64,000 bases of DNA, from the NCBI GenBank assembly GCA_964457245.1, contig CAYWET010000006.1, positions 21,098 through 85,097 of the forward strand. The letters are read 5' to 3'. Shown one piece after another: positions 1 to 64,000 of this stretch; within the stretch, counting starts at the first letter, position 1, and each line of letters begins with the position of its first letter. The notes under the pieces are model-generated. The model was not told the DNA's origin, did no database searches, and was given only the letters and a program-made list of their open reading frames with translations. The DNA is from an uncultured Chryseobacterium sp. (lineage in GTDB: Bacteria > Bacteroidota > Bacteroidia > UBA10329). Made by a program: the position numbers and the translations under genes.

Positions 1-250
1 AACGAAATACAACAAAGTAATTATGTTTTTACTATCCCTATTTGTGATACAGTGTTAAAAATAACAATCGATTTTGTGGATGAAAAAATTAACAATCTTT
101 TTTTAATCGGGGTGTGGGACTTGTAAAAAATTTAATTTTTAAACGGCCTGTTGGGTTGCGGGTTCTTTTAATAAAAAAGTATCCGTTTTCGTGGTTCTTC
201 AGGTAAAGACCTCTATTCGTTGGCTTTTACTGAGCGGATGTTTGAGTTAG

Positions 251-284
251 AAACAAAAAAAACCGGAGCCATTAGGCTCCGGTT
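251..284 (-). terminator. Rho-independent terminator of the giant gene at 330..4937
   Basis: Perfect 10-bp inverted repeat aaccggagcc/ggctccggtt (261-270/275-284) with a 4-nt loop. On the minus strand it is followed by a run of 8-10 T (plus-strand A run 251-260). It lies 45 bp past the stop codon. Confidence 0.75.
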
Positions 285-329
285 GCTTGATTAGTTGAAA
301 GATCTACTTTTCGCAGTGCGCCAATATTA

Positions 330-3300
330 CTATTGTGCTCCAAGTTTGGATTTCAAACTCTCAATCTCCAACTGTTGTTTCTCCGTGGTTTCAATTAGCT
401 TACGGATGAGTTCTGAAAGTTCTTCGTCTTCGTGAGATTGAGCACTCGGAACCGAGGATGCAACGGGTTTTCCACTTTTCAGAGCTTCTATTTGTCGCTG
501 CTGTTCTTTCATGGCTTCCACCAAAATTGGAGTTACCTTACCGTAGTCCACGGTGAGTAGGTTTTCTCCATCAATTTGACCTACAACCTCGGGGAAAAGC
601 TTCTGTAGGTCTTGCGCAATGAACCCTAGGTGATTCTTGTTCTTTTCAGGGTTTTCTTCATTGTAAGGTGCGGTGCCTGGCTTAATGTCATACGTGTATG
701 CTTTCAATTGTAGTAACTTATCCAAAGCGGACGAGGAAGACAACGGCCTTAGATTTTCCTTGACTGCTAAATCAGAGAAATAGTAATATCCAGACACGGC
801 ATAGTGGTAATAAGCCCAAACCGAATACCAGTAATTCTGGAGACGTCCTATCTGGCCATGGTTAGCAGACTGGGTCCTGAGAGTGGTTCTACCATCATCG
901 TTGGAAACATAAAAGTCTTGCCCTGTTGGTAGGTCAACCCGAAGTCGGTCAATAATGTTGACCACATCTGCACCTGTGCCATTCGCATCTTCTGCATATA
1001 TGGTGTTCACGGTAAGGTTGTTTACATCCCACACATTATAGTCTTGTAAGCGGATGTCACGCCACATGGTAAGCCCAGCTTCGTTGAATTGCGCAGTTTG
1101 TGACTCACCGTTGTTCGCATAAATTCTTACACCACCATAATCGCCATGAGCAGAAAGCTTGATACCCGTATGGAAACGTATCATCAGGTCTGGATAGGGA
1201 TGTGACCAACCACCGGCTTCCTGATAGATTGCGTATGCGCGATCTACACCGTGCCAACCGATTCCAAGGTCTCCATGATTGGGAGTTACGTTTGGCTTGA
1301 CCATCATCCAGTTGTTGTTGAGGTTCAATGTGGTTGTTGCGGTGTGGTTACCAAGATTGTCACCATAACTTCCTACGTTTCCGGTGGTGATCAGTTCGGT
1401 CCAGCCAGTAGTTCCGCTTCCGTTGGTTTTTCTGAACCAAAGCCGTTGATCATAAAAGCTGCCAGCAATCTGCATAGCATAATTATTGCCCGAATTACTG
1501 TGTCGAGAGTCGATAAGGTGCCACCAACCAGATGATCCTGTTGGGTATCCTTCTCCAGCACTGGCAGAACTGGTTTCGTAGAATCCAGATAGAACACCGT
1601 CTGTGTTTCCATAAAGTGTGTTATTATCCCTTGTTTGGGTTCTGGAGCTGTTGTTACCATAGAAGAGGTTTCCTTCAAGCTCAAGGCCGAGGTTATTGGA
1701 TTGCCAATCGAAGAAATGGATTCTTCGGTTTGAGTATGGAAGACCAGCAATATTATAGTTCTGTGCCAAGCGCATTGTTCCTTCGGCCACCCCACCGTTA
1801 TGGAATGATATAGTAGCTCGGTTTCCGGTTGTACTTGTATTTTCTGCAATTGCCAGTGTGTAGTCTCCACCACTGCAACACTCAGTTGCTCCATCTCTGG
1901 TCAGTGTGGTTTGACCATGAACATCAAAAGTTGAACTAGGGTCCATGGTTCTTACCCCAACTCGCTTGTTAAGCCCATCCAACGTAAGAACTTGATCGGT
2001 CGCATTGATATTCGAGTGTGGATTTGTTCGTCCTCCAGTATTTGCATAGCCGAAGTCGAGGTAATGCATTCGGTTGCCCCAGTTACCTTGATTCACAACG
2101 AATTTTCTGTAGTCGGCTGCGTTACTCGGGTTATATGATGCAAATGTCAATGTACTGCCATGACTATTATTGGCCTGACTAGAGGCAATAACAACATCAC
2201 TGTAAGAAGAGGATACCACTAATTGTCCTCTACCATTGGCGGATCCTGGAGTTTCTATTCCTGTGAATAGGTTTTGACCACCACCTCCACCACTTTGGTG
2301 AATGTTGGTTCGACCCATTACGTGCAACATGGAGACAGGGGCGGTTGTGCCAATTCCCACATATCCTGTGTTCGCTTTAACACGGATTCTTTCATTTGTT
2401 CCATTGGCGTATAGTCTTAGATCCGCGCTTGCCCCACCAGAACTGTTGTAGTTCAAATACATACCGTCTTGATATGATGTGGAGTTATTCTGAATGACAC
2501 GAAGATTGCCATACACATCTGCACCTGAACCGAAAATTACATTGGTATTATCCAATCGGTAGGCATTCTCGACATTTGCAAGCCCATTGATCCAAAAATC
2601 TGCGGTTTGAGCCGAGCCGAACTGATTCCAGATGTATCCAGCGTCATTATTGGGAACATCAGTAGTAGGATACAGCGTTCCATTATTATCGGCCATAAGG
2701 ATACGATTACCACCGCCAGCAAGGCTTTCGACCTGAAGACCCGCAGACCCCGCAGTTCCCCCTCCCGCAGCGCGATACGTGTCGTTGATGACAACGTTCG
2801 ATCCGGCAGGAGGCGAAAGATGAATGTTCGCGTTGGCTGAGACCACCCTACCTTGAATCACCATGTCTCCCCAACCAGAACCTCCGATGGGGTAGGGGTC
2901 TGATGTGGAACCACAGTTTACACAATCAAAAAACAAGGAACCATTCAAGGTCATGTGACCACCATTGCTGATGGAAGCAACAGGAGTAGTTCCGTTAACA
3001 CCCCAGGTCCAACCACGATCACCTTGCGCATCGTTGTTCATGTTCATTTTGATGCTATAGTCTTGAACATCCCCGTACTGGTATTCCCCAGTGTTACCCA
3101 TAGAGATCTTGTAGTCGTTGCTACTCCAGAATCGAAGACCGTAGCCATTAGCGGCTCGCATATCGAGGTGGTTGATGTTATCAATCTCATTGTTGTTCAT
3201 GTTCAGAGTACCCGTGGCAGTATGATTACCAAGGTTATCGCCCATCCCGGTTCCGACCAGTGAAGAAAGATTTACAAGGTCCCCATCTGCATCAGAAATT

Positions 3301-4937
3301 ATCAGTTGGTTGGCACTCGAAAGTCCCGAAACGCGAATGCCACCTCCTAGGATGTCCAATTTTCGGCCAGGAGAGGTTGTTCCCACCCCAACATTACCCG
3401 AGTTGAGCGACATGACATGTGTGCTTCCTGACGTAACCGTATTGTACTGGGTTCCATCTGTCACATAAAAATCGATGGCGTTATTGGTTGAACCACCAGA
3501 GCTATTATGTCGAGTATGGATGAAATGTTGGAAGGCATCATCCCCATCATAACCGAAGGCTATCTGAGCTCCATTAGCAAAGGTGCTCTGACCATTTCCA
3601 CCTCTAAGTCCAAGAGTGGCTCGGGTATCTGTGTTAGACCCATTTACAACCAATTTGTTCTGAATGCCTGTGCTTAGACCGATTCCGACTTGCTGAGTAT
3701 TGTTGATACGCATGGCCTCACCACCTGCTGTTGAAAGCCTTATCTGGTCTTCGTCTGCAGTTGCTTCGACTTCTACTTTCGTGTCGCCATCATCATCAAC
3801 TAGAACTCTTCTCAACGGATCCAAATCAACTGTTTGAAGACCACCGGCATCGTCTTCCACCTGTAGTTGCAGGTCGGTTCCGCTCAAAGAAAATGTAGTA
3901 ATCGCTTGATCATCGGTATTATCAGCAAACTGTGACAGATCCAAGGTTTGATTGGCCTGTCCGTCATCTTCCAGCGAAATATTGAGGGTATTTCCCGAAA
4001 GGGAAAGTACATCGATAGTTTGGTCATCAGTATTATCGGCAAAACCGGAAAGGTCAATGGAGTGGGTGGCCTGTCCATCATTCTCCAAAGAAAGTTGTAG
4101 CGTGTTTCCACTCAGTTGAACCACATCGAACTGCTGCTCATCGGTATTGTCCTTGTACGGAGAAAGGTCGAGCACATGAGTGGCCTGGCCATCAGCCTCT
4201 AAAGAGAGTCGAAGTTCATCCGAAGTGATGTTAATTACATCGAACTGCTGGTCGTCCGTGTTGTCCATGAATTGCGATAGGTCCAAAGTTTGAGTAGCCT
4301 GTCCGTCATCTTCCAACGAGATGTTCATTGTATTTCCTGTCAGAGAAAGAACATCAATTGCCTGATCATCAGTATCCACGGCCAAACTGCTGAGGTCCAC
4401 GACATGTGTTGCAAGACCGTCATTCTGAAGAGACAGTTGCAGGTTAGTACCAACCAATTGTACCACATCGAACTGTTGTTCATCGGTGTTGTCCAAGTAA
4501 CCGGAGAGGTCGAGGACGTGGGTTGCTTGCCCGTCATTTGAGATTGAAAGCAGCAATTGGTTTGAACCGTTAATGGACACCTGATCGAACTGCTGGACGT
4601 CTGTATTGTCCAAGAAAGAACTCAGATCGATACTGTGTGTTGCCTGTCCGTCATTCTCGACAGATATTTCAAGGTCGGTTCCGTTGAGTTGAATGACATC
4701 TAACACCTGATCGTCTGTGTTTGCGTTGAGCGTTATCCACTGGGTTCCATCATGGAACTGGAAAGCAGTGCCGGTCCATCGCAATGAACCTGCTGATCCG
4801 GTTGTGGTGCTACCGACCTTGATGGCCCCGGCCACATCGAGTTTCTGTTGCGGAGCTGCTATATCTACGCCCACGTTCTGTGCGAATGAGACACTTAAAG
4901 AACCAGCAAATATTGTGAGTAAAAAGAGCTTTTTCAT
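330..4937 (-). CDS. Giant secreted tail-fibre-domain protein, 1535 aa. It has a signal peptide, 8 x 38-aa Asp-rich repeats, beta-rich VGIGTT-motif region and a C-terminal intramolecular-chaperone (peptidase S74-like) domain.
   Basis: Single uninterrupted ORF. N-terminus MKKLFLLTIFAGSLSVSFAQ is a signal peptide. The repeats have the form ...DLSxxxDNTDDQ. VGIGTTAPVSMLHV is a tail-fibre hallmark. The C-terminus FSDLAVKENLRPL...GFIAQDLQKLFPEVV matches the phage endosialidase/tail-spike chaperone motif (S-D-x-x-x-K-E-N-I/L) plus GFIAQ. Confidence 0.85.
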   Translation of the reverse strand: MKKLFLLTIFAGSLSVSFAQNVGVDIAAPQQKLDVAGAIKVGSTTTGSAGSLRWTGTAFQFHDGTQWITLNANTDDQVLDVIQLNGTDLEISVENDGQATHSIDLSSFLDNTDVQQFDQVSINGSNQLLLSISNDGQATHVLDLSGYLDNTDEQQFDVVQLVGTNLQLSLQNDGLATHVVDLSSLAVDTDDQAIDVLSLTGNTMNISLEDDGQATQTLDLSQFMDNTDDQQFDVINITSDELRLSLEADGQATHVLDLSPYKDNTDEQQFDVVQLSGNTLQLSLENDGQATHSIDLSGFADNTDDQTIDVLSLSGNTLNISLEDDGQANQTLDLSQFADNTDDQAITTFSLSGTDLQLQVEDDAGGLQTVDLDPLRRVLVDDDGDTKVEVEATADEDQIRLSTAGGEAMRINNTQQVGIGLSTGIQNKLVVNGSNTDTRATLGLRGGNGQSTFANGAQIAFGYDGDDAFQHFIHTRHNSSGGSTNNAIDFYVTDGTQYNTVTSGSTHVMSLNSGNVGVGTTSPGRKLDILGGGIRVSGLSSANQLIISDADGDLVNLSSLVGTGMGDNLGNHTATGTLNMNNNEIDNINHLDMRAANGYGLRFWSSNDYKISMGNTGEYQYGDVQDYSIKMNMNNDAQGDRGWTWGVNGTTPVASISNGGHMTLNGSLFFDCVNCGSTSDPYPIGGSGWGDMVIQGRVVSANANIHLSPPAGSNVVINDTYRAAGGGTAGSAGLQVESLAGGGNRILMADNNGTLYPTTDVPNNDAGYIWNQFGSAQTADFWINGLANVENAYRLDNTNVIFGSGADVYGNLRVIQNNSTSYQDGMYLNYNSSGGASADLRLYANGTNERIRVKANTGYVGIGTTAPVSMLHVMGRTNIHQSGGGGGQNLFTGIETPGSANGRGQLVVSSSYSDVVIASSQANNSHGSTLTFASYNPSNAADYRKFVVNQGNWGNRMHYLDFGYANTGGRTNPHSNINATDQVLTLDGLNKRVGVRTMDPSSTFDVHGQTTLTRDGATECCSGGDYTLAIAENTSTTGNRATISFHNGGVAEGTMRLAQNYNIAGLPYSNRRIHFFDWQSNNLGLELEGNLFYGNNSSRTQTRDNNTLYGNTDGVLSGFYETSSASAGEGYPTGSSGWWHLIDSRHSNSGNNYAMQIAGSFYDQRLWFRKTNGSGTTGWTELITTGNVGSYGDNLGNHTATTTLNLNNNWMMVKPNVTPNHGDLGIGWHGVDRAYAIYQEAGGWSHPYPDLMIRFHTGIKLSAHGDYGGVRIYANNGESQTAQFNEAGLTMWRDIRLQDYNVWDVNNLTVNTIYAEDANGTGADVVNIIDRLRVDLPTGQDFYVSNDDGRTTLRTQSANHGQIGRLQNYWYSVWAYYHYAVSGYYYFSDLAVKENLRPLSSSSALDKLLQLKAYTYDIKPGTAPYNEENPEKNKNHLGFIAQDLQKLFPEVVGQIDGENLLTVDYGKVTPILVEAMKEQQRQIEALKSGKPVASSVPSAQSHEDEELSELIRKLIETTEKQQLEIESLKSKLGAQ
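3794..4706 (-). repeat. In-frame tandem array of 8 x 114-bp (38-aa) Asp-rich repeats inside the giant gene
   Basis: Periodic protein motif [FIL]D[VL]xxLxGxxLxLSLExDGxATHxxDLSxYxDNTD(D/E)Q counted 8 times. Confidence 0.8.
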
Positions 4938-5361
4938 GGCATTTCAAACTAATGTTGAATATGCAAGATAGTGGTCGATTGTCACTTAGCTTACAAATCA
5001 ACCCTTGCTGTGAACGGATAAATGCCCAAAGTTTTAAGGTTCTCGCTGTGCCGAAATAAGCAGGTTTAGTCTAATGGTGATAAAAACTCGGAATCAGAAT
5101 TTCTCGCACTTATTTGAGTTTTGGTTTTGATACTGCCAAAATTTCGTAAAAATTCAGGGTGTTATTTTTAAGCGAGACCGAGCAGGGCCTTGATACAAGT
5201 ATAAGGTAATCACAAATTCCTAGCAATGTTTTTTAAGAGGCAAACTTCTTATGCGGTGGTAGTCATCGCCCATTTGGAGTTTAGGACAATTTATGCACAG
5301 GGTGGGCAACCAGAGCCCATTCACCCTGTGGTTATAAACCCAGAAGACGGCATTAAAAAAC

Positions 5362-8300
5362 TTATCTCCCTTCTTCCGCTGGAAATGAATTTTCTTCTTC
5401 AACCGGAGCCTCTAGCGGTGCTGGCGTAAGTGACGGTTTAGCGTCTTTTACAGAATCCTCAACAGGAATTTCCACGTTTTCCAAAGCATTTTCAGGAGGA
5501 AATACACCACCAGACCACGGAGCAGTAGGGTCTTCCATCGGCTCATAGAACTCATCACCTAATCGTTCAATTTCCTTCGGATGTTCTTTGGTTAACGCCT
5601 CATGTTCTGCTGTTTCCAACATGTCGACGAATCGTTCTGAGTATTTGTTGGATGCAAGTGCCTCTTCATCCTCTGGTATTCTGGCCATTGCAATCCAGCT
5701 GAACGGAACACTCTCTGACTCGGATTTATCTACAAAAAAACCGGTTTGATCGATATTGGATACCGAAGGGTTAAAATTACCGCTGCCACCCATGGCAGAA
5801 ACGGTGACCACCGGTTGAGCACCATTAAGTGACGCGATGAACTCTGGAGAGAACTCAACTCGAGCACGCTGTCCATCTATCACATCAACACCAAAATCCT
5901 TAATGTTTCTAAGCTGTTTTTCAATTGCTTGGAGCTCTTTTTTCAAAATCTTCAGAGCCCCAGTATTATATATCGAGAGTTCGCCATAGAGTACGCCTTT
6001 CTTGCCAGGCGTAGTTAAGGCGCCTGGAGTTTCCTCCGCTATAAAACCTACCTGAACAGCATCACTGAAGCCTTTTGTAGTTCCCTCATCCTTGTACTTG
6101 TAATAGTTTAGGTTGAGATCATCCATAAAAGCCCATGCGCTCTCGTAATCTTCGTTATCAAATGGATGGATGTTTTTTTTCTTGTCTCGGGTACTCAGAT
6201 AACCATAGGTGGTGGCATACACATAACCTTGCGCATAAACGGAGTAATTTGCACCAGAGAACTGTCCGTTCCAGTAACCGTTGGTGGCGCTGATGGAGTA
6301 TATAACCGTTTGGTTAGGGCAGTATGGGTGAAAAGCGTAGCTACCAGCAGTATTGTTGATGTGTACCGACTTGTTACCATAACTTCTTATCCATGTGCCG
6401 TCAGACATTTGCCAACCACCTCCGTACGAACCATTGTACCAGCCCGTACTGTTGTAGCTGCGATGCCATCCGGCACCATCGTCAATTACGGTCAGACCAT
6501 CAATTACGGAGCTTCCTGCAGCAACAATGGATACTGTACCAGGCTGTGCTGGATTGGCACTGTATCCGTTATTGTTCCAGTCAATGAAGATGGGGAAGTT
6601 AGCATCTCCACCATTACTTACGCTGGCAACGTCACTTCCGCTTCTTCTGAATCGGGCAATTTCCGATGAGTTATTACCAGAGGCAAAGTAGAATCTGTTA
6701 GAGTGATATTCTAATTTTCCTTCATCAGCGCCTGGGTTGCCCGTCCAAGACTCATTACCCTCTTCATCAAAATATAGGTTAGGAGAATATCCGTCATCGT
6801 TTCTTGTGCGAAGTTGCCATTGTCTGGCCGCATTCAGCCAACCCTGCCAGTCTGCGGTCCAGTGCATATAGCTTCTGGTACCAGTACTATTCATAAGAGC
6901 CAATCCACCAGAACCATTGCCCGTTCTGATGTTGATGTCGGAATTGTTTCGCGGATAAATGTGCCAACCGTTATTGCTCCAAAGAACACCGTCATTGTCG
7001 CTATGACGTTGCCAGTTGCTCAGGTAAAAATCGGTTACACCATTAACTACGTTGTTTTGCACGTTGAGGGTTGTGGTACCTAAGTGGTTACCTAGGTTGT
7101 CGCCAAGACCCGAACCATTCAGGTTGGCTACGGTATATAGATCTCCCGCAGCATTGGCCATGGTAATTCGGTTTCCGGAACCAGCCAGACCAGTAATTCT
7201 AACGGCATCGTTAAGCAAGAGGGTTCCGCCATCGTTGGCAATACCGGCCCTAGCATACATTTGATTCTGTGAATAGAACGTTCCTCCATTGTTGTACATA
7301 CCTGTTCGGAACTCTGTAAGCGTGGCACCTCCATTTCTGTATGATGCGATTTCCGGATAACTATCATTGAAGGTGACGCTCATGTGGTCATTAACATCCT
7401 GTGCATCTTCCATGTCAACACCTGCGGAGAACGCCAATGATGCGTAGCCATCATTACGATCATAAATACCACCATCGTCAGAAATGTGAATACCACCACC
7501 AGTTGCATTATTGTTTGATACTTTAAGTGACTTTTCAATCTGCATAGCACCCGCGGTGTTCAACGCGGCAACTGGCGTTACACCATAAACACCCCAAGTC
7601 CAGCCCCGTCCGGCTGTGTTACTCATGTGCATCTTAATGCTGTAATCGGTTACAGGCCCGAAATGATATTCTGAGCTGTTTCCCATTCCAATAGCGTACT
7701 GGTTATCTGACCAGAACCTAAGACCACGGCTAGTCCCAGGGGTAATGTCCAAATATCCGACATTGTCCAACTCGTTGTTACTCATGTTCAGATTGGTTGT
7801 GGCTGTATGGTTTCCGAGATTGTCTCCCATTCCAGAAGGCACGCTGGTGGCGCCAACGAGATTTCCAGAGTTGTCCGTTGTAACCAACCTTGTTCCGCCA
7901 CCAGTTAGACTTGAAATTCTGGTTGTTCCAACCACCTCCAATTGTTGATTCGGACTCAAAGTTCCGATTCCAACGTTGCCAGAATTCATTGACATGGCAT
8001 GAGTGCTACCACTCGTCACGGAGTTGTTCTGGGTTCCATCGCTTACATAGAAATCGATAGAATTGTTTGTTGAACCTCCAGAACTGTTATGACGTGTTTG
8101 AATGTAGTGCTCGTAGTCGTCAGCACCATTGTATCCAAAGGCAATCTGCGCACCATTATTGAAGGTGAATTGCTCGTTTCCACCAAGAAGGCCAAGAGTT
8201 GAAGAAACATCTGACGTGCTGCCATTAACAACCAATCGGTTACTGATACCAGAAGACAACCCAACACCCACTTGCTGGGAAGAGTTAATAATCATAGCCT

Positions 8301-9999
8301 CAGTTCCATCGGTGGTAAACCGAATCTGATCCTCATTCGGGTTTGCCTCAACCTCAACGCGTGTGTCTCCGTTGGCGTCTTTTAGAAGTCTTCTTAATGA
8401 TTCCAGATCTACGCTTTGGGCACCTCCAGCATCAGATTCAACCTGAACAGAAAGAGTTGTCCCGCTGAGAGAAAGGTTCGTAATTTTTTGGTCATCTGTA
8501 TTGTCCAAATAGCCGCTGAGATTGACTGATTGTGGGCCCACACCATCATTTTCGAACTCCATTGTGAGGGCATTCCCCGCTAATATCGCGAAGGTCTCGA
8601 TCTGTTGATCGTCTGTATTGTCCAGATATCCTGAAAGATCGAAGCTATGAGTTGCGGCACCATCGTTTTCCAGCGATAGCTGAAGGGTGTTTCCAGAAAG
8701 TTGAACCACGTCCAACGCTTGGTCATCAGTGTTGTCAAGGTAGCCGGAAAGGTCAATGCTGTGGGTTGCAACACCATCATTCTCCAACGATACTTGAAGT
8801 GTATTTCCAGAGAGTTGGATTACGTCAAGCCCTTGGTCGTCTGTGTTGTCTAGATATGGCGAAAGACTCAAAACGTGAGGCGCTACACCATCATTTTCTA
8901 TGGACAAACGCAAGTTATTGGAAGAAATGTCCACAAGGTCAAATGCTTGATCATCTGTGTTGTCTAGGTAACCGCTAAGATCCAAGGTGTGGGTGGCCTG
9001 ACCATCATCTTCAAGTGAGAGTCGCAATTCATCAGATGTAATGTTGATCACATCAAACGTTTGGTCATCTGTATTGTCCGAGAAACCGCTCAAATCAATG
9101 TTGTGAGTTGCCTGCCCATCATTCTCAAGGGATAACTGCAGGTTCGAACCCACAAGTTGACCAACATCCAGACCCTGTTCATCTGTGTTGTCCTTATAGG
9201 GTGAAAGGCTAAGAACATGCGTTGCCTGCCCGTCACCTTCAACCGAAAGGCGAAGCTGGTCTGACGTAATATTTGCAACGTCCAACTTCTGATCGTCCGT
9301 ATTGTCTGCAAGACTGCTGAGGTCAATTATCTCAGTAGCTACTCCATCATCCTCAAGGGACAATTCAAGATTGGTTCCATTAAGTTGAGCGACATCCAAT
9401 GTCTGATCATCGGTATCAGTACCAATACTACTAAGGTTAATAACATGAGTTCCAACACCATCGTTCTGCAACGAAAGCTCTAAGTTGGTTCCCGAGAGTT
9501 GAACCACATCAAGTTGCTGTTGATCCGTATTGTCGAGATAACCAGAGAGATCCAAAACATGAGTAGCCTGCCCGTCCCCCTCAATAGACAGTAACAGCTG
9601 ATTAGCACCATTGATGGTTACCTGATCGAACTTCTGGTCATCAACATTGTCAAGATATCCACTCAGGTCAATGGAGTGCGTGGGCACACCATCAGCCTCA
9701 ATTGAAATCTCGAGATCGGTTCCGTTCAATTGGATTACATCGAATATTTGGTCGTCAGAATTTGAGTTCAATACAATCCAAGAGGTGCCATCGTGGAACT
9801 GAAGTTCTGTTCCGGTCCAACGTATGGAGCCAGCAGAACCCGATGTGGTATTTGCGATTTTCACAGACCCATTAACATCTAACTTCTGTTCGGGAACAAG
9901 TCTGTCTAGACCCAAATTCTGTGCTGATAAACCACTGCTGAAGCAGAAAAGCACCGTTAGTATGAGATAAATTCGATTCATATCTATGATTTTTTGCAA
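5362..9999 (-). CDS. Giant secreted tail-fibre-domain protein paralogue, 1545 aa. It has 12 x 38-aa repeats, a C-terminal S74-like chaperone motif (STRDKKKNIHPF) and a further acidic/Pro-rich extension of roughly 250 aa.
   Basis: Single ORF. Signal peptide (start possibly at the internal Met, MNRIYLILTVLFCFSSGLSAQ). The repeat block is homologous to the neighbours. Middle and C-terminal regions align by eye along their length with the ORF at 10034..14659. Confidence 0.85.
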   Translation of the reverse strand: MQKIIDMNRIYLILTVLFCFSSGLSAQNLGLDRLVPEQKLDVNGSVKIANTTSGSAGSIRWTGTELQFHDGTSWIVLNSNSDDQIFDVIQLNGTDLEISIEADGVPTHSIDLSGYLDNVDDQKFDQVTINGANQLLLSIEGDGQATHVLDLSGYLDNTDQQQLDVVQLSGTNLELSLQNDGVGTHVINLSSIGTDTDDQTLDVAQLNGTNLELSLEDDGVATEIIDLSSLADNTDDQKLDVANITSDQLRLSVEGDGQATHVLSLSPYKDNTDEQGLDVGQLVGSNLQLSLENDGQATHNIDLSGFSDNTDDQTFDVINITSDELRLSLEDDGQATHTLDLSGYLDNTDDQAFDLVDISSNNLRLSIENDGVAPHVLSLSPYLDNTDDQGLDVIQLSGNTLQVSLENDGVATHSIDLSGYLDNTDDQALDVVQLSGNTLQLSLENDGAATHSFDLSGYLDNTDDQQIETFAILAGNALTMEFENDGVGPQSVNLSGYLDNTDDQKITNLSLSGTTLSVQVESDAGGAQSVDLESLRRLLKDANGDTRVEVEANPNEDQIRFTTDGTEAMIINSSQQVGVGLSSGISNRLVVNGSTSDVSSTLGLLGGNEQFTFNNGAQIAFGYNGADDYEHYIQTRHNSSGGSTNNSIDFYVSDGTQNNSVTSGSTHAMSMNSGNVGIGTLSPNQQLEVVGTTRISSLTGGGTRLVTTDNSGNLVGATSVPSGMGDNLGNHTATTNLNMSNNELDNVGYLDITPGTSRGLRFWSDNQYAIGMGNSSEYHFGPVTDYSIKMHMSNTAGRGWTWGVYGVTPVAALNTAGAMQIEKSLKVSNNNATGGGIHISDDGGIYDRNDGYASLAFSAGVDMEDAQDVNDHMSVTFNDSYPEIASYRNGGATLTEFRTGMYNNGGTFYSQNQMYARAGIANDGGTLLLNDAVRITGLAGSGNRITMANAAGDLYTVANLNGSGLGDNLGNHLGTTTLNVQNNVVNGVTDFYLSNWQRHSDNDGVLWSNNGWHIYPRNNSDINIRTGNGSGGLALMNSTGTRSYMHWTADWQGWLNAARQWQLRTRNDDGYSPNLYFDEEGNESWTGNPGADEGKLEYHSNRFYFASGNNSSEIARFRRSGSDVASVSNGGDANFPIFIDWNNNGYSANPAQPGTVSIVAAGSSVIDGLTVIDDGAGWHRSYNSTGWYNGSYGGGWQMSDGTWIRSYGNKSVHINNTAGSYAFHPYCPNQTVIYSISATNGYWNGQFSGANYSVYAQGYVYATTYGYLSTRDKKKNIHPFDNEDYESAWAFMDDLNLNYYKYKDEGTTKGFSDAVQVGFIAEETPGALTTPGKKGVLYGELSIYNTGALKILKKELQAIEKQLRNIKDFGVDVIDGQRARVEFSPEFIASLNGAQPVVTVSAMGGSGNFNPSVSNIDQTGFFVDKSESESVPFSWIAMARIPEDEEALASNKYSERFVDMLETAEHEALTKEHPKEIERLGDEFYEPMEDPTAPWSGGVFPPENALENVEIPVEDSVKDAKPSLTPAPLEAPVEEENSFPAEEGR
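8394..9747 (-). repeat. In-frame tandem array of 12 x 114-bp repeats in the second giant gene
   Basis: The same 38-aa unit counted 12 times. Confidence 0.8.
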
Positions 10000-10033
10000 G
10001 AGGTTTAAATCAATTGTTGTCGTTCAGTTCAAT

Positions 10034-13000
10034 TTACTTACGACCACTTTCAATATCCTTTTCTCTTGCCGGATATGGATCCATTTCTTCGTCTTTAACA
10101 GGAGGGTCCAACGGAATCGGCTCTAATGATGGACCAGCATCCTTTACCGAGTCGTCAACAGGAACTTCAGCCGACTCAAATGCATTGCTTGGAGGGAATT
10201 GCCCACCTTCCCAAGGGGCTGTTGGGTCTTCATGCTGCTCGTAGAACTCCGCAGGCATTGGCTCGATTTCTTCTGGGTGTTCTTTTGTTAGCGCCTCGTG
10301 CTCAGCCGTTTCCAGCATATGGACAAACCTTTCGGAGTATCCTTTGGCCTCCAAAGCATCTTCGGTTGGCACCTTCGCCATGGCAATCCAGTTAAATGGA
10401 ACAGAGCCTTCCTTGGTTTTATTGACGTAGAAACCTGACTGATCAACCTCAGTAACCAAGAGGTTAAATGTTCCGTTGCCACCCATAGCGGTTACCGTGA
10501 CCACAGGTTGAGCACCATTCAAGGTTGAAGTGAAATCTGAGGAGAATTCTACCCTAGTTCTTTCATTTTCGATTTGCTCCACACCAAAGTCGCTTACGCT
10601 ACGTAGTTGCTCTTTGATATTCTTCAATTTTTTCTTGATAACCTTTAGAGCCCCAGTGTTGTAAATCGCCAACTCCCCATAGCGAACCCCAGTTTTTCCG
10701 GGGGTTGTGAGCGCTCCAGGAGTTTCTTCAGCCATAAATCCAACGTGTACGGCATCGCTGAAGCCTTTAGTTGTCCCTTCATCCTTGTACTTATAGTAGT
10801 TCAGTTCAAGGTCATCCATAAAAGCCAAAGCGCTTTCGTAGTCTTCGTCCTCAAATGGTCTTATGTCTTTTTTCTTCTCACGGGTACTTAGGTATCCATA
10901 AGTAGTAGCATATACATACCCTTGCGCATAGACTGAATAGTTGGCCCCAGCAAAGTAACCGTTCCAGTAACTGTTGGTTCCACTGATGGAATAGATTACT
11001 GTATGGTTAGGACTGTAAGGGTGGAATGCATAATACCCGCTTCTGTTAATATGAACGGATTTATTCCCGTAAGAACGAATCCATGTGCCGTCAGACATGT
11101 GCCAACCACCACCGTAAGAACCATTGTACCATCCAGTACCACCGTAGCTTCGATGCCAACCACCACCATCATCAATAACGGTGTTTCCATCAATCATGAA
11201 ACCACCAGCAGTGTAGACTGAAGGGTTACTTGCTGGATTAAGATAGTAGCCTGTATTGTTCCAGTCTCTAAAGATTGTGAAGATTGCCTCACCACTGTTG
11301 GTTACTCTACCCACATCGCTACCACTTCTTCTAAACCGTGCAATTTCTGTTGAATTGCTACCAGAAGCGATGTAAAATCTATTAGAATGATACTCGATTT
11401 TTCCTTCATCCGCTCCTGGGTTACCTGTCCACGATTCATTGCCTTCCTCATCGAAGTAAAGGCTCGGAGAATAGCCATCCAGATTCTGGGTTCTCAACTG
11501 CCACTGGCGTGCGGAGTTCAACCAACCTTGGTATCCACTATACCAGTGCAAATAACCACGTGTACTTCCGCCATTCATTAGAGCCACGCCACCAGAAGTT
11601 CCATTACCCGTTCGAAGGTTCATGTCAGAACTGTTTCTTGGATAAATGTGCCAAGCGTTATTGCTCCAGTAAATACCATCATTGTCGCTATGACGCTCCC
11701 AGTTGCTCAAATAGAAATCCGTCACACCATTTATAACGTTATTCTGCATGTTGAGCGTAGTGGTTCCCAAATGGTTTCCAAGATTGTCGCCCAGTCCTGT
11801 TCCGTTCAGGCTGCTAGTTGTGTAAAGGTCGCCCGATGGGTTTGACATTACTATTCTGTTACCAGTTCCGGCCAGACCTGTAATTCTAACAGCGTCATTG
11901 AGAGTAAGCGTTCCCTGATCATTGGCGATTCCAGCTCTCGCATACATTTGATTTTGAGAGTAGAAAGTTCCACCATTATTAAATATCCCGGTTCTGAACT
12001 CCGTAAGAGTGGTACCGTTGTTTCGGTAAGACCATATTTCCGGGTAACTATCGTTGAATCGAACTTCCAAGTGATCGGTAGCATCTTGAGCATCTTCAAA
12101 ATCGACCCCAGCAGAAAACGCAAATGACCCGTAAGCATCATTTCTATCATAAATACCACCATCATCCGACAGAATCAATCCTCCTCCCGTGGTGTTATCG
12201 TTGGATACCCGCAAGGAACCTTGTATCTGCATTTCACCAGATGTATTGATTGCAGCAACAGGCGTTTGACCGTCAACACCCCAGGTCCAACCTCTGCCGG
12301 CAGTATTGCTCATATGAGATTTAATGCTGTAATCAGTAACCGGGCCGTAACGATATTCCGTAGCGTTCCCCATGGCTATTGCATAAGAATTACTTGACCA
12401 AAAGCGAATACCCCGTCCATTTCCAGGAGTTATATCCACATAACCAGCATTATCTATTTCGTTATTATTCATGTTAAGGTTGGTGGTAGCTGTGTGGTTT
12501 CCAAGGTTGTCACCCATCCCGGCTGGAACGCTTGTAGCCGCCACCAGGTCTCCTTGGTTGTTGGTGGTCACTAGTCGTGTTCCACCACCAGCTAAACTTG
12601 AAACACGAGTTGTTCCGATTACATGTAGTTCGGTTTGCGGGTCTGTTGTCCTAACCCCAACATTTCCAGCATTTAGAGATAGCACATGCGTTGATCCACT
12701 TGTTACGGAACTAGTTTGAGTGCCATCACTGACATAAAAGTCAATTGCGTTGTTTGCAGCGGCACTGTTGTGTCTCGTGTGAATAAAGTGCTGATATCCA
12801 TTGGTTCCGTTGTATCCGAAAGCAATCTGAGCCCCATTGTTAAACGTGGTCGAGCCATTACCACCGCGCAGTCCGAGAACGGATGTAGCGTCTGAACCGG
12901 TTCCATATACCGCAAGCTTGTTATTGATGCCGGTTGAAAGCCCGATTCCTACTTGCTGTGAGGGATTAATAATCATCGCACCAGCGCCATCGGTTGTGAA

Positions 13001-14659
13001 ACGAATCTGGTCTTCATTCGGGTTTGCCTCAACTTCAACTCGGGTGTCACCGTTGGCATCACGAATCAATCTTCTCAACGGATCTAAATCAACGTTTTGA
13101 GCACCACCCGCGTCAGACTCTAGTTGCATCGTTAATGTGGTCCCGGACAAAGAGAAATCAGTAATCGACTGGTCGTCTGTATTGTCAAGGTAGCCACTAA
13201 GGTCAACAGTTTGAGCTGCCTGCCCATCATCCTCTATTTCTAACGAAAGCGTGTTTCCTGACAGGGAGAAGTTGTCTATCGTTTGATTATCTGTGTTGTC
13301 CAAATAAGGGGAAAGGTCGATACTGTGAGTTCCTACCCCATCATTTTCAATAGAAAGTTGGAGTGTGTTTCCAGAAAGCTGAATCACGTCAAAAACCTGA
13401 TCATCGGTATTGTCTAGGTATCCTGAAAGGTCGATGCTATGTGTTCCTACCCCGTCATTTTCAATGGAAAATTGGAGTGTGTTTCCAGAAAGCTGGATTA
13501 CATCAAAAACCTGATCATCGGTATTATCCAAGTATGGACTAAGGTCTAAGATATGAGGGGCAACCCCATCATCTTCGATTGACAAACGAAGATTGTTAGA
13601 GTTAATATCGATAAGATCGAAGGCTTGGTCGTCCGTGTTATCCAAATATGGGCTCAGATCTAAAACATAAGAAGCTTGACCATCATCTTCCAATGAAAGT
13701 ACTAGTTGGTGAGAAGCATTGATGGTGATGACATCAAAAACCTGATCATCTGTATTGTCAACAAAACCGCTCATGTCAATCACATTAGTAGCAACACCAT
13801 CCCCTTCGATAGACAGCTCCAAGTTATTACCAACCAACTGAATTATATCGAAAATCTGATCATCCGTGTTATCGAGATATGGACTAAGGTCCAATACATG
13901 CGTAGCTTGGCCGTCATCCTCTAAAGACAGACGCAGTTCATTCGAAGTAATGTTAACCACGTCAAACTGCTGATCATCGGTATTGTCAGCCAAACTGCTA
14001 AGGTCAATCACTTCAGTGGCTACACCGTCATCTTCTAACGAAAGCTCCAGGTTTGTTCCATTGAGCTGTGCAACATCAAACGCTTGATCGTCCGTATCCA
14101 CAGCCAAACTGCTGAGGTCAATCACGTGAGTTCCAACCCCATCGTTTTGAAGTGATAGTTCCAAATTGGTTCCGTTCAATTGTACAACATCAAATTGCTG
14201 CTCATCTGTGTTGTCCAGGTAACCAGAGAGGTCAAGAACATGTGTAGCCTGACCATCATCTTCCAATGAGAGCAAAAGCTGGTTCGACCCGTTTATGGAA
14301 ACCTGATCAAAGGTTTGATCATCGGTGTTGTCCAAAAAACTACTTAGGTCGATGGTATGCGTGGCCTGGCCATCATTTTCAATGGAGATTTCGAGATCAT
14401 TCCCGTTAAGTTGGATGACATCTAGCACCTGATCATCCGTATTTGCATTCAGCGTAACCCACTGTGTGCCATCATGGAACTGGAATTCTGTTCCCGTCCA
14501 CCGTAAAGATCCGGCAACGCCATTGGTTGTGCTACCAATCCGAAGCGCACCGGCCACGTCTAATTTTTGTTGCGGAGAGGCAACATCGACACCAACATTT
14601 TGAGCGAATGTGAAGCCAGACGATAGAAGAAGAGAGACTGCTAGGTAAAAATGTTTCAT
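10034..14659 (-). CDS. Giant secreted tail-fibre-domain protein paralogue, 1541 aa. It has 12 x 38-aa repeats, an S74-like chaperone motif and a C-terminal extension.
   Basis: Single ORF. The N-terminal ~75 aa and the first repeats are near-identical to ORF 330..4937. The middle and C-terminus resemble ORF 5362..9999. Only 35 bp separate its stop from the start of the downstream paralogue, so the two are probably co-transcribed. Confidence 0.85.
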   Translation of the reverse strand: MKHFYLAVSLLLSSGFTFAQNVGVDVASPQQKLDVAGALRIGSTTNGVAGSLRWTGTEFQFHDGTQWVTLNANTDDQVLDVIQLNGNDLEISIENDGQATHTIDLSSFLDNTDDQTFDQVSINGSNQLLLSLEDDGQATHVLDLSGYLDNTDEQQFDVVQLNGTNLELSLQNDGVGTHVIDLSSLAVDTDDQAFDVAQLNGTNLELSLEDDGVATEVIDLSSLADNTDDQQFDVVNITSNELRLSLEDDGQATHVLDLSPYLDNTDDQIFDIIQLVGNNLELSIEGDGVATNVIDMSGFVDNTDDQVFDVITINASHQLVLSLEDDGQASYVLDLSPYLDNTDDQAFDLIDINSNNLRLSIEDDGVAPHILDLSPYLDNTDDQVFDVIQLSGNTLQFSIENDGVGTHSIDLSGYLDNTDDQVFDVIQLSGNTLQLSIENDGVGTHSIDLSPYLDNTDNQTIDNFSLSGNTLSLEIEDDGQAAQTVDLSGYLDNTDDQSITDFSLSGTTLTMQLESDAGGAQNVDLDPLRRLIRDANGDTRVEVEANPNEDQIRFTTDGAGAMIINPSQQVGIGLSTGINNKLAVYGTGSDATSVLGLRGGNGSTTFNNGAQIAFGYNGTNGYQHFIHTRHNSAAANNAIDFYVSDGTQTSSVTSGSTHVLSLNAGNVGVRTTDPQTELHVIGTTRVSSLAGGGTRLVTTNNQGDLVAATSVPAGMGDNLGNHTATTNLNMNNNEIDNAGYVDITPGNGRGIRFWSSNSYAIAMGNATEYRYGPVTDYSIKSHMSNTAGRGWTWGVDGQTPVAAINTSGEMQIQGSLRVSNDNTTGGGLILSDDGGIYDRNDAYGSFAFSAGVDFEDAQDATDHLEVRFNDSYPEIWSYRNNGTTLTEFRTGIFNNGGTFYSQNQMYARAGIANDQGTLTLNDAVRITGLAGTGNRIVMSNPSGDLYTTSSLNGTGLGDNLGNHLGTTTLNMQNNVINGVTDFYLSNWERHSDNDGIYWSNNAWHIYPRNSSDMNLRTGNGTSGGVALMNGGSTRGYLHWYSGYQGWLNSARQWQLRTQNLDGYSPSLYFDEEGNESWTGNPGADEGKIEYHSNRFYIASGSNSTEIARFRRSGSDVGRVTNSGEAIFTIFRDWNNTGYYLNPASNPSVYTAGGFMIDGNTVIDDGGGWHRSYGGTGWYNGSYGGGWHMSDGTWIRSYGNKSVHINRSGYYAFHPYSPNHTVIYSISGTNSYWNGYFAGANYSVYAQGYVYATTYGYLSTREKKKDIRPFEDEDYESALAFMDDLELNYYKYKDEGTTKGFSDAVHVGFMAEETPGALTTPGKTGVRYGELAIYNTGALKVIKKKLKNIKEQLRSVSDFGVEQIENERTRVEFSSDFTSTLNGAQPVVTVTAMGGNGTFNLLVTEVDQSGFYVNKTKEGSVPFNWIAMAKVPTEDALEAKGYSERFVHMLETAEHEALTKEHPEEIEPMPAEFYEQHEDPTAPWEGGQFPPSNAFESAEVPVDDSVKDAGPSLEPIPLDPPVKDEEMDPYPAREKDIESGRK
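13075..14428 (-). repeat. In-frame tandem array of 12 x 114-bp repeats in the third giant gene
   Basis: The same 38-aa unit counted 12 times. Confidence 0.8.
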
Positions 14660-14838
14660 TGTGCCAACTGTTTGATGGTAAATCCGAGCGAGAGTGGTTT
14701 GGATGAATTCAAAATGGGAACGCTCGGATTTTGCAATTTAGGGCATAATGACAAATCGGTGAAACATAAATGGATGAAAAACCTCCGTATATGCCGATAG
14801 ATTTAAGATTTATCTATAATCTAACAGTGCAGGTCGCC

Positions 14839-15630
14839 CTAGAATGGGCTGATACCAATGCCGATAGAGACTGGAATGGCTTTCGTGCCTCGTCCTTCAA
14901 CAAAAAGTGGTGTCAGAGAATAAAAAACGTTCAAGTAGAAATTCGCATAGCCCACCCGGGCGGTTAACCCGTAACGAAATTTGGTGAGGTTTGGGATGTC
15001 ATAGGTTTTAATCTTCCGACCAAAGTTCACGCCTTGGTAAAAATAGTCGTCTTCTACCTTGGTTTTGGTGTGACTTTGTACAAGCCAGCCAAGTTTAAAT
15101 CCGACTGAAGCCGCTATACGCTTGCCATTTTTATGGGGCTTTGATCGAAAACGAACTTCAACAGGAATATCAATAAAGTTGGTACTCAACTTATTGACGG
15201 TGATACTTTGACCATCGAAAAATTTAGCATCCAGATGTGTGTATGTTGAACCATTTGTGGTCGGATGCTCGATTGGGAATGCCTCCATGTGAATGTTGTG
15301 CGAGTTGAACCCAATACCACCCGCAACGCTGAAAACACTTTTGGCAATTACGTAGTCGTAAAGGACCGCAACATCCACTCCCCTAGATGAAAACCACTTT
15401 GGTTCCACGGTAGAAGGATGGAATAACCAGCTGTCAAAATTCAGGTTAACCAGAACCATTTCCTTCTTTGGTGGCTTCCGTTTTTTCTTTGGTTTTTCGT
15501 CTGCCACGGTGGACGTTGAGGTTTCTTGAGCGAAAACAGCCGAAGCGCTTAAGATTAGCAAGAAGAATATAAAAAGAGCTCTCCGCATAAGAAGTTGAAC
15601 AAAGATAGTCGAAGGACTTTGCTTAGTCAT
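14839..15630 (-). CDS. Outer-membrane beta-barrel (porin-family-like) protein; the true start is probably the internal Met (MRRALFIFF...).
   Basis: Signal peptide. Lys-rich linker. Alternating hydrophobic beta-strand pattern. C-terminal aromatic residue (ends ...GISPF). Confidence 0.55.
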   Translation of the reverse strand: MTKQSPSTIFVQLLMRRALFIFFLLILSASAVFAQETSTSTVADEKPKKKRKPPKKEMVLVNLNFDSWLFHPSTVEPKWFSSRGVDVAVLYDYVIAKSVFSVAGGIGFNSHNIHMEAFPIEHPTTNGSTYTHLDAKFFDGQSITVNKLSTNFIDIPVEVRFRSKPHKNGKRIAASVGFKLGWLVQSHTKTKVEDDYFYQGVNFGRKIKTYDIPNLTKFRYGLTARVGYANFYLNVFYSLTPLFVEGRGTKAIPVSIGIGISPF

Positions 15631-17374
15631 TTGAGTTCGGATTCCATTCTAATTCAAAATCCCAGTTGGCTCGCACCTCTGCTGAGGATTGAATAACTCG
15701 AATAGGCTCCGGTTGTAGCTTTTCGGAGTACCGACCGCTATCCCATTTGCCATTGCCGTTCAGGTCGCGGATTACATTAACTGAGTAGTTCCCGGCATCT
15801 AATTGCTCAAATTTCACCACCCCGGATTCAGCTACGCTTCGAACGTCAACTAACTTTCCAGCGGAGGTGAGCAGTTCTACTAAAACTGGTGATGCAGGAG
15901 TTTCTGTCACCTTTAAGCTTAGCGACCCGAACATGTCTTTGTCCGTGCCAACAAATGAATACTCAATAGTGTCATTCCAAAACCCGTAGATATCGGTGAA
16001 AGCGGAATCAAGAATAAATAGTCGATACCGTTTTCCTGCCTGCCACGTATAGGCGAGGTCAAACCTACGGAGTGCCTTATCGCTGGTAGTTATATCATAC
16101 TTTACGCGTACCGAATCCTCGTAAAGTTTCATTCTGGAGATGTCCAAACCAAGTATCGGGTGATTCCACACTAAAGTAAACGGAGTACCGGGTTTAGGTG
16201 GTCGATTGTTGCCTGGAATGGAAGAAGCGGTAAGACTAAAGACCGCCTCTTTACGCCCTCTAGACGCTCCTCTGCCCTTTGTTGCCTTTGGGTTTGTCCC
16301 AGTTAACTTGGGGCGTTCTTTCATTACCAATTCCACGGTGTCTGGCACCTTTTCGTTTACGGAAACAAGAAAATTCATCGTATCCGGTACAATATCAGTT
16401 ATCCAAACGGTCACCGAATCTTGGGTTGTGCTGACGTCTTCCAATCGCCATTGTTTTTTAGAACTGAACCCAGTCAAATTCAAATCAAATGTCTTTACCG
16501 GTAGATTGTAAATGAAGACCAGCTTACCGTATTGATCGCAGTAAGTTTTCTTTAGAAATTGAGTCGTGTCATCCTCAACAAACATGGTCATGTTGTAACT
16601 AGTAATAGGTGGTTCATTCTGAAGATTCAATGAATCAATAGCCAAAGAATCCACCGCTAAAGAATCAATGGAGGAGGAATCAATTACCGCTGGTTGAGGC
16701 GGGGAAAATGGTTTGATAAGAGTATCTAGAAACCCAATTTTTTCTGTGGGAACGTCAAACTTGTAGTTGGCGTTTTCATCCTTCAATGCAAAAATTTTGT
16801 ACCACTGATTCGCCACATTTTTGATGTGGTACTGACCGTTTTCATCTGTGCGAGTGAAATAGTCCGGAATGGTGTCCAACGGCAATGAATCAACATCATT
16901 TTTGTAAAGCATGACCAACGCATCTGCTTCCGGCTTGCCCGTTAAAACATCCGTCAGCTGACCTTTTACCTGCATGCTATCGAGATGACTCCCCGTGCTG
17001 AATACGTAAGTGTAATTCTGTAGAATGTTGCCTTCGTTATTGTCTCGAATTGCCTCGCCAAAGTTGATAGTGTAAGTAGTGTTTTCTGTGAATGGTTCCT
17101 CGAACTTTACTATCAGCGACTTCTTTTTGAACTGATAAGAAGGCGACTTGAGAATCGGTGGAGAAATGACCACTTGATCAGAAGCAGAGCGCAACTGAAT
17201 GTATTCATCAAACGCAATTTCTATTTGCTGACCCTCAAAGTTTGTAGAAAGGTTGGCGGGTTTTTCATAAAGAACGGCTGGTGGAGTTGTGTCCTTCGGG
17301 CCGCCAGTAGGAGCAACCTGCTGAGCACAACCGAACAGCAACAGACCACCGAATATGAGCAGCTGCCGTCTCAT
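15623..17374 (-). CDS. Lipoprotein with an N-terminal Ig-like (SbsA/Big_5-like) domain
   Basis: Lipobox LLLFGC. PPAVLYEKPANLSTNF...IEIAFDEYI is typical of Bacteroidota Ig-like-domain lipoproteins. 583-aa uninterrupted ORF. Confidence 0.5.
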   Translation of the reverse strand: MRRQLLIFGGLLLFGCAQQVAPTGGPKDTTPPAVLYEKPANLSTNFEGQQIEIAFDEYIQLRSASDQVVISPPILKSPSYQFKKKSLIVKFEEPFTENTTYTINFGEAIRDNNEGNILQNYTYVFSTGSHLDSMQVKGQLTDVLTGKPEADALVMLYKNDVDSLPLDTIPDYFTRTDENGQYHIKNVANQWYKIFALKDENANYKFDVPTEKIGFLDTLIKPFSPPQPAVIDSSSIDSLAVDSLAIDSLNLQNEPPITSYNMTMFVEDDTTQFLKKTYCDQYGKLVFIYNLPVKTFDLNLTGFSSKKQWRLEDVSTTQDSVTVWITDIVPDTMNFLVSVNEKVPDTVELVMKERPKLTGTNPKATKGRGASRGRKEAVFSLTASSIPGNNRPPKPGTPFTLVWNHPILGLDISRMKLYEDSVRVKYDITTSDKALRRFDLAYTWQAGKRYRLFILDSAFTDIYGFWNDTIEYSFVGTDKDMFGSLSLKVTETPASPVLVELLTSAGKLVDVRSVAESGVVKFEQLDAGNYSVNVIRDLNGNGKWDSGRYSEKLQPEPIRVIQSSAEVRANWDFELEWNPNSND

Positions 17375-17886
17375 GTAAACTTGTCGGATAGAATTTTGGC
17401 CACAGCTTCAAGACCCTCTTGGTCTTCACTATCAAAAGCGTTAAGACTTTCGCTATCCACATCTAGGACGGCTACAACAATTTCATCTTTTATAACTGGA
17501 ACAACAATTTCCGACCGCGACTGCGAACTGCAAGCAATATGGCCTGGAAACTCATCCACGTTCGGGACTATAATGGTCTGGGCTTTTTGCCAAGCGGTTC
17601 CACAAACACCTATTCCGAAGGCGATTCTAGTGCAAGCCACATCGCCCTGAAACGGGCCCAAAACCAATTCATTGTCATCGACAACATAAAAACCGACCCA
17701 GAAAAAGCCGAATGTTTGGCGAAGTGCCGCAGCCGTATTTGCCAAGCTGGCGGTAAGGGATGTCTCACCTTCTAAAAGTGCTTCCAGCTGAGGAAGAAGC
17801 TCTTCATACCTTTCCTTCTTCGAGGTAGATGATATAGCAAGACTTTCCATCAGTTTTTGAAAAAGGCTATTAGAATTTTGAGACAT
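17371..17886 (-). CDS. GAF-domain protein (free methionine-R-sulfoxide reductase-like)
   Basis: 171 aa. Motifs FYVVDDNELVLGPFQG...ACTRIAFGIGVCGTA are characteristic of the fRMsr GAF family. Confidence 0.6.
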   Translation of the reverse strand: MSQNSNSLFQKLMESLAISSTSKKERYEELLPQLEALLEGETSLTASLANTAAALRQTFGFFWVGFYVVDDNELVLGPFQGDVACTRIAFGIGVCGTAWQKAQTIIVPNVDEFPGHIACSSQSRSEIVVPVIKDEIVVAVLDVDSESLNAFDSEDQEGLEAVAKILSDKFT

Positions 17887-18707
17887 TCTTCTGGTGCTTC
17901 CAGATGACCCATATGGCCGATTGTGCTGATTTTAGCCAGCGAAACATTTTCATTCAATCCAGCTAAGGACTCAACATCTTCCGTTTTTATGACCGGATCT
18001 AACAAACCATGGACAATCAGTTTTGGAAACGTTGCATGTTGAAGCACCTGCTCTAACGAAGGCCGCTCCATCATTCCTCTGATGTTCGCAATGATTCCTT
18101 GCTCAGAAAACCCGATAGCTGTTTCTATCAACTCACTTATTTCGCTTTGAAGCATTTTTCGGGTTTCTTCTGCAAATAAAGAAGGAATAACGGTCTTTAT
18201 GTAAACCTCCTTGTTCCTTTGAGCCAGTCCGATTACACGCTCGCGTTCCTTTTTTCTTTCATCAGAGTCGGCATAGGCCGTTGAATGAAAAAGCGTCAAA
18301 GAGTTGATTTTTTCAGGAAACGTATTTGCCAATCCTAGTGCCACATACCCACCCATCGAATGCCCGATAACATGAAACTTCTCGACTTCCTCAGCATCTA
18401 GAACAGCCGAAACTGCTTGGGCATGGTCGTTCATGCTATGAACATATCCAAGGCAACCACTCTCGCCTTGCCCCAATAGGTCAACCGTAATGACATTGAA
18501 TTTGCTGACAAAGGCTTCGGCATAGTTGTTCCACATTCCCCGCTCTTCTAAAAAACCATGCAGCAGCACAAGCGTTTCACCACCACCGCGTTGTGAATAA
18601 ACTACCTCAACCCCTTTATATTTTACGGTCTTGCGCAAGCTAATTTTGTGAGCGCGCCAAAAGTACATACTAAGCAGAATACCAATCCGTTCCAAAAGTG
18701 CAACCAA
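17850..18707 (-). CDS. Alpha/beta-fold hydrolase; start uncertain
   Basis: LVLLHGF...GHSMGG nucleophile elbow. 285-aa ORF. Confidence 0.65.
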   Translation of the reverse strand: MVALLERIGILLSMYFWRAHKISLRKTVKYKGVEVVYSQRGGGETLVLLHGFLEERGMWNNYAEAFVSKFNVITVDLLGQGESGCLGYVHSMNDHAQAVSAVLDAEEVEKFHVIGHSMGGYVALGLANTFPEKINSLTLFHSTAYADSDERKKERERVIGLAQRNKEVYIKTVIPSLFAEETRKMLQSEISELIETAIGFSEQGIIANIRGMMERPSLEQVLQHATFPKLIVHGLLDPVIKTEDVESLAGLNENVSLAKISTIGHMGHLEAPEECLKILIAFFKN

Positions 18708-19534
18708 TCCGATCCATTATGAAGTATTGCGCCATCCTCCTACTGTGCATTACGGTCGTTTCAAACAGTCGAGATTCTCTCGCTCAAGGAAAGTTGGGCG
18801 CTTTTGTCGGTGCCGGAACTATGTTCTACAGCGGTGATCTGCAAGAAAGTTTTTTGCCACATCCCGCAACGATTCGCTGGACAGTTGATGCAGGTCTCCA
18901 TTGGCAGATCACCAAAAGATGGGGGTTGCAACTGAATTACACGCTGGGAGAAATTACCGGCAGCGACCAGTTTGCGGTGAGCCCGGGTAAACAGAAACGC
19001 GACCTCCGGTTCCGATCATTGATACATGAAATCGGACTAAGAGGCACGTTCGACATTCTGAGGAATGACAAATGGAAGTTCCTTCCATACTTAACCGCAG
19101 GGGTCAGCGCGGTGAATTTTGAACCGAAACGAGACGGTGTTGCCCTCAGGCCATTGGCGACCGAGGGTGTGGGCTATTCTAATTGGAATGTGAGTTTCCC
19201 TACAGGTCTTGGGTTGAAGTATCAGATCAACTGCCGCTGGGCTTTGAAAGGGGAGATTCTTTACCACTGGACCATGACCGATTATTTGGATGATGTCAGT
19301 GGGGCGTATCCTGATGAAGAAGTTGAATACTATACGGATCCTGGAGACGCTCACCCCAACAGGGTTATGCGTGGAAATCCTAAGTGGAAGGATGGGTTCT
19401 TTGATATCAACGTAGGTGTCATTTTCTTCTTCGTAGGGTGCGGAAGTTCCAAGAAAGGAGGATTAATTGAAGATTGTGACGAACTTTACAAGGATGTTGA
19501 CATGGACAAGCTCATGGAGCGGTATAAGCAGTAA
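18698..19534 (+). CDS. Outer-membrane beta-barrel protein (Bacteroidota DUF-type)
   Basis: Signal peptide followed by amphipathic beta-strand pattern. 278 aa. Confidence 0.45.
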   Translation: MQPIRSIMKYCAILLLCITVVSNSRDSLAQGKLGAFVGAGTMFYSGDLQESFLPHPATIRWTVDAGLHWQITKRWGLQLNYTLGEITGSDQFAVSPGKQKRDLRFRSLIHEIGLRGTFDILRNDKWKFLPYLTAGVSAVNFEPKRDGVALRPLATEGVGYSNWNVSFPTGLGLKYQINCRWALKGEILYHWTMTDYLDDVSGAYPDEEVEYYTDPGDAHPNRVMRGNPKWKDGFFDINVGVIFFFVGCGSSKKGGLIEDCDELYKDVDMDKLMERYKQ

Positions 19535-19546
19535 CATTCATCAGGT

Positions 19547-21400
19547 TTGAAGAATCTCTCAGCACCTCTTTCTCTTGTTGCAGGGGCGTTTGCCTTTGCT
19601 GTTGTGCTAGCTACAGCATTTGTTTGGTTTCCTCCCAACATTATTTCTTGGGATGTATTCGGGTACTATCTGTATCTACCAATGACCTTCATTTATAATG
19701 ACCTACGGTTACAAGATGTGACAGTAGTACAGGGTATTGTTGAACAGTACAATGTGTCATCAACATTTTATCAGGCGTTTTCACTTCCCAATGGTAATTG
19801 GGTAATGAAATATTCTGCCGGCATGGCCATTCTTTACCTACCGGCATTTGTCTTCGGTCATGTAATGGCGTTAATGACTGAATACCCAGCCGATGGCTTC
19901 TCTTGGCCGTACCAGCTGGGAATGTTCATTGAGGTGATGATCATTGCCGGATTATCTATCTGGTATTTGAGAAAACTGCTTCTGCGCTTCTTCAATGATA
20001 AGATGGTTGCCATGTTGATTCTGCTGGTGATTGTTGGCACTAACTATCTCATCAACACATCATACATCGGTGCGGGCGCTGGAACGCACAATTATCTGTT
20101 CTTGATCTATTGCTTCATTGTGATTCTGACAATGGAGTACCACGAGCACTTCAGACAGCGTGATATTATTCTTCTTGGAATTGCCTGTGGTATGGCAATC
20201 CTCTCACGGCCATCGGAAATTGTATGCCTGCTAATACCGCTATTCTGGGGAGTTACCTCGCAAGAGGGGCTTCGCGAAAAGGTTTTATTGTTCAAGAAGC
20301 ATTGGAAGCACTTGGCGGTTTTCAGCGCTGTGGTTGTGGCTATTGGATCTGTTCAGCTTTTCTATTGGAAATACGTCACCGACTCGTTTTTCCACTACAG
20401 CTACGGTGGTGGTGCAGGCTCGTCTTTCAACTTTTTACAACCGCATACGCTAAAGGTGCTTTTCAGTTATAGAAAGGGCTGGTATCTATACACGCCAATG
20501 ATGTTGCTGGCCACCATTGGGCTGATTGTTGCTCTGAGAAAAAAACTGAATGGTTCGTGGAGTTTTGGGCTGTATTTTCTGTTCAACCTTTGGATTGTTT
20601 CAAGCTGGCATTGCTGGTGGTATGCCGAAAGCTTTGGGCAACGTTCGCTGGTTCAAAGCATGCCTATAATGGCTGTGGGGCTTGGTTACCTCTTCAATAG
20701 CGTAAACCGTGACTGGCTGCGGAAAGGACTGATGTCTTTAGGGGTTTTACTTCTGCTGTTAAACCTATTTCAATCTTACCAGTTCAGCTATTGGATCATT
20801 GACCCATCTCGACAGACAGGTAAATACTATTGGGCTTCGTTTTTTGATCTTTATCCATCAGGGAAACATGAACGTCTTAAGCTGGTTCAGCGTGATGGCC
20901 TTGGAAAGGCAAACTTTGGGTCGGAGTCGGACTATTACCATTTCGAACATGCAACATTTGATTATGAAGGAGGTCTGTTAACCGAGCGGGTACAATTGGA
21001 CTCTACCGTTGTTAAAGACGGGAAATACAGTGCTTTTCTTACTGGGGAATTTTCAGATCAACATCTGGTCAAGTTCAATGACCTGACTACTGGTCATTAC
21101 GTTTGGTTTAAGGTTTCCGTAGACGTTTTTCCGCTAAAGGAACTTCAAGAACATCCGTTTTCATTGGTTATGTGTACAAATTATGGAGATGATTCATATA
21201 AGTACCAAGCGTTGGATTCAGAAGGTCTTGAGCTCAAGAACGGGCAGTGGAACAAGATTAGCATGCTCTATCTGAGTCCAGAAATGAGGACTAATACAGA
21301 TCCGATTAAGGCGTACCTATGGAACAGAGGAGGCAATCAAATGTATATGGACAACTTCAAGTTGGAGGTGTATGTTCCCAAATTTGACCCAGAACGCTAG
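19547..21400 (+). CDS. Polytopic membrane protein (possibly glycosyltransferase-39/ArnT-like) with a C-terminal soluble domain
   Basis: 617-aa ORF with many hydrophobic helices in the first ~430 aa and a C-terminal beta-rich domain. Confidence 0.4.
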   Translation: MKNLSAPLSLVAGAFAFAVVLATAFVWFPPNIISWDVFGYYLYLPMTFIYNDLRLQDVTVVQGIVEQYNVSSTFYQAFSLPNGNWVMKYSAGMAILYLPAFVFGHVMALMTEYPADGFSWPYQLGMFIEVMIIAGLSIWYLRKLLLRFFNDKMVAMLILLVIVGTNYLINTSYIGAGAGTHNYLFLIYCFIVILTMEYHEHFRQRDIILLGIACGMAILSRPSEIVCLLIPLFWGVTSQEGLREKVLLFKKHWKHLAVFSAVVVAIGSVQLFYWKYVTDSFFHYSYGGGAGSSFNFLQPHTLKVLFSYRKGWYLYTPMMLLATIGLIVALRKKLNGSWSFGLYFLFNLWIVSSWHCWWYAESFGQRSLVQSMPIMAVGLGYLFNSVNRDWLRKGLMSLGVLLLLLNLFQSYQFSYWIIDPSRQTGKYYWASFFDLYPSGKHERLKLVQRDGLGKANFGSESDYYHFEHATFDYEGGLLTERVQLDSTVVKDGKYSAFLTGEFSDQHLVKFNDLTTGHYVWFKVSVDVFPLKELQEHPFSLVMCTNYGDDSYKYQALDSEGLELKNGQWNKISMLYLSPEMRTNTDPIKAYLWNRGGNQMYMDNFKLEVYVPKFDPER

Positions 21401-22506
21401 CGCATTGGATTAAGCGCAAGTTTGACTGCCGCAGACGTTCGGTCAATATGCTCGTCATTCACAATCCCCATATGACCAACGCGGAAGTATTGGGTTTTGT
21501 GTGATGGAAGCAGACCGCCAGCAATGATCACTCCGTTCTCACCAACTTTTCCCAAGAATTCACCACCATTTACACCTTCAGGATAGTACGTTGCAGAAAG
21601 CGTATTGGCGGTTATTTCTTCTGACTTTGGAATAAACGAAAGCCCGAGCGAGCGCATCTCATCGCGGAATTTCTGAGCCAATCGTTTGTGGCGAGCAAAT
21701 CGCGCATCCATTCCTTCTTCAAGAATCAATTCAAGACTTCTTTCCAGCGCTTGAATGAGATTTACTGGTGGTGTGGCAAAGTAGGAGGGTTTCCGTGCTT
21801 CGTACGCCTGCATTATCGGTAGCCACAAACTCCAATCGCAATAGTAATTGCCAACGGGTGTTTTACGGTTTTTCCAAGCGTCCATGGCTTTTTCGGAGGC
21901 GACCAAAAGCGCCAGTCCGGGAGGAACGCCAACCGCTTTTTGCGATGCAGTTACCACCACATCAATTCCCCATTCTTCCTGACGGATTTCCTCGCCAGCA
22001 ACGGAGCAAACACCATCCAAAATGCTGAGGACGTTGTATTTCTGTGCGAGTTCGCCCATTTTCTTGGCATCTACAAGTACCCCTGTTGATGTATCCACAT
22101 GCGTGAAGGTCATTAGCTTGTACTTGCCCGTGGCGAGTTCAGCTTCTACCGTTTCGTAAGGCACGACATCACCAACTTCGGATTGGAGAAAAGTAACGTT
22201 CGCACCGTAGCGAGTCAAAAGTTCCGCGTAGCGCTCTCCGAAATAGCCAGTGGAAACCACCAAGACGTTATCGCCAGCTTCTATCAGGTTGGCACCAGCC
22301 ATGTCCATGGCCAAGGTTCCAGAACCAGCAACAATAAATGGTTGTCCGCTTGGCGCTAACCAAACATCACGCATCATTTCAATGGCGCGGCCGAAAGACT
22401 CTATAAATGCTGGTGCCACATGACTCAAGGTCGGCTGACCCACTTTCTCCATCACACTTGGGTCGAATTCAATCGGGCCCGGAATCATCAATAGTTTTCT
22501 GCTCAT
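21397..22506 (-). CDS. Class V aminotransferase (alanine-glyoxylate/serine-pyruvate aminotransferase family)
   Basis: 369 aa. PLP-Lys context TASQKAVGVPPG. Overall fold-type I pattern. Confidence 0.7.
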   Translation of the reverse strand: MSRKLLMIPGPIEFDPSVMEKVGQPTLSHVAPAFIESFGRAIEMMRDVWLAPSGQPFIVAGSGTLAMDMAGANLIEAGDNVLVVSTGYFGERYAELLTRYGANVTFLQSEVGDVVPYETVEAELATGKYKLMTFTHVDTSTGVLVDAKKMGELAQKYNVLSILDGVCSVAGEEIRQEEWGIDVVVTASQKAVGVPPGLALLVASEKAMDAWKNRKTPVGNYYCDWSLWLPIMQAYEARKPSYFATPPVNLIQALERSLELILEEGMDARFARHKRLAQKFRDEMRSLGLSFIPKSEEITANTLSATYYPEGVNGGEFLGKVGENGVIIAGGLLPSHKTQYFRVGHMGIVNDEHIDRTSAAVKLALNPMR

Positions 22507-22523
22507 CTAATAAAAAGTAGTGC

Positions 22524-23813
22524 TTACGAATTCATCAACCCCTCAATCTCCTCAACCTCTTTCGGAATATTCTTCATCAGGTTGTGCGGGCCGTTCTTGG
22601 TCACAAGAATATCGTCCTCAATTCGAATACCAATCTCCTCTTCCAGAATGTAAATGCCAGGTTCGCAGGTAAACACGTTTCCTTCTTGCATAGGTACGTC
22701 CCAATTGCCCACATCGTGCGTATCCAACCCAAGGAAATGGCTGGTGCCATGCATGAAGTATTTCTTATACGCTGGCCATTTTGGGTTCTGATTCTGAATA
22801 TCGGCCTTGTCAATCAGCTTCAACTTTACCAATTCATCCTGCATCAATAGGCCAACCTCCTTATGGTATTCCTTCAAGATCGTTCCCGGACGAAGCATTT
22901 CGATGGCAGCTTTCTGAACACTCAGCACCGCGTTGTAAACATCTTTTTGGCGTTGAGAAAATCTGCCATTTACAGGAATGGTGCGCGAAAGGTCCGCATC
23001 ATAATTGGCGTACTCCGCACCAATATCGAGAAGCAACACATCGCCATCCTTACATTGCTGATTGTTCTGAATGTAGTGTAGCACGCAAGAACTTCTTCCC
23101 GATGCAATGATCGGTTCGTAAGCAAATCCCTGTGCGCGATTCCGTATGAATTCGTGCCACAGTTCTGCTTCTATTTCGTACTCCCAAACACCAGGCTTCA
23201 CTTTATCAAGCAACCTGCGGAATCCTTTTTCGGTGATGTTGCACGCTTCCTGTAAAAGCATCACCTCGAACTTAGATTTCACCGAGCGGATGCGTTCCAT
23301 AACTGGCGCGCATCTCCTGAACTTATGCAGTGGATATTTCTCCATGCACCATTTCACAAACCGGGCATCGCGCGTCTCAACCTCTATGTTGGCACGCCCA
23401 TGCTCGTTCGAGTTCAAATAGATGTGAGAAGCCTCATTGACCAGCATATTGAACACACGGTTGAAATCCTTTAGCCAGTAAATGGTCTGAATGCCAGAAA
23501 CCTGCTGTGCTTGCTCAACGGTCAGCTTGGCACCTTCCCAAATGGCAATGGTCTCGTTGGTTTCCTTTAGGAAAAGCACTTCGCGATGATTCTCATCGCG
23601 AGCATTTGGTGCCAAAACCAGAACCGACTCTTCCTGATCAACGCCTGTCAGGTAAAAAAGGTCGCTATTCTGCTTGAATTTCATGGTGCCATCCGCATTG
23701 GTGGGCATCACATCGTTGCTATTGAAAACAGCCACACTTTGCGGTACAATTCCCTCAATGAACCGCTGTCGGTTATTGATGAAAAGTTCGTTGTCTATTC
23801 GGTCGTATCTCAT
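22524..23813 (-). CDS. pepP: Xaa-Pro aminopeptidase (M24B family)
   Basis: 429 aa. M24 signature HGTSHFLGLDTHDVG and EPGIYI...GIRIEDD metal-ligand motifs. Confidence 0.75.
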   Translation of the reverse strand: MRYDRIDNELFINNRQRFIEGIVPQSVAVFNSNDVMPTNADGTMKFKQNSDLFYLTGVDQEESVLVLAPNARDENHREVLFLKETNETIAIWEGAKLTVEQAQQVSGIQTIYWLKDFNRVFNMLVNEASHIYLNSNEHGRANIEVETRDARFVKWCMEKYPLHKFRRCAPVMERIRSVKSKFEVMLLQEACNITEKGFRRLLDKVKPGVWEYEIEAELWHEFIRNRAQGFAYEPIIASGRSSCVLHYIQNNQQCKDGDVLLLDIGAEYANYDADLSRTIPVNGRFSQRQKDVYNAVLSVQKAAIEMLRPGTILKEYHKEVGLLMQDELVKLKLIDKADIQNQNPKWPAYKKYFMHGTSHFLGLDTHDVGNWDVPMQEGNVFTCEPGIYILEEEIGIRIEDDILVTKNGPHNLMKNIPKEVEEIEGLMNS

Positions 23814-23985
23814 GGTCTGAACTTGTTGCCCAAATGTATGTTATTCCAAAATGAGAGCAAATTCGCGTCCCTTGTTATTAAGAATGTTTCTAAATAAATG
23901 GCTTGGGGGAGGCAATCAGACGCAGGTATTACATTTGCCAGCAATTGCGCTACCCTCCTAGGTTTTAACACAAAATCAGACATCA

Positions 23986-24666
23986 ATGTCAAGTTCAGTA
24001 GGTAAAAAGATAGCAATGGCCCTTTCGGGTTTCTTCTTGCTTGTCTTCCTTCTCCAGCATTTGGCCATCAACTTCATTTCCGTGATTAGTGCCGATGGTT
24101 TTAATGAGGCATCCCATTTTATGGGAACCAATCCGATCGTTCAATTCCTTTTCCAGCCGATTTTGGCATTCGGTGTCATTTTCCACTTAGCAATGGGAAT
24201 GCGATTGGAATTGCAGAATCGTGCTGCGCGACCAGTAAAATACGCCATGAACAAAGGTGGAGAGAATTCATCTTGGATGAGCAGAAACATGATTATCACA
24301 GGAATCATGATTCTTCTTTTCCTCGGATTGCATTTCTACGATTTCTGGATTCCAGAATTGAATGTGAAGTACGTTCAAGGCGATATGTCTGGTCTTATCG
24401 ACCCGATGTATCCAGACAGTGGAATGCGTTATTGGGAAGAACTTCATCACAAGTTCCACGACCCAGTTCGCGTTGGGATCTATGTGCTTTCGTTTGTGTT
24501 TCTTGCCCTGCATCTGATGCATGGTTTCCAGTCGGCTTTTCAGTCGGTCGGTTTCAACCACAGGAAATACACTCCAGTTATCAAGCAATTGTCGAACATT
24601 TACGCAGTTGTGGTACCGTTGGGATTCATCATCGTTGCGGTTTATCACTTTGCTACACAATCATAA
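23986..24666 (+). CDS. sdhC: Succinate dehydrogenase/fumarate reductase cytochrome b subunit (b558 family)
   Basis: 226-aa polytopic protein immediately upstream of the flavoprotein and Fe-S subunits. Conserved His residues lie in the TM helices. Confidence 0.75.
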   Translation: MSSSVGKKIAMALSGFFLLVFLLQHLAINFISVISADGFNEASHFMGTNPIVQFLFQPILAFGVIFHLAMGMRLELQNRAARPVKYAMNKGGENSSWMSRNMIITGIMILLFLGLHFYDFWIPELNVKYVQGDMSGLIDPMYPDSGMRYWEELHHKFHDPVRVGIYVLSFVFLALHLMHGFQSAFQSVGFNHRKYTPVIKQLSNIYAVVVPLGFIIVAVYHFATQS

Positions 24667-24678
24667 AATCTTACGCCA

Positions 24679-26691
24679 ATGTCATTGGATGCCAAGATAC
24701 CTGCTGGTCCAATCAAGGATAAATGGACCAACCACAAGAACAAGATTAACGTTGTAAACCCTGCCAACAAGCGTCTGATTGACGTGATTGTTGTTGGTAC
24801 TGGTTTGGCGGGAGGTTCGGCCTCTGCTTCACTTGCCGAGTTGGGGTACAACGTAAAGGCTTTCTGCTATCAAGACAGCCCACGGAGAGCGCACTCAATT
24901 GCGGCTCAAGGTGGTATAAACGCTGCGAAGAACTATCAGAATGATGGTGACTCGACTTACCGTCTGTTTTACGATACTGTAAAAGGTGGCGATTACCGTG
25001 CTCGCGAAGCGAATGTTTATCGTTTGGCGGAGGTTTCGGCCAACATCATTGACCAATGCGTGGCGCAAGGTGTGCCGTTTGCGCGTGAGTATGGAGGTCT
25101 TTTGGACAACCGTTCGTTCGGTGGGGTTTTGGTTTCAAGAACATTCTACGCGAAAGGACAGACCGGACAGCAGTTGCTTTTGGGAGCATATTCTGCTATG
25201 AACCGTCAGATTGCGAAGGGAAAGATTGAAATGTACAATCGCCATGAGATGCTTGATGTAGTGCTTGTGGATGGAAAAGCTCGCGGAATCATCGCTCGAA
25301 ACTTGGTTACAGGCGAGATTGAAAGACACTCTGCTCATGCGGTGATCATTGCCAGTGGAGGTTACGGAAACGTATTCTTCTTGAGTACAAATGCAATGGG
25401 TTCGAACGTGACCGCTTCGTGGAAGATTCACAAGAAGGGCGCTTATTTTGCAAACCCTTGCTACACGCAGATTCACCCAACGTGTATTCCGCGTTCGGGA
25501 GACCACCAATCGAAACTGACGTTGATGTCAGAGTCACTTCGTAACGATGGTCGAATTTGGGTTCCGAAGAAAATGGAGGATGTAAAAGCCATCCGCGAAG
25601 GCAAATTGAAGCCAACCGAGATCAAAGAAGAAGACCGAGATTACTACTTGGAAAGACGTTACCCAGCGTTTGGTAACCTTGTTCCGCGTGATGTGGCTTC
25701 TCGCGCAGCCAAAGAGCGTTGCGATGCTGGTTTTGGTGTGAACCAAACTGGTGAGGCAGTTTATCTGGATTTCAGTTCTGCTATTATGCGTTACGGGAAA
25801 ACCGAAGCGCACCTTCAAGGACTTCATAACCCAACGGATGCACAGATTCGTGAGTTGGGCGAGAAAGTAGTGGAGGCCAAATATGGAAACTTGTTCCAGA
25901 TGTACGAGAAGATCGTAGATCAGAACCCGTACAAAACGCCAATGATGATCTACCCTGCGGTACACTATACCATGGGTGGTATTTGGGTTGATTACAACCT
26001 GATGACAACCATTCCGGGTTGTTATGCGGCTGGCGAGGCAAACTTCTCCGATCACGGTGCAAACCGATTGGGAGCTTCGGCTTTGATGCAAGGATTGGCA
26101 GATGGTTACTTCGTGCTTCCTTACACAGTTGGCGATTACTTGGCGGCTGAAATCCGTACTGGAAAAATCCCAACTGATTCCCCTGAGTTTGATGCCGCTG
26201 AGAAAGAGGTGAAAGACCGTCTACAGCAATTCATCGATATCAAGGGAACGAAGTCTGTCGATTACTTCCACAAGCGTTTGGGTAAAGTGATGTGGGATAA
26301 AGTCGGCATGGCCCGAAATGCACAAGGCTTGAAGGAGGCGATGGATGAGATTCGTCAAATCCGTGAGGAATTCTGGAAAGATGTTCGTGTTCCAGGAGCA
26401 GTAAATGAGTTGAATCCTGAGCTAGAGAAAGCAGGTCGTGTGGCTGATTTCCTTGAATTGGGAGAGCTTTTCGCTAAGGATGCATTGGAAAGAAATGAGA
26501 GCTGCGGAGGCCACTTCCGAGAGGAATCTGTAGAGCTTGATGGCGAGCAGAAAGGCGAGGCCAAGCGAGACGATAAGAACTTCGCTTACGTGGCGGCTTG
26601 GGAGTGGACTGGAGACCCTCGCGAGTCAAAAGTTCACAAGGAGAATTTGGAGTTCAATGACATTGAGCTGAAGCAAAGAAGTTACAAATAA
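24679..26691 (+). CDS. sdhA: Succinate dehydrogenase/fumarate reductase flavoprotein subunit
   Basis: 670 aa. FAD-binding GxGxxG ([12 protein letters not shown]). HYTMGGIW and the rest of the family signature. Confidence 0.9.
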
Positions 26692-26705
26692 GAAATCCGA
26701 GAGAC

Positions 26706-27458
26706 ATGAATTTGACACTCAAAGTCTGGAGACAGAAAGACGGAAAAGCAAAAGGCGCGTTGGAATCGTACGAGCTGAAAGACGTTTCGCCTGATTCATC
26801 TTTCTTGGAAATGATGGATATGCTCAACGAGCAACTCATCAACGATGGAAAAGACCCAGTGGCATTCGACCACGACTGTCGTGAAGGAATCTGCGGTATG
26901 TGCTCCATGTACATTAATGGAGAGGCGCACGGACCAGGTCGCTTGATCACTACATGCCAGTTGCACATGCGATCATTTAAGGATGGCGAAACTATCTACA
27001 TCGAACCATTCCGTTCTGCAGCATTCCCTGTTATCAAAGACCTTACTGTAGATAGAAGTTCATTTGACCGTATTCAGCAGGCTGGTGGATACATTTCTGT
27101 GAACACTTCAGGAAATACACAGGATGCTAATGCACTTCCTGTTCCGAAGGATGATGCAGACAAAGCCTTTGATGCTGCAACATGTATTGGTTGTGGGGCT
27201 TGCGTAGCTACTTGTAAGAACTCTTCTGCGATGCTTTTCGTTTCAGCAAAAGTGTCTCAGTTTGCATTACTCCCACAAGGAAAAGTGGAAGCTAAGAGAC
27301 GCGTGTTGAACATGGTAAAGCAGATGGACGAAGAAGGTTTCGGTAACTGCACCAACACAGGCGCTTGCGAAGTAGAATGCCCGAAAGGAATCTCTCTAGA
27401 AAACATCGCCCGAATGAACCGAGAATATCTTTCCGCTTCGGTTACAAGCGAAGACTGA
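26706..27458 (+). CDS. sdhB: Succinate dehydrogenase/fumarate reductase iron-sulfur subunit
   Basis: 250 aa. 2Fe-2S Cys cluster [11 protein letters not shown]. Ferredoxin-type clusters [11 protein letters not shown] and [12 protein letters not shown]. Confidence 0.9.
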
Positions 27459-27480
27459 GTTTAGGATAATGACAAAAAGA

Positions 27481-27510
27481 AAAGGCCGCAATTTGCGGCC
27501 TTTTTTGTTT
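27481..27510. terminator. Bidirectional rho-independent terminator between sdhB and the convergent dehydrogenase gene
   Basis: aaaaggccgcaatttgcggccttttttg is a GC stem with a 3-4-nt loop, flanked by an A run upstream and a T run downstream. Confidence 0.8.
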
Positions 27511-27554
27511 AGTGAAACTGAATTAGAAGACAGAGAAGTACTATAATCAGGAGG

Positions 27555-28724
27555 TTACTTTTCCCCAAACACCTTCACAATTACATCATAGCGGAGGGTG
27601 GTGTCCTTCTTCATATGATCGTAAGCGGTCCTGCCAACAGGAAGAATGTTGGCGGTTGAGAAATAGAGGTTTCCATCAGTATCGGCTTCCAGATCTCTTA
27701 TCCTTCCAAACATTTCATTGAATATAATTTGTTCTTCAACGGCCTTCTTTTCCGACTCTAAGTTGACAACCCTAATGTCATTTTCCTTAAGGGTTGAAAT
27801 GAGGAATTTTCCTTGTAGGGATGGCAACTTAGAATGGTCGTAATACAACAAGCTTGATGGCGCAATGGTCGGAGTCCAAAAGCATAGCGCTTCATTCACC
27901 TTTAAGGTGTCGCAGATACGCTTTTCCTCTTCCGTATCGCTGATTCCTCTTACAATTGGCCAACCGTAGTTGGCGCCAGGTTCAACTTTATTGAACTCGT
28001 CATCGGTTACAGGGCCATGCTCGCTGATATAAATCGAGCCGTCATCCATTATCATAATTCCTTGTGGGTTTCTGTGGCCAAGCGTGTAAATAGGTGAACC
28101 CGGAAAAGGATTGTCTTCCGGAATGCTTCCATCAAGATTGAACCGCAATATCTTACCTGAAAGGTTGTTCATATCCTGTGCATCATTGACATCGACTTCG
28201 CAAGAAGCTACAACTATCAATTTTTCGTCCTTGGTTATTTTCATTCGACCACCCGGATTGTGCGATTCTGGTGTGTGTAACGAGTCAATAATTAGCGTCT
28301 CCATGCTTATCACTTTTCTCGCAGTGTCGTACTTGGCTAAGAAAACATCTACGTATCCGGTCTTCATTTCGGTAATTGGTGGGTAAAGCGTGCTTAGGTA
28401 AAGAAGTCCGTTGTTTGAAAAGTCGGGGTGGAATGCCATTCCTAACATGTAGAAAGAATCGCGTTCGAAATTTTCAAGCTTTATGATTTCTTGAGAGTGG
28501 TCGCTTAGGGAGACTCGGATTACTTTTTTTACTTGGTCTGTAGCCCAGAGGTAACCGTCAGGCCCTATTTCAAGATTCCAAGGCATCATCAGGTCATCAG
28601 CTATCACTTCATAGCTGAATTCGGGCTCTGGAGATACTGTTAGTGATGGTGATGGTGGTTGTGAGCATGATAACACCAGTAAGGAAATGAGGGTGAAAAG
28701 AGTTGTTCGATAAGATTCCATCAT
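27555..28724 (-). CDS. PQQ-dependent sugar (glucose/sorbosone) dehydrogenase-family beta-propeller lipoprotein
   Basis: Lipoprotein signal LLVLSC. Motifs GPDGYLW, GHRNPQGIMIMDDGSIYISEHGP. The start was chosen at the internal Met after the signal-less N-extension. Confidence 0.6.
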   Translation of the reverse strand: MMESYRTTLFTLISLLVLSCSQPPSPSLTVSPEPEFSYEVIADDLMMPWNLEIGPDGYLWATDQVKKVIRVSLSDHSQEIIKLENFERDSFYMLGMAFHPDFSNNGLLYLSTLYPPITEMKTGYVDVFLAKYDTARKVISMETLIIDSLHTPESHNPGGRMKITKDEKLIVVASCEVDVNDAQDMNNLSGKILRFNLDGSIPEDNPFPGSPIYTLGHRNPQGIMIMDDGSIYISEHGPVTDDEFNKVEPGANYGWPIVRGISDTEEEKRICDTLKVNEALCFWTPTIAPSSLLYYDHSKLPSLQGKFLISTLKENDIRVVNLESEKKAVEEQIIFNEMFGRIRDLEADTDGNLYFSTANILPVGRTAYDHMKKDTTLRYDVIVKVFGEK

Positions 28725-28732
28725 CAGATTGT

Positions 28733-29608
28733 TTAGAAAACAATATAATCCACCGGATTCACTGGCCGTCCATTGAACCAAAGTTCGAAATGAAGATGTG
28801 GACCTGTGGTCAATTCCCCAGAGTTTCCTACTACGGCAACTACTTCGCCAGCTTTTACGGCATCGCCCGTTTTCTTCAGAAGAACAGAGCAGTGTTTGTA
28901 GAAAGAAGTGAGATTGCTGGAGTGCTGAATGGCAATCACGTGGCCAGAATCATACGTCCAAGAAGAGAAGATGACGGTGCCATCCAAGCAGGCCTTAATC
29001 GGTTCGTTTTCTTTCGCCACAACATCAACCGCAAAGTGCTGGTCTTTTGAATCAAAACCAGCGGTAATATCACCCTTCAAGGGCGCGAAAAAGAAGATGT
29101 CGCGTATGTTCATCTCCATAGATTGTTTCGCCCCGAACTGAATGTTCTGGATGTTGTAACGCTCTTCCTGTTCCACCATAGCGCGTAGCAACGAATCCTG
29201 CTCAGATTGCCGGAACTCAATGGCATCGTAATTCTTAGTAGTGTCTGGCTCTTGGGTTTCCTGATCTGGTGTCTCACCAGCAATGATCATGTTGATGTTT
29301 TTCAAGTACTGATCTTTCATGGCCAGTTCTCGCTCCAACGAATCTGCACGCAGCGTATTTACTACCACCTGATTACGAAGGTTCGTGTCAGAATAACCAG
29401 GAATGTACTCTCGCAAAGGCGTAAAAGCAATGATGTAAGTAATCAGAACAATAAGGAAAATGGCCAAGGAACCACCGAAAATGATAACGTTGAGTGGGGT
29501 AAGCAACAGGCTGGCTTTTTCCTTGAACGTCTCTTCGTTCATCACAACCAAGCGGTACTTGACCCGAAGACGGTTGCGTAGCTTTTTCTTTGTTTCTTTT
29601 TCTGCCAT
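28733..29608 (-). CDS. M23-family metallopeptidase with an N-terminal TM anchor
   Basis: HxxxD...GNSGELTTGPHLHFELW zinc-binding motifs. The start was taken at MAEKETKKK. The six-frame ORF extends to 29674. Confidence 0.75.
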   Translation of the reverse strand: MAEKETKKKLRNRLRVKYRLVVMNEETFKEKASLLLTPLNVIIFGGSLAIFLIVLITYIIAFTPLREYIPGYSDTNLRNQVVVNTLRADSLERELAMKDQYLKNINMIIAGETPDQETQEPDTTKNYDAIEFRQSEQDSLLRAMVEQEERYNIQNIQFGAKQSMEMNIRDIFFFAPLKGDITAGFDSKDQHFAVDVVAKENEPIKACLDGTVIFSSWTYDSGHVIAIQHSSNLTSFYKHCSVLLKKTGDAVKAGEVVAVVGNSGELTTGPHLHFELWFNGRPVNPVDYIVF

Positions 29609-29741
29609 GAAAGACCCAAATATCGGAATGATTGTCGGTACAACTAAGCCTGTTACCTTTGCCGTTCGGCCCAAGGCTGAAATGTATGCTGAAAATGAAA
29701 TATTTTTGCGCTTCGTCAGTTAGGGCTGTGCGCATACTGTT

Positions 29742-32363
29742 TTGAACCGTTTCAACCGATATATATCCCTTCCGTTTCTCGTTGTTGGACTAACGCTTGT
29801 TAGCGGGTGTTCGACCAAGAAGAAGAACTTTTTGAGCCGAGGTTATCATAACCTCACGGCCAAGTACAATGTTTATTGGAACGGTAAGGAGGCCATGAAA
29901 GAAGGTGTGGCCAAGCTGGAAAAAAGCCACAGCGACAACTACGAAGAAATACTTGAGGTTTTCCCGATAGGAACGGCAGAATCGGCCAAGTCGGTTTATG
30001 GTGAGATGGATCGAGCCATTGAGAAAGGCGGACTCACCATCACCAAGCACTCTATGCTGATCAAAGGCAAGGAGTATGTTGCCAGCATTGATGACTCTTA
30101 CATGCTTATCGGGAAGGCGCATTTCTACAAGCGCGATTATTTGCAGGCGTTGGAGATGTTCAATTATGTGATCAAGCAGTATAAGAAGAACGACATCCGT
30201 TTTGATGGCTACATGTGGCTTATTCGGACATTTTCAGAGCTAGCACGTTTTAAGGATGGAGAAAAGATTCTGACACTTCTTGAAGAGGAAAAGAAATTCC
30301 CGAAGAAAAAGCGTGGAGAATTGGCCGCGGTAAAGGCCGATTATTACATCAAGAAAGGAGATTACGCCAAGGCGAAAGATCAGCTGAAAAATGCGATTGA
30401 GACGACCAAAAGGCGAAAAAGCAAGACACGCTATACATACATTCTTGCGCAACTCTATGAAGAGCTGAATAATCAGGACAGCGCTTATTATTTCTACGCG
30501 CAGGTGCTCAAAAAGAACTCGCCATATGTCATGGAGTTCAACGCACGCATTAACCGAGCATTGATGGCAAGCGCCAAGTCTGGGAATATTGAGGCCATCA
30601 AGAAAGAGTTGATCAAGATGTCGAAAGACGATAAGAACATCGACTACTACGATAGGATATTCTACGCCCTTGGAGACATTGCCCTAGACGAAGGTGAGAA
30701 AGACCTCGCTCTAGACTACCTAAAAAAATCGGTGGCGGCTACTACTCAGAATATGACGCAAAAAGCGGTCTCGTATTTTACCATTGCTGACCTCTATTTT
30801 GATAAACCAGAGTATGAACTGGCTTCGGCCTACTACGATAGTTCCATAGCCATTCTACCGCCCGTTCACGATGAATTTCAGCGTGTTTCTGCGCGCCAGC
30901 AAAGTTTGGCTGAGTTGGTCAAAAACATCCGGATTATTGAACGACAGGACAGCCTTTTGGAGTTAAGTCAAATGTCGGATTTGGAACTTGACGCTTTCAT
31001 TGCCGACCTGATGGAAGAGATCAAGGAGGAGGAAGAGCAAAGGAGGTTTAATGAGGCAAATGCTCAGAGCGCTCAGCAGCAGCTCAATCAACTCAATCAA
31101 AGCCAGAGTAATGGCTTACAAACAACAGGAACTGGATGGTATTTCTACAACACCACTGCACTGAGCTTTGGTGCCAACAACTTCCGCCAGAAATGGGGAG
31201 AGAGAAAGTTGGAGGATAACTGGAGACGCTCAAACAAACGATCGAATGCATTACAAGAAATTGTTAATGAAAACGGAGATACGACAGCAGTAACCACTGC
31301 GCAGCTTTTGGATCCAGAGTTTTACAAAAAAGACATTCCGCGGACTCCTGAGCAGATTGATAGCGCCAACATCAAAATCCAAAACGCTTACTACGATTTG
31401 GGGACAATCTACAAGGAACAACTTTCGGAGAATCAACGCTCTATCAACACGTTTGAAGAGTTATTGAAGCGTTACCCGCAGGGAACTTGGAACCTTGAAA
31501 CGTACTACCAGTTGTATCGTCTTTACACTGCCGAAGGCGACCAGCGCAAGGCGCAGGAGTACGCAAATCGTATTCTGCGCGAATTCCCAGACAGCGATTA
31601 CGCAGAAATTATAAAAGACCCTAAATACCTCGAAAAGTTGGAGGCAATGCGCGGTCGTTTAGGCACCATGTACGACATGGCGTTTGAGAATTTCCATAAA
31701 CAAGAATATGAGCGTGTAATTGAAGCATGCGACAGTGCGCTTACCACGTTTGATGATGACGACCTGTTGAGCAAATTCGCTCTGCTTAAGGTGATGGCTA
31801 TCGGAGCCACTGAAAAGCTGATTGTCTATCGCAAAGCGCTTGAAGAATATATTGCCAAGTACACCGCTGCGCCAGAAAAGGAGCGTGCCGAAGATCTCTT
31901 GGCCTATGTTAAGGGTCTAATGGGCGAGGGAATTCCTGATGAGCCTGTTTCCGAAAGCACTGGCGAAGAAAAGCCGAAGGAGAATGCAGATGGCTACGTG
32001 TATGACGACCAAGCCAAGCATTATTACATGCTTGTGGGTCAAGGGTTGCCGGAGCTTGCCGAAATGAAGGGGCGGTTGTCCAACTTTAATTCAACTATGT
32101 TTTCATTGGAAAACCTGTCCATCAAAAACCTCCAATATTCGTCCAACGAAGACCTCATTTTTGTCCAAGGTTTCCAAGAAACTAAGAAGGCCATGGACTA
32201 CTATAACGCTGTCCAAGCAGATACAACGGTGTTCGATGGGGTGAACCTTCAAACGGTGTCGCAATTCATTATTTCGAAAGAAAACTTCACCAAGTTCTAC
32301 CAGAAAAAACAAATTCCTCCTTACGTCAAGTTTTTCAACGAAAACTACCTGAAAGAGGATTGA
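29742..32363 (+). CDS. Large TPR-repeat lipoprotein (SprE/PorW-like gliding/T9SS-associated TPR lipoprotein is a possibility)
   Basis: Lipobox LTLVSGC. TPR-like helical repeats throughout. 873 aa. Located upstream of ileS as in many Bacteroidota. Identity to sprE not verified. Confidence 0.6.
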   Translation: MNRFNRYISLPFLVVGLTLVSGCSTKKKNFLSRGYHNLTAKYNVYWNGKEAMKEGVAKLEKSHSDNYEEILEVFPIGTAESAKSVYGEMDRAIEKGGLTITKHSMLIKGKEYVASIDDSYMLIGKAHFYKRDYLQALEMFNYVIKQYKKNDIRFDGYMWLIRTFSELARFKDGEKILTLLEEEKKFPKKKRGELAAVKADYYIKKGDYAKAKDQLKNAIETTKRRKSKTRYTYILAQLYEELNNQDSAYYFYAQVLKKNSPYVMEFNARINRALMASAKSGNIEAIKKELIKMSKDDKNIDYYDRIFYALGDIALDEGEKDLALDYLKKSVAATTQNMTQKAVSYFTIADLYFDKPEYELASAYYDSSIAILPPVHDEFQRVSARQQSLAELVKNIRIIERQDSLLELSQMSDLELDAFIADLMEEIKEEEEQRRFNEANAQSAQQQLNQLNQSQSNGLQTTGTGWYFYNTTALSFGANNFRQKWGERKLEDNWRRSNKRSNALQEIVNENGDTTAVTTAQLLDPEFYKKDIPRTPEQIDSANIKIQNAYYDLGTIYKEQLSENQRSINTFEELLKRYPQGTWNLETYYQLYRLYTAEGDQRKAQEYANRILREFPDSDYAEIIKDPKYLEKLEAMRGRLGTMYDMAFENFHKQEYERVIEACDSALTTFDDDDLLSKFALLKVMAIGATEKLIVYRKALEEYIAKYTAAPEKERAEDLLAYVKGLMGEGIPDEPVSESTGEEKPKENADGYVYDDQAKHYYMLVGQGLPELAEMKGRLSNFNSTMFSLENLSIKNLQYSSNEDLIFVQGFQETKKAMDYYNAVQADTTVFDGVNLQTVSQFIISKENFTKFYQKKQIPPYVKFFNENYLKED

Positions 32364-32446
32364 TTCTGGTCTCAATTCACCGCTTGTTACTCAGCTTCGT
32401 TTGAGGCAGTCAGTTTCTTATCTTCGCGCTCCTTTCGGAAAATACG

Positions 32447-35400
32447 ATGGCGAAGAAGTACAACGAATACAACCAATTGAACCTCCCAGCGGTTGCTGAC
32501 GAGGTACTGAAGTTTTGGGAGGATAACGACATTTTCCAGAAGAGTATTGAGACGCGTGAAGGGCACGAACCTTTCGTGTTTTACGAGGGACCGCCATCAG
32601 CCAACGGTATGCCGGGCATTCACCACGTTATGGCACGTACCATCAAGGATATTTTCTGCCGTTACCGTACCCTGAAAGGTTATCAGGTTAAGCGAAAAGC
32701 TGGTTGGGATACACACGGATTGCCCGTAGAGTTAGGCGTGGAGAAGGAGCTTGGCATCACAAAGGAGGACATTGGCAAGACCATAACCATTGCCGAATAC
32801 AACGAGGCGTGCCGTAAGGCGGTGATGAAATACACGGACGTTTGGAACGACCTGACCCGGAAGATCGGGTACTGGGTGGATATGGACGACCCGTATGTGA
32901 CGTACGACAACAAGTACATTGAAAGCGTTTGGTGGTTGCTGAAAAATCTGTTCGACAAGGGTTTGCTGTACAAGGGCTACACTATTCAGCCGTATTCGCC
33001 CAAGGCAGGAACGGGTTTGAGTTCGCACGAATTGAACCAACCTGGAACCTACCGCGATGTGAAGGATACCACGGTTGTGGCGCAGTTCCGTGCCTCTTCG
33101 TTGGATACCAAATTCGGTGGAGAAACCCACATTTTGGCTTGGACGACCACACCTTGGACGCTTCCGTCAAATACGGCTCTGGCCGTTGGGGAGAACATCG
33201 ACTATGTGGCCGTGAAAACCTTCAATCAGTACACTTCAGCACCTGTTGTGGTGGTCTTGGCGAAAGACCTTGTCGGAAAGTGGTTCAAGGCTGAAAATGC
33301 CGAATTAGCCTTGGAGGATTATCAAGAAGGCGACAAGAAGATTCCGTATCAGGTTGTTGCTGAATTCAAAGGTTCTGAACTGGTGGGAATGGCCTATGAG
33401 CAACTACTTCCTTATGCACAACCAGATGGTGAAGGTTTCCGTGTAATTGCGGGAGATTTCGTTTCGACTGAAGACGGTACGGGAATCGTGCATATTGCGC
33501 CAACATTCGGAGCGGATGATGCCCGCGTAGCGAAAGCCGCTGGCATTGGTGCCATGCTGGTGGATGACGGCCAAGGGAACATGGTTCCGTTGGTGGATCT
33601 GCAAGGGCGTTTCCGTCCAGAAGTGAGCGATTTTGCAGGCGAATACGTGAAAGCCGAGTATTACACAGATGAGGAAATTGAGGCAGAAACGAAAAAGCAG
33701 GGTCGCGACAACTACCTGTCGGTGGATGAGCGTATTGCCATCAAATTAAAGGAGGAGAACAAGGCGTTCCGAGTTGAGAAATATGTTCACAGCTACCCAC
33801 ATTGCTGGAGAACGGATAAGCCAGTTCTATACTACCCGTTGGATTCGTGGTTTGTGCGTACAACAGAGGCGAAAGACCGCTTGATTGAGCTCAACAAGAC
33901 TATCAACTGGAAACCAGAAAGCACGGGAATAGGTCGTTTTGGGAACTGGTTGGAGAATCTTCAGGATTGGAACCTTTCGCGAAGCCGTTTTTGGGGAATT
34001 CCATTGCCTATTTGGTCAACGGAAGACAAGGCAGAACGCAAATGCATCGGGTCGGTTGAAGAATTGAAAGCCGAATGCGAGAAAGCAGTTGCTGCTGGAG
34101 CGATGGATAAAAATCCATTGGCTGATTTCGATGCTGGAAACATGGATGAGGCGAACTACAAGACCTTCGACCTACATCGCCCATACATGGATGATATTGT
34201 ACTGGTTTCCGAATCGGGAAAACCGATGAACCGCGAAACGGATTTGATTGATGTGTGGTTCGATTCGGGAGCAATGCCATACGCGCAACTTCACTACCCG
34301 TTCGAGAACGAGGAATTGATTGACGGAAAGAGCAACTATCCAGCCGATTTTATTGCGGAGGGAGTTGACCAAACGCGTGGTTGGTTCTTTACCCTGCATG
34401 CTATTGGAACCATGTGTTTTGATTCTGTAGCGTATAAGAATGTGGTTTCTAACGGACTTGTGTTGGATAAGAACGGGCAGAAGATGTCCAAGCGATTGGG
34501 TAATGCGGTTGATCCGTTCGAAACACTCAAGAAATACGGCCCAGATGCCACGCGTTGGTACATGATCACCAACGCAGAGCCTTGGGATAACCTGAAATTC
34601 GACATTGAAGGAATCGCAGAAGTGCAGCGCAAGTTCTTCGGAACGCTGTACAACACGTACGGATTCTATGCGCTTTACGCGAACATTGATGGTTATGATT
34701 TCAGTGAGGCGGAAGTTCCCGTTTCAGAACGGCCAGAAATCGACCGTTGGATCATGTCCAAGCTCAACTCTCTGATCGCGGAGGTTGACGAGCACTACAT
34801 GGCGTTTGAGCCGAAGAAGGCCGGTCGCGCCATTCAGGAATTCGTGAATGAAAACCTGAGCAATTGGTACGTTCGCTTGTGCAGAAGAAGATTCTGGAAA
34901 GGTGAGCCATCTAAAGACAAATCATCGGCCTATCAAACACTTTACACTTGTTTGGATGTCAGTGCGAAGTTGATGAGCCCGATTGCACCATTCTATGCAG
35001 ATAAGTTGTTCTTGGATCTGAATGCGGTTACTGGAAAGGACAGTTCGGAGTCTGTTCATTTGGCCGAGATGCCCGTTGCAAATCAAGAATACATTGATGT
35101 GGACTTGGAAGAGCGTATGGCGATTGCGCAACAAGTAACGTCTTTGATTCTGAGCATTCGAAAAAAGGAAAGTAAGCGTGTGCGCCAGCCATTGGCAAAA
35201 GTGATGGTTCCAATTCTGAGTGAGAAGTTTGAACGTCAGCTAAAAGCGGTTGAAGAATTGATTTTGTCTGAGGTGAACGTAAAGGAGTTGGAGTACTTGA
35301 AAGAGACGGCTGGTGTCATAGAAAAGAGCATCAAACCGAACTTCAAAGCGCTTGGACCGAAGTACGGCAAGCTGATGAAGCAGATTGCCGGGGAAGTTGG

Positions 35401-35854
35401 TAAAATGGGCCAGGAGGAGATTACTAAGTTGGAATCAGTAGGAACATTCTCCATCACGATATCAGACCAGAAGGTTGATCTTACCACTGATGACGTTGAG
35501 ATTGCATCGAAAGACATTCCTGGCTGGTCGGTGGCTTCAGAAGGAGGAGTTACCGTAGCTCTTGACCTGACGATAACCGATGAATTGCGGCAGGAAGGAC
35601 TTGCGCGAGAGTTGGTAAATCGTATTCAGAACATCAGAAAAGACAAAGGTTTGGAGGTTACCGATCGTATTTCTTTGGCCATTCAAGATGGTGCAGAAAT
35701 CAACGAGGCAGTAACTAACAATCTTAAATATATTTGCGCGGAAACGCTGGCAGAGGAGCTTGAGCTCGTTTCAACATTGGATTCGACCAATTCGGTTACC
35801 GTTGAACTTGTTGACGACCTCAAAACACAGATTAATATTAGTACATTGAATTAA
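32447..35854 (+). CDS. ileS: Isoleucine-tRNA ligase (type 2)
   Basis: 1135 aa. HIGH-type motif PGIHH. KMSKS motif KMSKRLGN. Class-I editing-domain architecture. Confidence 0.95.
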   Translation: MAKKYNEYNQLNLPAVADEVLKFWEDNDIFQKSIETREGHEPFVFYEGPPSANGMPGIHHVMARTIKDIFCRYRTLKGYQVKRKAGWDTHGLPVELGVEKELGITKEDIGKTITIAEYNEACRKAVMKYTDVWNDLTRKIGYWVDMDDPYVTYDNKYIESVWWLLKNLFDKGLLYKGYTIQPYSPKAGTGLSSHELNQPGTYRDVKDTTVVAQFRASSLDTKFGGETHILAWTTTPWTLPSNTALAVGENIDYVAVKTFNQYTSAPVVVVLAKDLVGKWFKAENAELALEDYQEGDKKIPYQVVAEFKGSELVGMAYEQLLPYAQPDGEGFRVIAGDFVSTEDGTGIVHIAPTFGADDARVAKAAGIGAMLVDDGQGNMVPLVDLQGRFRPEVSDFAGEYVKAEYYTDEEIEAETKKQGRDNYLSVDERIAIKLKEENKAFRVEKYVHSYPHCWRTDKPVLYYPLDSWFVRTTEAKDRLIELNKTINWKPESTGIGRFGNWLENLQDWNLSRSRFWGIPLPIWSTEDKAERKCIGSVEELKAECEKAVAAGAMDKNPLADFDAGNMDEANYKTFDLHRPYMDDIVLVSESGKPMNRETDLIDVWFDSGAMPYAQLHYPFENEELIDGKSNYPADFIAEGVDQTRGWFFTLHAIGTMCFDSVAYKNVVSNGLVLDKNGQKMSKRLGNAVDPFETLKKYGPDATRWYMITNAEPWDNLKFDIEGIAEVQRKFFGTLYNTYGFYALYANIDGYDFSEAEVPVSERPEIDRWIMSKLNSLIAEVDEHYMAFEPKKAGRAIQEFVNENLSNWYVRLCRRRFWKGEPSKDKSSAYQTLYTCLDVSAKLMSPIAPFYADKLFLDLNAVTGKDSSESVHLAEMPVANQEYIDVDLEERMAIAQQVTSLILSIRKKESKRVRQPLAKVMVPILSEKFERQLKAVEELILSEVNVKELEYLKETAGVIEKSIKPNFKALGPKYGKLMKQIAGEVGKMGQEEITKLESVGTFSITISDQKVDLTTDDVEIASKDIPGWSVASEGGVTVALDLTITDELRQEGLARELVNRIQNIRKDKGLEVTDRISLAIQDGAEINEAVTNNLKYICAETLAEELELVSTLDSTNSVTVELVDDLKTQINISTLN

Positions 35855-35866
35855 AGACCATCGAAC

Positions 35867-36244
35867 ATGGCAGAAAAGACGAAATATTCAAAAGAAGAGC
35901 TCGAAGAGTTCAAAGGCATCATCAACGAAAAGTTGGATAAAGCCAAAGAAGACCTGCAATTGTTGGTCGATCAGCTATCACATAAAGACGATCACGGAAC
36001 GGATGATACTTCACCAACATTCAAGTTGATGGATGAAGGTTCTGAGGTTCTTTCCAGAGAAGAGATCAATCAGCTTGCAGCGCGTCAGCAGAAGTTCATA
36101 CAAAGCTTGGAAAACGCGTTGATTCGTATCCAGAATGGTACGTATGGCGTGTGTCGTGCTACAGGTAAGCTCATTGCCAAAGAGCGCTTGCGAATCGTTC
36201 CACATGCTACACTCAGCATCGAAGCGAAGAACGCTCAAGGATAA
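35867..36244 (+). CDS. DksA/TraR-family regulator
   Basis: 125-aa coiled-coil protein with C-terminal CRATGKLIAKERLRIVPHATLSIE. Sits in the conserved position between ileS and lspA. Confidence 0.65.
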   Translation: MAEKTKYSKEELEEFKGIINEKLDKAKEDLQLLVDQLSHKDDHGTDDTSPTFKLMDEGSEVLSREEINQLAARQQKFIQSLENALIRIQNGTYGVCRATGKLIAKERLRIVPHATLSIEAKNAQG

Positions 36245-36261
36245 TCCAATAAATGATTCAA

Positions 36262-36292
36262 AGAGGTCTGATTCAGGCCTCTTTTAGTTTGC
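36262..36292 (+). terminator. Putative terminator/attenuator hairpin between the dksA-like gene and lspA
   Basis: agaggtc-tgattca-ggcctct stem-loop (7 bp with one G-U) followed by ttttagttt. Confidence 0.4.
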
Positions 36293-36296
36293 AGTC

Positions 36297-36890
36297 TTGA
36301 GGAAAGCACTGACCATCATATTTTCTGTTCTACTTGCCGATCAGGCGTTGAAGATTTGGATCAAGACCAACATGGTTCTTGGTCAGGAATACGTTATTGC
36401 CGATTGGTTCATTATCCATTTTACGGAGAATGTAGGCATGGCCTTCGGAATGAGTTTTGGAGGCGAGTGGGGGAAACTTGCGCTGAGCCTCTTTCGAATT
36501 CTAGCTGTTGGTGGAATCGGTTATTATCTCTGGTACGTCACCCAAAGAGGAGCTACTTCTGCTGTGGTTGTTTCCTTGTCACTTGTATTCGCTGGTGCAT
36601 TGGGCAACATTATCGACAGCACGTTCTACGGGATTCTATTTACAGACAGTTATGGCCATGTTGCTGAGTTTTTGACGCAGGAAGGTGGATATGCTAGATT
36701 GCTACACGGCAGAGTGGTGGACATGTTTTACTTTCCTTTGTTTGAAGGGACGTTTCCAGAATGGATTCCCAAAATCGGTGGTGACCGTTTTCTATTCTTC
36801 AACGCAATATTCAATATTGCAGATGCCGCGATAACGGTCGGGATGGCACTGATAATTCTGTTTCAAAAACAGTTTGTCAAAGAAGGCTAG
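36297..36890 (+). CDS. lspA: Lipoprotein signal peptidase II
   Basis: 197 aa, 4 TM helices. Conserved FNIADAAITVGMALIIL and NxGxAFG-type motifs. Confidence 0.85.
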   Translation: MRKALTIIFSVLLADQALKIWIKTNMVLGQEYVIADWFIIHFTENVGMAFGMSFGGEWGKLALSLFRILAVGGIGYYLWYVTQRGATSAVVVSLSLVFAGALGNIIDSTFYGILFTDSYGHVAEFLTQEGGYARLLHGRVVDMFYFPLFEGTFPEWIPKIGGDRFLFFNAIFNIADAAITVGMALIILFQKQFVKEG

Positions 36891-37341
36891 TTAGGCAACT
36901 TCTTCTAACAGCAGGAAGTAGATGTATGAAGCAAGTACACCTGCAAATAAAATGGCTGTCAGCAACATGGGGTCTGTTTTGCAGCTCAATGTTAGATAAT
37001 CTTTTCCGAGGTTAGGATAAGCAGCTACCGAAGTTTTACACATCGGTTTCAACAGTTTTTCAACTGAAACGGTACAAAATCTTCAAAACTACCAAAAGAA
37101 TAACTATTAGAATTACACCTAGTAGAAAACGGTTTGAGCCCGTAAAATACTGCGGTGATTTTTGACGGTCGCTACGGTAGGCAAATACCGTTGCGCCTAC
37201 GAATAAAAGCGCAAAAAGACTAGCAAAAACCCAATGCCCTGTACCTATTTCGATAAGTAAATGTGTTTAGAGGATTGACACAAAAAAGCCTTGATTCTCG
37301 ACTGAATCAAGGCTTTCTGAAAATGTTTTTAACTACAGTTC

Positions 37342-39129
37342 TTATAAAATAACCTTTCTCGTTATAGGTTTATTGTTCACCATAGCTCTCAAAATGTAGC
37401 TTCCAGTAGCTAAACCTTCCAAGTTAATTTCATTCTTACCCTCATTAAGGTTCGAGGTTTGGTGAACAAGTTCTCCTAGTGCGTTAAACACCTCTAATTG
37501 CGCTTTTCCATCAAGTTCAGGTAAGAAAATGAATGCACTGTGGTCGTGGGCATAAAGAAGAATGTCGTCACCAGTATAAATGGGCTCTTCACCATCAAGT
37601 CTGAAATGCAATAGGAATCGTTCTGGGTCATCAGACTCATCAGCATTGAAAGTATATATTGGATTTACCGTCAACTCTTGGATCTTATCCAGCTTGAGGT
37701 CTTCCAGATAAACATGTGCCTCAACCGTAAAATCATCCAAAAGCTTAGCGGTAAACTTAAACTCTCCTGACACCCCAGGTATCAAATCCATGGGAATGGT
37801 CATAGGATGGTCATCCAAAGACAGTGAATTTATCGAGTACTCGACCCCTCTTAATCTGGTCTTCAATGTTGGTTGTGCTCCTGGAGCATCAATTTTATTG
37901 GCGTCCAGCATGGAGTCAAATCCATTTGATTCTCCATCATTGCCAAACCGAACTCTAGTTTGATCTGAAAAGGTTCCTGTTTCGACTACAATGTCAAAAG
38001 TGTTAGATAGGTCTTCTTTGTAAAATGGCGGATTCCCGAGACTTCTGTAGGTCTGCGGTAAAGCAAAACTTGAAGGGCCTGCACTAGTTCGGACAAAGAA
38101 TCCTTGGCTTGATGCAATGAGCGAACCTGGGCTTGGCAACATAGCTTGATATGTCCCAGCGTATGTTCCGTTGGTCTGCCATATCTGCGCCTGCCCATCG
38201 AAACCAGAAGGTGGTGCAAACCATACCATCGGAGACGGAAATGGATTACTCACCAAATGCCAGCCATCTCCTGTTGCGTTAGTGTTGGACAAACTAGGGT
38301 AAGTAACGGTTGTTATTTCCGAAGTATTACCAGGGGCACCACCGATTTCAATTGTCTGACCAGCATTGCCAAGAATACCGTAACCACGAGCGTTGGTCAT
38401 TGTCCCCGAGCTTCTGACATACCATCCTGACTGAGTACATCCAGGTACAGTCCATGGACCATCTTCATGCCATTCCAACATAACGCCATATGGAGAACCA
38501 TAAGCCAAGGCATAAGGAGAACAGTCTGATTGCGGAATTAGCTGACCTCCGTTCGGTCCATAAAGACCTAGTTCCGAGAGTTCGCTCACATTTGCGGTAT
38601 TTACCGCACTTCCAATATAATGGCTTCCATTGGTCGGTAACCATCTTTGCACCCTTAGGTTACCAGTTAAAGAGCCGTCATAGCCAGGGTCAGAAAAATC
38701 ATCAACTAGGCCAGTCCCACTTGATGTAGAACGAATAACGGTATTTCCGTTTGCATTCATATTACCGGAGTTAAGCCGGAGAATGTCCATAATCTCTACA
38801 GTACCAGATGTAACCGTAGCAGAAGAGCCTGATTTATCAATCTCTAAAATATCATTGAACCGGGTCAATCCGGTCACAGATTGTGTGTTTGCCCCGTAAA
38901 AAACAACCAATTCATCCACTTCCGGGGTGCCGGAGTTATTAAAATTACCGGAAATCCGAACCTCACCTGAGTTATACAGGGTACTTCCTGATCGGTTGTC
39001 ATAATTGTTGTCGACATACAGTGTAGCACCAGCCTCAACATGGAGATTTGTCTCATTAAATAATCCTTGACCGTAAGCACATGCTGTAAATCCAGCCAGA
39101 ACAGCCATTGTTAAGTAATACTTTTGCAT
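37342..39129 (-). CDS. Secreted T9SS cargo protein with a C-terminal sorting domain
   Basis: Signal peptide. C-terminal ~80 aa ...LEVFNALGELVHQ...GSYILRAMVNNKPITRKVIL match the Por secretion CTD pattern. Confidence 0.7.
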   Translation of the reverse strand: MQKYYLTMAVLAGFTACAYGQGLFNETNLHVEAGATLYVDNNYDNRSGSTLYNSGEVRISGNFNNSGTPEVDELVVFYGANTQSVTGLTRFNDILEIDKSGSSATVTSGTVEIMDILRLNSGNMNANGNTVIRSTSSGTGLVDDFSDPGYDGSLTGNLRVQRWLPTNGSHYIGSAVNTANVSELSELGLYGPNGGQLIPQSDCSPYALAYGSPYGVMLEWHEDGPWTVPGCTQSGWYVRSSGTMTNARGYGILGNAGQTIEIGGAPGNTSEITTVTYPSLSNTNATGDGWHLVSNPFPSPMVWFAPPSGFDGQAQIWQTNGTYAGTYQAMLPSPGSLIASSQGFFVRTSAGPSSFALPQTYRSLGNPPFYKEDLSNTFDIVVETGTFSDQTRVRFGNDGESNGFDSMLDANKIDAPGAQPTLKTRLRGVEYSINSLSLDDHPMTIPMDLIPGVSGEFKFTAKLLDDFTVEAHVYLEDLKLDKIQELTVNPIYTFNADESDDPERFLLHFRLDGEEPIYTGDDILLYAHDHSAFIFLPELDGKAQLEVFNALGELVHQTSNLNEGKNEINLEGLATGSYILRAMVNNKPITRKVIL

Positions 39130-39215
39130 CGTTCAGAACATTAAGAGTTCAATAGTTGAGCTAAGATAAGAACTTATAAACAACCGCAACATAGCTACAA
39201 ATTGTTCAAAACGAA

Positions 39216-40844
39216 CTATTTGATTTCAATTGAATATTCCAATCGATGAAAATCTACTGGAGTGCGGTGCCCTAGGGGACAGTTTTCTTTGTAAGACTTA
39301 CCCTCGCCAGAGATAATAAAGTGGTTGTTAGAGTGTAATTCCAGCGGAGAATGGTATATGATTGACTCACCCATGTTATCATCTTCACAGCCACCATAAC
39401 CAACTGGAGTTGGGTCTAACATGAGATTGTTTATTCGATTTTTCAGCTCAGGTGTACAATCAGATTCTTGGTCAATGATATGTCCCATTACCTTGTCAAC
39501 CCCGTCTGCTTCCCAGCCACCAGCATAGACGCGGAATGACTCATCTTCGGGAACGTGTACCGTGAATGATTTATTAATTTTCCAATGGCGTTTTATGGTG
39601 CGGCCAAGCCCAGAACGAAGAATGTCTTTGTTGTTGGAAACAAACTCGTTGAGGAAAATGTACTGCCCACCAACCTCTGCAAACATTCGCAGCTCTGCTG
39701 GCGTCAGGAAGAAGATTTCTGATAACCTGCGGATTTTCAGCTTTTCCAGATTCACAACGTAGGTGTGAACCCTGTAATCAGTTGATATTCCATTGCCTTC
39801 ATCCCAATAGAGAAAAAGTGTTTTGCCATAAACCAATGTGTCTGGCAAATCAAGGGTTGACCAAGGAATGGTGATTGACGCACCAGCTGAATCGGAAGAA
39901 TTAAAAACGTCTATTTCAGTTTTGCCTTTGAAAGAGTTTCCTTTCCGATCAACGAGTTTGAATTTAAGCTGAGCCGTTTCTGACGGTCGAGCAAGTGTAT
40001 GTAATACGTTGAATTTGTAGTCCTTTGAGCTCATTTTCACAGGATGGGCCCAGTCGCCCGTATCCTGGTTATTGTAGAACGCGCTGCCATCGCCATTGGC
40101 GTAAATGTCAATTCGTGTAGCGAAAACAGAATCTCCTTTTTCAGACTCGATTTTATCTGGAAGATTTCTTCGGGTAACAAGAAGTCGCACGGGGTGTATT
40201 TCTGTCTTTGCTGGCGGGTGGCCGCGATCCCAAATCCATAAACCCTCGACATGAACCCAATCGCCCGCAGTCGGCCAATTCCAGATTACATCGTAACGTT
40301 CATGACCAGCAGTTGCAAACCCAGCACTTCCACCCTTGCGGCAGACTTTGGCGTGTTTGTTCCCGCGATTTCCAGCGGCAAGCCCACTTTCCCATTCGCA
40401 ATGAACCCAATCACGTACAATCGTATCGCGAAGCTCATTTCCTAAACTATCTTTTGTGATTTTGATGTATCGCGATAGCAGATTTCGATAACCTTCATCA
40501 GGAAAAACGTTGAACGAAAAATCGTGTGTATAATGGTAAAGGGGAAGGTCTTCGAAACTAACGTGCGGCACACCGAAAGCATAACCTTCATGCCCCTCAA
40601 TTGGCATGATCTGCCCTTCAAGAACCACAACCGTATCATGATTGACTACTGGTCTCCATGATGGGAGTATCAGGCTTATGTCGATAATGTTCTTGAATCC
40701 ATAAACCTTCATGGTGTCCATGCAGGGGTAAATGCCAATGTCGGCCTCGTGCGACCAGCGAAGGTTTTTGGGGTATTTAAAAGGAGCCTGAGCTTGCGCG
40801 GACAAGCCGATCAGAATGACCGCAAGCGTCAGCAGGACTCTCAT
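39216..40844 (-). CDS. Secreted hypothetical protein, 542 aa, no recognisable domain
   Basis: Signal peptide MRVLLTLAVILIGLSAQAQA. Long uninterrupted ORF. Confidence 0.6.
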   Translation of the reverse strand: MRVLLTLAVILIGLSAQAQAPFKYPKNLRWSHEADIGIYPCMDTMKVYGFKNIIDISLILPSWRPVVNHDTVVVLEGQIMPIEGHEGYAFGVPHVSFEDLPLYHYTHDFSFNVFPDEGYRNLLSRYIKITKDSLGNELRDTIVRDWVHCEWESGLAAGNRGNKHAKVCRKGGSAGFATAGHERYDVIWNWPTAGDWVHVEGLWIWDRGHPPAKTEIHPVRLLVTRRNLPDKIESEKGDSVFATRIDIYANGDGSAFYNNQDTGDWAHPVKMSSKDYKFNVLHTLARPSETAQLKFKLVDRKGNSFKGKTEIDVFNSSDSAGASITIPWSTLDLPDTLVYGKTLFLYWDEGNGISTDYRVHTYVVNLEKLKIRRLSEIFFLTPAELRMFAEVGGQYIFLNEFVSNNKDILRSGLGRTIKRHWKINKSFTVHVPEDESFRVYAGGWEADGVDKVMGHIIDQESDCTPELKNRINNLMLDPTPVGYGGCEDDNMGESIIYHSPLELHSNNHFIISGEGKSYKENCPLGHRTPVDFHRLEYSIEIK

Positions 40845-41827
40845 TTTTGCTGCGTGAGCTTTTCCAGTATTTGAACTGCGTTTGTTGCTGCACCCTTTCT
40901 AAGATTATCGGCCACAATCCAAAGATTAAAGGCGTTTTCGGCACTCTCGTCTTTCCTGATTCTACCCACAAAAGTCTCATCCTTCCTGTGTACATTCAAT
41001 GGCATCGGATAAGAATTCGAGTTTGGGTCATCTTGGAGAATAATTCCTTCTGCCGAGGAAAGAACCTGTCTGATTTCATCTACTGAAGTCGCCCTTTCAA
41101 ACTCCACATTCACCGATTCTGAATGCCCGCCAACCACAGGCACACGCACCGCAGTAGCTGTTACTTTCAGGTTTGGAATGCCAAGAATCTTGCGGCTTTC
41201 GTTCACCAATTTCATTTCCTCTTTGGTGTAACCGTTCTCCAAAAACACATCGCAATGCGGAATGCAGTTACGATGAATCTGATAATTATATGCAGGGCTT
41301 GAAGCAGTCCGACCAGCTTCCTCTTCTTCCAGCTGCTGCATGGCCGCTTTTCCCGTTCCTGTAACCGATTGATACGTGCTGATGACCACTCGTTTCAATC
41401 CAAAGGCCTTGTGCAATGGCGCCAAAGCAACCACCAATTGAATGGTAGAACAATTCGGGTTTGCGATGATCTTTGAACCATCAGCTGCCGCAGCAATGTT
41501 CACTTCGGGCACAACCAAGGGCGTGTTTTCGTCCATTCGCCAAGCGGATGAGTTGTCGATAACAACCGTTCCAGCCTCTGAAAACTTTGGTGCCCACTCC
41601 AAAGAAGTGCTACCGCCAGCAGAGAACAACGCAAAGTCAGGTTTCAGAGAAATGGCCTGTTTCATACCAATTACTTTCACGTCTTTTCCTTTGAAGGAAA
41701 CGGTGGTTCCAACAGATCTTTCTGAAGCCACGGGAAACAGCTCATTAACAGCAATGTTCCGCTCTTCAAGAACAGTCAACATTTCTCGGCCAACCAATCC
41801 TGTGGCACCGACTACGGCAATTCTCAT
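40841..41827 (-). CDS. asd: Aspartate-semialdehyde dehydrogenase
   Basis: N-terminal Rossmann motif MRIAVVGATGLVGREM. Active-site context NPNCSTIQL. 328 aa. Confidence 0.9.
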   Translation of the reverse strand: MRIAVVGATGLVGREMLTVLEERNIAVNELFPVASERSVGTTVSFKGKDVKVIGMKQAISLKPDFALFSAGGSTSLEWAPKFSEAGTVVIDNSSAWRMDENTPLVVPEVNIAAAADGSKIIANPNCSTIQLVVALAPLHKAFGLKRVVISTYQSVTGTGKAAMQQLEEEEAGRTASSPAYNYQIHRNCIPHCDVFLENGYTKEEMKLVNESRKILGIPNLKVTATAVRVPVVGGHSESVNVEFERATSVDEIRQVLSSAEGIILQDDPNSNSYPMPLNVHRKDETFVGRIRKDESAENAFNLWIVADNLRKGAATNAVQILEKLTQQK

Positions 41828-41910
41828 AATTCGCTAACGAAAGGTTAAACTTAAACGGGTGGCAAAAGTACTATATTTACCCTCCTTGCCTGCGGGCAAA
41901 AACGCATTGT

Positions 41911-44520
41911 ATGCCGACTATTTCACGCCAGTTTTTCTTTTTGATTTTCATTCTGATTCCAACCCTTGGTTTTGGTCAGTTCGTAGATGATTTTTCGGAT
42001 GGTGATTTTACTGCCAATCCTACCTGGAGTGGCGATGCAGCCAATTTTGAAGTGGACGGAGGTCAAAAGTTGCACCTGAACGCGCCAGCAGAATCGGATA
42101 CCTCTTACTTGTCGGTTTTCAGCGAAGCGATTGATGATGCCACTTGGGAGTTTTTGGTTGAGCTGGATTTCAATCCGTCTTCAAGCAATTTGGCAAGGGT
42201 TTATCTCGTCTCAAACAACTCGAACCTTGAAGGGGCTTTGAACGGTTATTACGTTCGATTGGGTGGAGAAACCGAAGACAGAATCAGTCTTTATCGTCAG
42301 ACGGGAACTTCATCAACACAATTGATTACTTCTGCTGATGGATTGCTAAGCACAGATCCATCAGGAGCCAGGGTTCGCGTTACCCGAACAGCAAGTTCCG
42401 ATTGGGAATTAATGGCAGATACTTCGGGCGGAACAACGTTTGTTTCTATCGGAACGGTGAACGACACCACTTACGAGCAAAGTCTTTATTCGGGCGTTTG
42501 GTGCAAGTACACCAGTACACGGTCGGATAAGTTCTATTTCGATGATTTCAATGTGACAGGAAATCCGTTTGTGGATTCAGAAGCACCGACCGTTGAATCG
42601 GTAACCACCATTTCCAACACTCAGGTCGATGTTCAATTCAGCGAACCAGTTGACCAAACAACTGCGGAAACCCTCACGAATTATTTGGCAGATGGCTCGT
42701 TGGGAAATCCATCTTCCGCCCAGCGAGACGTCACGGATCAAAGCCTTGTGCATTTGACCTTCGCCACTCAGTTTACCAATGGAACGACTTACAATCTCAC
42801 CATTTCTAATGTTGAGGATCTGGCTGGAAACCCTGTCTCAACCAATACAGAACCTTTTATATATGTCATCCCATCACCAGCGGGATTCAGAGATGTGGTG
42901 ATCAATGAGTTCATGTGCGATCAAAGCCCTGTTGTTGGATTGCCTGAAGCAGAGTTTGTTGAGGTCTTCAATACCACAAATAATTTCATTGACCTTACTG
43001 GGTGGAAACTGGGAGATGCGTCTTCGTTGGGTACTGTCGGTTCGCATATTATTGGACCAGGTGAATTCGCAATTCTGACATCGACATCAAACGATTCCGC
43101 GTTCATGCCATTTTCAAATGTGGTTTTGGTGAGTTCATTTCCATCGCTAAATAACTCTGGAGACGACATCATTCTGCAAGATGCCAATGAGGTGGTAATC
43201 GATCAATTGAGCTACGATTTGAGCTGGTATCAGGATGAGGATAAGGAAGATGGTGGTTACACCTTGGAACAGATCAATCCGTTTGCGTCTTGTGTTAACG
43301 CGAATAATTGGAAAGGCTCCGATGATGTTTTAGGAGGCACACCCTCTGCACAGAATTCGGTGTTTGATGATACGCCTGATCAAATTGGGCCAGCATTGCT
43401 GAGTATTGACATTCTCGGCATACAGACCGTTCAGGTAAACATGAACGAGGCGTTGGACGCAGGATCGGTTTCAGTATTTAATTTCACGGTTGACCCAACG
43501 TTGAATGTGGTTTCGGCTTCGGCTATTGCACCTGCCAACAGTTCGTTGATTGTTTCGCTAGGAAACCCCATTGATACTGGAGTGGTTTACACGCTTACCT
43601 TTTCGGGAATTACAGATTGCGAAGGAAACCTACAGGGTTCGGATTCTGTTGGAACGTTTGTACTTCCGTTTGATGCCGATTCGGGTGATTTCGTGATAAA
43701 CGAAGTGCTGTTTAACCCGTACACAGGCGGTTCGGATTATGTAGAGTTGGTCAACGTAACCGACCGCCCTCTGAACTTGAAAGGTTGGCAATTTGCCAAC
43801 TATGACGAGGAAAATGGCATTAGCAGTCTCCGCACGATCGTAGAAAGCAATTATTCGGTTGAAGCTGGCGGGTACGTTTTAATAACGGAAGACACTTCGG
43901 ACGTGATGATGAACTACATCCAGCATGGCATCAACAATTTTATTGAGGCAGATCTTCCATCTTACAATAATGACTCAGGTACGGTGTATCTATTAAACCT
44001 GGACTCCATCGTTACTGAGGCATTTTCATATTCAGAAGAAATGCATTTCGCATTGCTTGATGACGTAAATGGTGTGTCTTTAGAACGATTGGATTTCAAC
44101 TCGCCAGTTACCTCAAAAGAAAATTGGCATTCTGCTGCTGAAACAGCAGGATTTGGAACACCAGGAGTGGAGAATTCGCAGTATTTCCCCAATCAAGGAC
44201 CAACTGGTGAGGTGAGCCTTTTTCCAGAGTTGTTTTCTCCTCGTGATGGAAATGGAGAAAATGTACTTTATGTGAACTTCAAGTTTGACTCTCCTGGTTT
44301 TGTTGCCACGGTTCGAGTGTTTGATTCCAACGGAAGATTGATCAGAACGTTGGCCACCAATGAGCTTCTTGAAAATGAAGGGTTCTTCAAATGGGATGGA
44401 AATACGGACAAAGGCGAACTCGCTCGCATTGGGATGTACATCGTCTTTTTCGAGGCATTCAGTACAAGCGGAGAAAAGTCCGTTCATAAACTTTCTGCTG
44501 CTTTGGGCGGGAGATTGTAG
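41911..44520 (+). CDS. Secreted protein with two lamin-tail (LTD) domains and a T9SS C-terminal sorting domain
   Basis: LTD-like segments VINEFM...EFVEVFNTT...LTGWKL and FVINEVLFNP...DYVELVNVT...LKGWQF. C-terminus VRVFDSNGRLIRT...GMYIVFFEA... Confidence 0.6.
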   Translation: MPTISRQFFFLIFILIPTLGFGQFVDDFSDGDFTANPTWSGDAANFEVDGGQKLHLNAPAESDTSYLSVFSEAIDDATWEFLVELDFNPSSSNLARVYLVSNNSNLEGALNGYYVRLGGETEDRISLYRQTGTSSTQLITSADGLLSTDPSGARVRVTRTASSDWELMADTSGGTTFVSIGTVNDTTYEQSLYSGVWCKYTSTRSDKFYFDDFNVTGNPFVDSEAPTVESVTTISNTQVDVQFSEPVDQTTAETLTNYLADGSLGNPSSAQRDVTDQSLVHLTFATQFTNGTTYNLTISNVEDLAGNPVSTNTEPFIYVIPSPAGFRDVVINEFMCDQSPVVGLPEAEFVEVFNTTNNFIDLTGWKLGDASSLGTVGSHIIGPGEFAILTSTSNDSAFMPFSNVVLVSSFPSLNNSGDDIILQDANEVVIDQLSYDLSWYQDEDKEDGGYTLEQINPFASCVNANNWKGSDDVLGGTPSAQNSVFDDTPDQIGPALLSIDILGIQTVQVNMNEALDAGSVSVFNFTVDPTLNVVSASAIAPANSSLIVSLGNPIDTGVVYTLTFSGITDCEGNLQGSDSVGTFVLPFDADSGDFVINEVLFNPYTGGSDYVELVNVTDRPLNLKGWQFANYDEENGISSLRTIVESNYSVEAGGYVLITEDTSDVMMNYIQHGINNFIEADLPSYNNDSGTVYLLNLDSIVTEAFSYSEEMHFALLDDVNGVSLERLDFNSPVTSKENWHSAAETAGFGTPGVENSQYFPNQGPTGEVSLFPELFSPRDGNGENVLYVNFKFDSPGFVATVRVFDSNGRLIRTLATNELLENEGFFKWDGNTDKGELARIGMYIVFFEAFSTSGEKSVHKLSAALGGRL

Positions 44521-44591
44521 GTAGTTTCCCTGTGCCGTTCCCGCATAAAGTGCGGAAGGCTGAATCCATTATTTCATTGTGTTAGATTTGG

Positions 44592-47018
44592 GTGGACAAA
44601 TCCTCACTTATGGTTGCCATCACATTCCGATACATTGTCCACATATTCTTTTTACTGATACCTACCATTGCATCGGCTCAGGTAAATGTTGATTCGCTTT
44701 TACAGATATGGAATGATGAGAGTAAGCGAGACACAGTAAGGCTTGAGGCGCTAAAAAAAGTTGCAGGAGATGGGTATCTGCACACACATCCTGATAGCGC
44801 CTATTACTATGCGAATATATTGGCCGAATTTTCTTCCAACAAAGGATACCCTAAATATGAAGCTGATGCGATAAATATTCAAGGAACCTCGTATTACCAT
44901 CGTGGCGATTTGAAAGAAGCATCGAAACATTTTGCATTGAGTTATCAAAAACGAAAGGATCTTGGAGATAAACAGGGAGTTGCTGGGTCCTTGAATAATT
45001 TTGGACTGGTTTCCTTAAGACAGGGAAATTTTGAGGAGGCAAAAGGGTATTATTTAGAAAGCCTGACCACCTACCAAGGAATTCAGGATAGTGCCGGGAT
45101 AGCTCTTTCTCTTAACAATATTGGCAGTGTCTATAGAAATCAGGGAGACTATGATAGCGCGTTGGAATACTATTTCAAGAGTTTGTTCATAAGAGAGAAG
45201 ATTAATGATTTATCAGGGGTTGGATTTACAAACAACAATATTGGACTGATTCATATGAGAGAAGGAAGTTACGATAGCGCAGTACAGTATCTTTTAGTTG
45301 GTGGAAATATTCTTAAGGAAATCAACAACCAGCGTGGATATGCCGGTACAATGATTAACCTAGCCAACGTCTATAATTATCAGGGAGAACCATCTTTAGC
45401 ACTTGAGTATTATGAACAGGCAATGAATTCTATGAATGGTATTGGAGAAAAGAAGGGGGTTGCCATATGTTTAAGTAACATGGCTTTGATATGTAGGACG
45501 CAGGGTAACTATATCCGCGCTATTAAATACATGGTGGACGGTTTGGAAATGGAACGGAAAATTGGTGATAAGCAAGGGGAAGGAATCTCCCTTAACGGCA
45601 TCGGAACACTATATCTGGAGCAAAATGACGTTGAACATAGCCTTCCTTACTTTGAAGAGGCACTTTCCATATTGGAAGGAATTGGAGATAAGGATAACAC
45701 GACAATTGCTTTGCACAATATTGGAAATGTTCACATGAAGCGCAATGACCTTGATGCGGCCAAATTGTTTTTTACCAAGGCGCTAAAAATAAATCAGCTA
45801 ATTGAAGACAAGGCAGGAATTGCAAATTCCCTGAATAGTCTTGGTAATGTTTATAGTAAGTCAAATGATTTGGAAACGGCTGAGAAACATTATGAAAAGA
45901 GTGTTTTACTTAAGCGTAGCATTGGACTTAAAGAAGGGATGATTCCGTCACTCGTTGGGATTGCATTGATAAGTAATAGAATGGGGCGATTCGAAAAGGC
46001 AGTTGTTCTTGGTTCGGAAGCACTTGAGATTGGAAACGAATTAAACATGGTGTCGGGTATTAGAGATGCAGCGGAGTCTTTGTATTATTCTTATAAGGCA
46101 ACAGGCAACTCCTCCAAGGCTCTTGAAATGCACGAACTCTTCGTTGCGATGCGGGATAGCATTATGAGTGAAGAAAACCAGCGTGCCACTATCCGCACAG
46201 AGTTTCAGCACGATATGGATATGAAAGATGCTCAGATAAAACTGCTTGATGAGGAGAGTGCACGAAAGGCTGCCGAAGCACGCGCAGAGCGAAACAAACG
46301 CCTGTTAACCTTAGGTGTTTCCGCTTCGTTAATCGTTATTCTTTTCGGAGGGGCTTACTTTGTTCAACGCAACAGAAAACAAAGGCATCAGGTTGAGATA
46401 ACCCGTGCCGAGCTGGAGAAAAAACTGGTTGAGAACGATTTTCTTCGGTCACAACTGGATCCGCATTTCATTAAGAACGCCCTGATTAACATAGACCGAC
46501 TTTTGGCCGAAGGAAAAACGGAAGAAGCGCAACGTTATAACGACCGCTTCTACAAATTAATGAACCTAACACTTGACAATGCGAGAGAACAACTGATCGG
46601 TTTGGATGAGGAATTGGAAATGATCGAACAATATCTGGCCATTGAATCCGAGCGATTGGGAAACCGCCTACAGTGGTCAGTTACCACTGCCGATGATGTG
46701 AACCGGGCAGAGGTGGAAATTCCGCCAATGATTCTTCAACCGTTAGTGGAGAATGCACTGAAACATGGTGCAGATATGAAAACTGGCAATGGTCTTGTGA
46801 AATTGGAGGTACGTGTAGAGAACGACCGAATTCTTTGCGTTGTGGAGGACAATGGCGGTGGTGTCGACCTCGAAAAAATGAAACGTTCCACCTCGCATGG
46901 GTTGCGCATTACGAGAGAGCGTCTTGAGATGTTCAGTAAATTGAATTTGGCCGAAGCAAAACTGGATCTGATAAATATTGGAACAGGCACCCAAGCTGTG
47001 GTTTCATTTAAAATCTAA
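44592..47018 (+). CDS. TPR-repeat sensor fused to a LytS/YehU-type histidine kinase (His_kinase + HATPase_c)
   Basis: Signal peptide. ~12 TPR-like units (...LNNIG.VY...GDYD.AL.YY...). One TM helix LLTLGVSASLIVILFGGAYFV. Phospho-His motif QLDPHFIKNAL. ATPase motif LVENALKHG...DNGGG. Confidence 0.8.
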   Translation: MDKSSLMVAITFRYIVHIFFLLIPTIASAQVNVDSLLQIWNDESKRDTVRLEALKKVAGDGYLHTHPDSAYYYANILAEFSSNKGYPKYEADAINIQGTSYYHRGDLKEASKHFALSYQKRKDLGDKQGVAGSLNNFGLVSLRQGNFEEAKGYYLESLTTYQGIQDSAGIALSLNNIGSVYRNQGDYDSALEYYFKSLFIREKINDLSGVGFTNNNIGLIHMREGSYDSAVQYLLVGGNILKEINNQRGYAGTMINLANVYNYQGEPSLALEYYEQAMNSMNGIGEKKGVAICLSNMALICRTQGNYIRAIKYMVDGLEMERKIGDKQGEGISLNGIGTLYLEQNDVEHSLPYFEEALSILEGIGDKDNTTIALHNIGNVHMKRNDLDAAKLFFTKALKINQLIEDKAGIANSLNSLGNVYSKSNDLETAEKHYEKSVLLKRSIGLKEGMIPSLVGIALISNRMGRFEKAVVLGSEALEIGNELNMVSGIRDAAESLYYSYKATGNSSKALEMHELFVAMRDSIMSEENQRATIRTEFQHDMDMKDAQIKLLDEESARKAAEARAERNKRLLTLGVSASLIVILFGGAYFVQRNRKQRHQVEITRAELEKKLVENDFLRSQLDPHFIKNALINIDRLLAEGKTEEAQRYNDRFYKLMNLTLDNAREQLIGLDEELEMIEQYLAIESERLGNRLQWSVTTADDVNRAEVEIPPMILQPLVENALKHGADMKTGNGLVKLEVRVENDRILCVVEDNGGGVDLEKMKRSTSHGLRITRERLEMFSKLNLAEAKLDLINIGTGTQAVVSFKI

Positions 47019-47031
47019 GCCGGAAAAGGAA

Positions 47032-48942
47032 ATGAAGAAACTGACCACCATTCTTTTTGTTTTGACTCCGATGCTTCCGTGTAGCGCCCAGATCAATTCA
47101 GATTCATTAATGATTGTGTGGAATGATAAGAGTAAGACCGATACGCTTCGTCTTATGGCAATCGAACAGCTGAGCACAGCCTTGGTGTTTTCAAATCCAG
47201 ATTCTGCCATTTCTCTTGCCCAGTTGCAGTACGAATTTGCATTAGGCAAAAGAAGGAAATGGGAGTGTAGCGCCTTGAACCTTCAAGGGCATGCTCTTGC
47301 GGTAAAAAGTCAGTATGAAGAAGCGGTGGTTCTTTACAGGAAAAGCCTTGAAGTAGGTAAGGAAATCGGTGATGAGACTGGAATGGCCAGAGCACTCAAC
47401 AATATTGGTCTGATACTCATGGATGTGGGTGATCTTCCAGAAGCTATCGAACACTTTCAGCAAAGCCTTCTGTTGAAGGAGAAAACGAATAATCCAGCAG
47501 AGGTTATTCCTGCACTGATAAACATTGCAAATCTATATGAGACCATAGGGGAACTCGATACTGCCATTAACCGTTATCGGAGGACTCTCGAAATCTGTAA
47601 TCAGGTCGGACACGTACGTGGTTCAGCTTACTGTCTTGGTAATATGGGTATGGTGTACAAGACCAAGGGTGAATTTAACATTGCAGATTCTCTGCTGAAC
47701 GAAGCACTCGTTTTAGGGAAACAGCTGAACGATCAGCAGGCAATTGCACGATGCTTTGCGGGTCTTGGAATGGTTCAGAAGGAACGCGGTGAATACATAA
47801 AAGCGCGGGATTTTTTTCTGCAATGCGTACAAATCGCTGAATCGGTAGAAGATAAAGAAGGAATCGGTGCCATCTACTACAATCTAGGCGAGGTTTACAG
47901 GCTTCAGGGAGATTTGAGTAAGGCTCAAATTTATGCGGAGAAAGCAATTGGAGTTGCTCGAAGTGTATCACATGCTGCAGATATTAGAAATGCCGCAGAA
48001 TCCCTCTACAAGATTTACAAAGCCACGAATAGCCCCTCAAAAGCACTTGTAATGCATGAATTGTACATCGCTATGCGCGACAGCATCATGAGCGAAGAGA
48101 ATCAGCGCGCCACAATCCGTACAGAGTTTCAGCACGATATGGATATGAAAGATGCGCAGATAAAACTGCTCGATGAGGAAAAGGCGCGTAAAGATGCGGA
48201 GGCAAGGGCAGAGCGTAACAAGCGTCTGTTAACGTTAGGTATTTCCGCTTCGTTGATTGTCATTCTTATTGGAGGGGCTTATTTTCTTCAACGCAATAGA
48301 AAACAGAAACATCAGGTTGAAATTACGCGTGCGGAATTAGAGAAAAAATTGGTGGAGAATGACTTTCTACGCTCTCAATTAGATCCACATTTTATCAAAA
48401 ACGCTCTTTACAATATCGACCGTCTTTTGGTGGAAGGAAAAACTGAAGAGGCGCAACGTTATAATGACCGCTTCTATAAACTGATGAACCTGACACTTGA
48501 CCATGCTAGAGAACAATTGATTGGTCTAGATGAGGAATTGGAGATGATGGAACAATATCTGTCGCTTGAGACCGATCGGCTTGGAAACCGCCTGCAGTGG
48601 TCTGTTACGGTGGCCGATGATGTTAACCCTGCCGATATAGAACTTCCACCAATGATTCTTCAACCACTGGTAGAGAATGCGCTGAAACATGGCGCGGATA
48701 TGAAAAGTGACAAGGGTGAAGTTAAACTGGAAGTTCGGGTTGAAAATGACCGAATTCTTTGCATTGTGGAGGACAACGGTGGCGGTATCGATCTGGAAAA
48801 GGTGAAACGCTCAACCTCGCATGGGTTGCGAATTACTACGGAGCGTCTTGAGATGTTCAGTAAGCTCAACCTTGCAGAAGCTAGGTTGGATATGCAAAAT
48901 ACCGGTAACGGTACACGAGCGGTGGTGTCATTTGCAGTTTAA
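47032..48942 (+). CDS. Paralogous TPR-sensor/LytS-type histidine kinase
   Basis: Same architecture. The C-terminal ~290 aa are near-identical to the upstream kinase; the TPR region is divergent. The start was taken at MKKLTTILF (the six-frame ORF begins at 46978, overlapping the upstream gene). Confidence 0.8.
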   Translation: MKKLTTILFVLTPMLPCSAQINSDSLMIVWNDKSKTDTLRLMAIEQLSTALVFSNPDSAISLAQLQYEFALGKRRKWECSALNLQGHALAVKSQYEEAVVLYRKSLEVGKEIGDETGMARALNNIGLILMDVGDLPEAIEHFQQSLLLKEKTNNPAEVIPALINIANLYETIGELDTAINRYRRTLEICNQVGHVRGSAYCLGNMGMVYKTKGEFNIADSLLNEALVLGKQLNDQQAIARCFAGLGMVQKERGEYIKARDFFLQCVQIAESVEDKEGIGAIYYNLGEVYRLQGDLSKAQIYAEKAIGVARSVSHAADIRNAAESLYKIYKATNSPSKALVMHELYIAMRDSIMSEENQRATIRTEFQHDMDMKDAQIKLLDEEKARKDAEARAERNKRLLTLGISASLIVILIGGAYFLQRNRKQKHQVEITRAELEKKLVENDFLRSQLDPHFIKNALYNIDRLLVEGKTEEAQRYNDRFYKLMNLTLDHAREQLIGLDEELEMMEQYLSLETDRLGNRLQWSVTVADDVNPADIELPPMILQPLVENALKHGADMKSDKGEVKLEVRVENDRILCIVEDNGGGIDLEKVKRSTSHGLRITTERLEMFSKLNLAEARLDMQNTGNGTRAVVSFAV

Positions 48943-48955
48943 GTAGTTTCGAAGA

Positions 48956-49705
48956 ATGATTCGCGCCATCATTATAGAAGACATCCAAGACCATAGGGAA
49001 TTGCTGAAAGAGCGCCTCGAGGATCATGATGATGTAACAGTTGTGGGCGAATTCGTGAATGCTGACAAAGGGCTTGTTGGAATTAGGCAACATAAACCTG
49101 ATCTGATCTTTCTTGATGTGGAAATGCCGTCTGGAATGAATGGATTGGAGATGCTTGAACAGATTCCCACCGATGATCGTGATTTCGGACTGATTTTTAC
49201 CACCATGCACGAGAAGTATGCGCGTAGGGCGATTGACATGGCATGTTTAGATTACCTAGACAAGCCAATTGTGGCTGAAAAGTTAGCCGAGGCTCTTAGA
49301 CGATTCAGAGAATCGGATAAGGAATCTCTGACCAAGCGCAACGGTATATTGGGCAAGGAGAACATGCTGGCAATTGCCAACATCCAAAAGGGGAAACGGT
49401 ACGAAACAATTGTTGATGCTCGAAACATCATATACTGCAAGGCAGACGGGAATTATACCGAATTCTATCTTAAAGATGGCCGCTTTTTATCCGCAAGCAA
49501 GGGCATCGCACATTACACTAAGTTGCTTGAATCATATGGAATGCTAAAGGTGCATCGGTCTTACCTGATAAATCTGAATCATGTCGATTCAATTGCCCAA
49601 GATGAAGTTATTATGAGAATGGAGGCACACCCGGAAAGTGTTAAGCGTTCCGTGTCTGTTTCCCGTGCCTATTCGCAGATTCTTCAGGCCCGCTTGTTGA
49701 GGTAA
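48956..49705 (+). CDS. LytTR-family two-component response regulator (receiver + LytTR DNA-binding domain)
   Basis: Receiver with acidic pocket IIIEDIQD and phospho-Asp context LIFLDVEMP. C-terminal LytTR pattern (...YCKADGNYTEFYLKDG...HRSYLINL...). Confidence 0.85.
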   Translation: MIRAIIIEDIQDHRELLKERLEDHDDVTVVGEFVNADKGLVGIRQHKPDLIFLDVEMPSGMNGLEMLEQIPTDDRDFGLIFTTMHEKYARRAIDMACLDYLDKPIVAEKLAEALRRFRESDKESLTKRNGILGKENMLAIANIQKGKRYETIVDARNIIYCKADGNYTEFYLKDGRFLSASKGIAHYTKLLESYGMLKVHRSYLINLNHVDSIAQDEVIMRMEAHPESVKRSVSVSRAYSQILQARLLR

Positions 49706-49954
49706 GTACCCTTCTGCTTTCTGACCAGTACCGCCATTTGCATAAGCGGTATTCTCCTGATTTTCCATTCGTACAGAGAATCCTACCATTCGACAGGAAA
49801 TGATGTCCATTCATACATCTTGATCTTCCTGTGCTCACTTCTCAAATACGTTTGCTCCTGTAATCGAAAACAAAAACATGAGCAAAGTTACCGGTCATAA
49901 AGTTCAAACCACCTCTTGTCAATTGAATGGCACAGTTCGGTTTGAACAAGGGTA

Positions 49955-50368
49955 ATGGACACTCGAAATAAAGAATTTAACAAACTGAATAAGATGAAAA
50001 ATCACCCTAAAACCATAGCAGTATTAGAACTCCTGCATGTGCTTGCCGAAGATGGGATACACCGTATGAGTTTGAACCAGATCACCTGTCTCAACTCATC
50101 AGGAGCTTACACTCACATTCATTACCTGAATGGGAAAAAAGTAGAGGTCGGCAAAAACCTGAGAAGGTTTGAAGAGGCATTGGAGCCGTACCAATTTTTC
50201 AGGGTGCACAAAAGTCACGTGGTGAACATGGAGCGTATAGAACGCTACCGTGCAACCAAAAGTGGAGGCACAGTGGAGCTTTCGGATGGCAGAACCCTAC
50301 CAGTGGCACGCTCCAGAAAATCAGCATTTCTCAAGGCATTCAAAGAACTGGCAACAGTAACCATATAG
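49955..50368 (+). CDS. Stand-alone LytTR DNA-binding domain protein (no receiver)
   Basis: 137 aa. LytTR pattern ...YTHIHYLNGKKVEV...FRVHKSHVVNMERI.... The start may be the internal Met at 49994. Confidence 0.7.
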   Translation: MDTRNKEFNKLNKMKNHPKTIAVLELLHVLAEDGIHRMSLNQITCLNSSGAYTHIHYLNGKKVEVGKNLRRFEEALEPYQFFRVHKSHVVNMERIERYRATKSGGTVELSDGRTLPVARSRKSAFLKAFKELATVTI

Positions 50369-50402
50369 AAAACAATCATTCAACAATCAAAAAATCAAGA
50401 TC

Positions 50403-51815
50403 ATGAAAAAGACAGCACTTATTATTCTACTCCTTGCAGCGGCTAACGTCTTTGCCTTACCGCAGGAACTCCAACAGGCCATAACGGAAATCAAGAACGA
50501 CCTGCACGAAATACGCTCAGTACGATATACCGTTAATCAGAGCATCCTACCTGTTTCAGGTTCAATAGTTGACTTTCAACTTAATAACACGGATAGTAAA
50601 GGTCGTGTTTCTTCGACCACATATCGTGTTGACCTAGCAGACATTGACCCTCTACTTCTTACAAGTGGTGTGGAACGAGACATGATGAAAGTGGAGGTTC
50701 ATGCAAAGGGAAAACAACGTTTCATTACCGAACTGAAGGGCGGTGAGGTGACGCGTTACACAGACCGTTTTAAGCTTGATGTACGCGATATGGATAACGC
50801 ACGACAACTTATGGATGCTTTTAAGAAAGGCATTGCTGTTGCTGAAAGTATGGACACGTATAAAGGTCAGTTCGGCTCGTTGCGAGAGGTGTTACTAGAG
50901 CTTTCGTCCTTGGTAAAACCATTGGGCAATACGGTTTCTGTACAGAAAATACTCGTTTCTGAAGACAGAGCAGAGAAACTGCAGCACGTAATCCGCAGAG
51001 GAGATGGAGTCGTTCTCAAGCATGAGTTCAACCTAAAAGATATGAACGCTACCACCGTAGATTACGTGGCCAGCGGCCGCAACTTGAGTATTAAATTGAA
51101 TACGTACGGGGGAAGCAAAGCGGTAAAAAGATACCAGAATGATCTGGCAAAAGACTTCGTACCCAATTTTACGGTAGCGGCAGAAACCGTTGAGCAAGCT
51201 AAAAAGATAAAAGCCCTTTTTGAACTGGCAATCAATGCTGCCAATGGCAATGCTCTGAAGAAAACACATTCTGCTCCGTCACGGTCATCTGCTCCACCAA
51301 GTGGATCTTCTGCCAGCAGAAAAACATCTTCCGCACAAACTCCATCTCAGGATAATGGTGGATTTCCAAAGGTGGAGTTGACCAAAGACCCTGAAAGTGG
51401 AAAATATGCTTGGGCTGGCGTATATCACTTTCCAGGACAATCTCTAGAGGAGCTTTACCGAGCGGCAGAGGCTTCCATACCAACTAACATGGTTATTTCA
51501 AAAACGGACAACCAAATCGTTTTTCAACGTATGGGAGGAAACCGAACCGCCCTGAGATTGGGAGGAGACGCCTATATCTCCTTCACCATAAAAGTGAGCT
51601 TCAAAGAAGGAAAGATACGAATGGAAGAGACCGACTTCTTCTATGATAACCGCGCTTGGGGATTCTCGGCACCACAAACTCTTGAAACCATGAATGCCAA
51701 GAAACTGAACAAAATCGTAGGAGACATTAACGAACGACTCACGAAGGGCAACAACACTATGATGGATGGCCTAAAGACCAAGTTGAGGCTCACTTCCCAA
51801 GAAGAAGATTGGTAA
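50403..51815 (+). CDS. Secreted hypothetical protein, 470 aa
   Basis: Signal peptide MKKTALIILLLAAANVFA. Ser/Pro-rich linker in the middle. No motif recognised. Confidence 0.6.
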   Translation: MKKTALIILLLAAANVFALPQELQQAITEIKNDLHEIRSVRYTVNQSILPVSGSIVDFQLNNTDSKGRVSSTTYRVDLADIDPLLLTSGVERDMMKVEVHAKGKQRFITELKGGEVTRYTDRFKLDVRDMDNARQLMDAFKKGIAVAESMDTYKGQFGSLREVLLELSSLVKPLGNTVSVQKILVSEDRAEKLQHVIRRGDGVVLKHEFNLKDMNATTVDYVASGRNLSIKLNTYGGSKAVKRYQNDLAKDFVPNFTVAAETVEQAKKIKALFELAINAANGNALKKTHSAPSRSSAPPSGSSASRKTSSAQTPSQDNGGFPKVELTKDPESGKYAWAGVYHFPGQSLEELYRAAEASIPTNMVISKTDNQIVFQRMGGNRTALRLGGDAYISFTIKVSFKEGKIRMEETDFFYDNRAWGFSAPQTLETMNAKKLNKIVGDINERLTKGNNTMMDGLKTKLRLTSQEEDW

Positions 51816-51882
51816 GAGTGAACCCTAAACCCGAAAGGGATTGAAAGCAAAAACAGTTCAATAACCATAAATATCAATAATC

Positions 51883-52077
51883 ATGAAAACAAAACTCGTT
51901 TTACTAATTGCCACAGCTGGACTTATGACATTCAGCTCTTGCAAGAAATGCTACACGTGTCAATTTGATGGCAGTGCGTCCACCGAGGAGATATGCAAGC
52001 CAAATAATATGAACCAGAAAGGCTGGCGAGAATATGTGAAGAACTACGAAGAGTGGTATGATGCAGATTGTAAGTGA
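51883..52077 (+). CDS. Small Cys-rich lipoprotein/peptide, 64 aa (mature part roughly 45 aa with 4-5 Cys)
   Basis: Signal peptide with lipobox-like ...LMTFSSC. Mature region CKKCYTCQ...C...C. Placed between operon genes with short spacers. Confidence 0.45.
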   Translation: MKTKLVLLIATAGLMTFSSCKKCYTCQFDGSASTEEICKPNNMNQKGWREYVKNYEEWYDADCK

Positions 52078-52157
52078 TCATTCTTTAGCCCTGTCAACGT
52101 TTTGAACGCTGGCAGGGTTTAATAATCTTTACAACACAACCCTTAAGATAAAAGACC

Positions 52158-53630
52158 ATGAAAACATTAGTAATTCAAAATACCGTTTCGCTGTTCATTG
52201 CAGCTACTTTGTCTATCAGTATTGCAGTGGCCAATCAGATAAACATGCAAGATGGAGTAACTGTAACAAGTTGTTCTGGAACAATTTACGATCATGCAGG
52301 ACCAAACGGAAGTATCCAATCGTATAGCAGCCATAGGGTTTTAACCATACGGTCTGCCGAGCCAAATAAAGCGGTTCAACTGGTCTTTGAAGAACTAAGG
52401 TTTGGATATAGCAACGCATTCAACCTGAAAATATATGATGGTGGTAACACTCAATCCCCGTTGCTGGTAGAGTTTACCACCGGATGGGACAACAGCCCCT
52501 ACATCGGCACGGGGATCATGGCCAATTCGGGAGAAATGACCCTTGAATTCACCTCAATATCGGTCTATCCTGCGCACGAAACGGCAGATGGTTGGAAGGC
52601 AAGTTGGAACTGTGTGGAAAAAAGTTACAACATGCAGAACGGAAGCGTGACCGCATGCGCTGGAGCACTGCACGATCCCGGAGGCCCCAGTGGTTCGAGT
52701 TCCGAGAATGAAACCTACATTTTTACTATAAACCCAGAAAGCTCCGGACAAGCAATTGTAATGGACATTCTATTCGCGAATCTATGGGTGAGTGATCTTA
52801 CTCTGTTCGATGGCTTAAACACAACCGCACCTGTTATATGGTCTGGAACTGGAATAATTACGGACATTCCGGCCCAAATAGCGCCTTCTGGAGCGATGAC
52901 CGTTGAACTGGTTGTCTCTGGTTCTTCAGCTCCGAATTTTCTTGGGGTTTGGCATTGCATAGATCAATCGGGCATTGAAATGTCAGACGGTACCACCGCA
53001 AGCTGTTTTGGCACTATCTATGACAGCGGAGGTCTTAATGGAGATTATTCTAATAATGAAGACCATACTTATGTAGTTTCAACCAACGAAGTGAACACGG
53101 TGATAGATTTCAGATTGTTTTCATTTGGCTCCGAATTTGGGCATGATACTCTTTGGGTGTATGATGGAGCAAGCGCTGACCCAGCGAACGTTTTAATTAC
53201 GGGTTCGGGTTATCTCAATGGGTCATCAATTTTTGTTAGTTCCAATTCCAATGCGATGACTTTCAGATTCAAGTCTGATGGTACCGGGACAGAGCGTGGT
53301 TTTATTGGAAACTGGTCATGTCGCGATACAATTTCAGCATGGTCGGTTAGCACTGGAGTTGAGGACCATCCTTATTCACTGGAATCTCCTATCATCTTTC
53401 CAAATCCATCAAGCGGACGGATGAACATGGTCATACCTTGGTCAACCCAGGATGTCGAGATACGAGTGTTCAATGCTATAGGTCAGATAATGCATCAAGA
53501 GCGGGTCGGGAATCTGACGAAAGGTGTTTCCAGAACACTGAACCTTTCAGATTTGATGGATGGCATCTATTGGTGTAATGTCAGCAGTAAAGAAAAAACC
53601 GCTTGCCAGAGAATTGTGATTCGGCATTGA
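52158..53630 (+). CDS. Secreted T9SS cargo protein with three CUB-like repeats and a C-terminal sorting domain
   Basis: Signal peptide. Thrice-repeated C-x-G-x-[IL]-x-D-x-G-G-x-x-G-x-Y modules. CTD ...FPNPSSGRMNMVIP...VEIRVFNAIGQ...GIYWCNV.... Confidence 0.65.
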   Translation: MKTLVIQNTVSLFIAATLSISIAVANQINMQDGVTVTSCSGTIYDHAGPNGSIQSYSSHRVLTIRSAEPNKAVQLVFEELRFGYSNAFNLKIYDGGNTQSPLLVEFTTGWDNSPYIGTGIMANSGEMTLEFTSISVYPAHETADGWKASWNCVEKSYNMQNGSVTACAGALHDPGGPSGSSSENETYIFTINPESSGQAIVMDILFANLWVSDLTLFDGLNTTAPVIWSGTGIITDIPAQIAPSGAMTVELVVSGSSAPNFLGVWHCIDQSGIEMSDGTTASCFGTIYDSGGLNGDYSNNEDHTYVVSTNEVNTVIDFRLFSFGSEFGHDTLWVYDGASADPANVLITGSGYLNGSSIFVSSNSNAMTFRFKSDGTGTERGFIGNWSCRDTISAWSVSTGVEDHPYSLESPIIFPNPSSGRMNMVIPWSTQDVEIRVFNAIGQIMHQERVGNLTKGVSRTLNLSDLMDGIYWCNVSSKEKTACQRIVIRH

Positions 53631-53807
53631 CCTCATTCGAAAACGTACTGGTTAACCCCGTATCCAAGATTCGTTGGTTAAGGAATGAGGCCGGGTGTTG
53701 TTCGCGTACATTTTACTACTTTTCGACTAAACTGTTAATTTGGCCGACCAATGAGGTGCTTTTTGAGCTATAGCACAAAAGGGCGATTATACCAAGAAAC
53801 CAATACG

Positions 53808-54968
53808 ATGAAAATAAATTCAATCATAGCAGGACTCATGTTGTTCTGGGTCACAGCCGCACAGGCTCAGTTTGGAGTGGGGGCAAGAGTAGGTGTTTCT
53901 ATGAGTACCATGGTTGGGGTCCGTGGTGCCGATCTGATTCCAAACCCAGGTTTGGTAACGGGCGTTTCCGGAGAGTTCCGATTGGTGGATAATCAGTCGC
54001 TTTCGTTCTACCTACAACCAGAATTCGCATTAGAGCAAAAGGGCTATGCCACCAAATTTACTTCGGGTAGTTTCAGGTCCGAAACCCAATATAATTTTGA
54101 TTATGCCTCTTTACCTGTTGCAGCCAAACTGATTTTTGGAAGCGGCAAATTCAAAGGGGGAATAAATGTGGGAGTTGCTCCTGCCTTGCTTATTGGAAGG
54201 TATGCACAGTACAAGAACAGCGATGGTGATAGGAGTAGGACTGTAATAAGCAGGAGTAGCGTAAAGGTTTTTGACATCAATGCCTTTATTGGCGGAGTGA
54301 TGGAGTATGCGCTTGGTCCTGGGGCCCTTTTTGCTGACCTCAGGTATACGCAGGGCTTTGTAGACCCATTTTCCAGCTACTTGGCAAAGCCTCACCTTGG
54401 TTCCAGTTACCTGAATGCATCGCCATCGTTTTCGGTGGGTTACGTTTTCAGAATAGGTGGAGGTAAGACATCTTCGGTTCCTTCCGGAAGTTCGTATTCA
54501 GATCCGTCTGATTCGGGTTTTACCGACATTGAGAACACCCAAGAAGAACCTGAAACCGTTTGGGAAGATGAAAGCGAACCTGTTGAAACCCGCCCCTCAA
54601 CGATAGATGAAGAAGTTAGCAAATCAAGTTCGCAGGAGCTAAGGCCTTCGCCCAAGCCGCGTGAGAACACGGCAGCGGTCAGTTCAGATTTTGAGGAAAT
54701 GATCGAACTCAACAAACACTTTGACGTGATTGCTGATGTACATGCATCAGACACCGATAAAGAGATCAGTAAAACTGAGATTCTTAGCAGGTTCAAACAT
54801 GGAGACGTTCTGGTAAAGATTGAGATTGATAAGGTGGTCGTTGACTATTTCGGCATCAACGAGTTTCTTGGTGCTATCCGTCTCAATCATTCCCGGTATA
54901 AAATTGCCGACCGTATTAAGGATGAAAACGGCATGATTAGCGAAATAACCATGCGTAAGATCGGATAA
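53808..54968 (+). CDS. Outer-membrane beta-barrel protein fused to a C-terminal domain of unknown function
   Basis: Signal peptide MKINSIIAGLMLFWVTAAQAQ. Porin-family-like beta pattern over ~220 aa. Ser-rich linker. C-terminal ~130-aa soluble domain. The six-frame ORF starts at 53751. Confidence 0.55.
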   Translation: MKINSIIAGLMLFWVTAAQAQFGVGARVGVSMSTMVGVRGADLIPNPGLVTGVSGEFRLVDNQSLSFYLQPEFALEQKGYATKFTSGSFRSETQYNFDYASLPVAAKLIFGSGKFKGGINVGVAPALLIGRYAQYKNSDGDRSRTVISRSSVKVFDINAFIGGVMEYALGPGALFADLRYTQGFVDPFSSYLAKPHLGSSYLNASPSFSVGYVFRIGGGKTSSVPSGSSYSDPSDSGFTDIENTQEEPETVWEDESEPVETRPSTIDEEVSKSSSQELRPSPKPRENTAAVSSDFEEMIELNKHFDVIADVHASDTDKEISKTEILSRFKHGDVLVKIEIDKVVVDYFGINEFLGAIRLNHSRYKIADRIKDENGMISEITMRKIG

Positions 54969-54981
54969 GCTTTTTAAGGAT

Positions 54982-55557
54982 ATGATGAGATCAATAGTAT
55001 TTGTTGTAGGGGTTCTTCTTTTGGGTTCGGAATTGAAAGCTCAGGACCTGAATCTTACTGAGCAAGAGCGTGCCGCATTTGCGCAACAGGCACTTGAGAA
55101 AGCGCGGGAATTGAGTATGTACATAGACAAACTCTGCAACAAGAGCACACCATCCTCAATTCAAGTAGAGGCCATGGATTTGGCTTTAGACCTTTTTAGA
55201 GACCACGAACGAATAGTTGAAGTTTCGAAAAAGAACTCTGATGACCTACTTTACCCCACTATTGACCGTTACCTCAATCGGTTAGTGAACTATAACTACA
55301 CCAAAGTGGAGGTGACATGGTACGATGTTTCCTATGCTTCTGACCTGAAACCAGGAACCGATGGCCGTTACTACGGAACCATAACCGTGTTTCAAAAATT
55401 TGTGGGTTATGTTGGGGATGGCATTGTAGCATACGAAGACGTTACGCAGAAAAACATTGAGGTGATACTGGAACCGCGCATCAAACGTGTTGGAGATCAA
55501 GAATTCGAGGCTCTCATTGTTCTTCTTGGTGACATTCAGGTAATGCAGACCGAATGA
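54982..55557 (+). CDS. Secreted hypothetical protein, 191 aa
   Basis: Signal peptide. The ORF stop overlaps the next start (ATGA). Confidence 0.55.
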   Translation: MMRSIVFVVGVLLLGSELKAQDLNLTEQERAAFAQQALEKARELSMYIDKLCNKSTPSSIQVEAMDLALDLFRDHERIVEVSKKNSDDLLYPTIDRYLNRLVNYNYTKVEVTWYDVSYASDLKPGTDGRYYGTITVFQKFVGYVGDGIVAYEDVTQKNIEVILEPRIKRVGDQEFEALIVLLGDIQVMQTE

Positions 55558-56408
55558 GCAAGAAACTACTCTTACCTATTCTAGTTATTGTTTTCCAACT
55601 CCCATTAAGTGTGTTAGGGCAGTCTGTTGGTAAGCAGGTAGTGGAGCACGAGTTGAAATTATTGGTCAAGAACTACGATGAGTTCATGGCGCGGTTCAAC
55701 TTTACCATGGATCCTTTCGGTAACCCCATTAAAGACACAGCCCATGTTTACTTGGAAAACGTAGCAGGGATTCAAAAAATTGATCGAAAACTCTCAGTGT
55801 CGTTCCTTATTGATGCGGAACTTTGCGAACGACATCCAGATTTGTGCGAACGTTTTGTGGATGATGTTACTGACAAGGAAAATCCGTATTTGCTCAATTT
55901 CCATGACCCGAATTGGTACTGCGTGCGGCCCGCAACGGTCAGGTTCAACGGGAGTGAACAAAGCCTTAGTCTAACCATGCAGGTGGAAGTTCATGACGGG
56001 CGACAGTCAAAATGGGTAATCTGTGGTGTAGATGCTCCCTTTCTGCCTGCGATAAAAACGGAGCACGACAAAGATCGACTCATTGCACCAGATAGCAACA
56101 GCAGCGGTTTTGTGGCGCTAAGACGTGCTTTTGAAGATGTTGAACACTTTGATGAATACCTGCCGAGGAGTTTTGGAACTGATGGACTGACTCGTTTGGC
56201 CACGGCTTGCAAAAACGGGCAGCTGGAATATGTCAGTGCTAAAGGGCAACAGGAGTATCATCTGCTTCAAATACCGGGCTGGGTTGTAATGATTCAATAT
56301 TTCAAACGGAAAGATGGTAATCGAGGGTGGCTTATTTCTGAACTGCACCCGTTAACGGATGAGGAAAAAGAAATCTATTTGAAGGAATATCTCAACATCG
56401 GTCAATGA
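55554..56408 (+). CDS. Secreted hypothetical protein, 284 aa
   Basis: Signal peptide MSKKLLLPILVIVFQLPLSVLGQ. 4-bp overlaps with both neighbours. Confidence 0.55.
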   Translation: MSKKLLLPILVIVFQLPLSVLGQSVGKQVVEHELKLLVKNYDEFMARFNFTMDPFGNPIKDTAHVYLENVAGIQKIDRKLSVSFLIDAELCERHPDLCERFVDDVTDKENPYLLNFHDPNWYCVRPATVRFNGSEQSLSLTMQVEVHDGRQSKWVICGVDAPFLPAIKTEHDKDRLIAPDSNSSGFVALRRAFEDVEHFDEYLPRSFGTDGLTRLATACKNGQLEYVSAKGQQEYHLLQIPGWVVMIQYFKRKDGNRGWLISELHPLTDEEKEIYLKEYLNIGQ

Positions 56409-58699
56409 GGTGGTTGATACATATCGTTTTGGTGTTGATTCCCATGGCCGGGGTTGCACAGCAAACTTTTGAGGTAAGTCCCACAGAAAAGGAACAGTTT
56501 GTTCGAGATGCACAATCGGTTGTAAAAAGGTATGGTTTAAATCTCATTGAATTAGGCGACAGTCTGCGAGAGCCGTGGGAAAAGCAAGTAGAAGAAGTGG
56601 CCATCCTGAACCTGTTCGATCGAACGGATGTCCTGGTTCCGAATGATATTGACGCGTCTGGAGAACAATCCAAGGAAAAATCAATTTCAGCGTATCTAAG
56701 TACTCTGAAAATCAATTATTCTCGCTTTGGACTGGATATTGATACACGAATAGATCGCTCACGGAGCAACGCTTTATATATAGATTCGAAAAGCGCTAAT
56801 CCATACCTGTTTGTGAAGGTGGTGGTGGAGAGAAGCCTGAAAGGAAAGAATGATCAAGACATTTCGATTGACACCACCTTGTGGTTGGATGTTTATGTAC
56901 TTTATTGGCTTAACGGAGACGGAACGTATGACCCCAATGCCTACATCTATGCAATAGAACCGCACGACCCTGACACCAAGTATGAACAGGTGCCGATAAA
57001 GGGAGAACGGCCACAAGCTGTCGCCAGAGTAGATCAACAGACCATCACCAGCCCAACGACACCTAAACCGACCGAAGAGAGCGTGCCTACGGCTCAAAGC
57101 CAACCGAAGCAAACAGATACGGACTCTCAAAAGACTGTTCCGGTTCCCCAAGAACCCAAGGATTGTCCATACAAACCACCACGTTTTGTTTCTTCATCTG
57201 ACCACAAAAGGTTATGGAAGGAATTTGTTTATTCCAGCAACGCCTACAGGAAGGCAGTACTTGAGAAGGGTGTACGTGGAAGCGGAACCATCTGGTTTAC
57301 CGTTAAGGCTGATGGCGCTATATACGACCCAACACTGGGGATTGACTCTGAAGTATTTGAAGGCAAAGAATATGCGATAAAGGAGGTTGCTCAACAGTTG
57401 ATGACCGAAAGTTCATCAAACGGAAACGCTTGGATTCCTGCAGAAGCCAACTGCGAAAAGGTTGCCCGTCAGGTAAGTGAGGAGGTGACCTTTGAATTAC
57501 ACAGAGTTAAGAGCAAAGGTTCTGAACTCACGCCTTCTAACAGGGTTCAGGTTCCTCAGAATGAGATTCCTCCTAAGCCGCTATCTAGAAAACAACAACG
57601 GAGAGGCGAAAGAGCGAATCGCAAGGAGGAAAGAGCGTGTGCCGAAGAATACCGTAGACCTAGATTCAACTCCTGCAGCAGGCACAAAAAGGAGTGGAGG
57701 GCATACGTTGGTAAGAACAACCTTTTTGTTAAGGCGGTTTTACAGGATGGGGTAAGAGGGTTTGTTGATGCAAGTGCGAGCATTACCAGAAATGGAGATA
57801 TAGAACCGGGCTCTACGCGAATAAGGCTTGGAAACCATGTGCGAAAACGGTTTGAGGCAACAGATGTAGCTATAAAACTCATTGAAGGAAGCACGGAGGG
57901 GAATAACAAGTGGATACCAGGAAAGCATCAAGGCGCAGCCGTTCAGAAACGAGGTGGCGTACACCTAGCCTATGGTAAAAGTTGGCTTGACCCGAATACT
58001 GCGATTGAATCGGGTCTGTTGACCGAACGTGGGAAGCGTAAAATGAAACGTAAAGCCGCATGGCTAGACCATAAGAAGGAAAAGATCGGAGGGGTTCATT
58101 TCAACATCGGGGGAGGTTACGCTTTTCCACTTGGTGCCAATGGGTTTAAGGGCGGTGTAGCTGAAGCTGCTTTTGGTGGATTGTTTGGGCATCATGTTGG
58201 AATGGAATTGAAATATCGGACGGTTATCGATCAGCAAGCGGGAAGATGGTTTGAGAATCTTTCTTCCAAGGCACAGACTTTCGTTCAAGTAGATAGGGCC
58301 AGTACGCTTCTTCACACATTAAGTTTGGGCTTAATATTTAACACCTCTAAAAAGCGGGTAAGACCTTACTTTACGATTCATGGTGGAGTCAATTGGCTCA
58401 GTATAGATGTAAAAGGTCAAGCTCAAGATTTCGGAGATGCTTCACCTCGATATGGTGCTGTTAGGTATTCTACCGACATGGGGTGGCACTTATCTCCTGG
58501 GTTCGGAATAGACTTCAAGATTCCGAAATATGGTAGCTTTTTCATTGCAGGAGAATTTAGCATGTACATACTCAATTTTCGGCCAATGGAATTTGATGCC
58601 AACCTAGGCTCCAATATTATTTTGTTTAGCAATCATTTCAGCTTAGGAGACAATTTGCAATTACCGGTGACCATTGGCTTCCGATTCTCCAGGTGGTAA
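56405..58699 (+). CDS. Secreted protein with two TonB-C-like domains and a C-terminal outer-membrane beta-barrel-like region
   Basis: Two segments (WKEFVYSSNAYRKAVLEKGVRGSGTIWFTVKADGAI and WRAYVGKNNLFVKAVLQDGVRGFVDASASITRNGDI) resemble the TonB C-terminal fold motif. C-terminal Gly/aromatic-rich beta pattern ending ...IGFRFSRW. Confidence 0.5.
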   Translation: MRWLIHIVLVLIPMAGVAQQTFEVSPTEKEQFVRDAQSVVKRYGLNLIELGDSLREPWEKQVEEVAILNLFDRTDVLVPNDIDASGEQSKEKSISAYLSTLKINYSRFGLDIDTRIDRSRSNALYIDSKSANPYLFVKVVVERSLKGKNDQDISIDTTLWLDVYVLYWLNGDGTYDPNAYIYAIEPHDPDTKYEQVPIKGERPQAVARVDQQTITSPTTPKPTEESVPTAQSQPKQTDTDSQKTVPVPQEPKDCPYKPPRFVSSSDHKRLWKEFVYSSNAYRKAVLEKGVRGSGTIWFTVKADGAIYDPTLGIDSEVFEGKEYAIKEVAQQLMTESSSNGNAWIPAEANCEKVARQVSEEVTFELHRVKSKGSELTPSNRVQVPQNEIPPKPLSRKQQRRGERANRKEERACAEEYRRPRFNSCSRHKKEWRAYVGKNNLFVKAVLQDGVRGFVDASASITRNGDIEPGSTRIRLGNHVRKRFEATDVAIKLIEGSTEGNNKWIPGKHQGAAVQKRGGVHLAYGKSWLDPNTAIESGLLTERGKRKMKRKAAWLDHKKEKIGGVHFNIGGGYAFPLGANGFKGGVAEAAFGGLFGHHVGMELKYRTVIDQQAGRWFENLSSKAQTFVQVDRASTLLHTLSLGLIFNTSKKRVRPYFTIHGGVNWLSIDVKGQAQDFGDASPRYGAVRYSTDMGWHLSPGFGIDFKIPKYGSFFIAGEFSMYILNFRPMEFDANLGSNIILFSNHFSLGDNLQLPVTIGFRFSRW

Positions 58700-58717
58700 C
58701 AACTAAAAACAGATCAC

Positions 58718-60214
58718 ATGAAACAAAGCTTTAGCCTCCTTCTTTTAATGATTTTGAGCCACGCGGTCATTTCGCAGAACTGCAACCTTACCGAAGACCG
58801 AAAAGACGGCTACGGGAACATACTTCGTGGTACAGAATGGTCATATACCGATGCCAGTGGCAACTACATGCACCTTCAGTTAGACCGAACCAAGGATCGA
58901 TATACGTTTGTTGTTAGTCTGGATCAGCCCACAAGTAGCGCGGTTAGGTTTAAGATAGATGGAGAGATTCATCCTATCATATTCAATCTTAGCAATGGAG
59001 CAACCGCTAAAGCTTGGGTAAGCGAAAGCCGTGTCTATGAAAGCGAGAACGGTACAGACCGCGTAGCATTTGCAGAACAGTACACTTTTGATGCTTCTGG
59101 TCTTGCAAACTTTGATAATGCAAGAGTAACCGCCATTGTTTTCCGATGCAGTGGTCGCTCGCTTTCAACAGGAAATGCGGTGAATGAAATTCGAATTGTT
59201 CCTGATCTCGAAGCTGGAGAAAGTCTGAGTAATGCCATGAGTTGTCTTCAGAAAGAAGATGAAGCAGTTGCGCTCAAACCAGCTCCCAAACCACGAAAAG
59301 AGTCGCATGCAATCACTACTTCCACTTCAGGAAGCGCCACTTCAGACGCTCTAATGAGAGAACTGATCCAAGTAGTTGGAGAAGGCACCAAGAACATTGA
59401 TGAAAGTGTGAAAGAAAGTGGCACTACCCAAATGGAACAGAACATGTTGATGATGGAGAAGCTTGAAAACCTTTCCGCGGCCATAGAAAAACTCAACGAA
59501 ACCAAAAAAGAGGAAAAGGAATTTGTACCACGTGTATTCGGATTTGGTGCTTACTTCAAAACCAATTTTCTTTTTAGCGAAATTGATATGAACTACGGAC
59601 TGGCGGAAGCTCAGGTTTCTAAATTCCTTTCTGGAACCAGTATTAACATGTCATTGAATGCAGGGATGAGGGCTCGTGTTGGTTTTAGGTTTGAGATTAC
59701 TGCCGATTTTCTTACGTCTTTCAACGAGGTCGTTAAGTACACCGATAGCATCTACCCTCGAACAGTTACTCCCGACACCATTTATTTTGGACAACCGTAT
59801 CTTGAAACGTTTGAAAGAAGTCAAACCTGGTCGTTCTATGATGTTGGTTTGAACCCCTTGCTTGTCATTCGAAGGGGTAAGGTGAACATTTATCTCGGTT
59901 TGTCAGCATCATACATCAGGATTGAAGGAAAGTACAAGGATTCGAGCCCAAGTCAGCTTCAGGATCGTAAAGAGACAGGACAGATAACCGCGTTCAGACA
60001 AGGGGTATCACTTGGGTTTATTTTAGGAGGGGAGTATCTTATTACACCGCATTTTGGCGTTCGGGTTGAATCTGGATTAAGGTATTTTGGCATCGGAAAA
60101 ACGGTAATAAGCAGCAATGACTTATTTGAATATGATGATGACTCGAGTGTAGGGGACAATCGGCAAAACGTTTTCGGTTCGTTCGCGAGAATAGGCGGGA
60201 GTTTTTATTTCTAA
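58718..60214 (+). CDS. Secreted hypothetical protein with a C-terminal beta-barrel-like domain, 498 aa
   Basis: Signal peptide. C-terminal alternating pattern ending ...FARIGGSFYF (terminal aromatic). Confidence 0.5.
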   Translation: MKQSFSLLLLMILSHAVISQNCNLTEDRKDGYGNILRGTEWSYTDASGNYMHLQLDRTKDRYTFVVSLDQPTSSAVRFKIDGEIHPIIFNLSNGATAKAWVSESRVYESENGTDRVAFAEQYTFDASGLANFDNARVTAIVFRCSGRSLSTGNAVNEIRIVPDLEAGESLSNAMSCLQKEDEAVALKPAPKPRKESHAITTSTSGSATSDALMRELIQVVGEGTKNIDESVKESGTTQMEQNMLMMEKLENLSAAIEKLNETKKEEKEFVPRVFGFGAYFKTNFLFSEIDMNYGLAEAQVSKFLSGTSINMSLNAGMRARVGFRFEITADFLTSFNEVVKYTDSIYPRTVTPDTIYFGQPYLETFERSQTWSFYDVGLNPLLVIRRGKVNIYLGLSASYIRIEGKYKDSSPSQLQDRKETGQITAFRQGVSLGFILGGEYLITPHFGVRVESGLRYFGIGKTVISSNDLFEYDDDSSVGDNRQNVFGSFARIGGSFYF

Positions 60215-60231
60215 ATTAAAAGAAGCAGATT

Positions 60232-60771
60232 ATGTCAACGCAGACTGTAGTCGTAGTCAATCAAAAGAGCATGGCCGTTGGCCTACTGCTCACTTTTTTC
60301 TTTGGGCCTTTAGGTATGTTGTATTCAACAGTTTTAGGTGCAGTGATCATGTTCTTCGTTAACATATTGGCATTCGTTTTTACGGCAGGTATCGGCCTCT
60401 TGCTTACTTGGCCCATTGGCCTGATTTGGTCAGGAGTTGCCATCAGCAGTCATAATAGTAATCTTGTTTCTACCGGTGCCGCCACTCCACACCAAAAAAA
60501 CCAAGAAGCACAGGCCCCAAGTGCGCCCGTTACAGAGCGACCCGCTGCAACAGATCAACCACCAGTTGAAAAGACAACTCCCGCCAAAGCTTACCAAACT
60601 GTACCCAAGGCTTCGGGCTGTGCCAAGTGTGGAACCGAGATGGAAGCGGATGACAAATTCTGTTTCAACTGCGGCACCGAAAGAAAACAACAGCAGTTTT
60701 GTGCAAATTGTGGAAACACAATAACGGCCAATAACAAGTTCTGCAGTGGTTGTGGCGCCAAGGTAGCTTAA
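60232..60771 (+). CDS. TM2-domain membrane protein with a C-terminal double zinc ribbon
   Basis: Two TM helices with a GPLGMLYS motif (TM2-like). Two CxxC...CxxC pairs (CAKCG...CFNCG; CANCG...CSGCG). Confidence 0.55.
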   Translation: MSTQTVVVVNQKSMAVGLLLTFFFGPLGMLYSTVLGAVIMFFVNILAFVFTAGIGLLLTWPIGLIWSGVAISSHNSNLVSTGAATPHQKNQEAQAPSAPVTERPAATDQPPVEKTTPAKAYQTVPKASGCAKCGTEMEADDKFCFNCGTERKQQQFCANCGNTITANNKFCSGCGAKVA

Positions 60772-60802
60772 CCCCTAATATGAACCTTAAATACCCGTTA
60801 AC

Positions 60803-61546
60803 ATGAACTTTCTCACCTTCCTGTTTCCTTACATAGAAACCGTTACATCGGGAAGCTTTCTCCGAAAATTCTTTGGTATCCTGTACAAGGTTTTCGGCTG
60901 GTTTTTCTTTGGTGGCAGTATTGTAGCCATGCTTATGGGGTTGTTTGCCGCATTCAAAACAGAGCAGATGATGATTGTGCTCGGATCACTGTTCACGGCT
61001 CCGATATTGGCGGCTGGCGGTTATTTGCTTTTGCAGATAAGCCTTTACAGGTCTAAGACACTTACAGAATTGACCAAAGAAGATTATACCGCCATTCCAA
61101 TTGTTTCCATTTTTCTTCGGTACGTGGGCGAACTTTACTTTGCTGTGGTACTTGTTCAAGGGCTCATAATGCTTATAGGTTCTTTGTTTGTTGCAAATTC
61201 GTTTTTCGGTGGATTTTCGTCTATGTTGCATTGGATAGATTTGCCATTTGTTAATGAGTTACGATACAACGGAGGGGCGTTTGTTGCAGTCCTTCTTATG
61301 TACGTAGCTGCGCTTATCGGTGGGGTGCTCGTATTGTTGTTCAGTTATCTGTTGGCAGAACTGGTAGTTGTGCTGGCAGAGATAGCTTCCAACACCAGAA
61401 AGCTGAATACAGGGGTGTCGGTTCCGTTAGAAGAACAGGGCACTTCGATTACTGAAGAAGCCCCCCGGCCTGGCAAATGTTCGGCCTGCGGACAACAGAA
61501 TACCGAAGAAGACACTTTCTGTATCAACTGTGGCAATAAACTCTGA
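60803..61546 (+). CDS. Polytopic membrane protein with a C-terminal zinc ribbon
   Basis: ~6 hydrophobic helices. C-terminal CSACG...CINCG. Confidence 0.55.
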   Translation: MNFLTFLFPYIETVTSGSFLRKFFGILYKVFGWFFFGGSIVAMLMGLFAAFKTEQMMIVLGSLFTAPILAAGGYLLLQISLYRSKTLTELTKEDYTAIPIVSIFLRYVGELYFAVVLVQGLIMLIGSLFVANSFFGGFSSMLHWIDLPFVNELRYNGGAFVAVLLMYVAALIGGVLVLLFSYLLAELVVVLAEIASNTRKLNTGVSVPLEEQGTSITEEAPRPGKCSACGQQNTEEDTFCINCGNKL

Positions 61547-61551
61547 ACACC

Positions 61552-62838
61552 ATGTACTGTACTTCTTGCGGCAATCAACTTAAAGAAGGACAGAAATTCT
61601 GTCCAAAATGCGGCACACCCTCAAAGGCCGCAACAAAAACCGGCCTCGCACAAAATACTGCTGATAAAAACCTTGAAAAGGAAAGGTTGAGGCAACAGGC
61701 AGAGCAAAAGCGAATTAAAGAAGAACAGGAGGCCAAAGAACGAGAGGCTGCTAGAGAAAAACGGCAACAGGAAGAGGCCGAAAAAAGGTTGGCGATTGCC
61801 AAGGCGGAAGAGGAACGAAAAAAGCAGGAAGAACTCCAACGACAAGCTGAGTTAGAAAGAAAGGCAAGAGAAGAGGCCGAAAATGCAGCGCGTAAACAAC
61901 TTGAACAACGGGAAAGGAAGCGGATGGAGGAAATGCGTATGCCGCTACCAGACTCAATCTTACTTGCAGTGCGAACCTCTTTGCTGGAGCATGGAGTTTT
62001 TAACCAGGAACAGGTTGACGACATCTATAGAAAGACCAGAGCAGCAGGAATTGACGATGCGCGTACAAAGTTTCAATTGGAATCGGAGCTTGAACGATTT
62101 GAAAAACGGACTGTCTCACCGGTTGTGAAGGAAAAGAAGAAACCCAAACGCAGTTGGGTTGGATTGGTGTGGTTTCTTGGCATACTTCTTATCCTGGCCC
62201 TTTTGGTAGGGTTTGGTTACGTCTTCCGGCTTGAGGTATTGAATACCTTGGATAATTGGGGCCTACAGACCACAGCCCTCCGCGGAAAGTTGGGCGTAGA
62301 GAGTCAGACCAGGGTCATCGATACCATCATGGTAGATAAATTGAATGATGCCGAGGTAGGTAAGATTGAAGAACCAGACCTTACTGCAATGGAGGAATCT
62401 GATGTAATAGAAGATTCCGTTGAAGTTGGTGAGAATGAGCATGTCGGAGAAGCCGAAATCTCAACCAAAGCCGTCTATAAACCTGACCCAAAGCCTGAAC
62501 CAGTTCCTAAAACACCTCAATCTCCCAAGATCTATTCCGTTGTGGATGTCTCACCCGAATATCCGGGAGGTACCAAAGGGCTACAGTCTTTTATTGAAAG
62601 AAATATGCGCTATCCGGTCGAAGCTCGAAGAAAAGACCAAACAGGAACAGTATTTCTCAAGTATGAAGTAACCTCTGCGGGAAGTATTGGCGAGGTTCAA
62701 GTAATTCGGGGAGTTGCGCCTTCCCTAGATCAAGAAGCCGTTCGCATCATTAAAAGCATTAGTGGTTACAGCCCTGGATATAAGGACGGAAAAGCTGTCA
62801 GCACTTACCAAAATACTAAGGTTAGATTCATGTTGTGA
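61552..62838 (+). CDS. TonB-C-terminal-domain protein with an N-terminal zinc ribbon and a long ER/K-rich single alpha-helix on the cytoplasmic side of its TM segment
   Basis: N-terminus MYCTSCG...CPKCG. ~90-aa E/R/K-rich helix. TM helix WVGLVWFLGILLILALLVGFGYVF. C-terminal YSVVDVSPEYPGG...GTVFLKYEVTSAGSIGEVQVIRG... matches the TonB_C fold motif. Confidence 0.65.
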   Translation: MYCTSCGNQLKEGQKFCPKCGTPSKAATKTGLAQNTADKNLEKERLRQQAEQKRIKEEQEAKEREAAREKRQQEEAEKRLAIAKAEEERKKQEELQRQAELERKAREEAENAARKQLEQRERKRMEEMRMPLPDSILLAVRTSLLEHGVFNQEQVDDIYRKTRAAGIDDARTKFQLESELERFEKRTVSPVVKEKKKPKRSWVGLVWFLGILLILALLVGFGYVFRLEVLNTLDNWGLQTTALRGKLGVESQTRVIDTIMVDKLNDAEVGKIEEPDLTAMEESDVIEDSVEVGENEHVGEAEISTKAVYKPDPKPEPVPKTPQSPKIYSVVDVSPEYPGGTKGLQSFIERNMRYPVEARRKDQTGTVFLKYEVTSAGSIGEVQVIRGVAPSLDQEAVRIIKSISGYSPGYKDGKAVSTYQNTKVRFML

Positions 62839-62983
62839 CAAACATTGGCGCAAGCGCTCCTAACGAAAACTTGGTACAGAGTAGGAGCAAAACCAAAGTC
62901 AATTCAACTTTAAGTGATGATGCCTTTGGCTGTAAAACATTCGTATTGTACTAAAACCGTTGCTAGCGAGGAGGCATCAAAGG

Positions 62984-64000
62984 TTATAATAGTTCATTCG
63001 CCAAATTGGCCAACTCAGAACGCTCACCTTTCTCTAGTGTAACGTGAGCGTAGATTGGATTTCCTTTTACTTTCTCAATCAAATACGAAAGGCCGTTACT
63101 CTGCGTGTCCAAGTATGGCGTGTCAATCTGGAAAATATCTCCCGTAAAGATAATCTTGGTGTTCTCACCCGCACGGGTAATGATGGTTTTCACTTCGTGA
63201 GGAGTGAGGTTCTGCGCTTCATCAATAATGAAGAAGATGTTGGAAAGACTTCGCCCACGGATGTACGCCAAAGGCGTGATAAGCAGTTTTTCCTGCTCAA
63301 CCATTTGCTGTATCTGCTTAGCTTCTTTGCCTTTCTCTGGAAACTGACTCTGAATAAACTTCAGGTTATCCCAAAGCGGCTCCATGTATGGATTGATCTT
63401 ACTCTTGATGTCTCCAGGCAAATAGCCGATGTCCTTATTACTCAGCGGAACAATCGGTCTTGCGAGGAAAATCTGTCTGAAATCACGCTTTTGTTGCAGC
63501 GCACCCGCTAAAGCCAGAAGCGTTTTCCCCGTTCCAGCCACGCCTTGTAGCGTAACCAGTTTTACATTCGGGTCGAGAATGGCATGCAGGGCAAATACTT
63601 GCTCAGCATTCAGTGGTCTGATGCCGTAGGCCGTGGCTTTTTCAATTCGATGAAGCAGCCCACTTTCAGGATTGTTGTGAACCAATGCCGACTTTTTGCC
63701 ATTCTTCAGCACATAGTAATGGTTGTTCGGAGCATTTTTTAAACCAACCTTGTCGGGTTCGCAAGTTCCGTCCTTATACAGCTCGTTTATGGTGGTTGAT
63801 GAAATGCCTTCAACGGTGCTTTCTCCCTTATATATGGAGTCGACATCTTTGATTTTGCCCGTTTCGTAATCTTCCGCAAATACATTCAGCGACTTGGCTT
63901 TCAACCGTAGGTTAATGTCTTTACTCACCAAGACAACCTTGCGCTCTTTACACTCGGCTTGCAATGCCAAAGCCGCATTCAGAATTTTATGGTCGGCCTT
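62984..64000 (-). CDS. PhoH-like ATPase with an upstream PIN domain (YlaK-type); the N-terminus runs off the window
   Basis: Walker A GVAGTGKT. PhoH-type motifs ...NIFFIIDEAQNLTPHEVKTIITRAGENTKIIFTGD. ORF open to the window edge. Confidence 0.8.
   Translation of the reverse strand, partial: KADHKILNAALALQAECKERKVVLVSKDINLRLKAKSLNVFAEDYETGKIKDVDSIYKGESTVEGISSTTINELYKDGTCEPDKVGLKNAPNNHYYVLKNGKKSALVHNNPESGLLHRIEKATAYGIRPLNAEQVFALHAILDPNVKLVTLQGVAGTGKTLLALAGALQQKRDFRQIFLARPIVPLSNKDIGYLPGDIKSKINPYMEPLWDNLKFIQSQFPEKGKEAKQIQQMVEQEKLLITPLAYIRGRSLSNIFFIIDEAQNLTPHEVKTIITRAGENTKIIFTGDIFQIDTPYLDTQSNGLSYLIEKVKGNPIYAHVTLEKGERSELANLANELL

Follow-up and report, generated by a model that had tools for sequence, protein, structure and literature searches.

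LytS, YehU (BtsS), and YpdA-type sensor kinases, as in the LytSR and BtsSR systems, combine a PF06580 His_kinase domain with HATPase_c, and in these kinases input sensing is the task of polytopic membrane domains (5TM-LytS) or of other modules. Many-to-one pathways are also established, i.e. KinA–E acting on Spo0F in Bacillus and LuxN, LuxQ, and CqsS acting on LuxU in Vibrio. The core of FimS is of the classical HisKA type, and its target is a regulator of the OmpR type. The periplasmic domain of FimS from Porphyromonas gingivalis (FimS-FimR system), 338 aa in length, is a cluster of eight TPR motifs flanked by two TM helices, and single substitutions in these motifs raise or lower signalling, although the ligand is unknown (PMC11053733).

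The window analysed here is a 64,000-nt stretch of DNA from a Flavobacteriales bacterium. Two neighbouring ORFs, K1 and K2, are located on one strand within 44592..48942, where an earlier note on this DNA had placed them. Their probable start codons are the ATGs at 44610 and 47032, and the products of 802 and 636 aa are identical to the database proteins P0121 and P0243, respectively. The gaps between the K1 stop and the K2 start and between the K2 stop and the response regulator gene are 13 nt each, and a search for terminator-like sites between these genes on the + strand found none. K1 and K2 are almost certainly co-transcribed, as judged from the sequence. The features of the locus, in window coordinates, are as follows.

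44610..47018, + strand: K1, TPR-LytS-type sensor histidine kinase, 802 aa (ORF open from GTG 44592; Pfam)
44610..44678, + strand: K1 putative signal peptide, MVAITFRYIVHIFFLLIPTIASA then Q (N-terminal hydrophobic segment; predicted cleavage site)
44679..44861, + strand: K1 conserved N-terminal cap, QVNVDSLLQIWND..DT.RL.A...PDSA (motif common to K1, K2, L045, and L001)
44862..46061, + strand: K1 variable TPR array, 10 exact 40-residue units (unit register)
46056..47015, + strand: K1 conserved core, first direct-repeat copy (C-terminal cap hairpin, stalk helix, TM, DHp, and ATPase domain)
46302..46364, + strand: K1 TM
46464..46466, + strand: K1 DHp His619
47032..48942, + strand: K2, paralogue of K1; TPR-LytS-type sensor histidine kinase, 636 aa (ORF open from TTG 46978)
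47266..47985, + strand: K2 variable TPR array, 6 exact 40-residue units (unit register)
47980..48939, + strand: K2 conserved core, second direct-repeat copy (cap, 65-residue stalk helix, TM, DHp, and ATPase domain)
48226..48288, + strand: K2 TM
48388..48390, + strand: K2 DHp His453
48956..49705, + strand: response regulator, REC + LytTR (Pfam Response_reg, 76.1 bits; LytTR, 45.7 bits)
49994..50368, + strand: LytTR DNA-binding protein, stand-alone, no receiver domain (Pfam LytTR, 66.6 bits; ORF open from 49955)
50403..51815, + strand: 470-aa protein with an N-terminal hydrophobic leader, conserved module member (orthologues in L045 and L048; no Pfam or NCBIfam match)
44526..62845, no strand: 18.3-kb segment starting with K1 (boundaries from alignment A2)

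In both kinases, Pfam identified TPR_12 and related families (TPR_12, 214 and 182 bits in K1 and K2, respectively), His_kinase (PF06580; 59.9 and 58.3 bits), and HATPase_c (30.7 and 33.5 bits), the last two above their cut-offs of 25.2 and 26.4 bits, respectively. By these domain criteria, K1 and K2 are PF06580-type (LytS/YehU-like) sensor histidine kinases. Neither kinase has lost its H, N, or G box, and H453, N457, E548-N549, D581, G583, and G585 (K2 numbering) are invariant in K1, K2, and four relatives (alignment A3). The only solved sequence relative is GanS (PDB 6swj/6swk; E = 1e-14), which is also matched structurally by the kinase part of the K2 model. No 5TM-LytS Pfam match was found in K1 or K2, and neither qualifies as a polytopic membrane sensor. 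Each has instead two hydrophobic segments, one at the N terminus and an internal one with QRNRKQ after it. The residue at +1 after the leader is Gln in all homologues, in accordance with the Q-rule described for Bacteroidetes substrates of signal peptidase I (PMC5837995). This leader and the positive charges past the single TM helix would place the TPR array outside the cytoplasmic membrane.

The AlphaFold2 model of K2 (mean pLDDT, 79.7; TPR part, 85–96) contains paired helices every 40 residues and a long helix at residues 335–400; the sensor is thus made up of tandem TPR hairpins forming a superhelix. In a Foldseek comparison with solved structures, the TPR domains of LGN/Pins were the best matches (target-normalised TM-score, 0.81–0.84), and kinesin light chain (KLC) and Rap gave TM-scores of 0.6–0.8; LGN/Pins, KLC, and Rap/RRNPP proteins share the 40-residue unit type with K2. 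Unlike the sensors of LytS and BtsS, that of K1 and K2 is therefore a predicted periplasmic TPR solenoid with a single-pass anchor. In this respect, they resemble FimS, likewise a Bacteroidota sensor kinase with a TPR periplasmic domain and the best NCBIfam match for their TPR parts, but they differ from it in that their leader is predicted to be cleaved, only one TM helix is present, the core is of the PF06580 type, and the probable partner is a LytTR regulator. Assignment of K1 and K2 to the FimS equivalog (NF053520) was rejected, as the scores (155.6 and 98.6, respectively) were below the 600-bit cut-off and involved TPR residues only. All NCBIfam equivalog scores were sub-threshold, the best matches of the regulator being BtsR and LytR.

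The last 320 aa of K1 and K2 are identical at 275 positions (85.9%), and BLASTP returned a single ungapped block. Over the last 290 aa, identity is 87.9%, so the ~90% of the earlier note was right, if slightly generous. In sliding windows, identity jumps from ~30% to >80% at residue ~488 of K1 and ~334 of K2 (ORF numbering). The stalk, TM, and DHp regions are about 93% identical, with few and mostly conservative differences; those at H+7 (I/Y) and H+14 (A/V) past the phospho-accepting His could tune partner or dimer specificity. In contrast, the N-terminal halves show 29% identity with large gaps, and the TPR arrays overall are 24–29% identical, which is the floor set by the repeat consensus. 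No unit-to-unit diagonal was detected between the arrays (mean identity of 24%, versus 20–27% among units inside one protein), but a faint collinearity of units is present (p = 0.018), and the N-terminal caps are identical at 17 of 30 residues in the best window. The similar kinase cores and fully diversified TPR sensors described in the earlier note are thus borne out, rather than a uniform identity of ~50% throughout; 'near-identical' is apt for the core proteins but not for their DNA, which is 78% identical.

Comparisons of K1 and K2 with the kinases of the related loci L001, L045, and L048 show the same pattern, with cores 69–82% and arrays 26–32% identical, and no homologue departs from the residue at which conserved sequence switches to variable, indicating that the sharp boundary reflects constraint and not a fresh breakpoint. 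Arrays of 6, 7, at least 8, and 10 units occur among the homologues. K1 and K2 are mutual best matches in an exhaustive search of 1.84 billion representative proteins and sisters in the core tree (94% bootstrap). A comparison of single- and double-kinase loci, suggested earlier, revealed a single kinase before the regulator at L001 and L045; the contig of L048, the third related locus, begins inside the kinase gene. These data support the view that K1 and K2 are true paralogues derived from a duplication. Retention of the N-terminal cap beyond the array, together with the faint unit collinearity, favours duplication of the whole gene followed by divergence in place. However, simple clock-like divergence fits poorly, because the K1–K2 arrays are at the floor despite cores (86%) closer than those of L045 and L001, which are 78% identical with arrays at 39%. 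Downstream of the kinases, the response regulator is 94% identical (aa) to that of L048, the stand-alone LytTR protein follows the regulator in L045 and L048 as well (98% aa identity to L048), and orthologues of the 470-aa protein come after it (53% in L045 and 85% in L048). Arrays are at the consensus floor even between genomes with a 94%-identical neighbouring regulator.

The two core sequences form a direct repeat (46056..47015 and 47980..48939) of 960 nt each, with a spacing of 1924 and 78% nucleotide identity; the repeat noted earlier does exist, but is longer than the ~0.85 kb given and far from exact. The cores show a pS of 0.65–0.67, a dS of about 1.5–1.7, and a dN of 0.07–0.09, with an omega (dN/dS) of about 0.05. 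Copy 2 differs from copy 1 with a dN of 0.087 at a dS of about 1.7. Synonymous sites are nearly, but not fully, saturated, since 141 of the 264 sites with identical amino acids have identical codons, against 95 expected (z = 6). As the K1–K2 dS exceeds the host dS to the nearest sampled relative (asd, 0.15; LTD, 0.61; RR, 0.56), the duplication claimed in the earlier note stands but was not recent, and the conservation of the core is attributable to purifying selection, not youth. The history does not fit a clean tree. Differences specific to one lineage are clustered, with runs of 9–10 informative sites (p = 0.0004 and 0.001), and the patchy similarity hints at past gene conversion. The L048 kinase has saturated synonymous sites relative to both K1 and K2 despite its 94%-identical neighbouring regulator, indicating that kinase genes have been converted or replaced at some time. 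Upstream of the stable regulator module, this appears to have occurred piecemeal.

Taken together, the locus is best explained, with a probability of about 0.6, by old duplicates with a constrained core, diversified periplasmic arrays, and many-to-one signalling. One ancestral kinase gave rise to K1 and K2 via an old duplication; strong purifying selection has since held the stalk, TM, and kinase half, whereas in the TPR arrays gain or loss of units, together with drift or diversification, would have left nothing in common but the repeat consensus. Each protein comprises a predicted cleaved signal peptide, the N-terminal cap, a predicted periplasmic superhelix of exact 40-residue TPRs, and a conserved last hairpin, the second helix of which continues as a ~65-residue stalk, followed by one TM and the LytS/YehU-type His_kinase + HATPase_c. 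The two arrays would bind different ligands in the periplasm, and each ligand would probably be a peptide or a segment of a protein lying in the concave groove, as it does in the TPR domains of LGN, KLC, or Rap. This ligand type is suggested by analogy only, and those proteins, unlike K1 and K2, are cytoplasmic and not kinase-fused, with sequence identities of 13–28%. The signal would be transmitted through the shared stalk and TM, and both kinases would phosphorylate the REC-LytTR protein.

The regulator at 48956..49705 has the layout of a LytTR partner (REC + LytTR, encoded beside a kinase) and carries the sole receiver domain detected by Pfam in the 18.3-kb segment. As only one receiver domain is nearby, signalling of both kinases to one LytTR regulator is the best reading, and such convergence, also suggested in the earlier note, is plausible given the position of this gene directly downstream and the retained H, N, and G boxes. 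The short intergenic gaps and the small number of differences in the stalk, TM, and DHp are circumstantial points in the same direction, but a further partner regulator may be encoded elsewhere in the genome, beyond the 64 kb covered. K1 and K2 thus probably signal to this single regulator, with phosphotransfer deduced from adjacency only. The arrangement resembles the KinA–E and Lux pathways, in which several kinases with different sensor domains have a single downstream receiver; the kinases of those pathways are dispersed and anciently diverged throughout, whereas K1 and K2 are in tandem, have transmitter halves that are 86% identical, and would converge by inference. As an example of sensor diversification, the pair is neat but ordinary.

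Other histories of the pair were considered. The earlier note proposed, as one option, a recent duplication, with the direct repeat being a deletion/fusion hotspot that could give chimeric sensors. The repeat is present, K1, K2, and the L048 kinase resemble one another in patches, which points to exchanges between cores at some time, and short-read assemblies break inside the 35-nt exact match. However, the longest exact runs are 35, 23, and 17 nt, only one of them >30 nt; the minimal RecA-substrate size in E. coli is ~23–27 bp, so one or two segments are of this size and recombination would find little to work on in the present repeat. Two additional sequencing runs gave contigs that match the window at 100% until they end, at 44960 and at 46226 inside K1, without rearrangement in the parts covered. 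A low-divergence repeat with long exact matches was rejected on these run lengths and on the 78% identity, pS, and dS values, the last of which places the duplication before the divergence of this genome and its nearest sampled relative; the proposal of a recent duplication with a hotspot is very improbable. A K1/K2 split long predating the sampled lineages, followed by concerted evolution in which gene conversion repeatedly homogenised the 3' halves up to the cap but never reached the arrays, and by loss of one copy in single-kinase relatives, would account for a K1–K2 synonymous divergence above that of the host between cores that are nevertheless sisters, for the significant runs of lineage-specific sites, for local pS minima of 0.51–0.56, near host-level values, and for arrays at the floor beside close cores. 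Yet neither array is nearer to those of L045, L001, or L048 (all 26–32%), so no orthologue of the K1 or K2 array is seen elsewhere, the boundary recurs in orthologous comparisons, where conversion cannot act, and the present sequence contains no low-dS tract; we regard this history as rather unlikely.

Replacement of the TPR array through recombination with further TPR genes, whether from this genome or a different one, the chassis (N-terminal cap, and cap through kinase) being kept, is unlikely, although several observations point towards it; in that case, the K1 and K2 arrays would not be diverged versions of one original. The best non-self database matches of the K1 array are 35–41% identical, including arrays with SpoIIE, adenylate cyclase, or HisKA outputs, versus 29% to K2; the cap motif flanking the arrays is common to many such proteins; the array of the L048 kinase, which lies beside a 94%-identical regulator, is unrelated and comprises at least 8 units; and the GC3 of the K1 array is 0.37, compared with 0.42–0.49 elsewhere in the segment. 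Against this, identities of 35–41% are still near the consensus, arrays of exact 40-residue periodicity are likely to resemble one another through that consensus, no high-identity donor was found among 5.8 billion proteins, and the unit collinearity of K1 and K2, though weak, is nominally significant. The two kinases may also not act in parallel, but form heterodimers with two ectodomains, or one may act mainly as a phosphatase or otherwise regulate their shared pathway negatively. Their dimerisation elements are about 93% identical with mostly conservative changes, the genes are adjacent and likely co-translated off one transcript, and paralogues that stem from a duplicated homomer commonly form heteromers (PMC6711710); all catalytic motifs are kept in both kinases, however, and long retention (dS about 1.7) without dimer-insulating changes fits harmless cross-dimerisation equally well, making non-parallel action similarly unlikely. 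More doubtful still is a broader reading of the family as a conserved chassis (N-terminal cap, cap-stalk-TM, and kinase) with a rapidly turning-over TPR cassette, in which kinases are replaced or converted piecemeal upstream of a stable regulator. If arrays were exchanged, or selected to diversify against variable peptide or protein ligands, and K1/K2 heterodimers formed via the almost identical stalk and DHp, the system would be a combinatorial, evolvable periplasmic receptor.

Regardless of how the pair arose, the segment containing it (44526..62845) is absent from the eight closest lineages sampled. It shows no GC anomaly, and a search for signs of a mobile island found no tRNA, no integrase (Pfam), and no flanking repeat >8 nt. 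The LTD gene (41911..44520 in the window) is directly followed by phoH (62984..63970 in the window) in L049, L051, L052, L054/L055, L056, and L057, and a single PqiA gene lies between them in L058. The same junction is occupied by other genes in L058 and L059 and by a kinase-regulator pair in L001.

The interval comprises two adjoining ORFs on the forward strand, K1 and K2, which are separated by 13 nt from the K1 stop to the K2 start and are followed by the gene for a response regulator, the start of which lies 13 nt past the K2 stop:

44610..47018, + strand: K1, TPR-LytS-type sensor histidine kinase of 802 aa (likeliest start, ATG at 44610), identical to database protein P0121
47032..48942, + strand: K2, TPR-LytS-type sensor histidine kinase of 636 aa (likeliest start, ATG at 47032), identical to database protein P0243
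48956..49705, + strand: REC-LytTR response regulator

Many TPR matches, PF06580 (His_kinase), and HATPase_c were each identified over the Pfam cut-off in both kinases, which also retain intact H, N, and G boxes. The N-terminal leaders end in ...A|Q, and the Gln at position +1, which is present in all homologues, is in line with the Q-rule described for signal peptidase I substrates of Bacteroidetes (PMC5837995). QRNRKQ follows the single internal TM helix of each protein. A sigma-70 promoter scan yielded fewer hits than the shuffled control and the promoter consensus of Bacteroidota is different; thus, the scan carries no weight for the operon structure.

In BLASTP, the C-terminal halves of K1 and K2 formed a gap-free alignment with identities of 85.9% in the last 320 aa and 87.9% in the last 290 aa, whereas the N-terminal halves share 29% identity. 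Sliding windows placed the change from ~30 to >80% identity at residue ~488 of K1 and ~334 of K2 (ORF numbering). The 45 differences between the 320-aa cores are mostly conservative, and the stalk contains only two of them and the TM helix only three. The TPR arrays consist of units of exactly 40 residues, none of which contains an indel, ten in K1 and six in K2, and each array is closed by a conserved 'cap' hairpin. No diagonal was observed in the matrix comparing the K1 and K2 units one by one (mean identity of 24%, compared with 20-27% among units within one protein), and the common ground of the arrays is limited to the repeat consensus A.aLNNIGlVY..G....A..Y..kSL.i....gD..G; the correspondence of units is ambiguous and their synonymous sites are saturated. 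The near-identical kinase cores and divergent TPR sensor domains described in the earlier note were thus confirmed, and the reading as diversification of the sensors stands.

The same note considered the duplication to be possibly recent and the direct DNA repeat to be a deletion/fusion hotspot, neither of which was borne out. The repeat (960 nt; 46056..47015 and 47980..48939) exhibits a DNA identity of just 78%, and the longest stretches of exact match measure 35, 23, and 17 nt. The Nei-Gojobori method gave a pS of 0.65-0.67, a dS of about 1.5-1.7, a dN of 0.07-0.09, and an omega of about 0.05, indicating that the similarity of the two proteins reflects purifying selection and not youth. Of the 264 positions at which K1 and K2 share the amino acid, 141 also share the codon, compared with 95 expected from codon usage (z = 6), and the synonymous sites are therefore not wholly randomised. 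Between the window and L051, the locus of the host's nearest sampled relative, the dS is 0.15 for asd, 0.61 for the LTD gene adjoining K1, and 0.57 for a 542-aa gene, all smaller than the K1-K2 value. Either the paralogues predate the split between the host and L051, or one of the kinases was derived from a diverged lineage. The strong core identity noticed by eye thus stands, but the low omega and high dS speak against a young pair; more generally, near-identity of the protein segments encoded by tandem genes implies neither recent duplication nor an active substrate for recombination. The only exact match of >30 nt between K1 and K2 is the 35-nt run (46197..46231 and 48121..48155). Two Logan contigs match the window with 100% identity, and one of them (sequencing run SRR15635858) ends at 46226, within this exact match, as would be expected if both copies are present in that sequencing run; SRR15635848 is a further run of the same strain. 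Short-read assemblies are evidently interrupted by this repeat.

When 1.84 billion representatives were searched exhaustively by HMMER with the K2 core, K2 ranked first, followed by K1 (86%), P0366 (74%), P0001 (69%), and others at 53% or below. Close relatives of K1 and K2 are therefore rare in this search, yet relatives of the host are plentiful. At E <= 1e-30, 1,406 representatives were recovered, and, judged from sequence, the architecture itself is widespread; we know of no experimental characterisation of it. With the K1 core as query, a word-index protein search recovered one close relative and missed K1 and K2 although both are in the collection, and negatives from this method do not equal absence. 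A scan of GTDB species genomes yielded distant proteins only, most of which share just the cap motif, and gave no comparison of single- and double-kinase loci. Such a comparison was provided by two related loci, each with one kinase, compared with two in the window. L001, which is syntenic with the window, contains asd, the LTD gene, one kinase (P0001, frameshifted in a 2x assembly), and a regulator. L045 contains one kinase (P0366), a small nucleotidyltransferase ORF, a regulator, a solo LytTR protein, and a 466-aa protein. The small ORF (L045 2231..2560) lies between the kinase and the regulator and encodes a 109-aa MNT-like nucleotidyltransferase of a type typical of toxin-antitoxin pairs. 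A third locus, L048, was found via the 90% cluster of the regulator, and its contig begins inside a kinase (X).

The core identities are 86% for K1-K2, 82% for X-K2, 78% for X-K1, 78% for L045-L001, and 69-75% between groups, whereas those of the leader plus array are 29, 26, 29, 39, and 28-32%, respectively. In a neighbour-joining tree of the cores, K1 and K2 are joined with 94% bootstrap support and X is placed next (72%), which upholds the duplication as such.

In all comparisons, orthologous and paralogous, the switch from floor-level to high identity occurs at the same site, namely the start of the cap hairpin, and an N-terminal cap (Q[VI]N.DSL...WND...DT.RL.A......PDSA) is conserved beyond the other end of the array in all members. 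The array is thus an internal module between constrained segments, and the sharp boundary fits differential constraint better than a breakpoint specific to K1 and K2. A monotone-matching test detected faint collinearity of units between K1 and K2 (p = 0.018) and clearer collinearity between L045 and L001 (p = 0.009). One observation does not fit: the cores of K1 and K2 are more similar than those of L045 and L001, yet the identity between the K1 and K2 arrays is at floor level, compared with 39% between the arrays of L045 and L001. This suggests that the arrays changed faster after the duplication than in single-copy lineages, that the cores were partly homogenised, or that an array was replaced. 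As for replacement, the K1 leader and array (44610..46055) have a GC3 of 0.37, compared with 0.41-0.49 in all other genes of the segment and 0.46 in the K1 core, and this low value may hint at a separate origin of the K1 array. The database protein search for a donor gave a best identity of 41%, which leaves import of the array as a candidate origin. The cap motif KAL[EV]MHEL..[VI]AMRDSIM (46077..46160 and 48001..48084; also in loci L003-L044) is located just outside the membrane and is common to many Bacteroidota TPR membrane proteins, which carry SpoIIE phosphatase, class-3 cyclase, or HisKA kinase domains among their cytoplasmic outputs. Modules of TPR, cap, and TM helix with these other outputs are common in Bacteroidota, and the cap looks like a family-wide element for signal transmission; accession PF28559 in precomputed domain lists may correspond to it.

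Among K1, K2, and X, sites at which one differs from the other two are clustered, with runs of 10 and 9 that were reached in 0.04 and 0.1% of shuffles, respectively, and the local pS in these patches falls to about 0.5. Between the window and L048, the kinase cores share a nucleotide identity of ~75%; the value steps up to ~91% at the start of the regulator, stays there until ~51300, and then decreases again (54-77% at the 3' end of a 470-aa gene). The conserved block (48956..51300 in the window and 1992..~4340 in L048) covers the regulator, the solo LytTR gene, and the 5' two-thirds of the 470-aa gene, with dS values of 0.56, 0.30, and 0.88 for the respective genes, whereas the synonymous divergence between K2 and X is saturated (pS of 0.81). 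This identity step and dS contrast indicate that the kinase genes and the regulator module have separate histories, for which gene conversion among several paralogues, differential loss, and replacement are candidate causes. Use of the L048 regulator block as a simple clock for the kinases was rejected because of this mosaic structure. The arrays and kinase genes appear to turn over much faster than the regulator module. The solo LytTR gene (49994..50368) follows the regulator and encodes a DNA-binding protein that lacks a receiver domain. A counterpart occurs in L045, and no other gene of the module is as well conserved (98% amino acid identity to L048).

In the AlphaFold2 model of K2 (mean pLDDT of 79.7; 85-96 in the TPR part), a helical hairpin occurs every 40 residues, and the second helix of the last hairpin extends 65 residues to the membrane, followed by the DHp helices and an alpha/beta ATPase domain. 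Among solved structures, the ectodomain is best matched by the peptide-binding TPR domains of LGN/Pins (target-normalised TM-score of 0.81-0.84), kinesin light chain, and Rap receptors, and the kinase part matches GanS. We infer that each array would bind its own periplasmic ligand and that the signal would then run via the common stalk and TM helix to one LytTR regulator, on which both kinases probably converge. Heterodimers of K1 and K2 may also form, since the dimerisation elements are almost identical. The transmitter is of the PF06580/LytTR class, as in LytSR and BtsSR, but the polytopic sensor of those kinases is absent. The closest studied sensor is Porphyromonas gingivalis FimS, the periplasmic eight-TPR domain of which controls signalling and for which no ligand is known (PMC11053733). 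K1 and K2 match the FimS model on TPR units only, far under the cut-off, and differ in kinase core and partner type; thus, they are not members of the FimS family. At face value, this is a routine case of duplicated kinases that hold the transmitter and alter the sensor. It is also a clean natural experiment, in which one operon carries two sensors with different TPR ectodomains and few, mostly conservative differences in the stalk, TM helix, and DHp, making the pair convenient for chimera and phosphotransfer work on periplasmic TPR signalling.

A search with the adjoining LTD protein identified many host relatives (57-89% identity), annotated as Flavobacteriales MAGs. The LTD gene is directly followed by phoH in L049, L051, L052, L054/L055, L056, and L057, and one PqiA gene separates the two in L058. 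The 18.3-kb region at ~44526..62845, of which K1 and K2 are the first genes, is therefore an insertion relative to the eight closest sampled lineages. It also encodes the regulator, the solo LytTR protein, the 470-aa protein, a T9SS-sorted CUB protein, outer-membrane barrel proteins, three zinc-ribbon proteins, a TonB_C protein, past which the segment ends on the right, and unknowns. A check of this segment for island hallmarks, namely a tRNA, an integrase, flanking repeats, and a GC shift, was negative throughout. Different genes occupy the LTD/phoH junction in L059 and a kinase-regulator pair is present there in the distant L001, indicating that the junction is a variable spot. L051 and L048 were derived from one sample, ERZ25074695, and show an equal level of divergence, and in their organism the kinase-regulator module probably lies at a different genomic position. 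In the relatives, the LTD-phoH interval encodes a small Cys-rich protein of 59 aa that begins with a hydrophobic leader (L049 12680..12859), and the window retains just a truncated remnant of it at the right edge of the segment (~62850..62935). Elsewhere in the window, three tandem ORFs of ~1540 aa (330..4937, 5362..9999, and 10034..14659) occupy 330..14659 on the reverse strand, and a Pfam match, C-terminal Peptidase_S74 (chaperone of endosialidase), was obtained in the first only.

Follow-up and report, generated by a model that had tools for sequence, protein, structure and literature searches.

What kinds of small envelope protein are attached to two-component systems? The general kind is already known. 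MgrB is a PhoP-induced small protein that has two essential periplasmic Cys residues and exerts negative feedback on PhoQ (10.1101/2022.12.22.521624), and NlpE, a CXXC-containing lipoprotein of the outer membrane, signals to CpxA (PMC6538781). On the regulator side, LytTR-regulated promoters carry 9-bp repeats separated by a 12-bp spacer and positioned upstream of the promoter (PMC6193735; PMC4227749), and autoregulation of LytTR systems has been reported alongside repeats of this spacing (PMC6193735). Here we compare with these and related systems a locus in a stretch of DNA of 64,000 nucleotides (hereafter the window, meaning the whole stretch analyzed), in which a 64-residue Cys-rich precursor, judged by the arrangement of promoter, genes and terminator, is the terminal cistron of a short LytTR operon (Table 1). 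We propose that its product is a kinase-linked envelope lipoprotein that closes this operon and serves as an accessory or feedback partner. Taken jointly, with its gene, fold, operon and synteny parts, this reading seems to us evenly poised between right and wrong. The specific step in which the peptide would feed back on the sensor, taken alone and drawn by analogy, is possible but doubtful.

The analogy is closest to MgrB. Like MgrB, the peptide is a very small envelope protein that would be under the control of the two-component system on which it would act, its conserved periplasmic Cys residues probably form a disulfide, and its compartment would be that of the sensor domain. Unlike MgrB, to which it has no sequence or family match, the peptide is predicted to be a lipoprotein and not a bitopic protein, the sensor is a TPR array and not a PAS domain, and feedback is what we infer for it. 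The likeness to NlpE is one of logic only, a CXXC-bearing lipoprotein that signals from the periplasmic side to an inner-membrane kinase. NlpE, unlike the peptide, comprises 100-216 aa with lipocalin-like and OB domains and is not encoded with its kinase, and no homology between the two was detected.

Table 1. Features of the kinase and LytTR locus, numbered from the first letter of the window.
Feature	Position	Strand	Remarks
Sensor kinase 1	44592-47018	+	signal-like N-terminus, TPR array, one TM helix, His_kinase, HATPase_c
Sensor kinase 2	about 47032-48942	+	signal-like N-terminus, TPR array, one TM helix, His_kinase, HATPase_c
Response regulator, receiver and LytTR domains	48956..49705	+	synteny
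Three direct repeats CCATTC(G/A)	49765..49813; starts 49765, 49786, 49807	+	exact 21-bp phasing, LytTR-box architecture
Putative -7 promoter box TACGTTTG	49847..49854	+	41 bp past last repeat, matches TAnnTTTG
Stand-alone LytTR protein, 137 aa, no receiver domain	49955..50368	+	PF04397, 2.3e-18; first operon gene
470-aa secreted protein (p470)	50403..51815	+	middle operon gene
Conserved A-rich, G-poor leader TCAATAACCATAAATATCAATAATC	51858..51882	+	directly before peptide ATG
64-aa lipoprotein precursor gene (the peptide)	51883..52077	+	ATG start; TGA stop 52075-52077
Predicted signal peptide, codons 1-19	51883-51939	+	
Codon of predicted lipid-modified Cys20	51940-51942	+	
Mature domain, 45 aa	51940-52074	+	
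Intrinsic-terminator-like hairpin and U-rich tail	52087..52131; stem-loop 52087-52119	+	10 nt after stop
CUB-domain protein with type IX secretion C-terminal sorting domain	52158..53630	+	downstream neighbour

What is the evidence that the ORF is a gene and that its product is a lipoprotein? The translation of 51883..52077 (+), read from the sequence over 64 codons, is MKTKLVLLIATAGLMTFSSCKKCYTCQFDGSASTEEICKPNNMNQKGWREYVKNYEEWYDADCK, as an earlier interpretation of this DNA (the sequence-only reading) had claimed, with a mature part of 45 aa and four Cys residues beyond the lipid-modified one: C23, C26, C38 and C63, which are C4, C7, C19 and C44 of the mature part. Size alone is uninformative, as 16 kb contain 99 ORFs of at least 40 aa; we regard the ORF as a real gene because it is conserved, not because of its size. 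The precursor N-terminus consists of MKTK, then LVLLIATAGLMTF, then SS-C20, and so comprises two Lys residues, a 13-residue hydrophobic core and an F-S-S-C end. By these sequence criteria the peptide is a small lipoprotein precursor: it has the basic n-region, the hydrophobic h-region and the lipobox with an invariant Cys that are characteristic of SPase II substrates, and by eye its N-terminus fits the PROSITE lipoprotein pattern, which we take to be {DERK}(6)-[LIVMFWSTAG](2)-[LIVMFYSTAGCQ]-[AGS]-C. The cleavable 13-residue h-region is the sole hydrophobic segment, and no cytoplasmic part is expected after cleavage. The lipobox Cys and the flanking F/S/S/K/K residues are invariant in eight close homologues, and the Cys is invariant across 63 sequences. 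This invariant SPase-II lipobox predicts a lipid-anchored, non-diffusible product. The lipid Cys is followed by K-K-C-Y-T, which contains no acidic residue, and the K-K-C motif recurs in 89 of 109 relatives. Lipoproteins of Bacteroidetes that are exported to the surface carry K-(D/E)2, Q-A-(D/E)2 or SDDFE (S-D-D-x-E) after Cys+1 (PMC5080379). The C-K-K-C-Y-T segment, checked against this rule, contains no such signal, in agreement with the earlier statement that no acidic export signal follows the lipid Cys.

The peptide belongs, as far as sequence comparison can place it, to an uncharacterized and unnamed Bacteroidota family of some 250 mini-lipoproteins. Among 5.8 billion proteins searched, the identical protein and six clusters at 47-83% identity were recovered (seven close clusters in all), HMMER run over the full set of 1.8 billion representatives returned more distant lipoprotein relatives of 62-76 aa, and a profile search gave 245 matches at E <= 1, nearly all of them 56-75 aa in length. 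The named relatives are each a 'hypothetical protein' of Chitinophagales, Flavobacteriales or Brumimicrobium MAGs. The suggestion that annotation pipelines could overlook the gene is therefore weak, since it is already a called gene and its relatives are annotated in NCBI MAGs. Pfam and NCBIfam models provided no family for the peptide or its 63 relatives, apart from matches at the level of the signal peptide to the PG1828 family lipoproteins (NCBIfam NF050142), and the family profile matched no sequence in the PDB. PG1828 family members resemble the peptide in their length of ~60 aa, their occurrence in Bacteroidota and their closely similar signal peptide and lipobox; their mature parts, unlike these, are unrelated to that of the peptide. 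Membership of that family was rejected, as the window protein scores 13.4 bits and its relatives at most 25.4 against a cut-off of 50, with matches confined to residues 1-23.

Within the family, the close clade that is linked to LytTR genes carries the motif C-K-P...W and is narrowly distributed. Comparison of the peptide ORF between loci gave pS values of 0.5-1.0 (saturated) versus pN values of 0.05-0.40, and hence the reading frame is under purifying selection. A dN/dS test for diversifying selection on the mature part, limited by the saturated synonymous sites, points to no more than purifying selection that is weaker there than on the signal peptide. Distant clades of the family have housekeeping neighbourhoods and no LytTR linkage. 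For example, P0042 (locus L013) lies between an M16 peptidase and ddl/ftsZ, and a relative in Brumimicrobium glaciale (L020) adjoins a TonB-dependent receptor. Because other clades are found in such unrelated neighbourhoods, the fold as such is no signalling device. Some relatives of 99-113 aa contain nine Cys residues (P0046, P0083, P0089, P0108, P0119 and P0120; L016, L018 and L019), and these look like a tandem duplication of the mini-domain behind a single lipobox.

The Cys residues of the mature part are its most evident signature. Exactly four non-lipid Cys are found in 101 of 109 single-domain relatives, and the C+3-x-x-C+6 spacing in 89 of the 109. The sequence-only reading had named the lack of a homologous small ORF in syntenic loci as part of what would tell against it; such an ORF is present there, and its Cys spacing is conserved. 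The four-Cys pattern itself stands for three of its positions, as C26, C38 and C63 are, together with the lipobox Cys, invariant in a 12-sequence alignment, but not for the fourth, as C23 is replaced by Tyr in one well-sampled homologue (P0004), which thus lacks one of the four. AlphaFold2 modelled the mature 45 aa with a pLDDT of 91.2 from a 63-sequence alignment. The modelled domain has a beta-beta-alpha-beta order (strands 4-9 and 15-19, helix 26-40 and strand 42-44), with C4 and C7 on the first strand, C19 closing the second and C44 on the third. Two disulfides probably join the first, central strand through C4 and C7 to the flanking strands at C19 and C44, a pairing deduced from the secondary-structure topology of the model and not from its coordinates. 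A Zn(Cys)4 site is less likely, since the model places C4 and C7 on the same beta-strand and since the compartment is oxidizing. No informative structural or family match to the modelled mini-domain was obtained, and we regard it as a confidently predicted new small fold of an unnamed mini-lipoprotein family.

How is the gene controlled? The three direct repeats occupy part of the 249 bp that separate the response-regulator gene from that of the stand-alone LytTR protein, and they are the only intergenic phased CCATTC array in the 64-kb window, for which ~0.7 matches are expected by chance. The sole other match in the scan, at 2941, lies within the ORF 330-4937 and requires a mismatch. Two to three TTCAT-type repeats with a 21-bp period are found at the equivalent position in L003, L007, L008, L011, L014 and L023, and in seven of seven loci examined a single TAnnTT(T/C)G box follows 37-41 bp downstream of the last repeat; the same layout of repeats and box is also visible in L104. 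We name the box at 49847..49854 after TAnnTTTG, which we take to be the Bacteroidetes -7 promoter consensus. The repeat and spacer geometry at 49765..49813 agrees with that described for LytTR promoters (PMC6193735). LytTR protein binding at these repeats is assumed from this geometry, and the response regulator 48956..49705 is presumed to be a protein that binds them. No second LytTR box or -7 box was found immediately 5' of the peptide gene, and co-transcription with the LytTR gene is therefore assumed; no terminator-like site was found on the + strand from 49955 to 51883. The 25-nt leader that precedes the ATG is near-identical in the window, L003, L007, L011a and L011b despite the saturated synonymous sites of the ORF, and it is probably the translation-initiation region. 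Downstream of the stop codon, the hairpin 52087-52119 has a folding energy of -18.4 kcal/mol (z -4.5) and is conserved in six loci, in which 94% of cells are paired and three pairs show compensatory changes, versus 29-48% in slid controls. An Rfam search of 49600-52300 gave no match.

From these elements we infer a co-transcribed unit in the order repeats, -7 box, LytTR, p470, peptide and terminator. The earlier assignment of the gene to a LytTR-associated operon is borne out by the conservation of the direct repeats, -7 box and terminator across loci. The product of the middle gene, p470, comprises a pair of repeated helix/beta modules, a linker rich in S and P and, at its C-terminus, a DUF4468/TBP-like domain; structure prediction and a fold search recovered only this functionally uncharacterized C-terminal domain. 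As the CUB-domain gene lies beyond the terminator, its membership of the peptide unit is uncertain.

The unit invites comparison with the LytTR Regulatory Systems (LRS) of the HdrRM/BrsRM type, which it resembles in three respects. The operon begins with a gene for a stand-alone LytTR protein (49955-50368), its promoter is closely preceded by direct repeats of ~9 bp spaced by ~12 bp, and a downstream gene encodes a small protein that has a hydrophobic segment at its N-terminus (PMC6193735). The direct repeats expected of an LRS are found in the array at 49765/49786/49807 and in arrays of six other loci. The differences are equally clear. The LRS inhibitor is a polytopic membrane protein with a cytoplasmic face, whereas the peptide has a cleavable lipoprotein signal peptide, and unlike an LRS the locus has a classical kinase and response-regulator pair attached. 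The only conserved downstream product does not have the character of a cognate transmembrane inhibitor, and inhibition of a LytTR protein by the peptide is topologically implausible.

Is the linkage between the peptide and the regulatory module conserved? The peptide lies downstream of orthologous kinase, response-regulator and stand-alone LytTR genes in the window, L003-L006, L007, L008-L010, L011, L014 and L023, and it is associated with eight of nine orthologous loci (the window, L003, L007, L008, L011, L014, L023 and L104, versus L103). A metagenome scan for the stand-alone LytTR protein gave 80 loci, four of them true orthologues and 76 RR-LytTR paralogue loci. Every true orthologue with enough downstream DNA is accompanied by the peptide, and none of the 76 paralogue loci is. 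Two further loci, L103 and L104, came from a search that started from p470. In L103 (Flavobacteriales MAG GCA_020635475.1, JACJZR010000024.1) the kinase, response regulator, LytTR and p469 genes are present and the peptide is cleanly absent: p469 is followed by 94 nt and then by a 101-aa membrane protein, the same protein that follows the peptide in L023. At the expected place of the peptide (L103 5519-5614) these 94 nt are all that is found, with no tblastn match. Strict one-to-one co-occurrence of the LytTR protein and the peptide, which we had considered, is ruled out by L103. This locus is a natural deletion control for the peptide, and it follows that the kinase, response-regulator and LytTR module can exist without it.

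Gene order and content around the peptide are variable. In L104 a diverged 69-aa homologue with a different signal peptide lies between a CUB/T9SS gene and the p470 homologue (p461), and thus upstream of the latter. In L003 just a 37-codon C-terminal remnant of p470 precedes the peptide, and the intervening genes turn over completely between loci. In L014 the peptide directly follows the LytTR gene and the operon is reduced to these two. At 54-77% identity, the peptide exceeds every other gene of the cluster in conservation; the regulators reach 34-57%. For the L104 genes at ~1500-2281 and 3792-4001, the peptide homologue among them, we also observed that the gene table lacks the stand-alone LytTR ORF. 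The next gene after this ORF encodes an unrelated lipoprotein of 132 aa whose lipobox, ...FSSCKK, is similar.

These comparisons bear on the simplest alternative to an accessory or feedback lipoprotein, namely that the peptide is a plain regulon member, a structural or protective envelope lipoprotein switched on by the LytTR system with no signalling role. The occurrence of the fold in housekeeping contexts is in keeping with this, as are the persistence of the regulatory module without the peptide in L103 and the nature of the downstream block, in which all products are signal-peptide-bearing envelope proteins and the operon output is accordingly clearly envelope-directed. Against it, no other gene of the cluster is as well conserved, and no other non-regulatory gene is retained in eight of nine loci; the operon of L014 is cut down to the LytTR gene and the peptide, and the unusual constraint on the signal peptide would be unexpected for a passive structural protein. 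We consider this alternative unlikely, though it deserves serious weight.

A second alternative concerns the adjacent type IX-secreted protein, of which the peptide could be a partner (an anchor, chaperone or inhibitor). A T9SS cargo gene lies at most two genes downstream for six of the nine peptide copies in the eight peptide-bearing loci. The cargo proteins, though, are mutually unrelated (CUB, PKD, LRR and DUF5122), a conserved terminator separates the peptide from the cargo genes, and L007 and L008 have no such neighbour, all of which makes a partnership very improbable. The nine copies include two paralogues in L011 (8001-8201 and 9829-10029), which share their leader and terminator and do not differ in any signal-peptide codon; copy b lies immediately 5' of a T9SS/CHU_C cargo gene, and downstream of copy a an HTH gene on the minus strand intervenes before a T9SS cargo gene. 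L003, L008 and L011 have, within a few hundred bases of the peptide and on the other strand, a small gene for an XRE-type HTH protein (74-81 aa), which is not found so in the window.

Could the product instead be, in line with the sequence-only reading, an autoinducing or bacteriocin-like peptide, one that is secreted and then sensed by the kinase next to it? The locus does recall agr, comCDE and blp/pln systems in having a small gene beside a kinase and a LytTR regulator, phased direct repeats, and a leader that is more conserved than the mature part. Its position in a LytTR locus, the TPR arrays of the kinase sensors, which are a peptide-binding fold, and a conserved leader with a faster-evolving mature part, as in pheromone precursors, would all fit a secreted signal. 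The machinery of those systems differs from what is encoded here. The leader is a Sec/SPase-II lipoprotein leader and not of the double-glycine or AgrD type, with no GG anywhere in the peptide sequence; the organism is Gram-negative and Flavobacteriales-like; and there is no dedicated exporter or processing enzyme. Neither the Pfam scan of the genes within 41911-62838 of the window nor the gene tables for nine related loci revealed a C39 ABC exporter or an immunity gene, and no AgrB or modification gene was seen among the scanned neighbours. AgrB and a polytopic AgrC-type kinase are absent at the locus, the kinases being of the TPR, single-TM and His_kinase type. Moreover, a lipid anchor is predicted from the invariant lipobox, the mature part is confidently modelled as a folded domain and not as a short linear or cyclic peptide, and in the absence of a surface-export signal a crossing of the outer membrane would be unexpected. 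The autoinducer or bacteriocin role thus does not hold up, and we rate it as highly improbable.

The pattern of signal-peptide conservation nevertheless points, by analogy, toward that earlier proposal, since signalling peptides typically combine a conserved leader with a mature part that evolves faster. In the LytTR-linked clade the mean identity is 71% for the signal peptide versus 46% for the mature part, and the signal peptide is the more conserved in 71 of 78 pairs. In the Chitinophagales sister clade this is reversed (39% versus 68%, with the signal peptide higher in 2 of 210 pairs), and when the window is compared with L007, the secreted proteins encoded nearby are 9-41% identical in their signal peptides and 38-59% in the remainder. 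Between the window and L003 the first 22 codons of the peptide differ by 10 synonymous and 2 non-synonymous changes, and since the changes are mostly synonymous the constraint acts on amino acids and not on nucleotides. The exception is L104, which has an unrelated signal peptide though it is also in the operon. A signal peptide that is better kept than the protein it exports is seldom seen and calls for explanation.

One explanation would be that the signal peptide is itself active, either because the fragment released by SPase II signals or because the helix of the uncleaved precursor contacts the TM helix of a kinase. Pheromones derived from lipoprotein signal peptides, cut by Lsp and Eep and exported by PptAB, provide a precedent (PMC4173765), and like an enterococcal-type pheromone source the signal peptide here is under a sequence constraint of its own. 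That this constraint runs opposite to the Chitinophagales clade and the neighbouring genes, and that it acts at the amino-acid level, would be in keeping with such activity. Against this, the operon homologue of L104 carries an unrelated signal peptide, the Cys residues and fold of the mature part are conserved too, and a 13-residue core is too short for a stable transmembrane anchor; nor were Eep- or PptAB-like genes seen in the loci, although such genes need not be linked. We judge an active signal peptide to be quite improbable. A further proposal is that the precursor is a ligand source for the TPR kinases, with the signal peptide or the mature domain read by a TPR array in an auto-induction loop. 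It too strikes us as improbable, but if it were true the locus would represent a peptide signalling circuit built from a lipoprotein precursor in Bacteroidota. To our knowledge, no peptide-based signalling circuit has been established in that phylum.

We return to the accessory or feedback lipoprotein, which depends on where the sensors lie. In both kinases the TM helix precedes a basic stretch and then the kinase, in which His_kinase is PF06580, and from this topology the TPR arrays are predicted to be periplasmic. If so, the peptide would share a compartment with the sensors. We propose that the peptide would first be exported by Sec, lipidated and cleaved by SPase II, and would thereby be tethered to a membrane; because it has no surface-export signal, the tether would face the periplasm. 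Second, the phosphorylated LytTR regulator, the stand-alone LytTR protein or both would activate the operon through the repeats, such that firing of the kinase would lead to production of the lipoprotein. Third, the lipoprotein would act in the compartment of the TPR sensor arrays, most plausibly by assisting the sensors or by feeding back on them, with a logic like that of MgrB on PhoQ or NlpE on CpxA and possibly with a Cys-based sensitivity to redox state or trafficking. The peptide may in this way talk back to the sensor.

Flavobacteriales-like bacteria have many TPR sensor kinases that are partnered by a LytTR regulator, and our search of the literature for what such kinases sense found nothing. 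The locus offers a compact handle on one TPR kinase, with a defined promoter that carries phased repeats, a stand-alone LytTR protein and a tiny conserved envelope protein. The C-terminal halves of the two kinases of the window (~320 aa comprising the coiled coil, TM helix, His_kinase and HATPase) are ~90% identical by eye, and their TPR sensor arrays are 27-29% identical to each other. This suggests that two different sensors feed one response regulator, or that the transmitter half was recently gene-converted.

Finally, we note several features of the surrounding DNA. The segment 53751-62838 of the window consists entirely of genes for signal-peptide-bearing envelope proteins and is syntenic with L007 6880-14547 at 35-59% identity. 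It encodes OMP beta-barrels, two uncharacterized proteins, zinc-ribbon proteins, one protein with a zinc ribbon and TonB_C, and 764-aa and 498-aa proteins with C-terminal barrel-like parts. M48 peptidases are encoded at the equivalent downstream place in L007, L008 and L012. Elsewhere in the window, 330-14659 (-) contains three tandem ORFs of ~1540 aa each; a Peptidase_S74 (endosialidase chaperone) domain forms the end of the first, and the other two have no Pfam match at E <= 1e-5.

Follow-up and report, generated by a model that had tools for sequence, protein, structure and literature searches.

A zinc-ribbon TonB_C protein at the 3' end of an eight-gene cluster of marine Bacteroidota: a possible inner-membrane adaptor of an envelope-spanning complex

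What might three consecutive genes for zinc-ribbon membrane proteins do, when the last of them also encodes a TonB_C domain? In a 64,000-nucleotide stretch of DNA (hereafter, the window), a first-pass annotation had pointed out such a trio and suggested a trans-envelope signalling device rather than an energy transducer. Three adjacent open reading frames on the + strand, here called A, B and C (Table 1), indeed carry Pfam zinc ribbons, placed as described there (doubled at the C-terminus of A, at the C-terminus of B and at the N-terminus of C), and all five ribbons are spaced CxxC-x10-CxxC. Our preferred reading, to which we assign a probability of roughly 0.45, is that a single eight-gene operon encodes a lineage-specific complex spanning the envelope of marine Bacteroidota, with A, B and C as its inner-membrane end and C as a GltJ-like adaptor.

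Table 1. Features of the gene cluster, with nucleotide positions in the window.
Feature	Nucleotides	Strand	Residues	Description or basis
w405	53751..54968	+		First cluster gene; N-terminal OM beta-barrel, acidic Ser/Pro linker, ~95-aa C-terminal domain
w191	54982..55557	+		Secreted, signal peptide; family not assigned
w284	55554..56408	+		Secreted; family not assigned; 4-nt overlap with each neighbour gene
w764	56405..58699	+		N-terminal domain behind a signal peptide, then a Pro/Thr linker and two TonB_C-like repeats; OM beta-barrel at the C-terminus, with IGFRFSRW as last residues
w764 TonB_C-like repeats	57164-57499 and 57638-57979	+		hhalign
w498	58718..60214	+		Signal peptide, N-terminal domain, Glu/Lys/Met-rich charged segment (aa 228-268), C-terminal OM beta-barrel ending GGSFYF
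Protein A	60232..60771	+	179 aa	Small membrane protein; occupies variable slot of cluster
A, hydrophobic block	60271-60444	+	14-71	2-3 TM helices, then Pro/Thr/Gln linker
A, double zinc ribbon	60619-60765	+	130-178	Pfam
Protein B	60803..61546	+	247 aa	Four long TM helices, short linker, C-terminal zinc ribbon
B, TM region	60854-61417	+	18-205	AF2 helices (low confidence) and hydropathy
B, zinc ribbon	61475-61543	+	225-247	Pfam Zn_Ribbon_1, 27.5 bits, above gathering threshold
B-C intergenic gap	61547..61551	+		5 nt, B stop to C start; sets the two ribbons back to back
Protein C	61552..62838	+	428 aa
C, N-terminal cytoplasmic zinc ribbon	61555..61620	+	2-23	Pfam Zn_Ribbon_1, 33.5 bits, E = 3.4e-8, above gathering threshold
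C, ER/K single-alpha-helix-like segment	61639..61938	+	30-129	AF2 helix; E/R/K/Q/A core aa 40-128
C, three-helix cytoplasmic domain	61942..62112	+	131-187	PLPDSILL...DDIYRKTRAAGI...ELERFEKR; no family assigned
C, basic patch KEKKKPKR and single TM helix	62131..62223	+	194-224	Hydropathy peak 2.82, flank charges; TM aa 201-224
C, periplasmic juxtamembrane segment and spacer	62224..62535	+		FRxEVLNTLDNWGLQTTALR conserved, then disordered acidic spacer ending Pro/Lys-rich
C, periplasmic TonB_C domain	62536..62832	+	329-427	Pfam, TIGR01352, Foldseek

Alignments of protein C with its relatives showed that the ribbon, the three-helix domain, the TM helix, the juxtamembrane segment and the TonB_C domain are conserved, the ribbon being almost invariant among orthologues, and that both linkers are variable. 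Since the basic patch precedes the sole TM helix, which lies 200 residues from the N-terminus, and a net acidic flank follows it, the predicted topology of C is the ordinary, TonB-like one (N-in/C-out), with the ribbon and TonB_C on opposite sides of the membrane, and not the "inverted" one claimed earlier. The assignment of a TonB_C domain held: residues 351-427 matched Pfam TonB_C (PF03544) with 57.3 bits against a cut-off of 24.6, TIGR01352 gave 33.2 bits against 27.1, and Foldseek aligned the domain to solved TonB C-terminal domains with TM scores of 0.6-0.75. A contrast had also been drawn with the Pro-rich periplasmic spacer of canonical TonB; it proved false because C too has a periplasmic spacer, ~95 residues long, acidic and disordered (AF2 pLDDT <50 for aa 242-327), that ends in KPDPKPEPVPKTPQSPK before TonB_C. 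On the cytoplasmic side, the three-helix domain is conserved in all six relatives and was modelled by AF2 as three helices (pLDDT 81-89) without beta strands; at E <= 10, Pfam returned for it nothing except a sub-threshold match to DUF7535 (E = 0.0065, 16.6 bits vs. a 27-bit cut-off), and neither GYF nor GYF_2 matched residues 125-260. For the membrane parts, shallow alignments (3-5 sequences) made for weak AF2 models, with pTM values of 0.28 and 0.41.

The stretch of ~90 E/R/K/Q/A residues behind the ribbon, initially described as a single alpha-helix, retained that description. Over the 89 residues of aa 40-128, 87% are E/R/K/Q/A and Pro is absent; charged residues make up 55%, and there are 26 i/i+4 opposite-charge pairs vs. 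~15 expected. Across four full-length orthologues, such pairs exceeded those of shuffled sequences by ~1.5-4 sd in each direction at i/i+4 and by 2.6-5 sd at i/i+3, hydrophobic residues accounted for 9-13% (13% in C), and no heptad register was kept, with strong-hydrophobic a/d occupancy at or below 0.22 (best in C, 0.21). AF2, run on the monomer, produced a single helix with a pLDDT of 88-95 and a length of about 15 nm. Since the segment has the C4 zinc ribbon on one side and, on the other, the basic patch that precedes the only TM helix, it is placed in the cytoplasm, and not in the periplasm, the outcome that the annotation had named as refuting its reading. Together, these results support a cytoplasmic segment that would behave like a single alpha-helix and is probably monomeric. 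That it might instead be a coiled-coil dimer or a periplasmic helix of the TolA type seems to us extremely improbable: a monomer model leaves room for dimers, and NCBIfam gave a weak TolA match (aa 33-124, 20.9 bits vs. a 213-bit cut-off), but this match is compositional, a register is missing, and the segment is on the cytoplasmic side.

In its composition, i/i+4 charges, lack of a heptad, length (~100 residues) and location between two functional modules, the segment resembles the ER/K single alpha-helices of myosins VI, VIIa and X, INCENP and the KER of CAF-1, and it gave a weak compositional match to the myosin VIIa SAH chain 5wsu. It differs from these in belonging to a membrane protein of a bacterium, where it separates a zinc ribbon from a membrane-proximal domain. 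As for the suggestion that it is a cytoplasmic "ruler," the location stands but the idea is weakened, since ER/K length varies among orthologues (81-113 aa), as does the sequence, and the P0016 relative has a ~150-aa acidic, disordered linker in its place.

Proteins A and B depart from their initial descriptions. Protein A had been called TM2-type; however, its residues 1-91 matched no Pfam family at E <= 10, TM2 (PF05154) included, and its C-terminal part matched Zn_Ribbon_1 twice (48.8 bits) and DZR (36.4 bits), above the Pfam gathering threshold. Protein B had been taken for a 6-TM protein, but AF2 (at low confidence) and hydropathy yielded four long helices, and its N and C termini are probably both cytoplasmic. 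Besides the ribbon, B matched Pfam DUF4282 weakly. Within its TM helices, R106/G109/E110 and A185/E186 are invariant down to 28% identity, and in loci L004 and L042, where a single TM helix takes the place of the 4-TM body, the substitute retains a Glu ("LLREV" and "FRELV"). In a distant relative of B the ribbon is at the N-terminus and a multi-ribbon bitopic protein is encoded next. All ribbons of the trio are ordinary representatives of the Pfam DZR/Zn_Ribbon_1 families, and many unrelated proteins across phyla begin with a ribbon of the form MFCxxCGxxL...FCxxCG, at least two membrane proteins (L012, L030) among them. What differs here is that two to three such genes are consecutive, with a ribbon ending one protein and the next ribbon beginning the following protein.

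The trio constitutes the 3' end of a very rare, tightly packed eight-gene cluster (53751-62838, + strand) in which adjacent genes either share 4 nt or lie no more than 31 nt apart, and three OM beta-barrel proteins (w405, w764, and w498) are encoded upstream of the trio. The first, w405, matched Pfam OMP_b-brl_2 (E = 4.6e-16), shares 59-63% identity with its counterparts at the head of the cluster in related loci L001 and L004, and probably starts at Met20, directly ahead of a signal peptide. The repeats of w764 aligned to TonB_C domains with an hhalign probability of 96.5% (E = 7.3e-10), and three such repeats are present in its relatives; its Pfam OMP_b-brl match was weak. A match of w498 to the same family was slightly under the cut-off (E = 7e-6, 26.7 bits), and the protein is 50% identical to d480 of L004. 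No Pfam or NCBIfam model matched w191, which is 57-58% identical to the 189-aa proteins that L001 and L004 have at this position; 189-aa genes occupy it in L044-L046, too. Only 6 relatives of w284 were found among 5.8e9 proteins, and counterparts lie at the same position in L001, L004, L044, L045, and L046.

The conserved gene order (an OMP, then proteins of 189 aa, ~270 aa, ~800 aa with TonB_C-like repeats and ~480 aa, a variable slot, a ribbon membrane protein, and a ZnR-TonB_C protein) is kept in L001/L002 and L004, and in parts in L044-L046 and L048. In the slot of A, a gene that is kept in L048, locus L001 has an unrelated helical protein and L004 an M48 peptidase plus ribbon. The B-C gap is also 5 nt in L001, L004, and L048, and 2 nt in L042. 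In all loci keeping the gene just upstream of the C-type gene, that gene encodes a membrane protein ending CxxC-x10-FCxxCG[NK]K[LI]; in L043, which has different neighbours, a C-terminal-ribbon membrane protein (e771) is encoded three genes upstream, within the cluster. Since the B-ribbon/C-ribbon gene pair recurs in four further loci, those that retain the upstream gene, and the complete trio recurs in one closer relative (L048), the arrangement is not a product of chance. As to C, its architecture is extremely rare and is not annotated as an ordinary TonB: among 1.84 billion representatives it occurs in three clusters (P0002, P0004, and P0016), six proteins in total, and the lineage of the gene cluster is marine Bacteroidota. 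The C-type gene of P0016 has a different neighbourhood, and since its 7-kb contig is without OM barrel genes, the link to the outer membrane is either not universal or not visible there.

Protein C could simply be an ordinary TonB paralogue, energising a TonB-dependent transporter through ExbBD encoded elsewhere, with the ribbon and ER/K helix as dispensable or regulatory decoration and with A and B unrelated to it. Indeed, C shares with TonB a bitopic N-in/C-out topology with a single TM helix, a Pro/Lys-rich periplasmic stretch and a true TonB_C domain, which has the TonB CTD fold and a Bacteroidota-type PEYPGG...YP lead-in; its nearest domain-level matches are TonB-family proteins, and Bacteroidota have many TonB paralogues. 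However, no Pfam match to MotA_ExbB, ExbD or TonB_dep_Rec was found among the window ORFs scanned (most of those of at least 110-120 aa, including one of three ~1540-aa paralogues), in the Pfam lists of L001 and L004, or among the called genes of L043, which were scanned directly. In addition, C has a cytoplasmic extension of 200 residues, and its TM helix is without the Ser/His (SHLS-type) motif that couples E. coli TonB to ExbB/ExbD; His occurs in 0 and Ser in 1 of 5 aligned relatives, a comparison to be read with the reservation that this E. coli motif may not apply to the TonBs of Bacteroidota. Furthermore, the linkers are less conserved than the ribbon, the three-helix domain and the juxtamembrane segment, which are therefore not dispensable decoration, and the tight coupling to the ribbon partner gene is conserved. 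We therefore regard the ordinary-TonB interpretation as unlikely.

The lack of ExbBD nearby also bears on a bolder proposal, that B (or B with A) is a new ion-driven substitute for ExbBD, whose TM Arg and Glu residues would conduct ions while the paired ribbons clamp B to C, the ER/K helix serves as a compliant spring and C pulls on OM proteins. The invariant residues of B, the Glu kept in its single-TM substitutes and the conserved 5-nt gap would all fit, and SAH domains have been described as constant-force springs (PMC4183817). The scheme is wholly inferential, though, for B matches DUF4282 alone, and weakly, its AF2 model is of low confidence, a motor may be encoded elsewhere, and the 4-TM body is exchanged for a single TM helix in two loci; we find it quite doubtful. 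Just as speculative would be a larger version, in which A, B and C are the core of an undescribed envelope machine, with the DUF4282-like B replacing ExbBD and clamped to C by a zinc ribbon pair split over both proteins, the ER/K helix as a spring or lateral spacer, and the arm acting on dedicated TonB_C-bearing OM barrels.

A signalling role was considered as well, in the form of an anti-sigma or BlaR-type trans-envelope relay in which TonB_C would sense an event at the outer membrane and the ribbons would sequester a transcription factor or set it free, the upstream LytTR proteins being candidates. Fusions of TonB_C to an M56/BlaR-type peptidase (P0007 and P0008), the M48 peptidase in the variable slot of L004, and LytTR regulators with TPR-histidine kinases at 44592-50368 are consistent with it. 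However, these regulator and kinase genes lie about 4-10 kb upstream (the LytTR genes 10 kb) and are missing from the syntenic loci L001 and L004, where an AhpC/thioredoxin-like gene is present instead. Among the scanned ORFs there was no Pfam match to a sigma factor or zf-HC2, the ribbons are C4 and not HxxxCxxC, and neither they nor the three-helix domain match a Pfam DNA-binding or sigma-binding family. Such a relay is thus improbable, and with it go the anti-sigma likeness and the LytTR link proposed in the first-pass annotation. Its broader contention, a signalling device rather than an energy transducer, is in part consistent with our results, since the closest analogue belongs to an envelope-spanning device with a regulatory ribbon and no ExbB, ExbD or TBDT was found in the window or related loci.

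By the order of its parts, the closest characterised analogue of protein C appears to be GltJ (AgmX, MXAN_4862) of the Agl-Glt gliding machinery of Myxococcus xanthus. GltJ consists of a ZnR (residues 1-42), a 95-aa linker, GYF, a TM helix, a flexible region and TonB-C, and it is part of an envelope-spanning device in which its cytoplasmic zinc ribbon is regulatory, working as a switch (PMC11135422). Likewise, C has an N-terminal cytoplasmic C4 ribbon, a linker of ~95-100 residues, a small domain, a single TM helix, a flexible periplasmic region and TonB_C, and both gene sets encode small OM beta-barrel proteins, those of M. xanthus being GltA, GltB, and GltH (PMC11135422, PMC3169522). The two differ in that the linker is disordered in GltJ and an ER/K helix in C, the small domain is GYF in GltJ and a three-helix bundle in C, the gene directly before that of C codes for another ribbon protein, and genes for MglA/MglB, AglZ, and AglRQS are not nearby here; the phylum differs as well. 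GltG (FHA, TM, TonB_C) and NfsG-type proteins likewise join TonB_C to a cytoplasmic protein-interaction domain, and GltG serves an envelope-spanning complex (PMC3169522), as we propose for C; however, GltG has FHA in place of the zinc ribbon of C, is without an ER/K helix, and is linked to a TolQR-like motor.

Some observations speak against a GltJ-like reading. The middle domain of C is all-helical, P0016 lacks both the ER/K helix and visible OM genes, and no motor (ExbBD, TolQR, AglRQS, or GldLM) or MglA/MglB-like gene was found in the window or related loci.

If A, B and C are nonetheless the inner-membrane end of an envelope-spanning complex, the cytoplasmic part of C would repeat the GltJ plan, in which a long linker joins a zinc ribbon to a small folded domain beside the membrane. 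The ribbon of C would be a protein-docking module, with either the ribbons of B and A, translated together with C, or some shared factor in the cytoplasm as the likeliest partners, and the ER/K single helix (12-17 nm) could hold this ribbon away from the membrane-proximal three-helix domain or let it sweep around it. Across the membrane, the flexible periplasmic arm and TonB_C would reach the OM beta-barrel proteins of the same operon, w405, w764, and w498, where TonB_C would dock most likely by the strand-pairing mode used by TonB_C domains, or else onto the TonB_C-like repeats of w764. From the ribbons and TonB_C on opposite sides, the OM barrels and the putative docking ribbon, we propose that the device couples something cytoplasmic to the outer membrane, structurally or as a switch, and is not a housekeeping nutrient-uptake TonB.

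The value of these findings is limited because the family is tiny and all its members come from metagenomic contigs of uncultured organisms. Large cytoplasmic heads on TonB_C proteins are known from one well-studied machine, the Agl-Glt gliding system of Myxococcus, in which the GltJ ribbon is a molecular switch. If the Bacteroidota operon repeats the GltJ plan with different parts (a rod of ER/K type, a three-helix domain that is new, partner membrane proteins that bear ribbons, and OM barrels with TonB_C-like repeats of their own), this plan would be a general solution and not a myxobacterial oddity. Protein C would also add to the few cases of an ER/K single helix in a membrane protein of bacteria, and the operon may help to reveal what the Zn_Ribbon_1/DZR modules, which are very common on bacterial membrane proteins, do.

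C, the last of three consecutive zinc-ribbon genes, encodes a protein in which a ribbon, an ER/K segment, a three-helix domain, a transmembrane (TM) helix and a TonB_C domain follow one another. The single ribbon lies at the extreme N-terminus (aa 2-23; 33.5 bits, Pfam) and TonB_C was found at aa 351-427 with 57.3 bits against a cut-off of 24.6 (Pfam); C also passed NCBIfam TIGR01352. The one hydrophobic helix, aa 201-224, is preceded by the basic patch KEKKKPKR and followed by a net acidic flank. With C4 ribbons on one side of the membrane and TonB_C on the other, N-in/C-out is the only sensible orientation and, since this is the orientation of TonB itself, the "inverted topology" assigned in the first-pass annotation is a misnomer. 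C had also been contrasted with the periplasmic-spacer arrangement of TonB; however, it retains such a spacer too, ~95 acidic residues that are predicted to be disordered and end in KPDPKPEPVPKTPQSPK. The unusual feature of C is instead its 200-residue cytoplasmic head. Alignment of the C orthologues, read together with P0016 (a more distant relative) and a cut copy in the related locus L048, revealed five conserved blocks: the ribbon (M[FY]C[TR][ST]CGNQL.E.QKFC.KCG), a ~57-residue domain (PLPD..L...RT.L...G....DD......) modeled by AF2 as three helices with pLDDT 81-89, the TM helix, a periplasmic juxtamembrane segment (FR...L...D.WG..T...R) and TonB_C. Both linkers drift freely among relatives. 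For the three-helix domain, Foldseek gave only non-significant, homeodomain-like matches (E 0.4-0.9), and an HTH reading was not adopted.

The segment at aa 40-128 of C is 87% E/R/K/Q/A, contains no Pro and has a net charge near zero. A segment of this type occurred in all four full-length orthologues (81-113 residues, 48-60% charged, 9-13% hydrophobic), where opposite-charge pairs exceeded shuffled sequences by ~1.5-4 sd at i/i+4 in each direction and by 2.6-5 sd at i/i+3, and where no heptad register was kept (best a/d occupancy <=0.22). AF2 returned aa 30-129 of C as one unbroken helix of ~15 nm (pLDDT 88-95). Composition, charge pairing and the AF2 model all fit an ER/K single alpha-helix (SAH). 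In P0016, ~150 residues of acidic, Pro/Ser/Thr-rich sequence stand in place of the ER/K helix; therefore, a fixed-length "ruler", as the helix had been read at first, is not required by the C family, and the free variation of the linkers likewise speaks against it. The constant feature of the family is that the ribbon is tethered some way off from the membrane-proximal domain.

A carries a double zinc ribbon at aa 130-178 (DZR, 36.4 bits; Zn_Ribbon_1 twice, 48.8 bits; Pfam) and B ends in a single one (aa 225-247; 27.5 bits, Pfam), with CxxC-x10-CxxC spacing in all five ribbons of A, B and C. Two family or topology assignments made earlier did not hold. A, described as TM2-type, failed to match Pfam TM2 even at E<=10, and its 58-residue hydrophobic block would form two to three helices. 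B, described as a 6-TM protein, has four long helices (aa 18-51, 56-84, 97-133 and 158-205) according to hydropathy and a low-confidence AF2 model (pLDDT 57, too weak for a fold search). The N-terminus, the 2-3 loop and the stretch behind helix 4 of B carry basic residues, which suggests that both of its ends are cytoplasmic. P0163, a distant relative with 28% identity to B, bears its ribbon at the N-terminus rather than the C-terminus, an independent argument for placing the two termini on one side of the membrane. The B family has four members. R106/E110 and E186 are invariant within the helices of B, and from these residues one could speculate that B is an ion-driven stand-in for ExbBD.

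The eight-gene block at 53751-62838 ends with A, B and C; adjacent genes within it overlap by 4 nt or sit 5-31 nt apart.

Genes of the eight-gene cluster, with window positions
Gene	Position	Strand	Length	Features
w405	53751-54968			OMP_b-brl_2 barrel, acidic linker, C-terminal domain
w191	54982-55557			secreted, no known family
w284	55554-56408			secreted, no known family
w764	56405-58699			two repeats, then C-terminal barrel with aromatic last residue
w498	58718-60214			N-terminal domain, charged Glu/Lys/Met-rich segment, C-terminal barrel
A	60232-60771	+	179 aa	
B	60803-61546	+	247 aa	
C	61552-62838	+	428 aa	

Gene order was identical in the related loci L001/L002 (TARA) and L004, and partially so in L044-L046. 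A scan for promoters and terminators, made with a consensus unsuited to Bacteroidota, gave counts at the level of shuffled sequence. Apart from C, the operon encodes only proteins of unknown family; that of w284 has six members. The layout of w405 is OmpA-like, with a C-terminal domain of unknown family, and its listed start is probably 19 codons early, the signal peptide beginning at Met20. The two repeats of w764 (57164-57499 and 57638-57979) matched TonB_C profiles with 96.5% probability (E=7e-10; hhalign) and each is bracketed by conserved Cys; the relatives in L001 and L004 have three. The joining of TonB_C-like domains to an outer membrane (OM) barrel, as in w764, is unusual. Comparison of the w405 C-terminal domain with the w764 N-terminal domain gave a blastp E-value of 4e-4 in a tiny database, which is not significant, and a domain common to w191, the w764 N-terminus and the w405 C-terminus was rejected (hhalign probability <=59%, inflated by signal peptides).

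The third-from-last slot of the cluster varies between loci: it holds A in the window and L048, an unrelated helical protein in L001, and in L004 (8692-9603) an M48 (HtpX-like) peptidase with a C-terminal zinc ribbon, a fusion suggestive of regulated proteolysis in this lineage. The protein in the second-from-last slot always ends in the ribbon CxxC-x10-FCxxCG[NK]K[LI], whether it is a four-helix B (window, L001 and L048) or a 101-102-aa single-TM protein (L004 and L042). The C gene follows after a gap of 5 nt in four loci and of 2 nt in L042. Two ribbons are consequently parted at the B/C junction (window 61520-61560; L001, L004, L042 and L048) by a stop codon and this gap. When the B tail and C head were joined in silico, they gave an end-to-end Pfam DZR match of 37.6-40.4 bits, scoring as high as A's own double ribbon. 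Since any two tandem ribbons might match in this way, we offer the match as description only and not as evidence of gene fission. L043, the contig of P0016, has wholly different neighbors, yet a membrane protein that ends in a ribbon of this kind is encoded three genes 5' of its C-type gene. On the unrelated, high-GC contig L047 (352-2113), the gene after a distant N-ribbon relative of B encodes a bitopic protein headed by three ribbons. The pairing in the cluster, L043 and L047 indicates that the recurring unit is a ribbon membrane protein encoded beside a ribbon-headed bitopic protein, and such pairing may be general beyond Bacteroidota. As to other features of these contigs, the three-ribbon protein of L047 has a Pro-rich linker, and in L043 (335-5636; GCA_020635495.1) the ribbon-ending membrane protein has 771 aa and a long acidic tail before its ribbon, alongside a pair of paralogues (309 and 351 aa) and a protein of 324 aa whose bactofilin-like match was weak (E=0.008).

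C shares with TonB its domain and topology; however, it lacks the Ser/His TM motif and, among the scanned window ORFs and related loci, any linkage to ExbBD or a TonB-dependent receptor (TBDT). Neither ExbB nor ExbD was seen there, nor MotA/TolQ, a TonB-dependent receptor, a sigma factor, MglA or MglB (of three ~1540-aa paralogues, the window scan took in one). With no sigma factor among these ORFs and loci, an anti-sigma role for the ribbons is not supported. A link to LytTR proteins fared no better, as the LytTR genes (48956-49705 and 49955-50368) and two TPR-histidine kinases lie ~4-10 kb 5' of the cluster and outside the conserved synteny. That region (44592-50368) begins with the two kinase genes side by side, each combining TPR with a LytS-type histidine kinase; a receiver-LytTR regulator and a LytTR protein standing alone come next. 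A defense-system reading was dropped after zero PADLOC matches.

Surface proteins abound around the cluster. Flanking the region are proteins that carry T9SS C-terminal sorting domains (52158-53630 and 37342-39129), one with CUB-like repeats, and a 1891-aa PKD/CHU_C protein is encoded just 3' of the cluster in L004. The T9SS sorting domains, together with OMP_b-brl_2, DUF6089 and CHU_C, point to Bacteroidota as the source phylum. Three tandem, paralogue-like ORFs of 1535-1545 aa occupy the - strand (330-4937, 5362-9999 and 10034-14659); the one scanned had a Peptidase_S74 (endosialidase chaperone) match near its C-terminus, a domain that occurs in tail-fibre-like or self-cleaving surface proteins. 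Convergent with the cluster is a PIN + PhoH (PhoH2-type) gene (62984-64000, - strand) that runs past the window end (328 aa listed vs. 444 aa in contig L039).

A published precedent exists in GltJ of Myxococcus xanthus, whose cytoplasmic part comprises a zinc ribbon (residues 1-42), a 95-residue flexible linker and a GYF domain, followed by one TM helix, a flexible periplasmic region and TonB-C (PMC11135422). Binding partners of this ribbon are MglB and the linker of GltJ itself, and it acts as a switch for focal-adhesion turnover (PMC11135422). GltG, the sister of GltJ, consists of FHA, TM and TonB_C, and GltA, GltB and GltH are small OM barrels of the same gliding machine (PMC3169522). GltJ and C are alike in layout, sharing the order of parts and the type of neighbors. 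They differ in that the linker of C is an ER/K helix rather than flexible, its small domain is all-helical rather than GYF, and a second ribbon protein is encoded just 5' of it. C looks like a new form of GltJ/GltG-type TonB_C protein with a cytoplasmic head. The earlier proposal of a trans-envelope device is reasonable and has this precedent; the anti-sigma and LytTR readings are unsupported. The observation as a whole is real but was partly misdescribed.

The rarity of the ribbon, helix and TonB_C architecture was borne out by database searches. A word-indexed search with C, in which ER/K words may have crowded the candidates, yielded four full-length relatives, and an exhaustive repeat added only P0016. 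Among 1.84 billion cluster representatives, an exhaustive HMM search found 62,311 TonB_C-containing proteins (E<=0.001), yet only three representatives (P0002, P0004 and P0016) matched C beyond TonB_C; the remaining top matches were tandem TonB_C repeat proteins. With P0001, P0003 and the L048 fragment, six C-type proteins are known, all from metagenomic contigs or MAGs. No family member was found in two scans of JGI metagenomes with juxtamembrane and mid-domain patterns, or in a GTDB genome scan with ribbon patterns from the alignment, which returned unrelated N-terminal ribbons from many phyla. Sequence searches of the PDB gave nothing beyond TonB C-terminal domains and short ribbon matches without meaning, and no GltJ ribbon entry was among them.

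Domain content, orientation, operon packing, synteny and rarity of the C cluster were established by computation, and we infer that C would bridge the envelope. Its TonB_C domain would dock on the OM proteins of the operon, possibly on the TonB_C-like repeats of w764, while its ribbon would dock on those of B and A, or else on a shared partner in the cytoplasm. The ER/K helix may set the reach of the ribbon or serve as a compliant element; SAH domains have been described as constant-force springs (PMC4183817). This is an unusual and well-conserved arrangement, very rare and confined to a few uncultured marine Bacteroidota.
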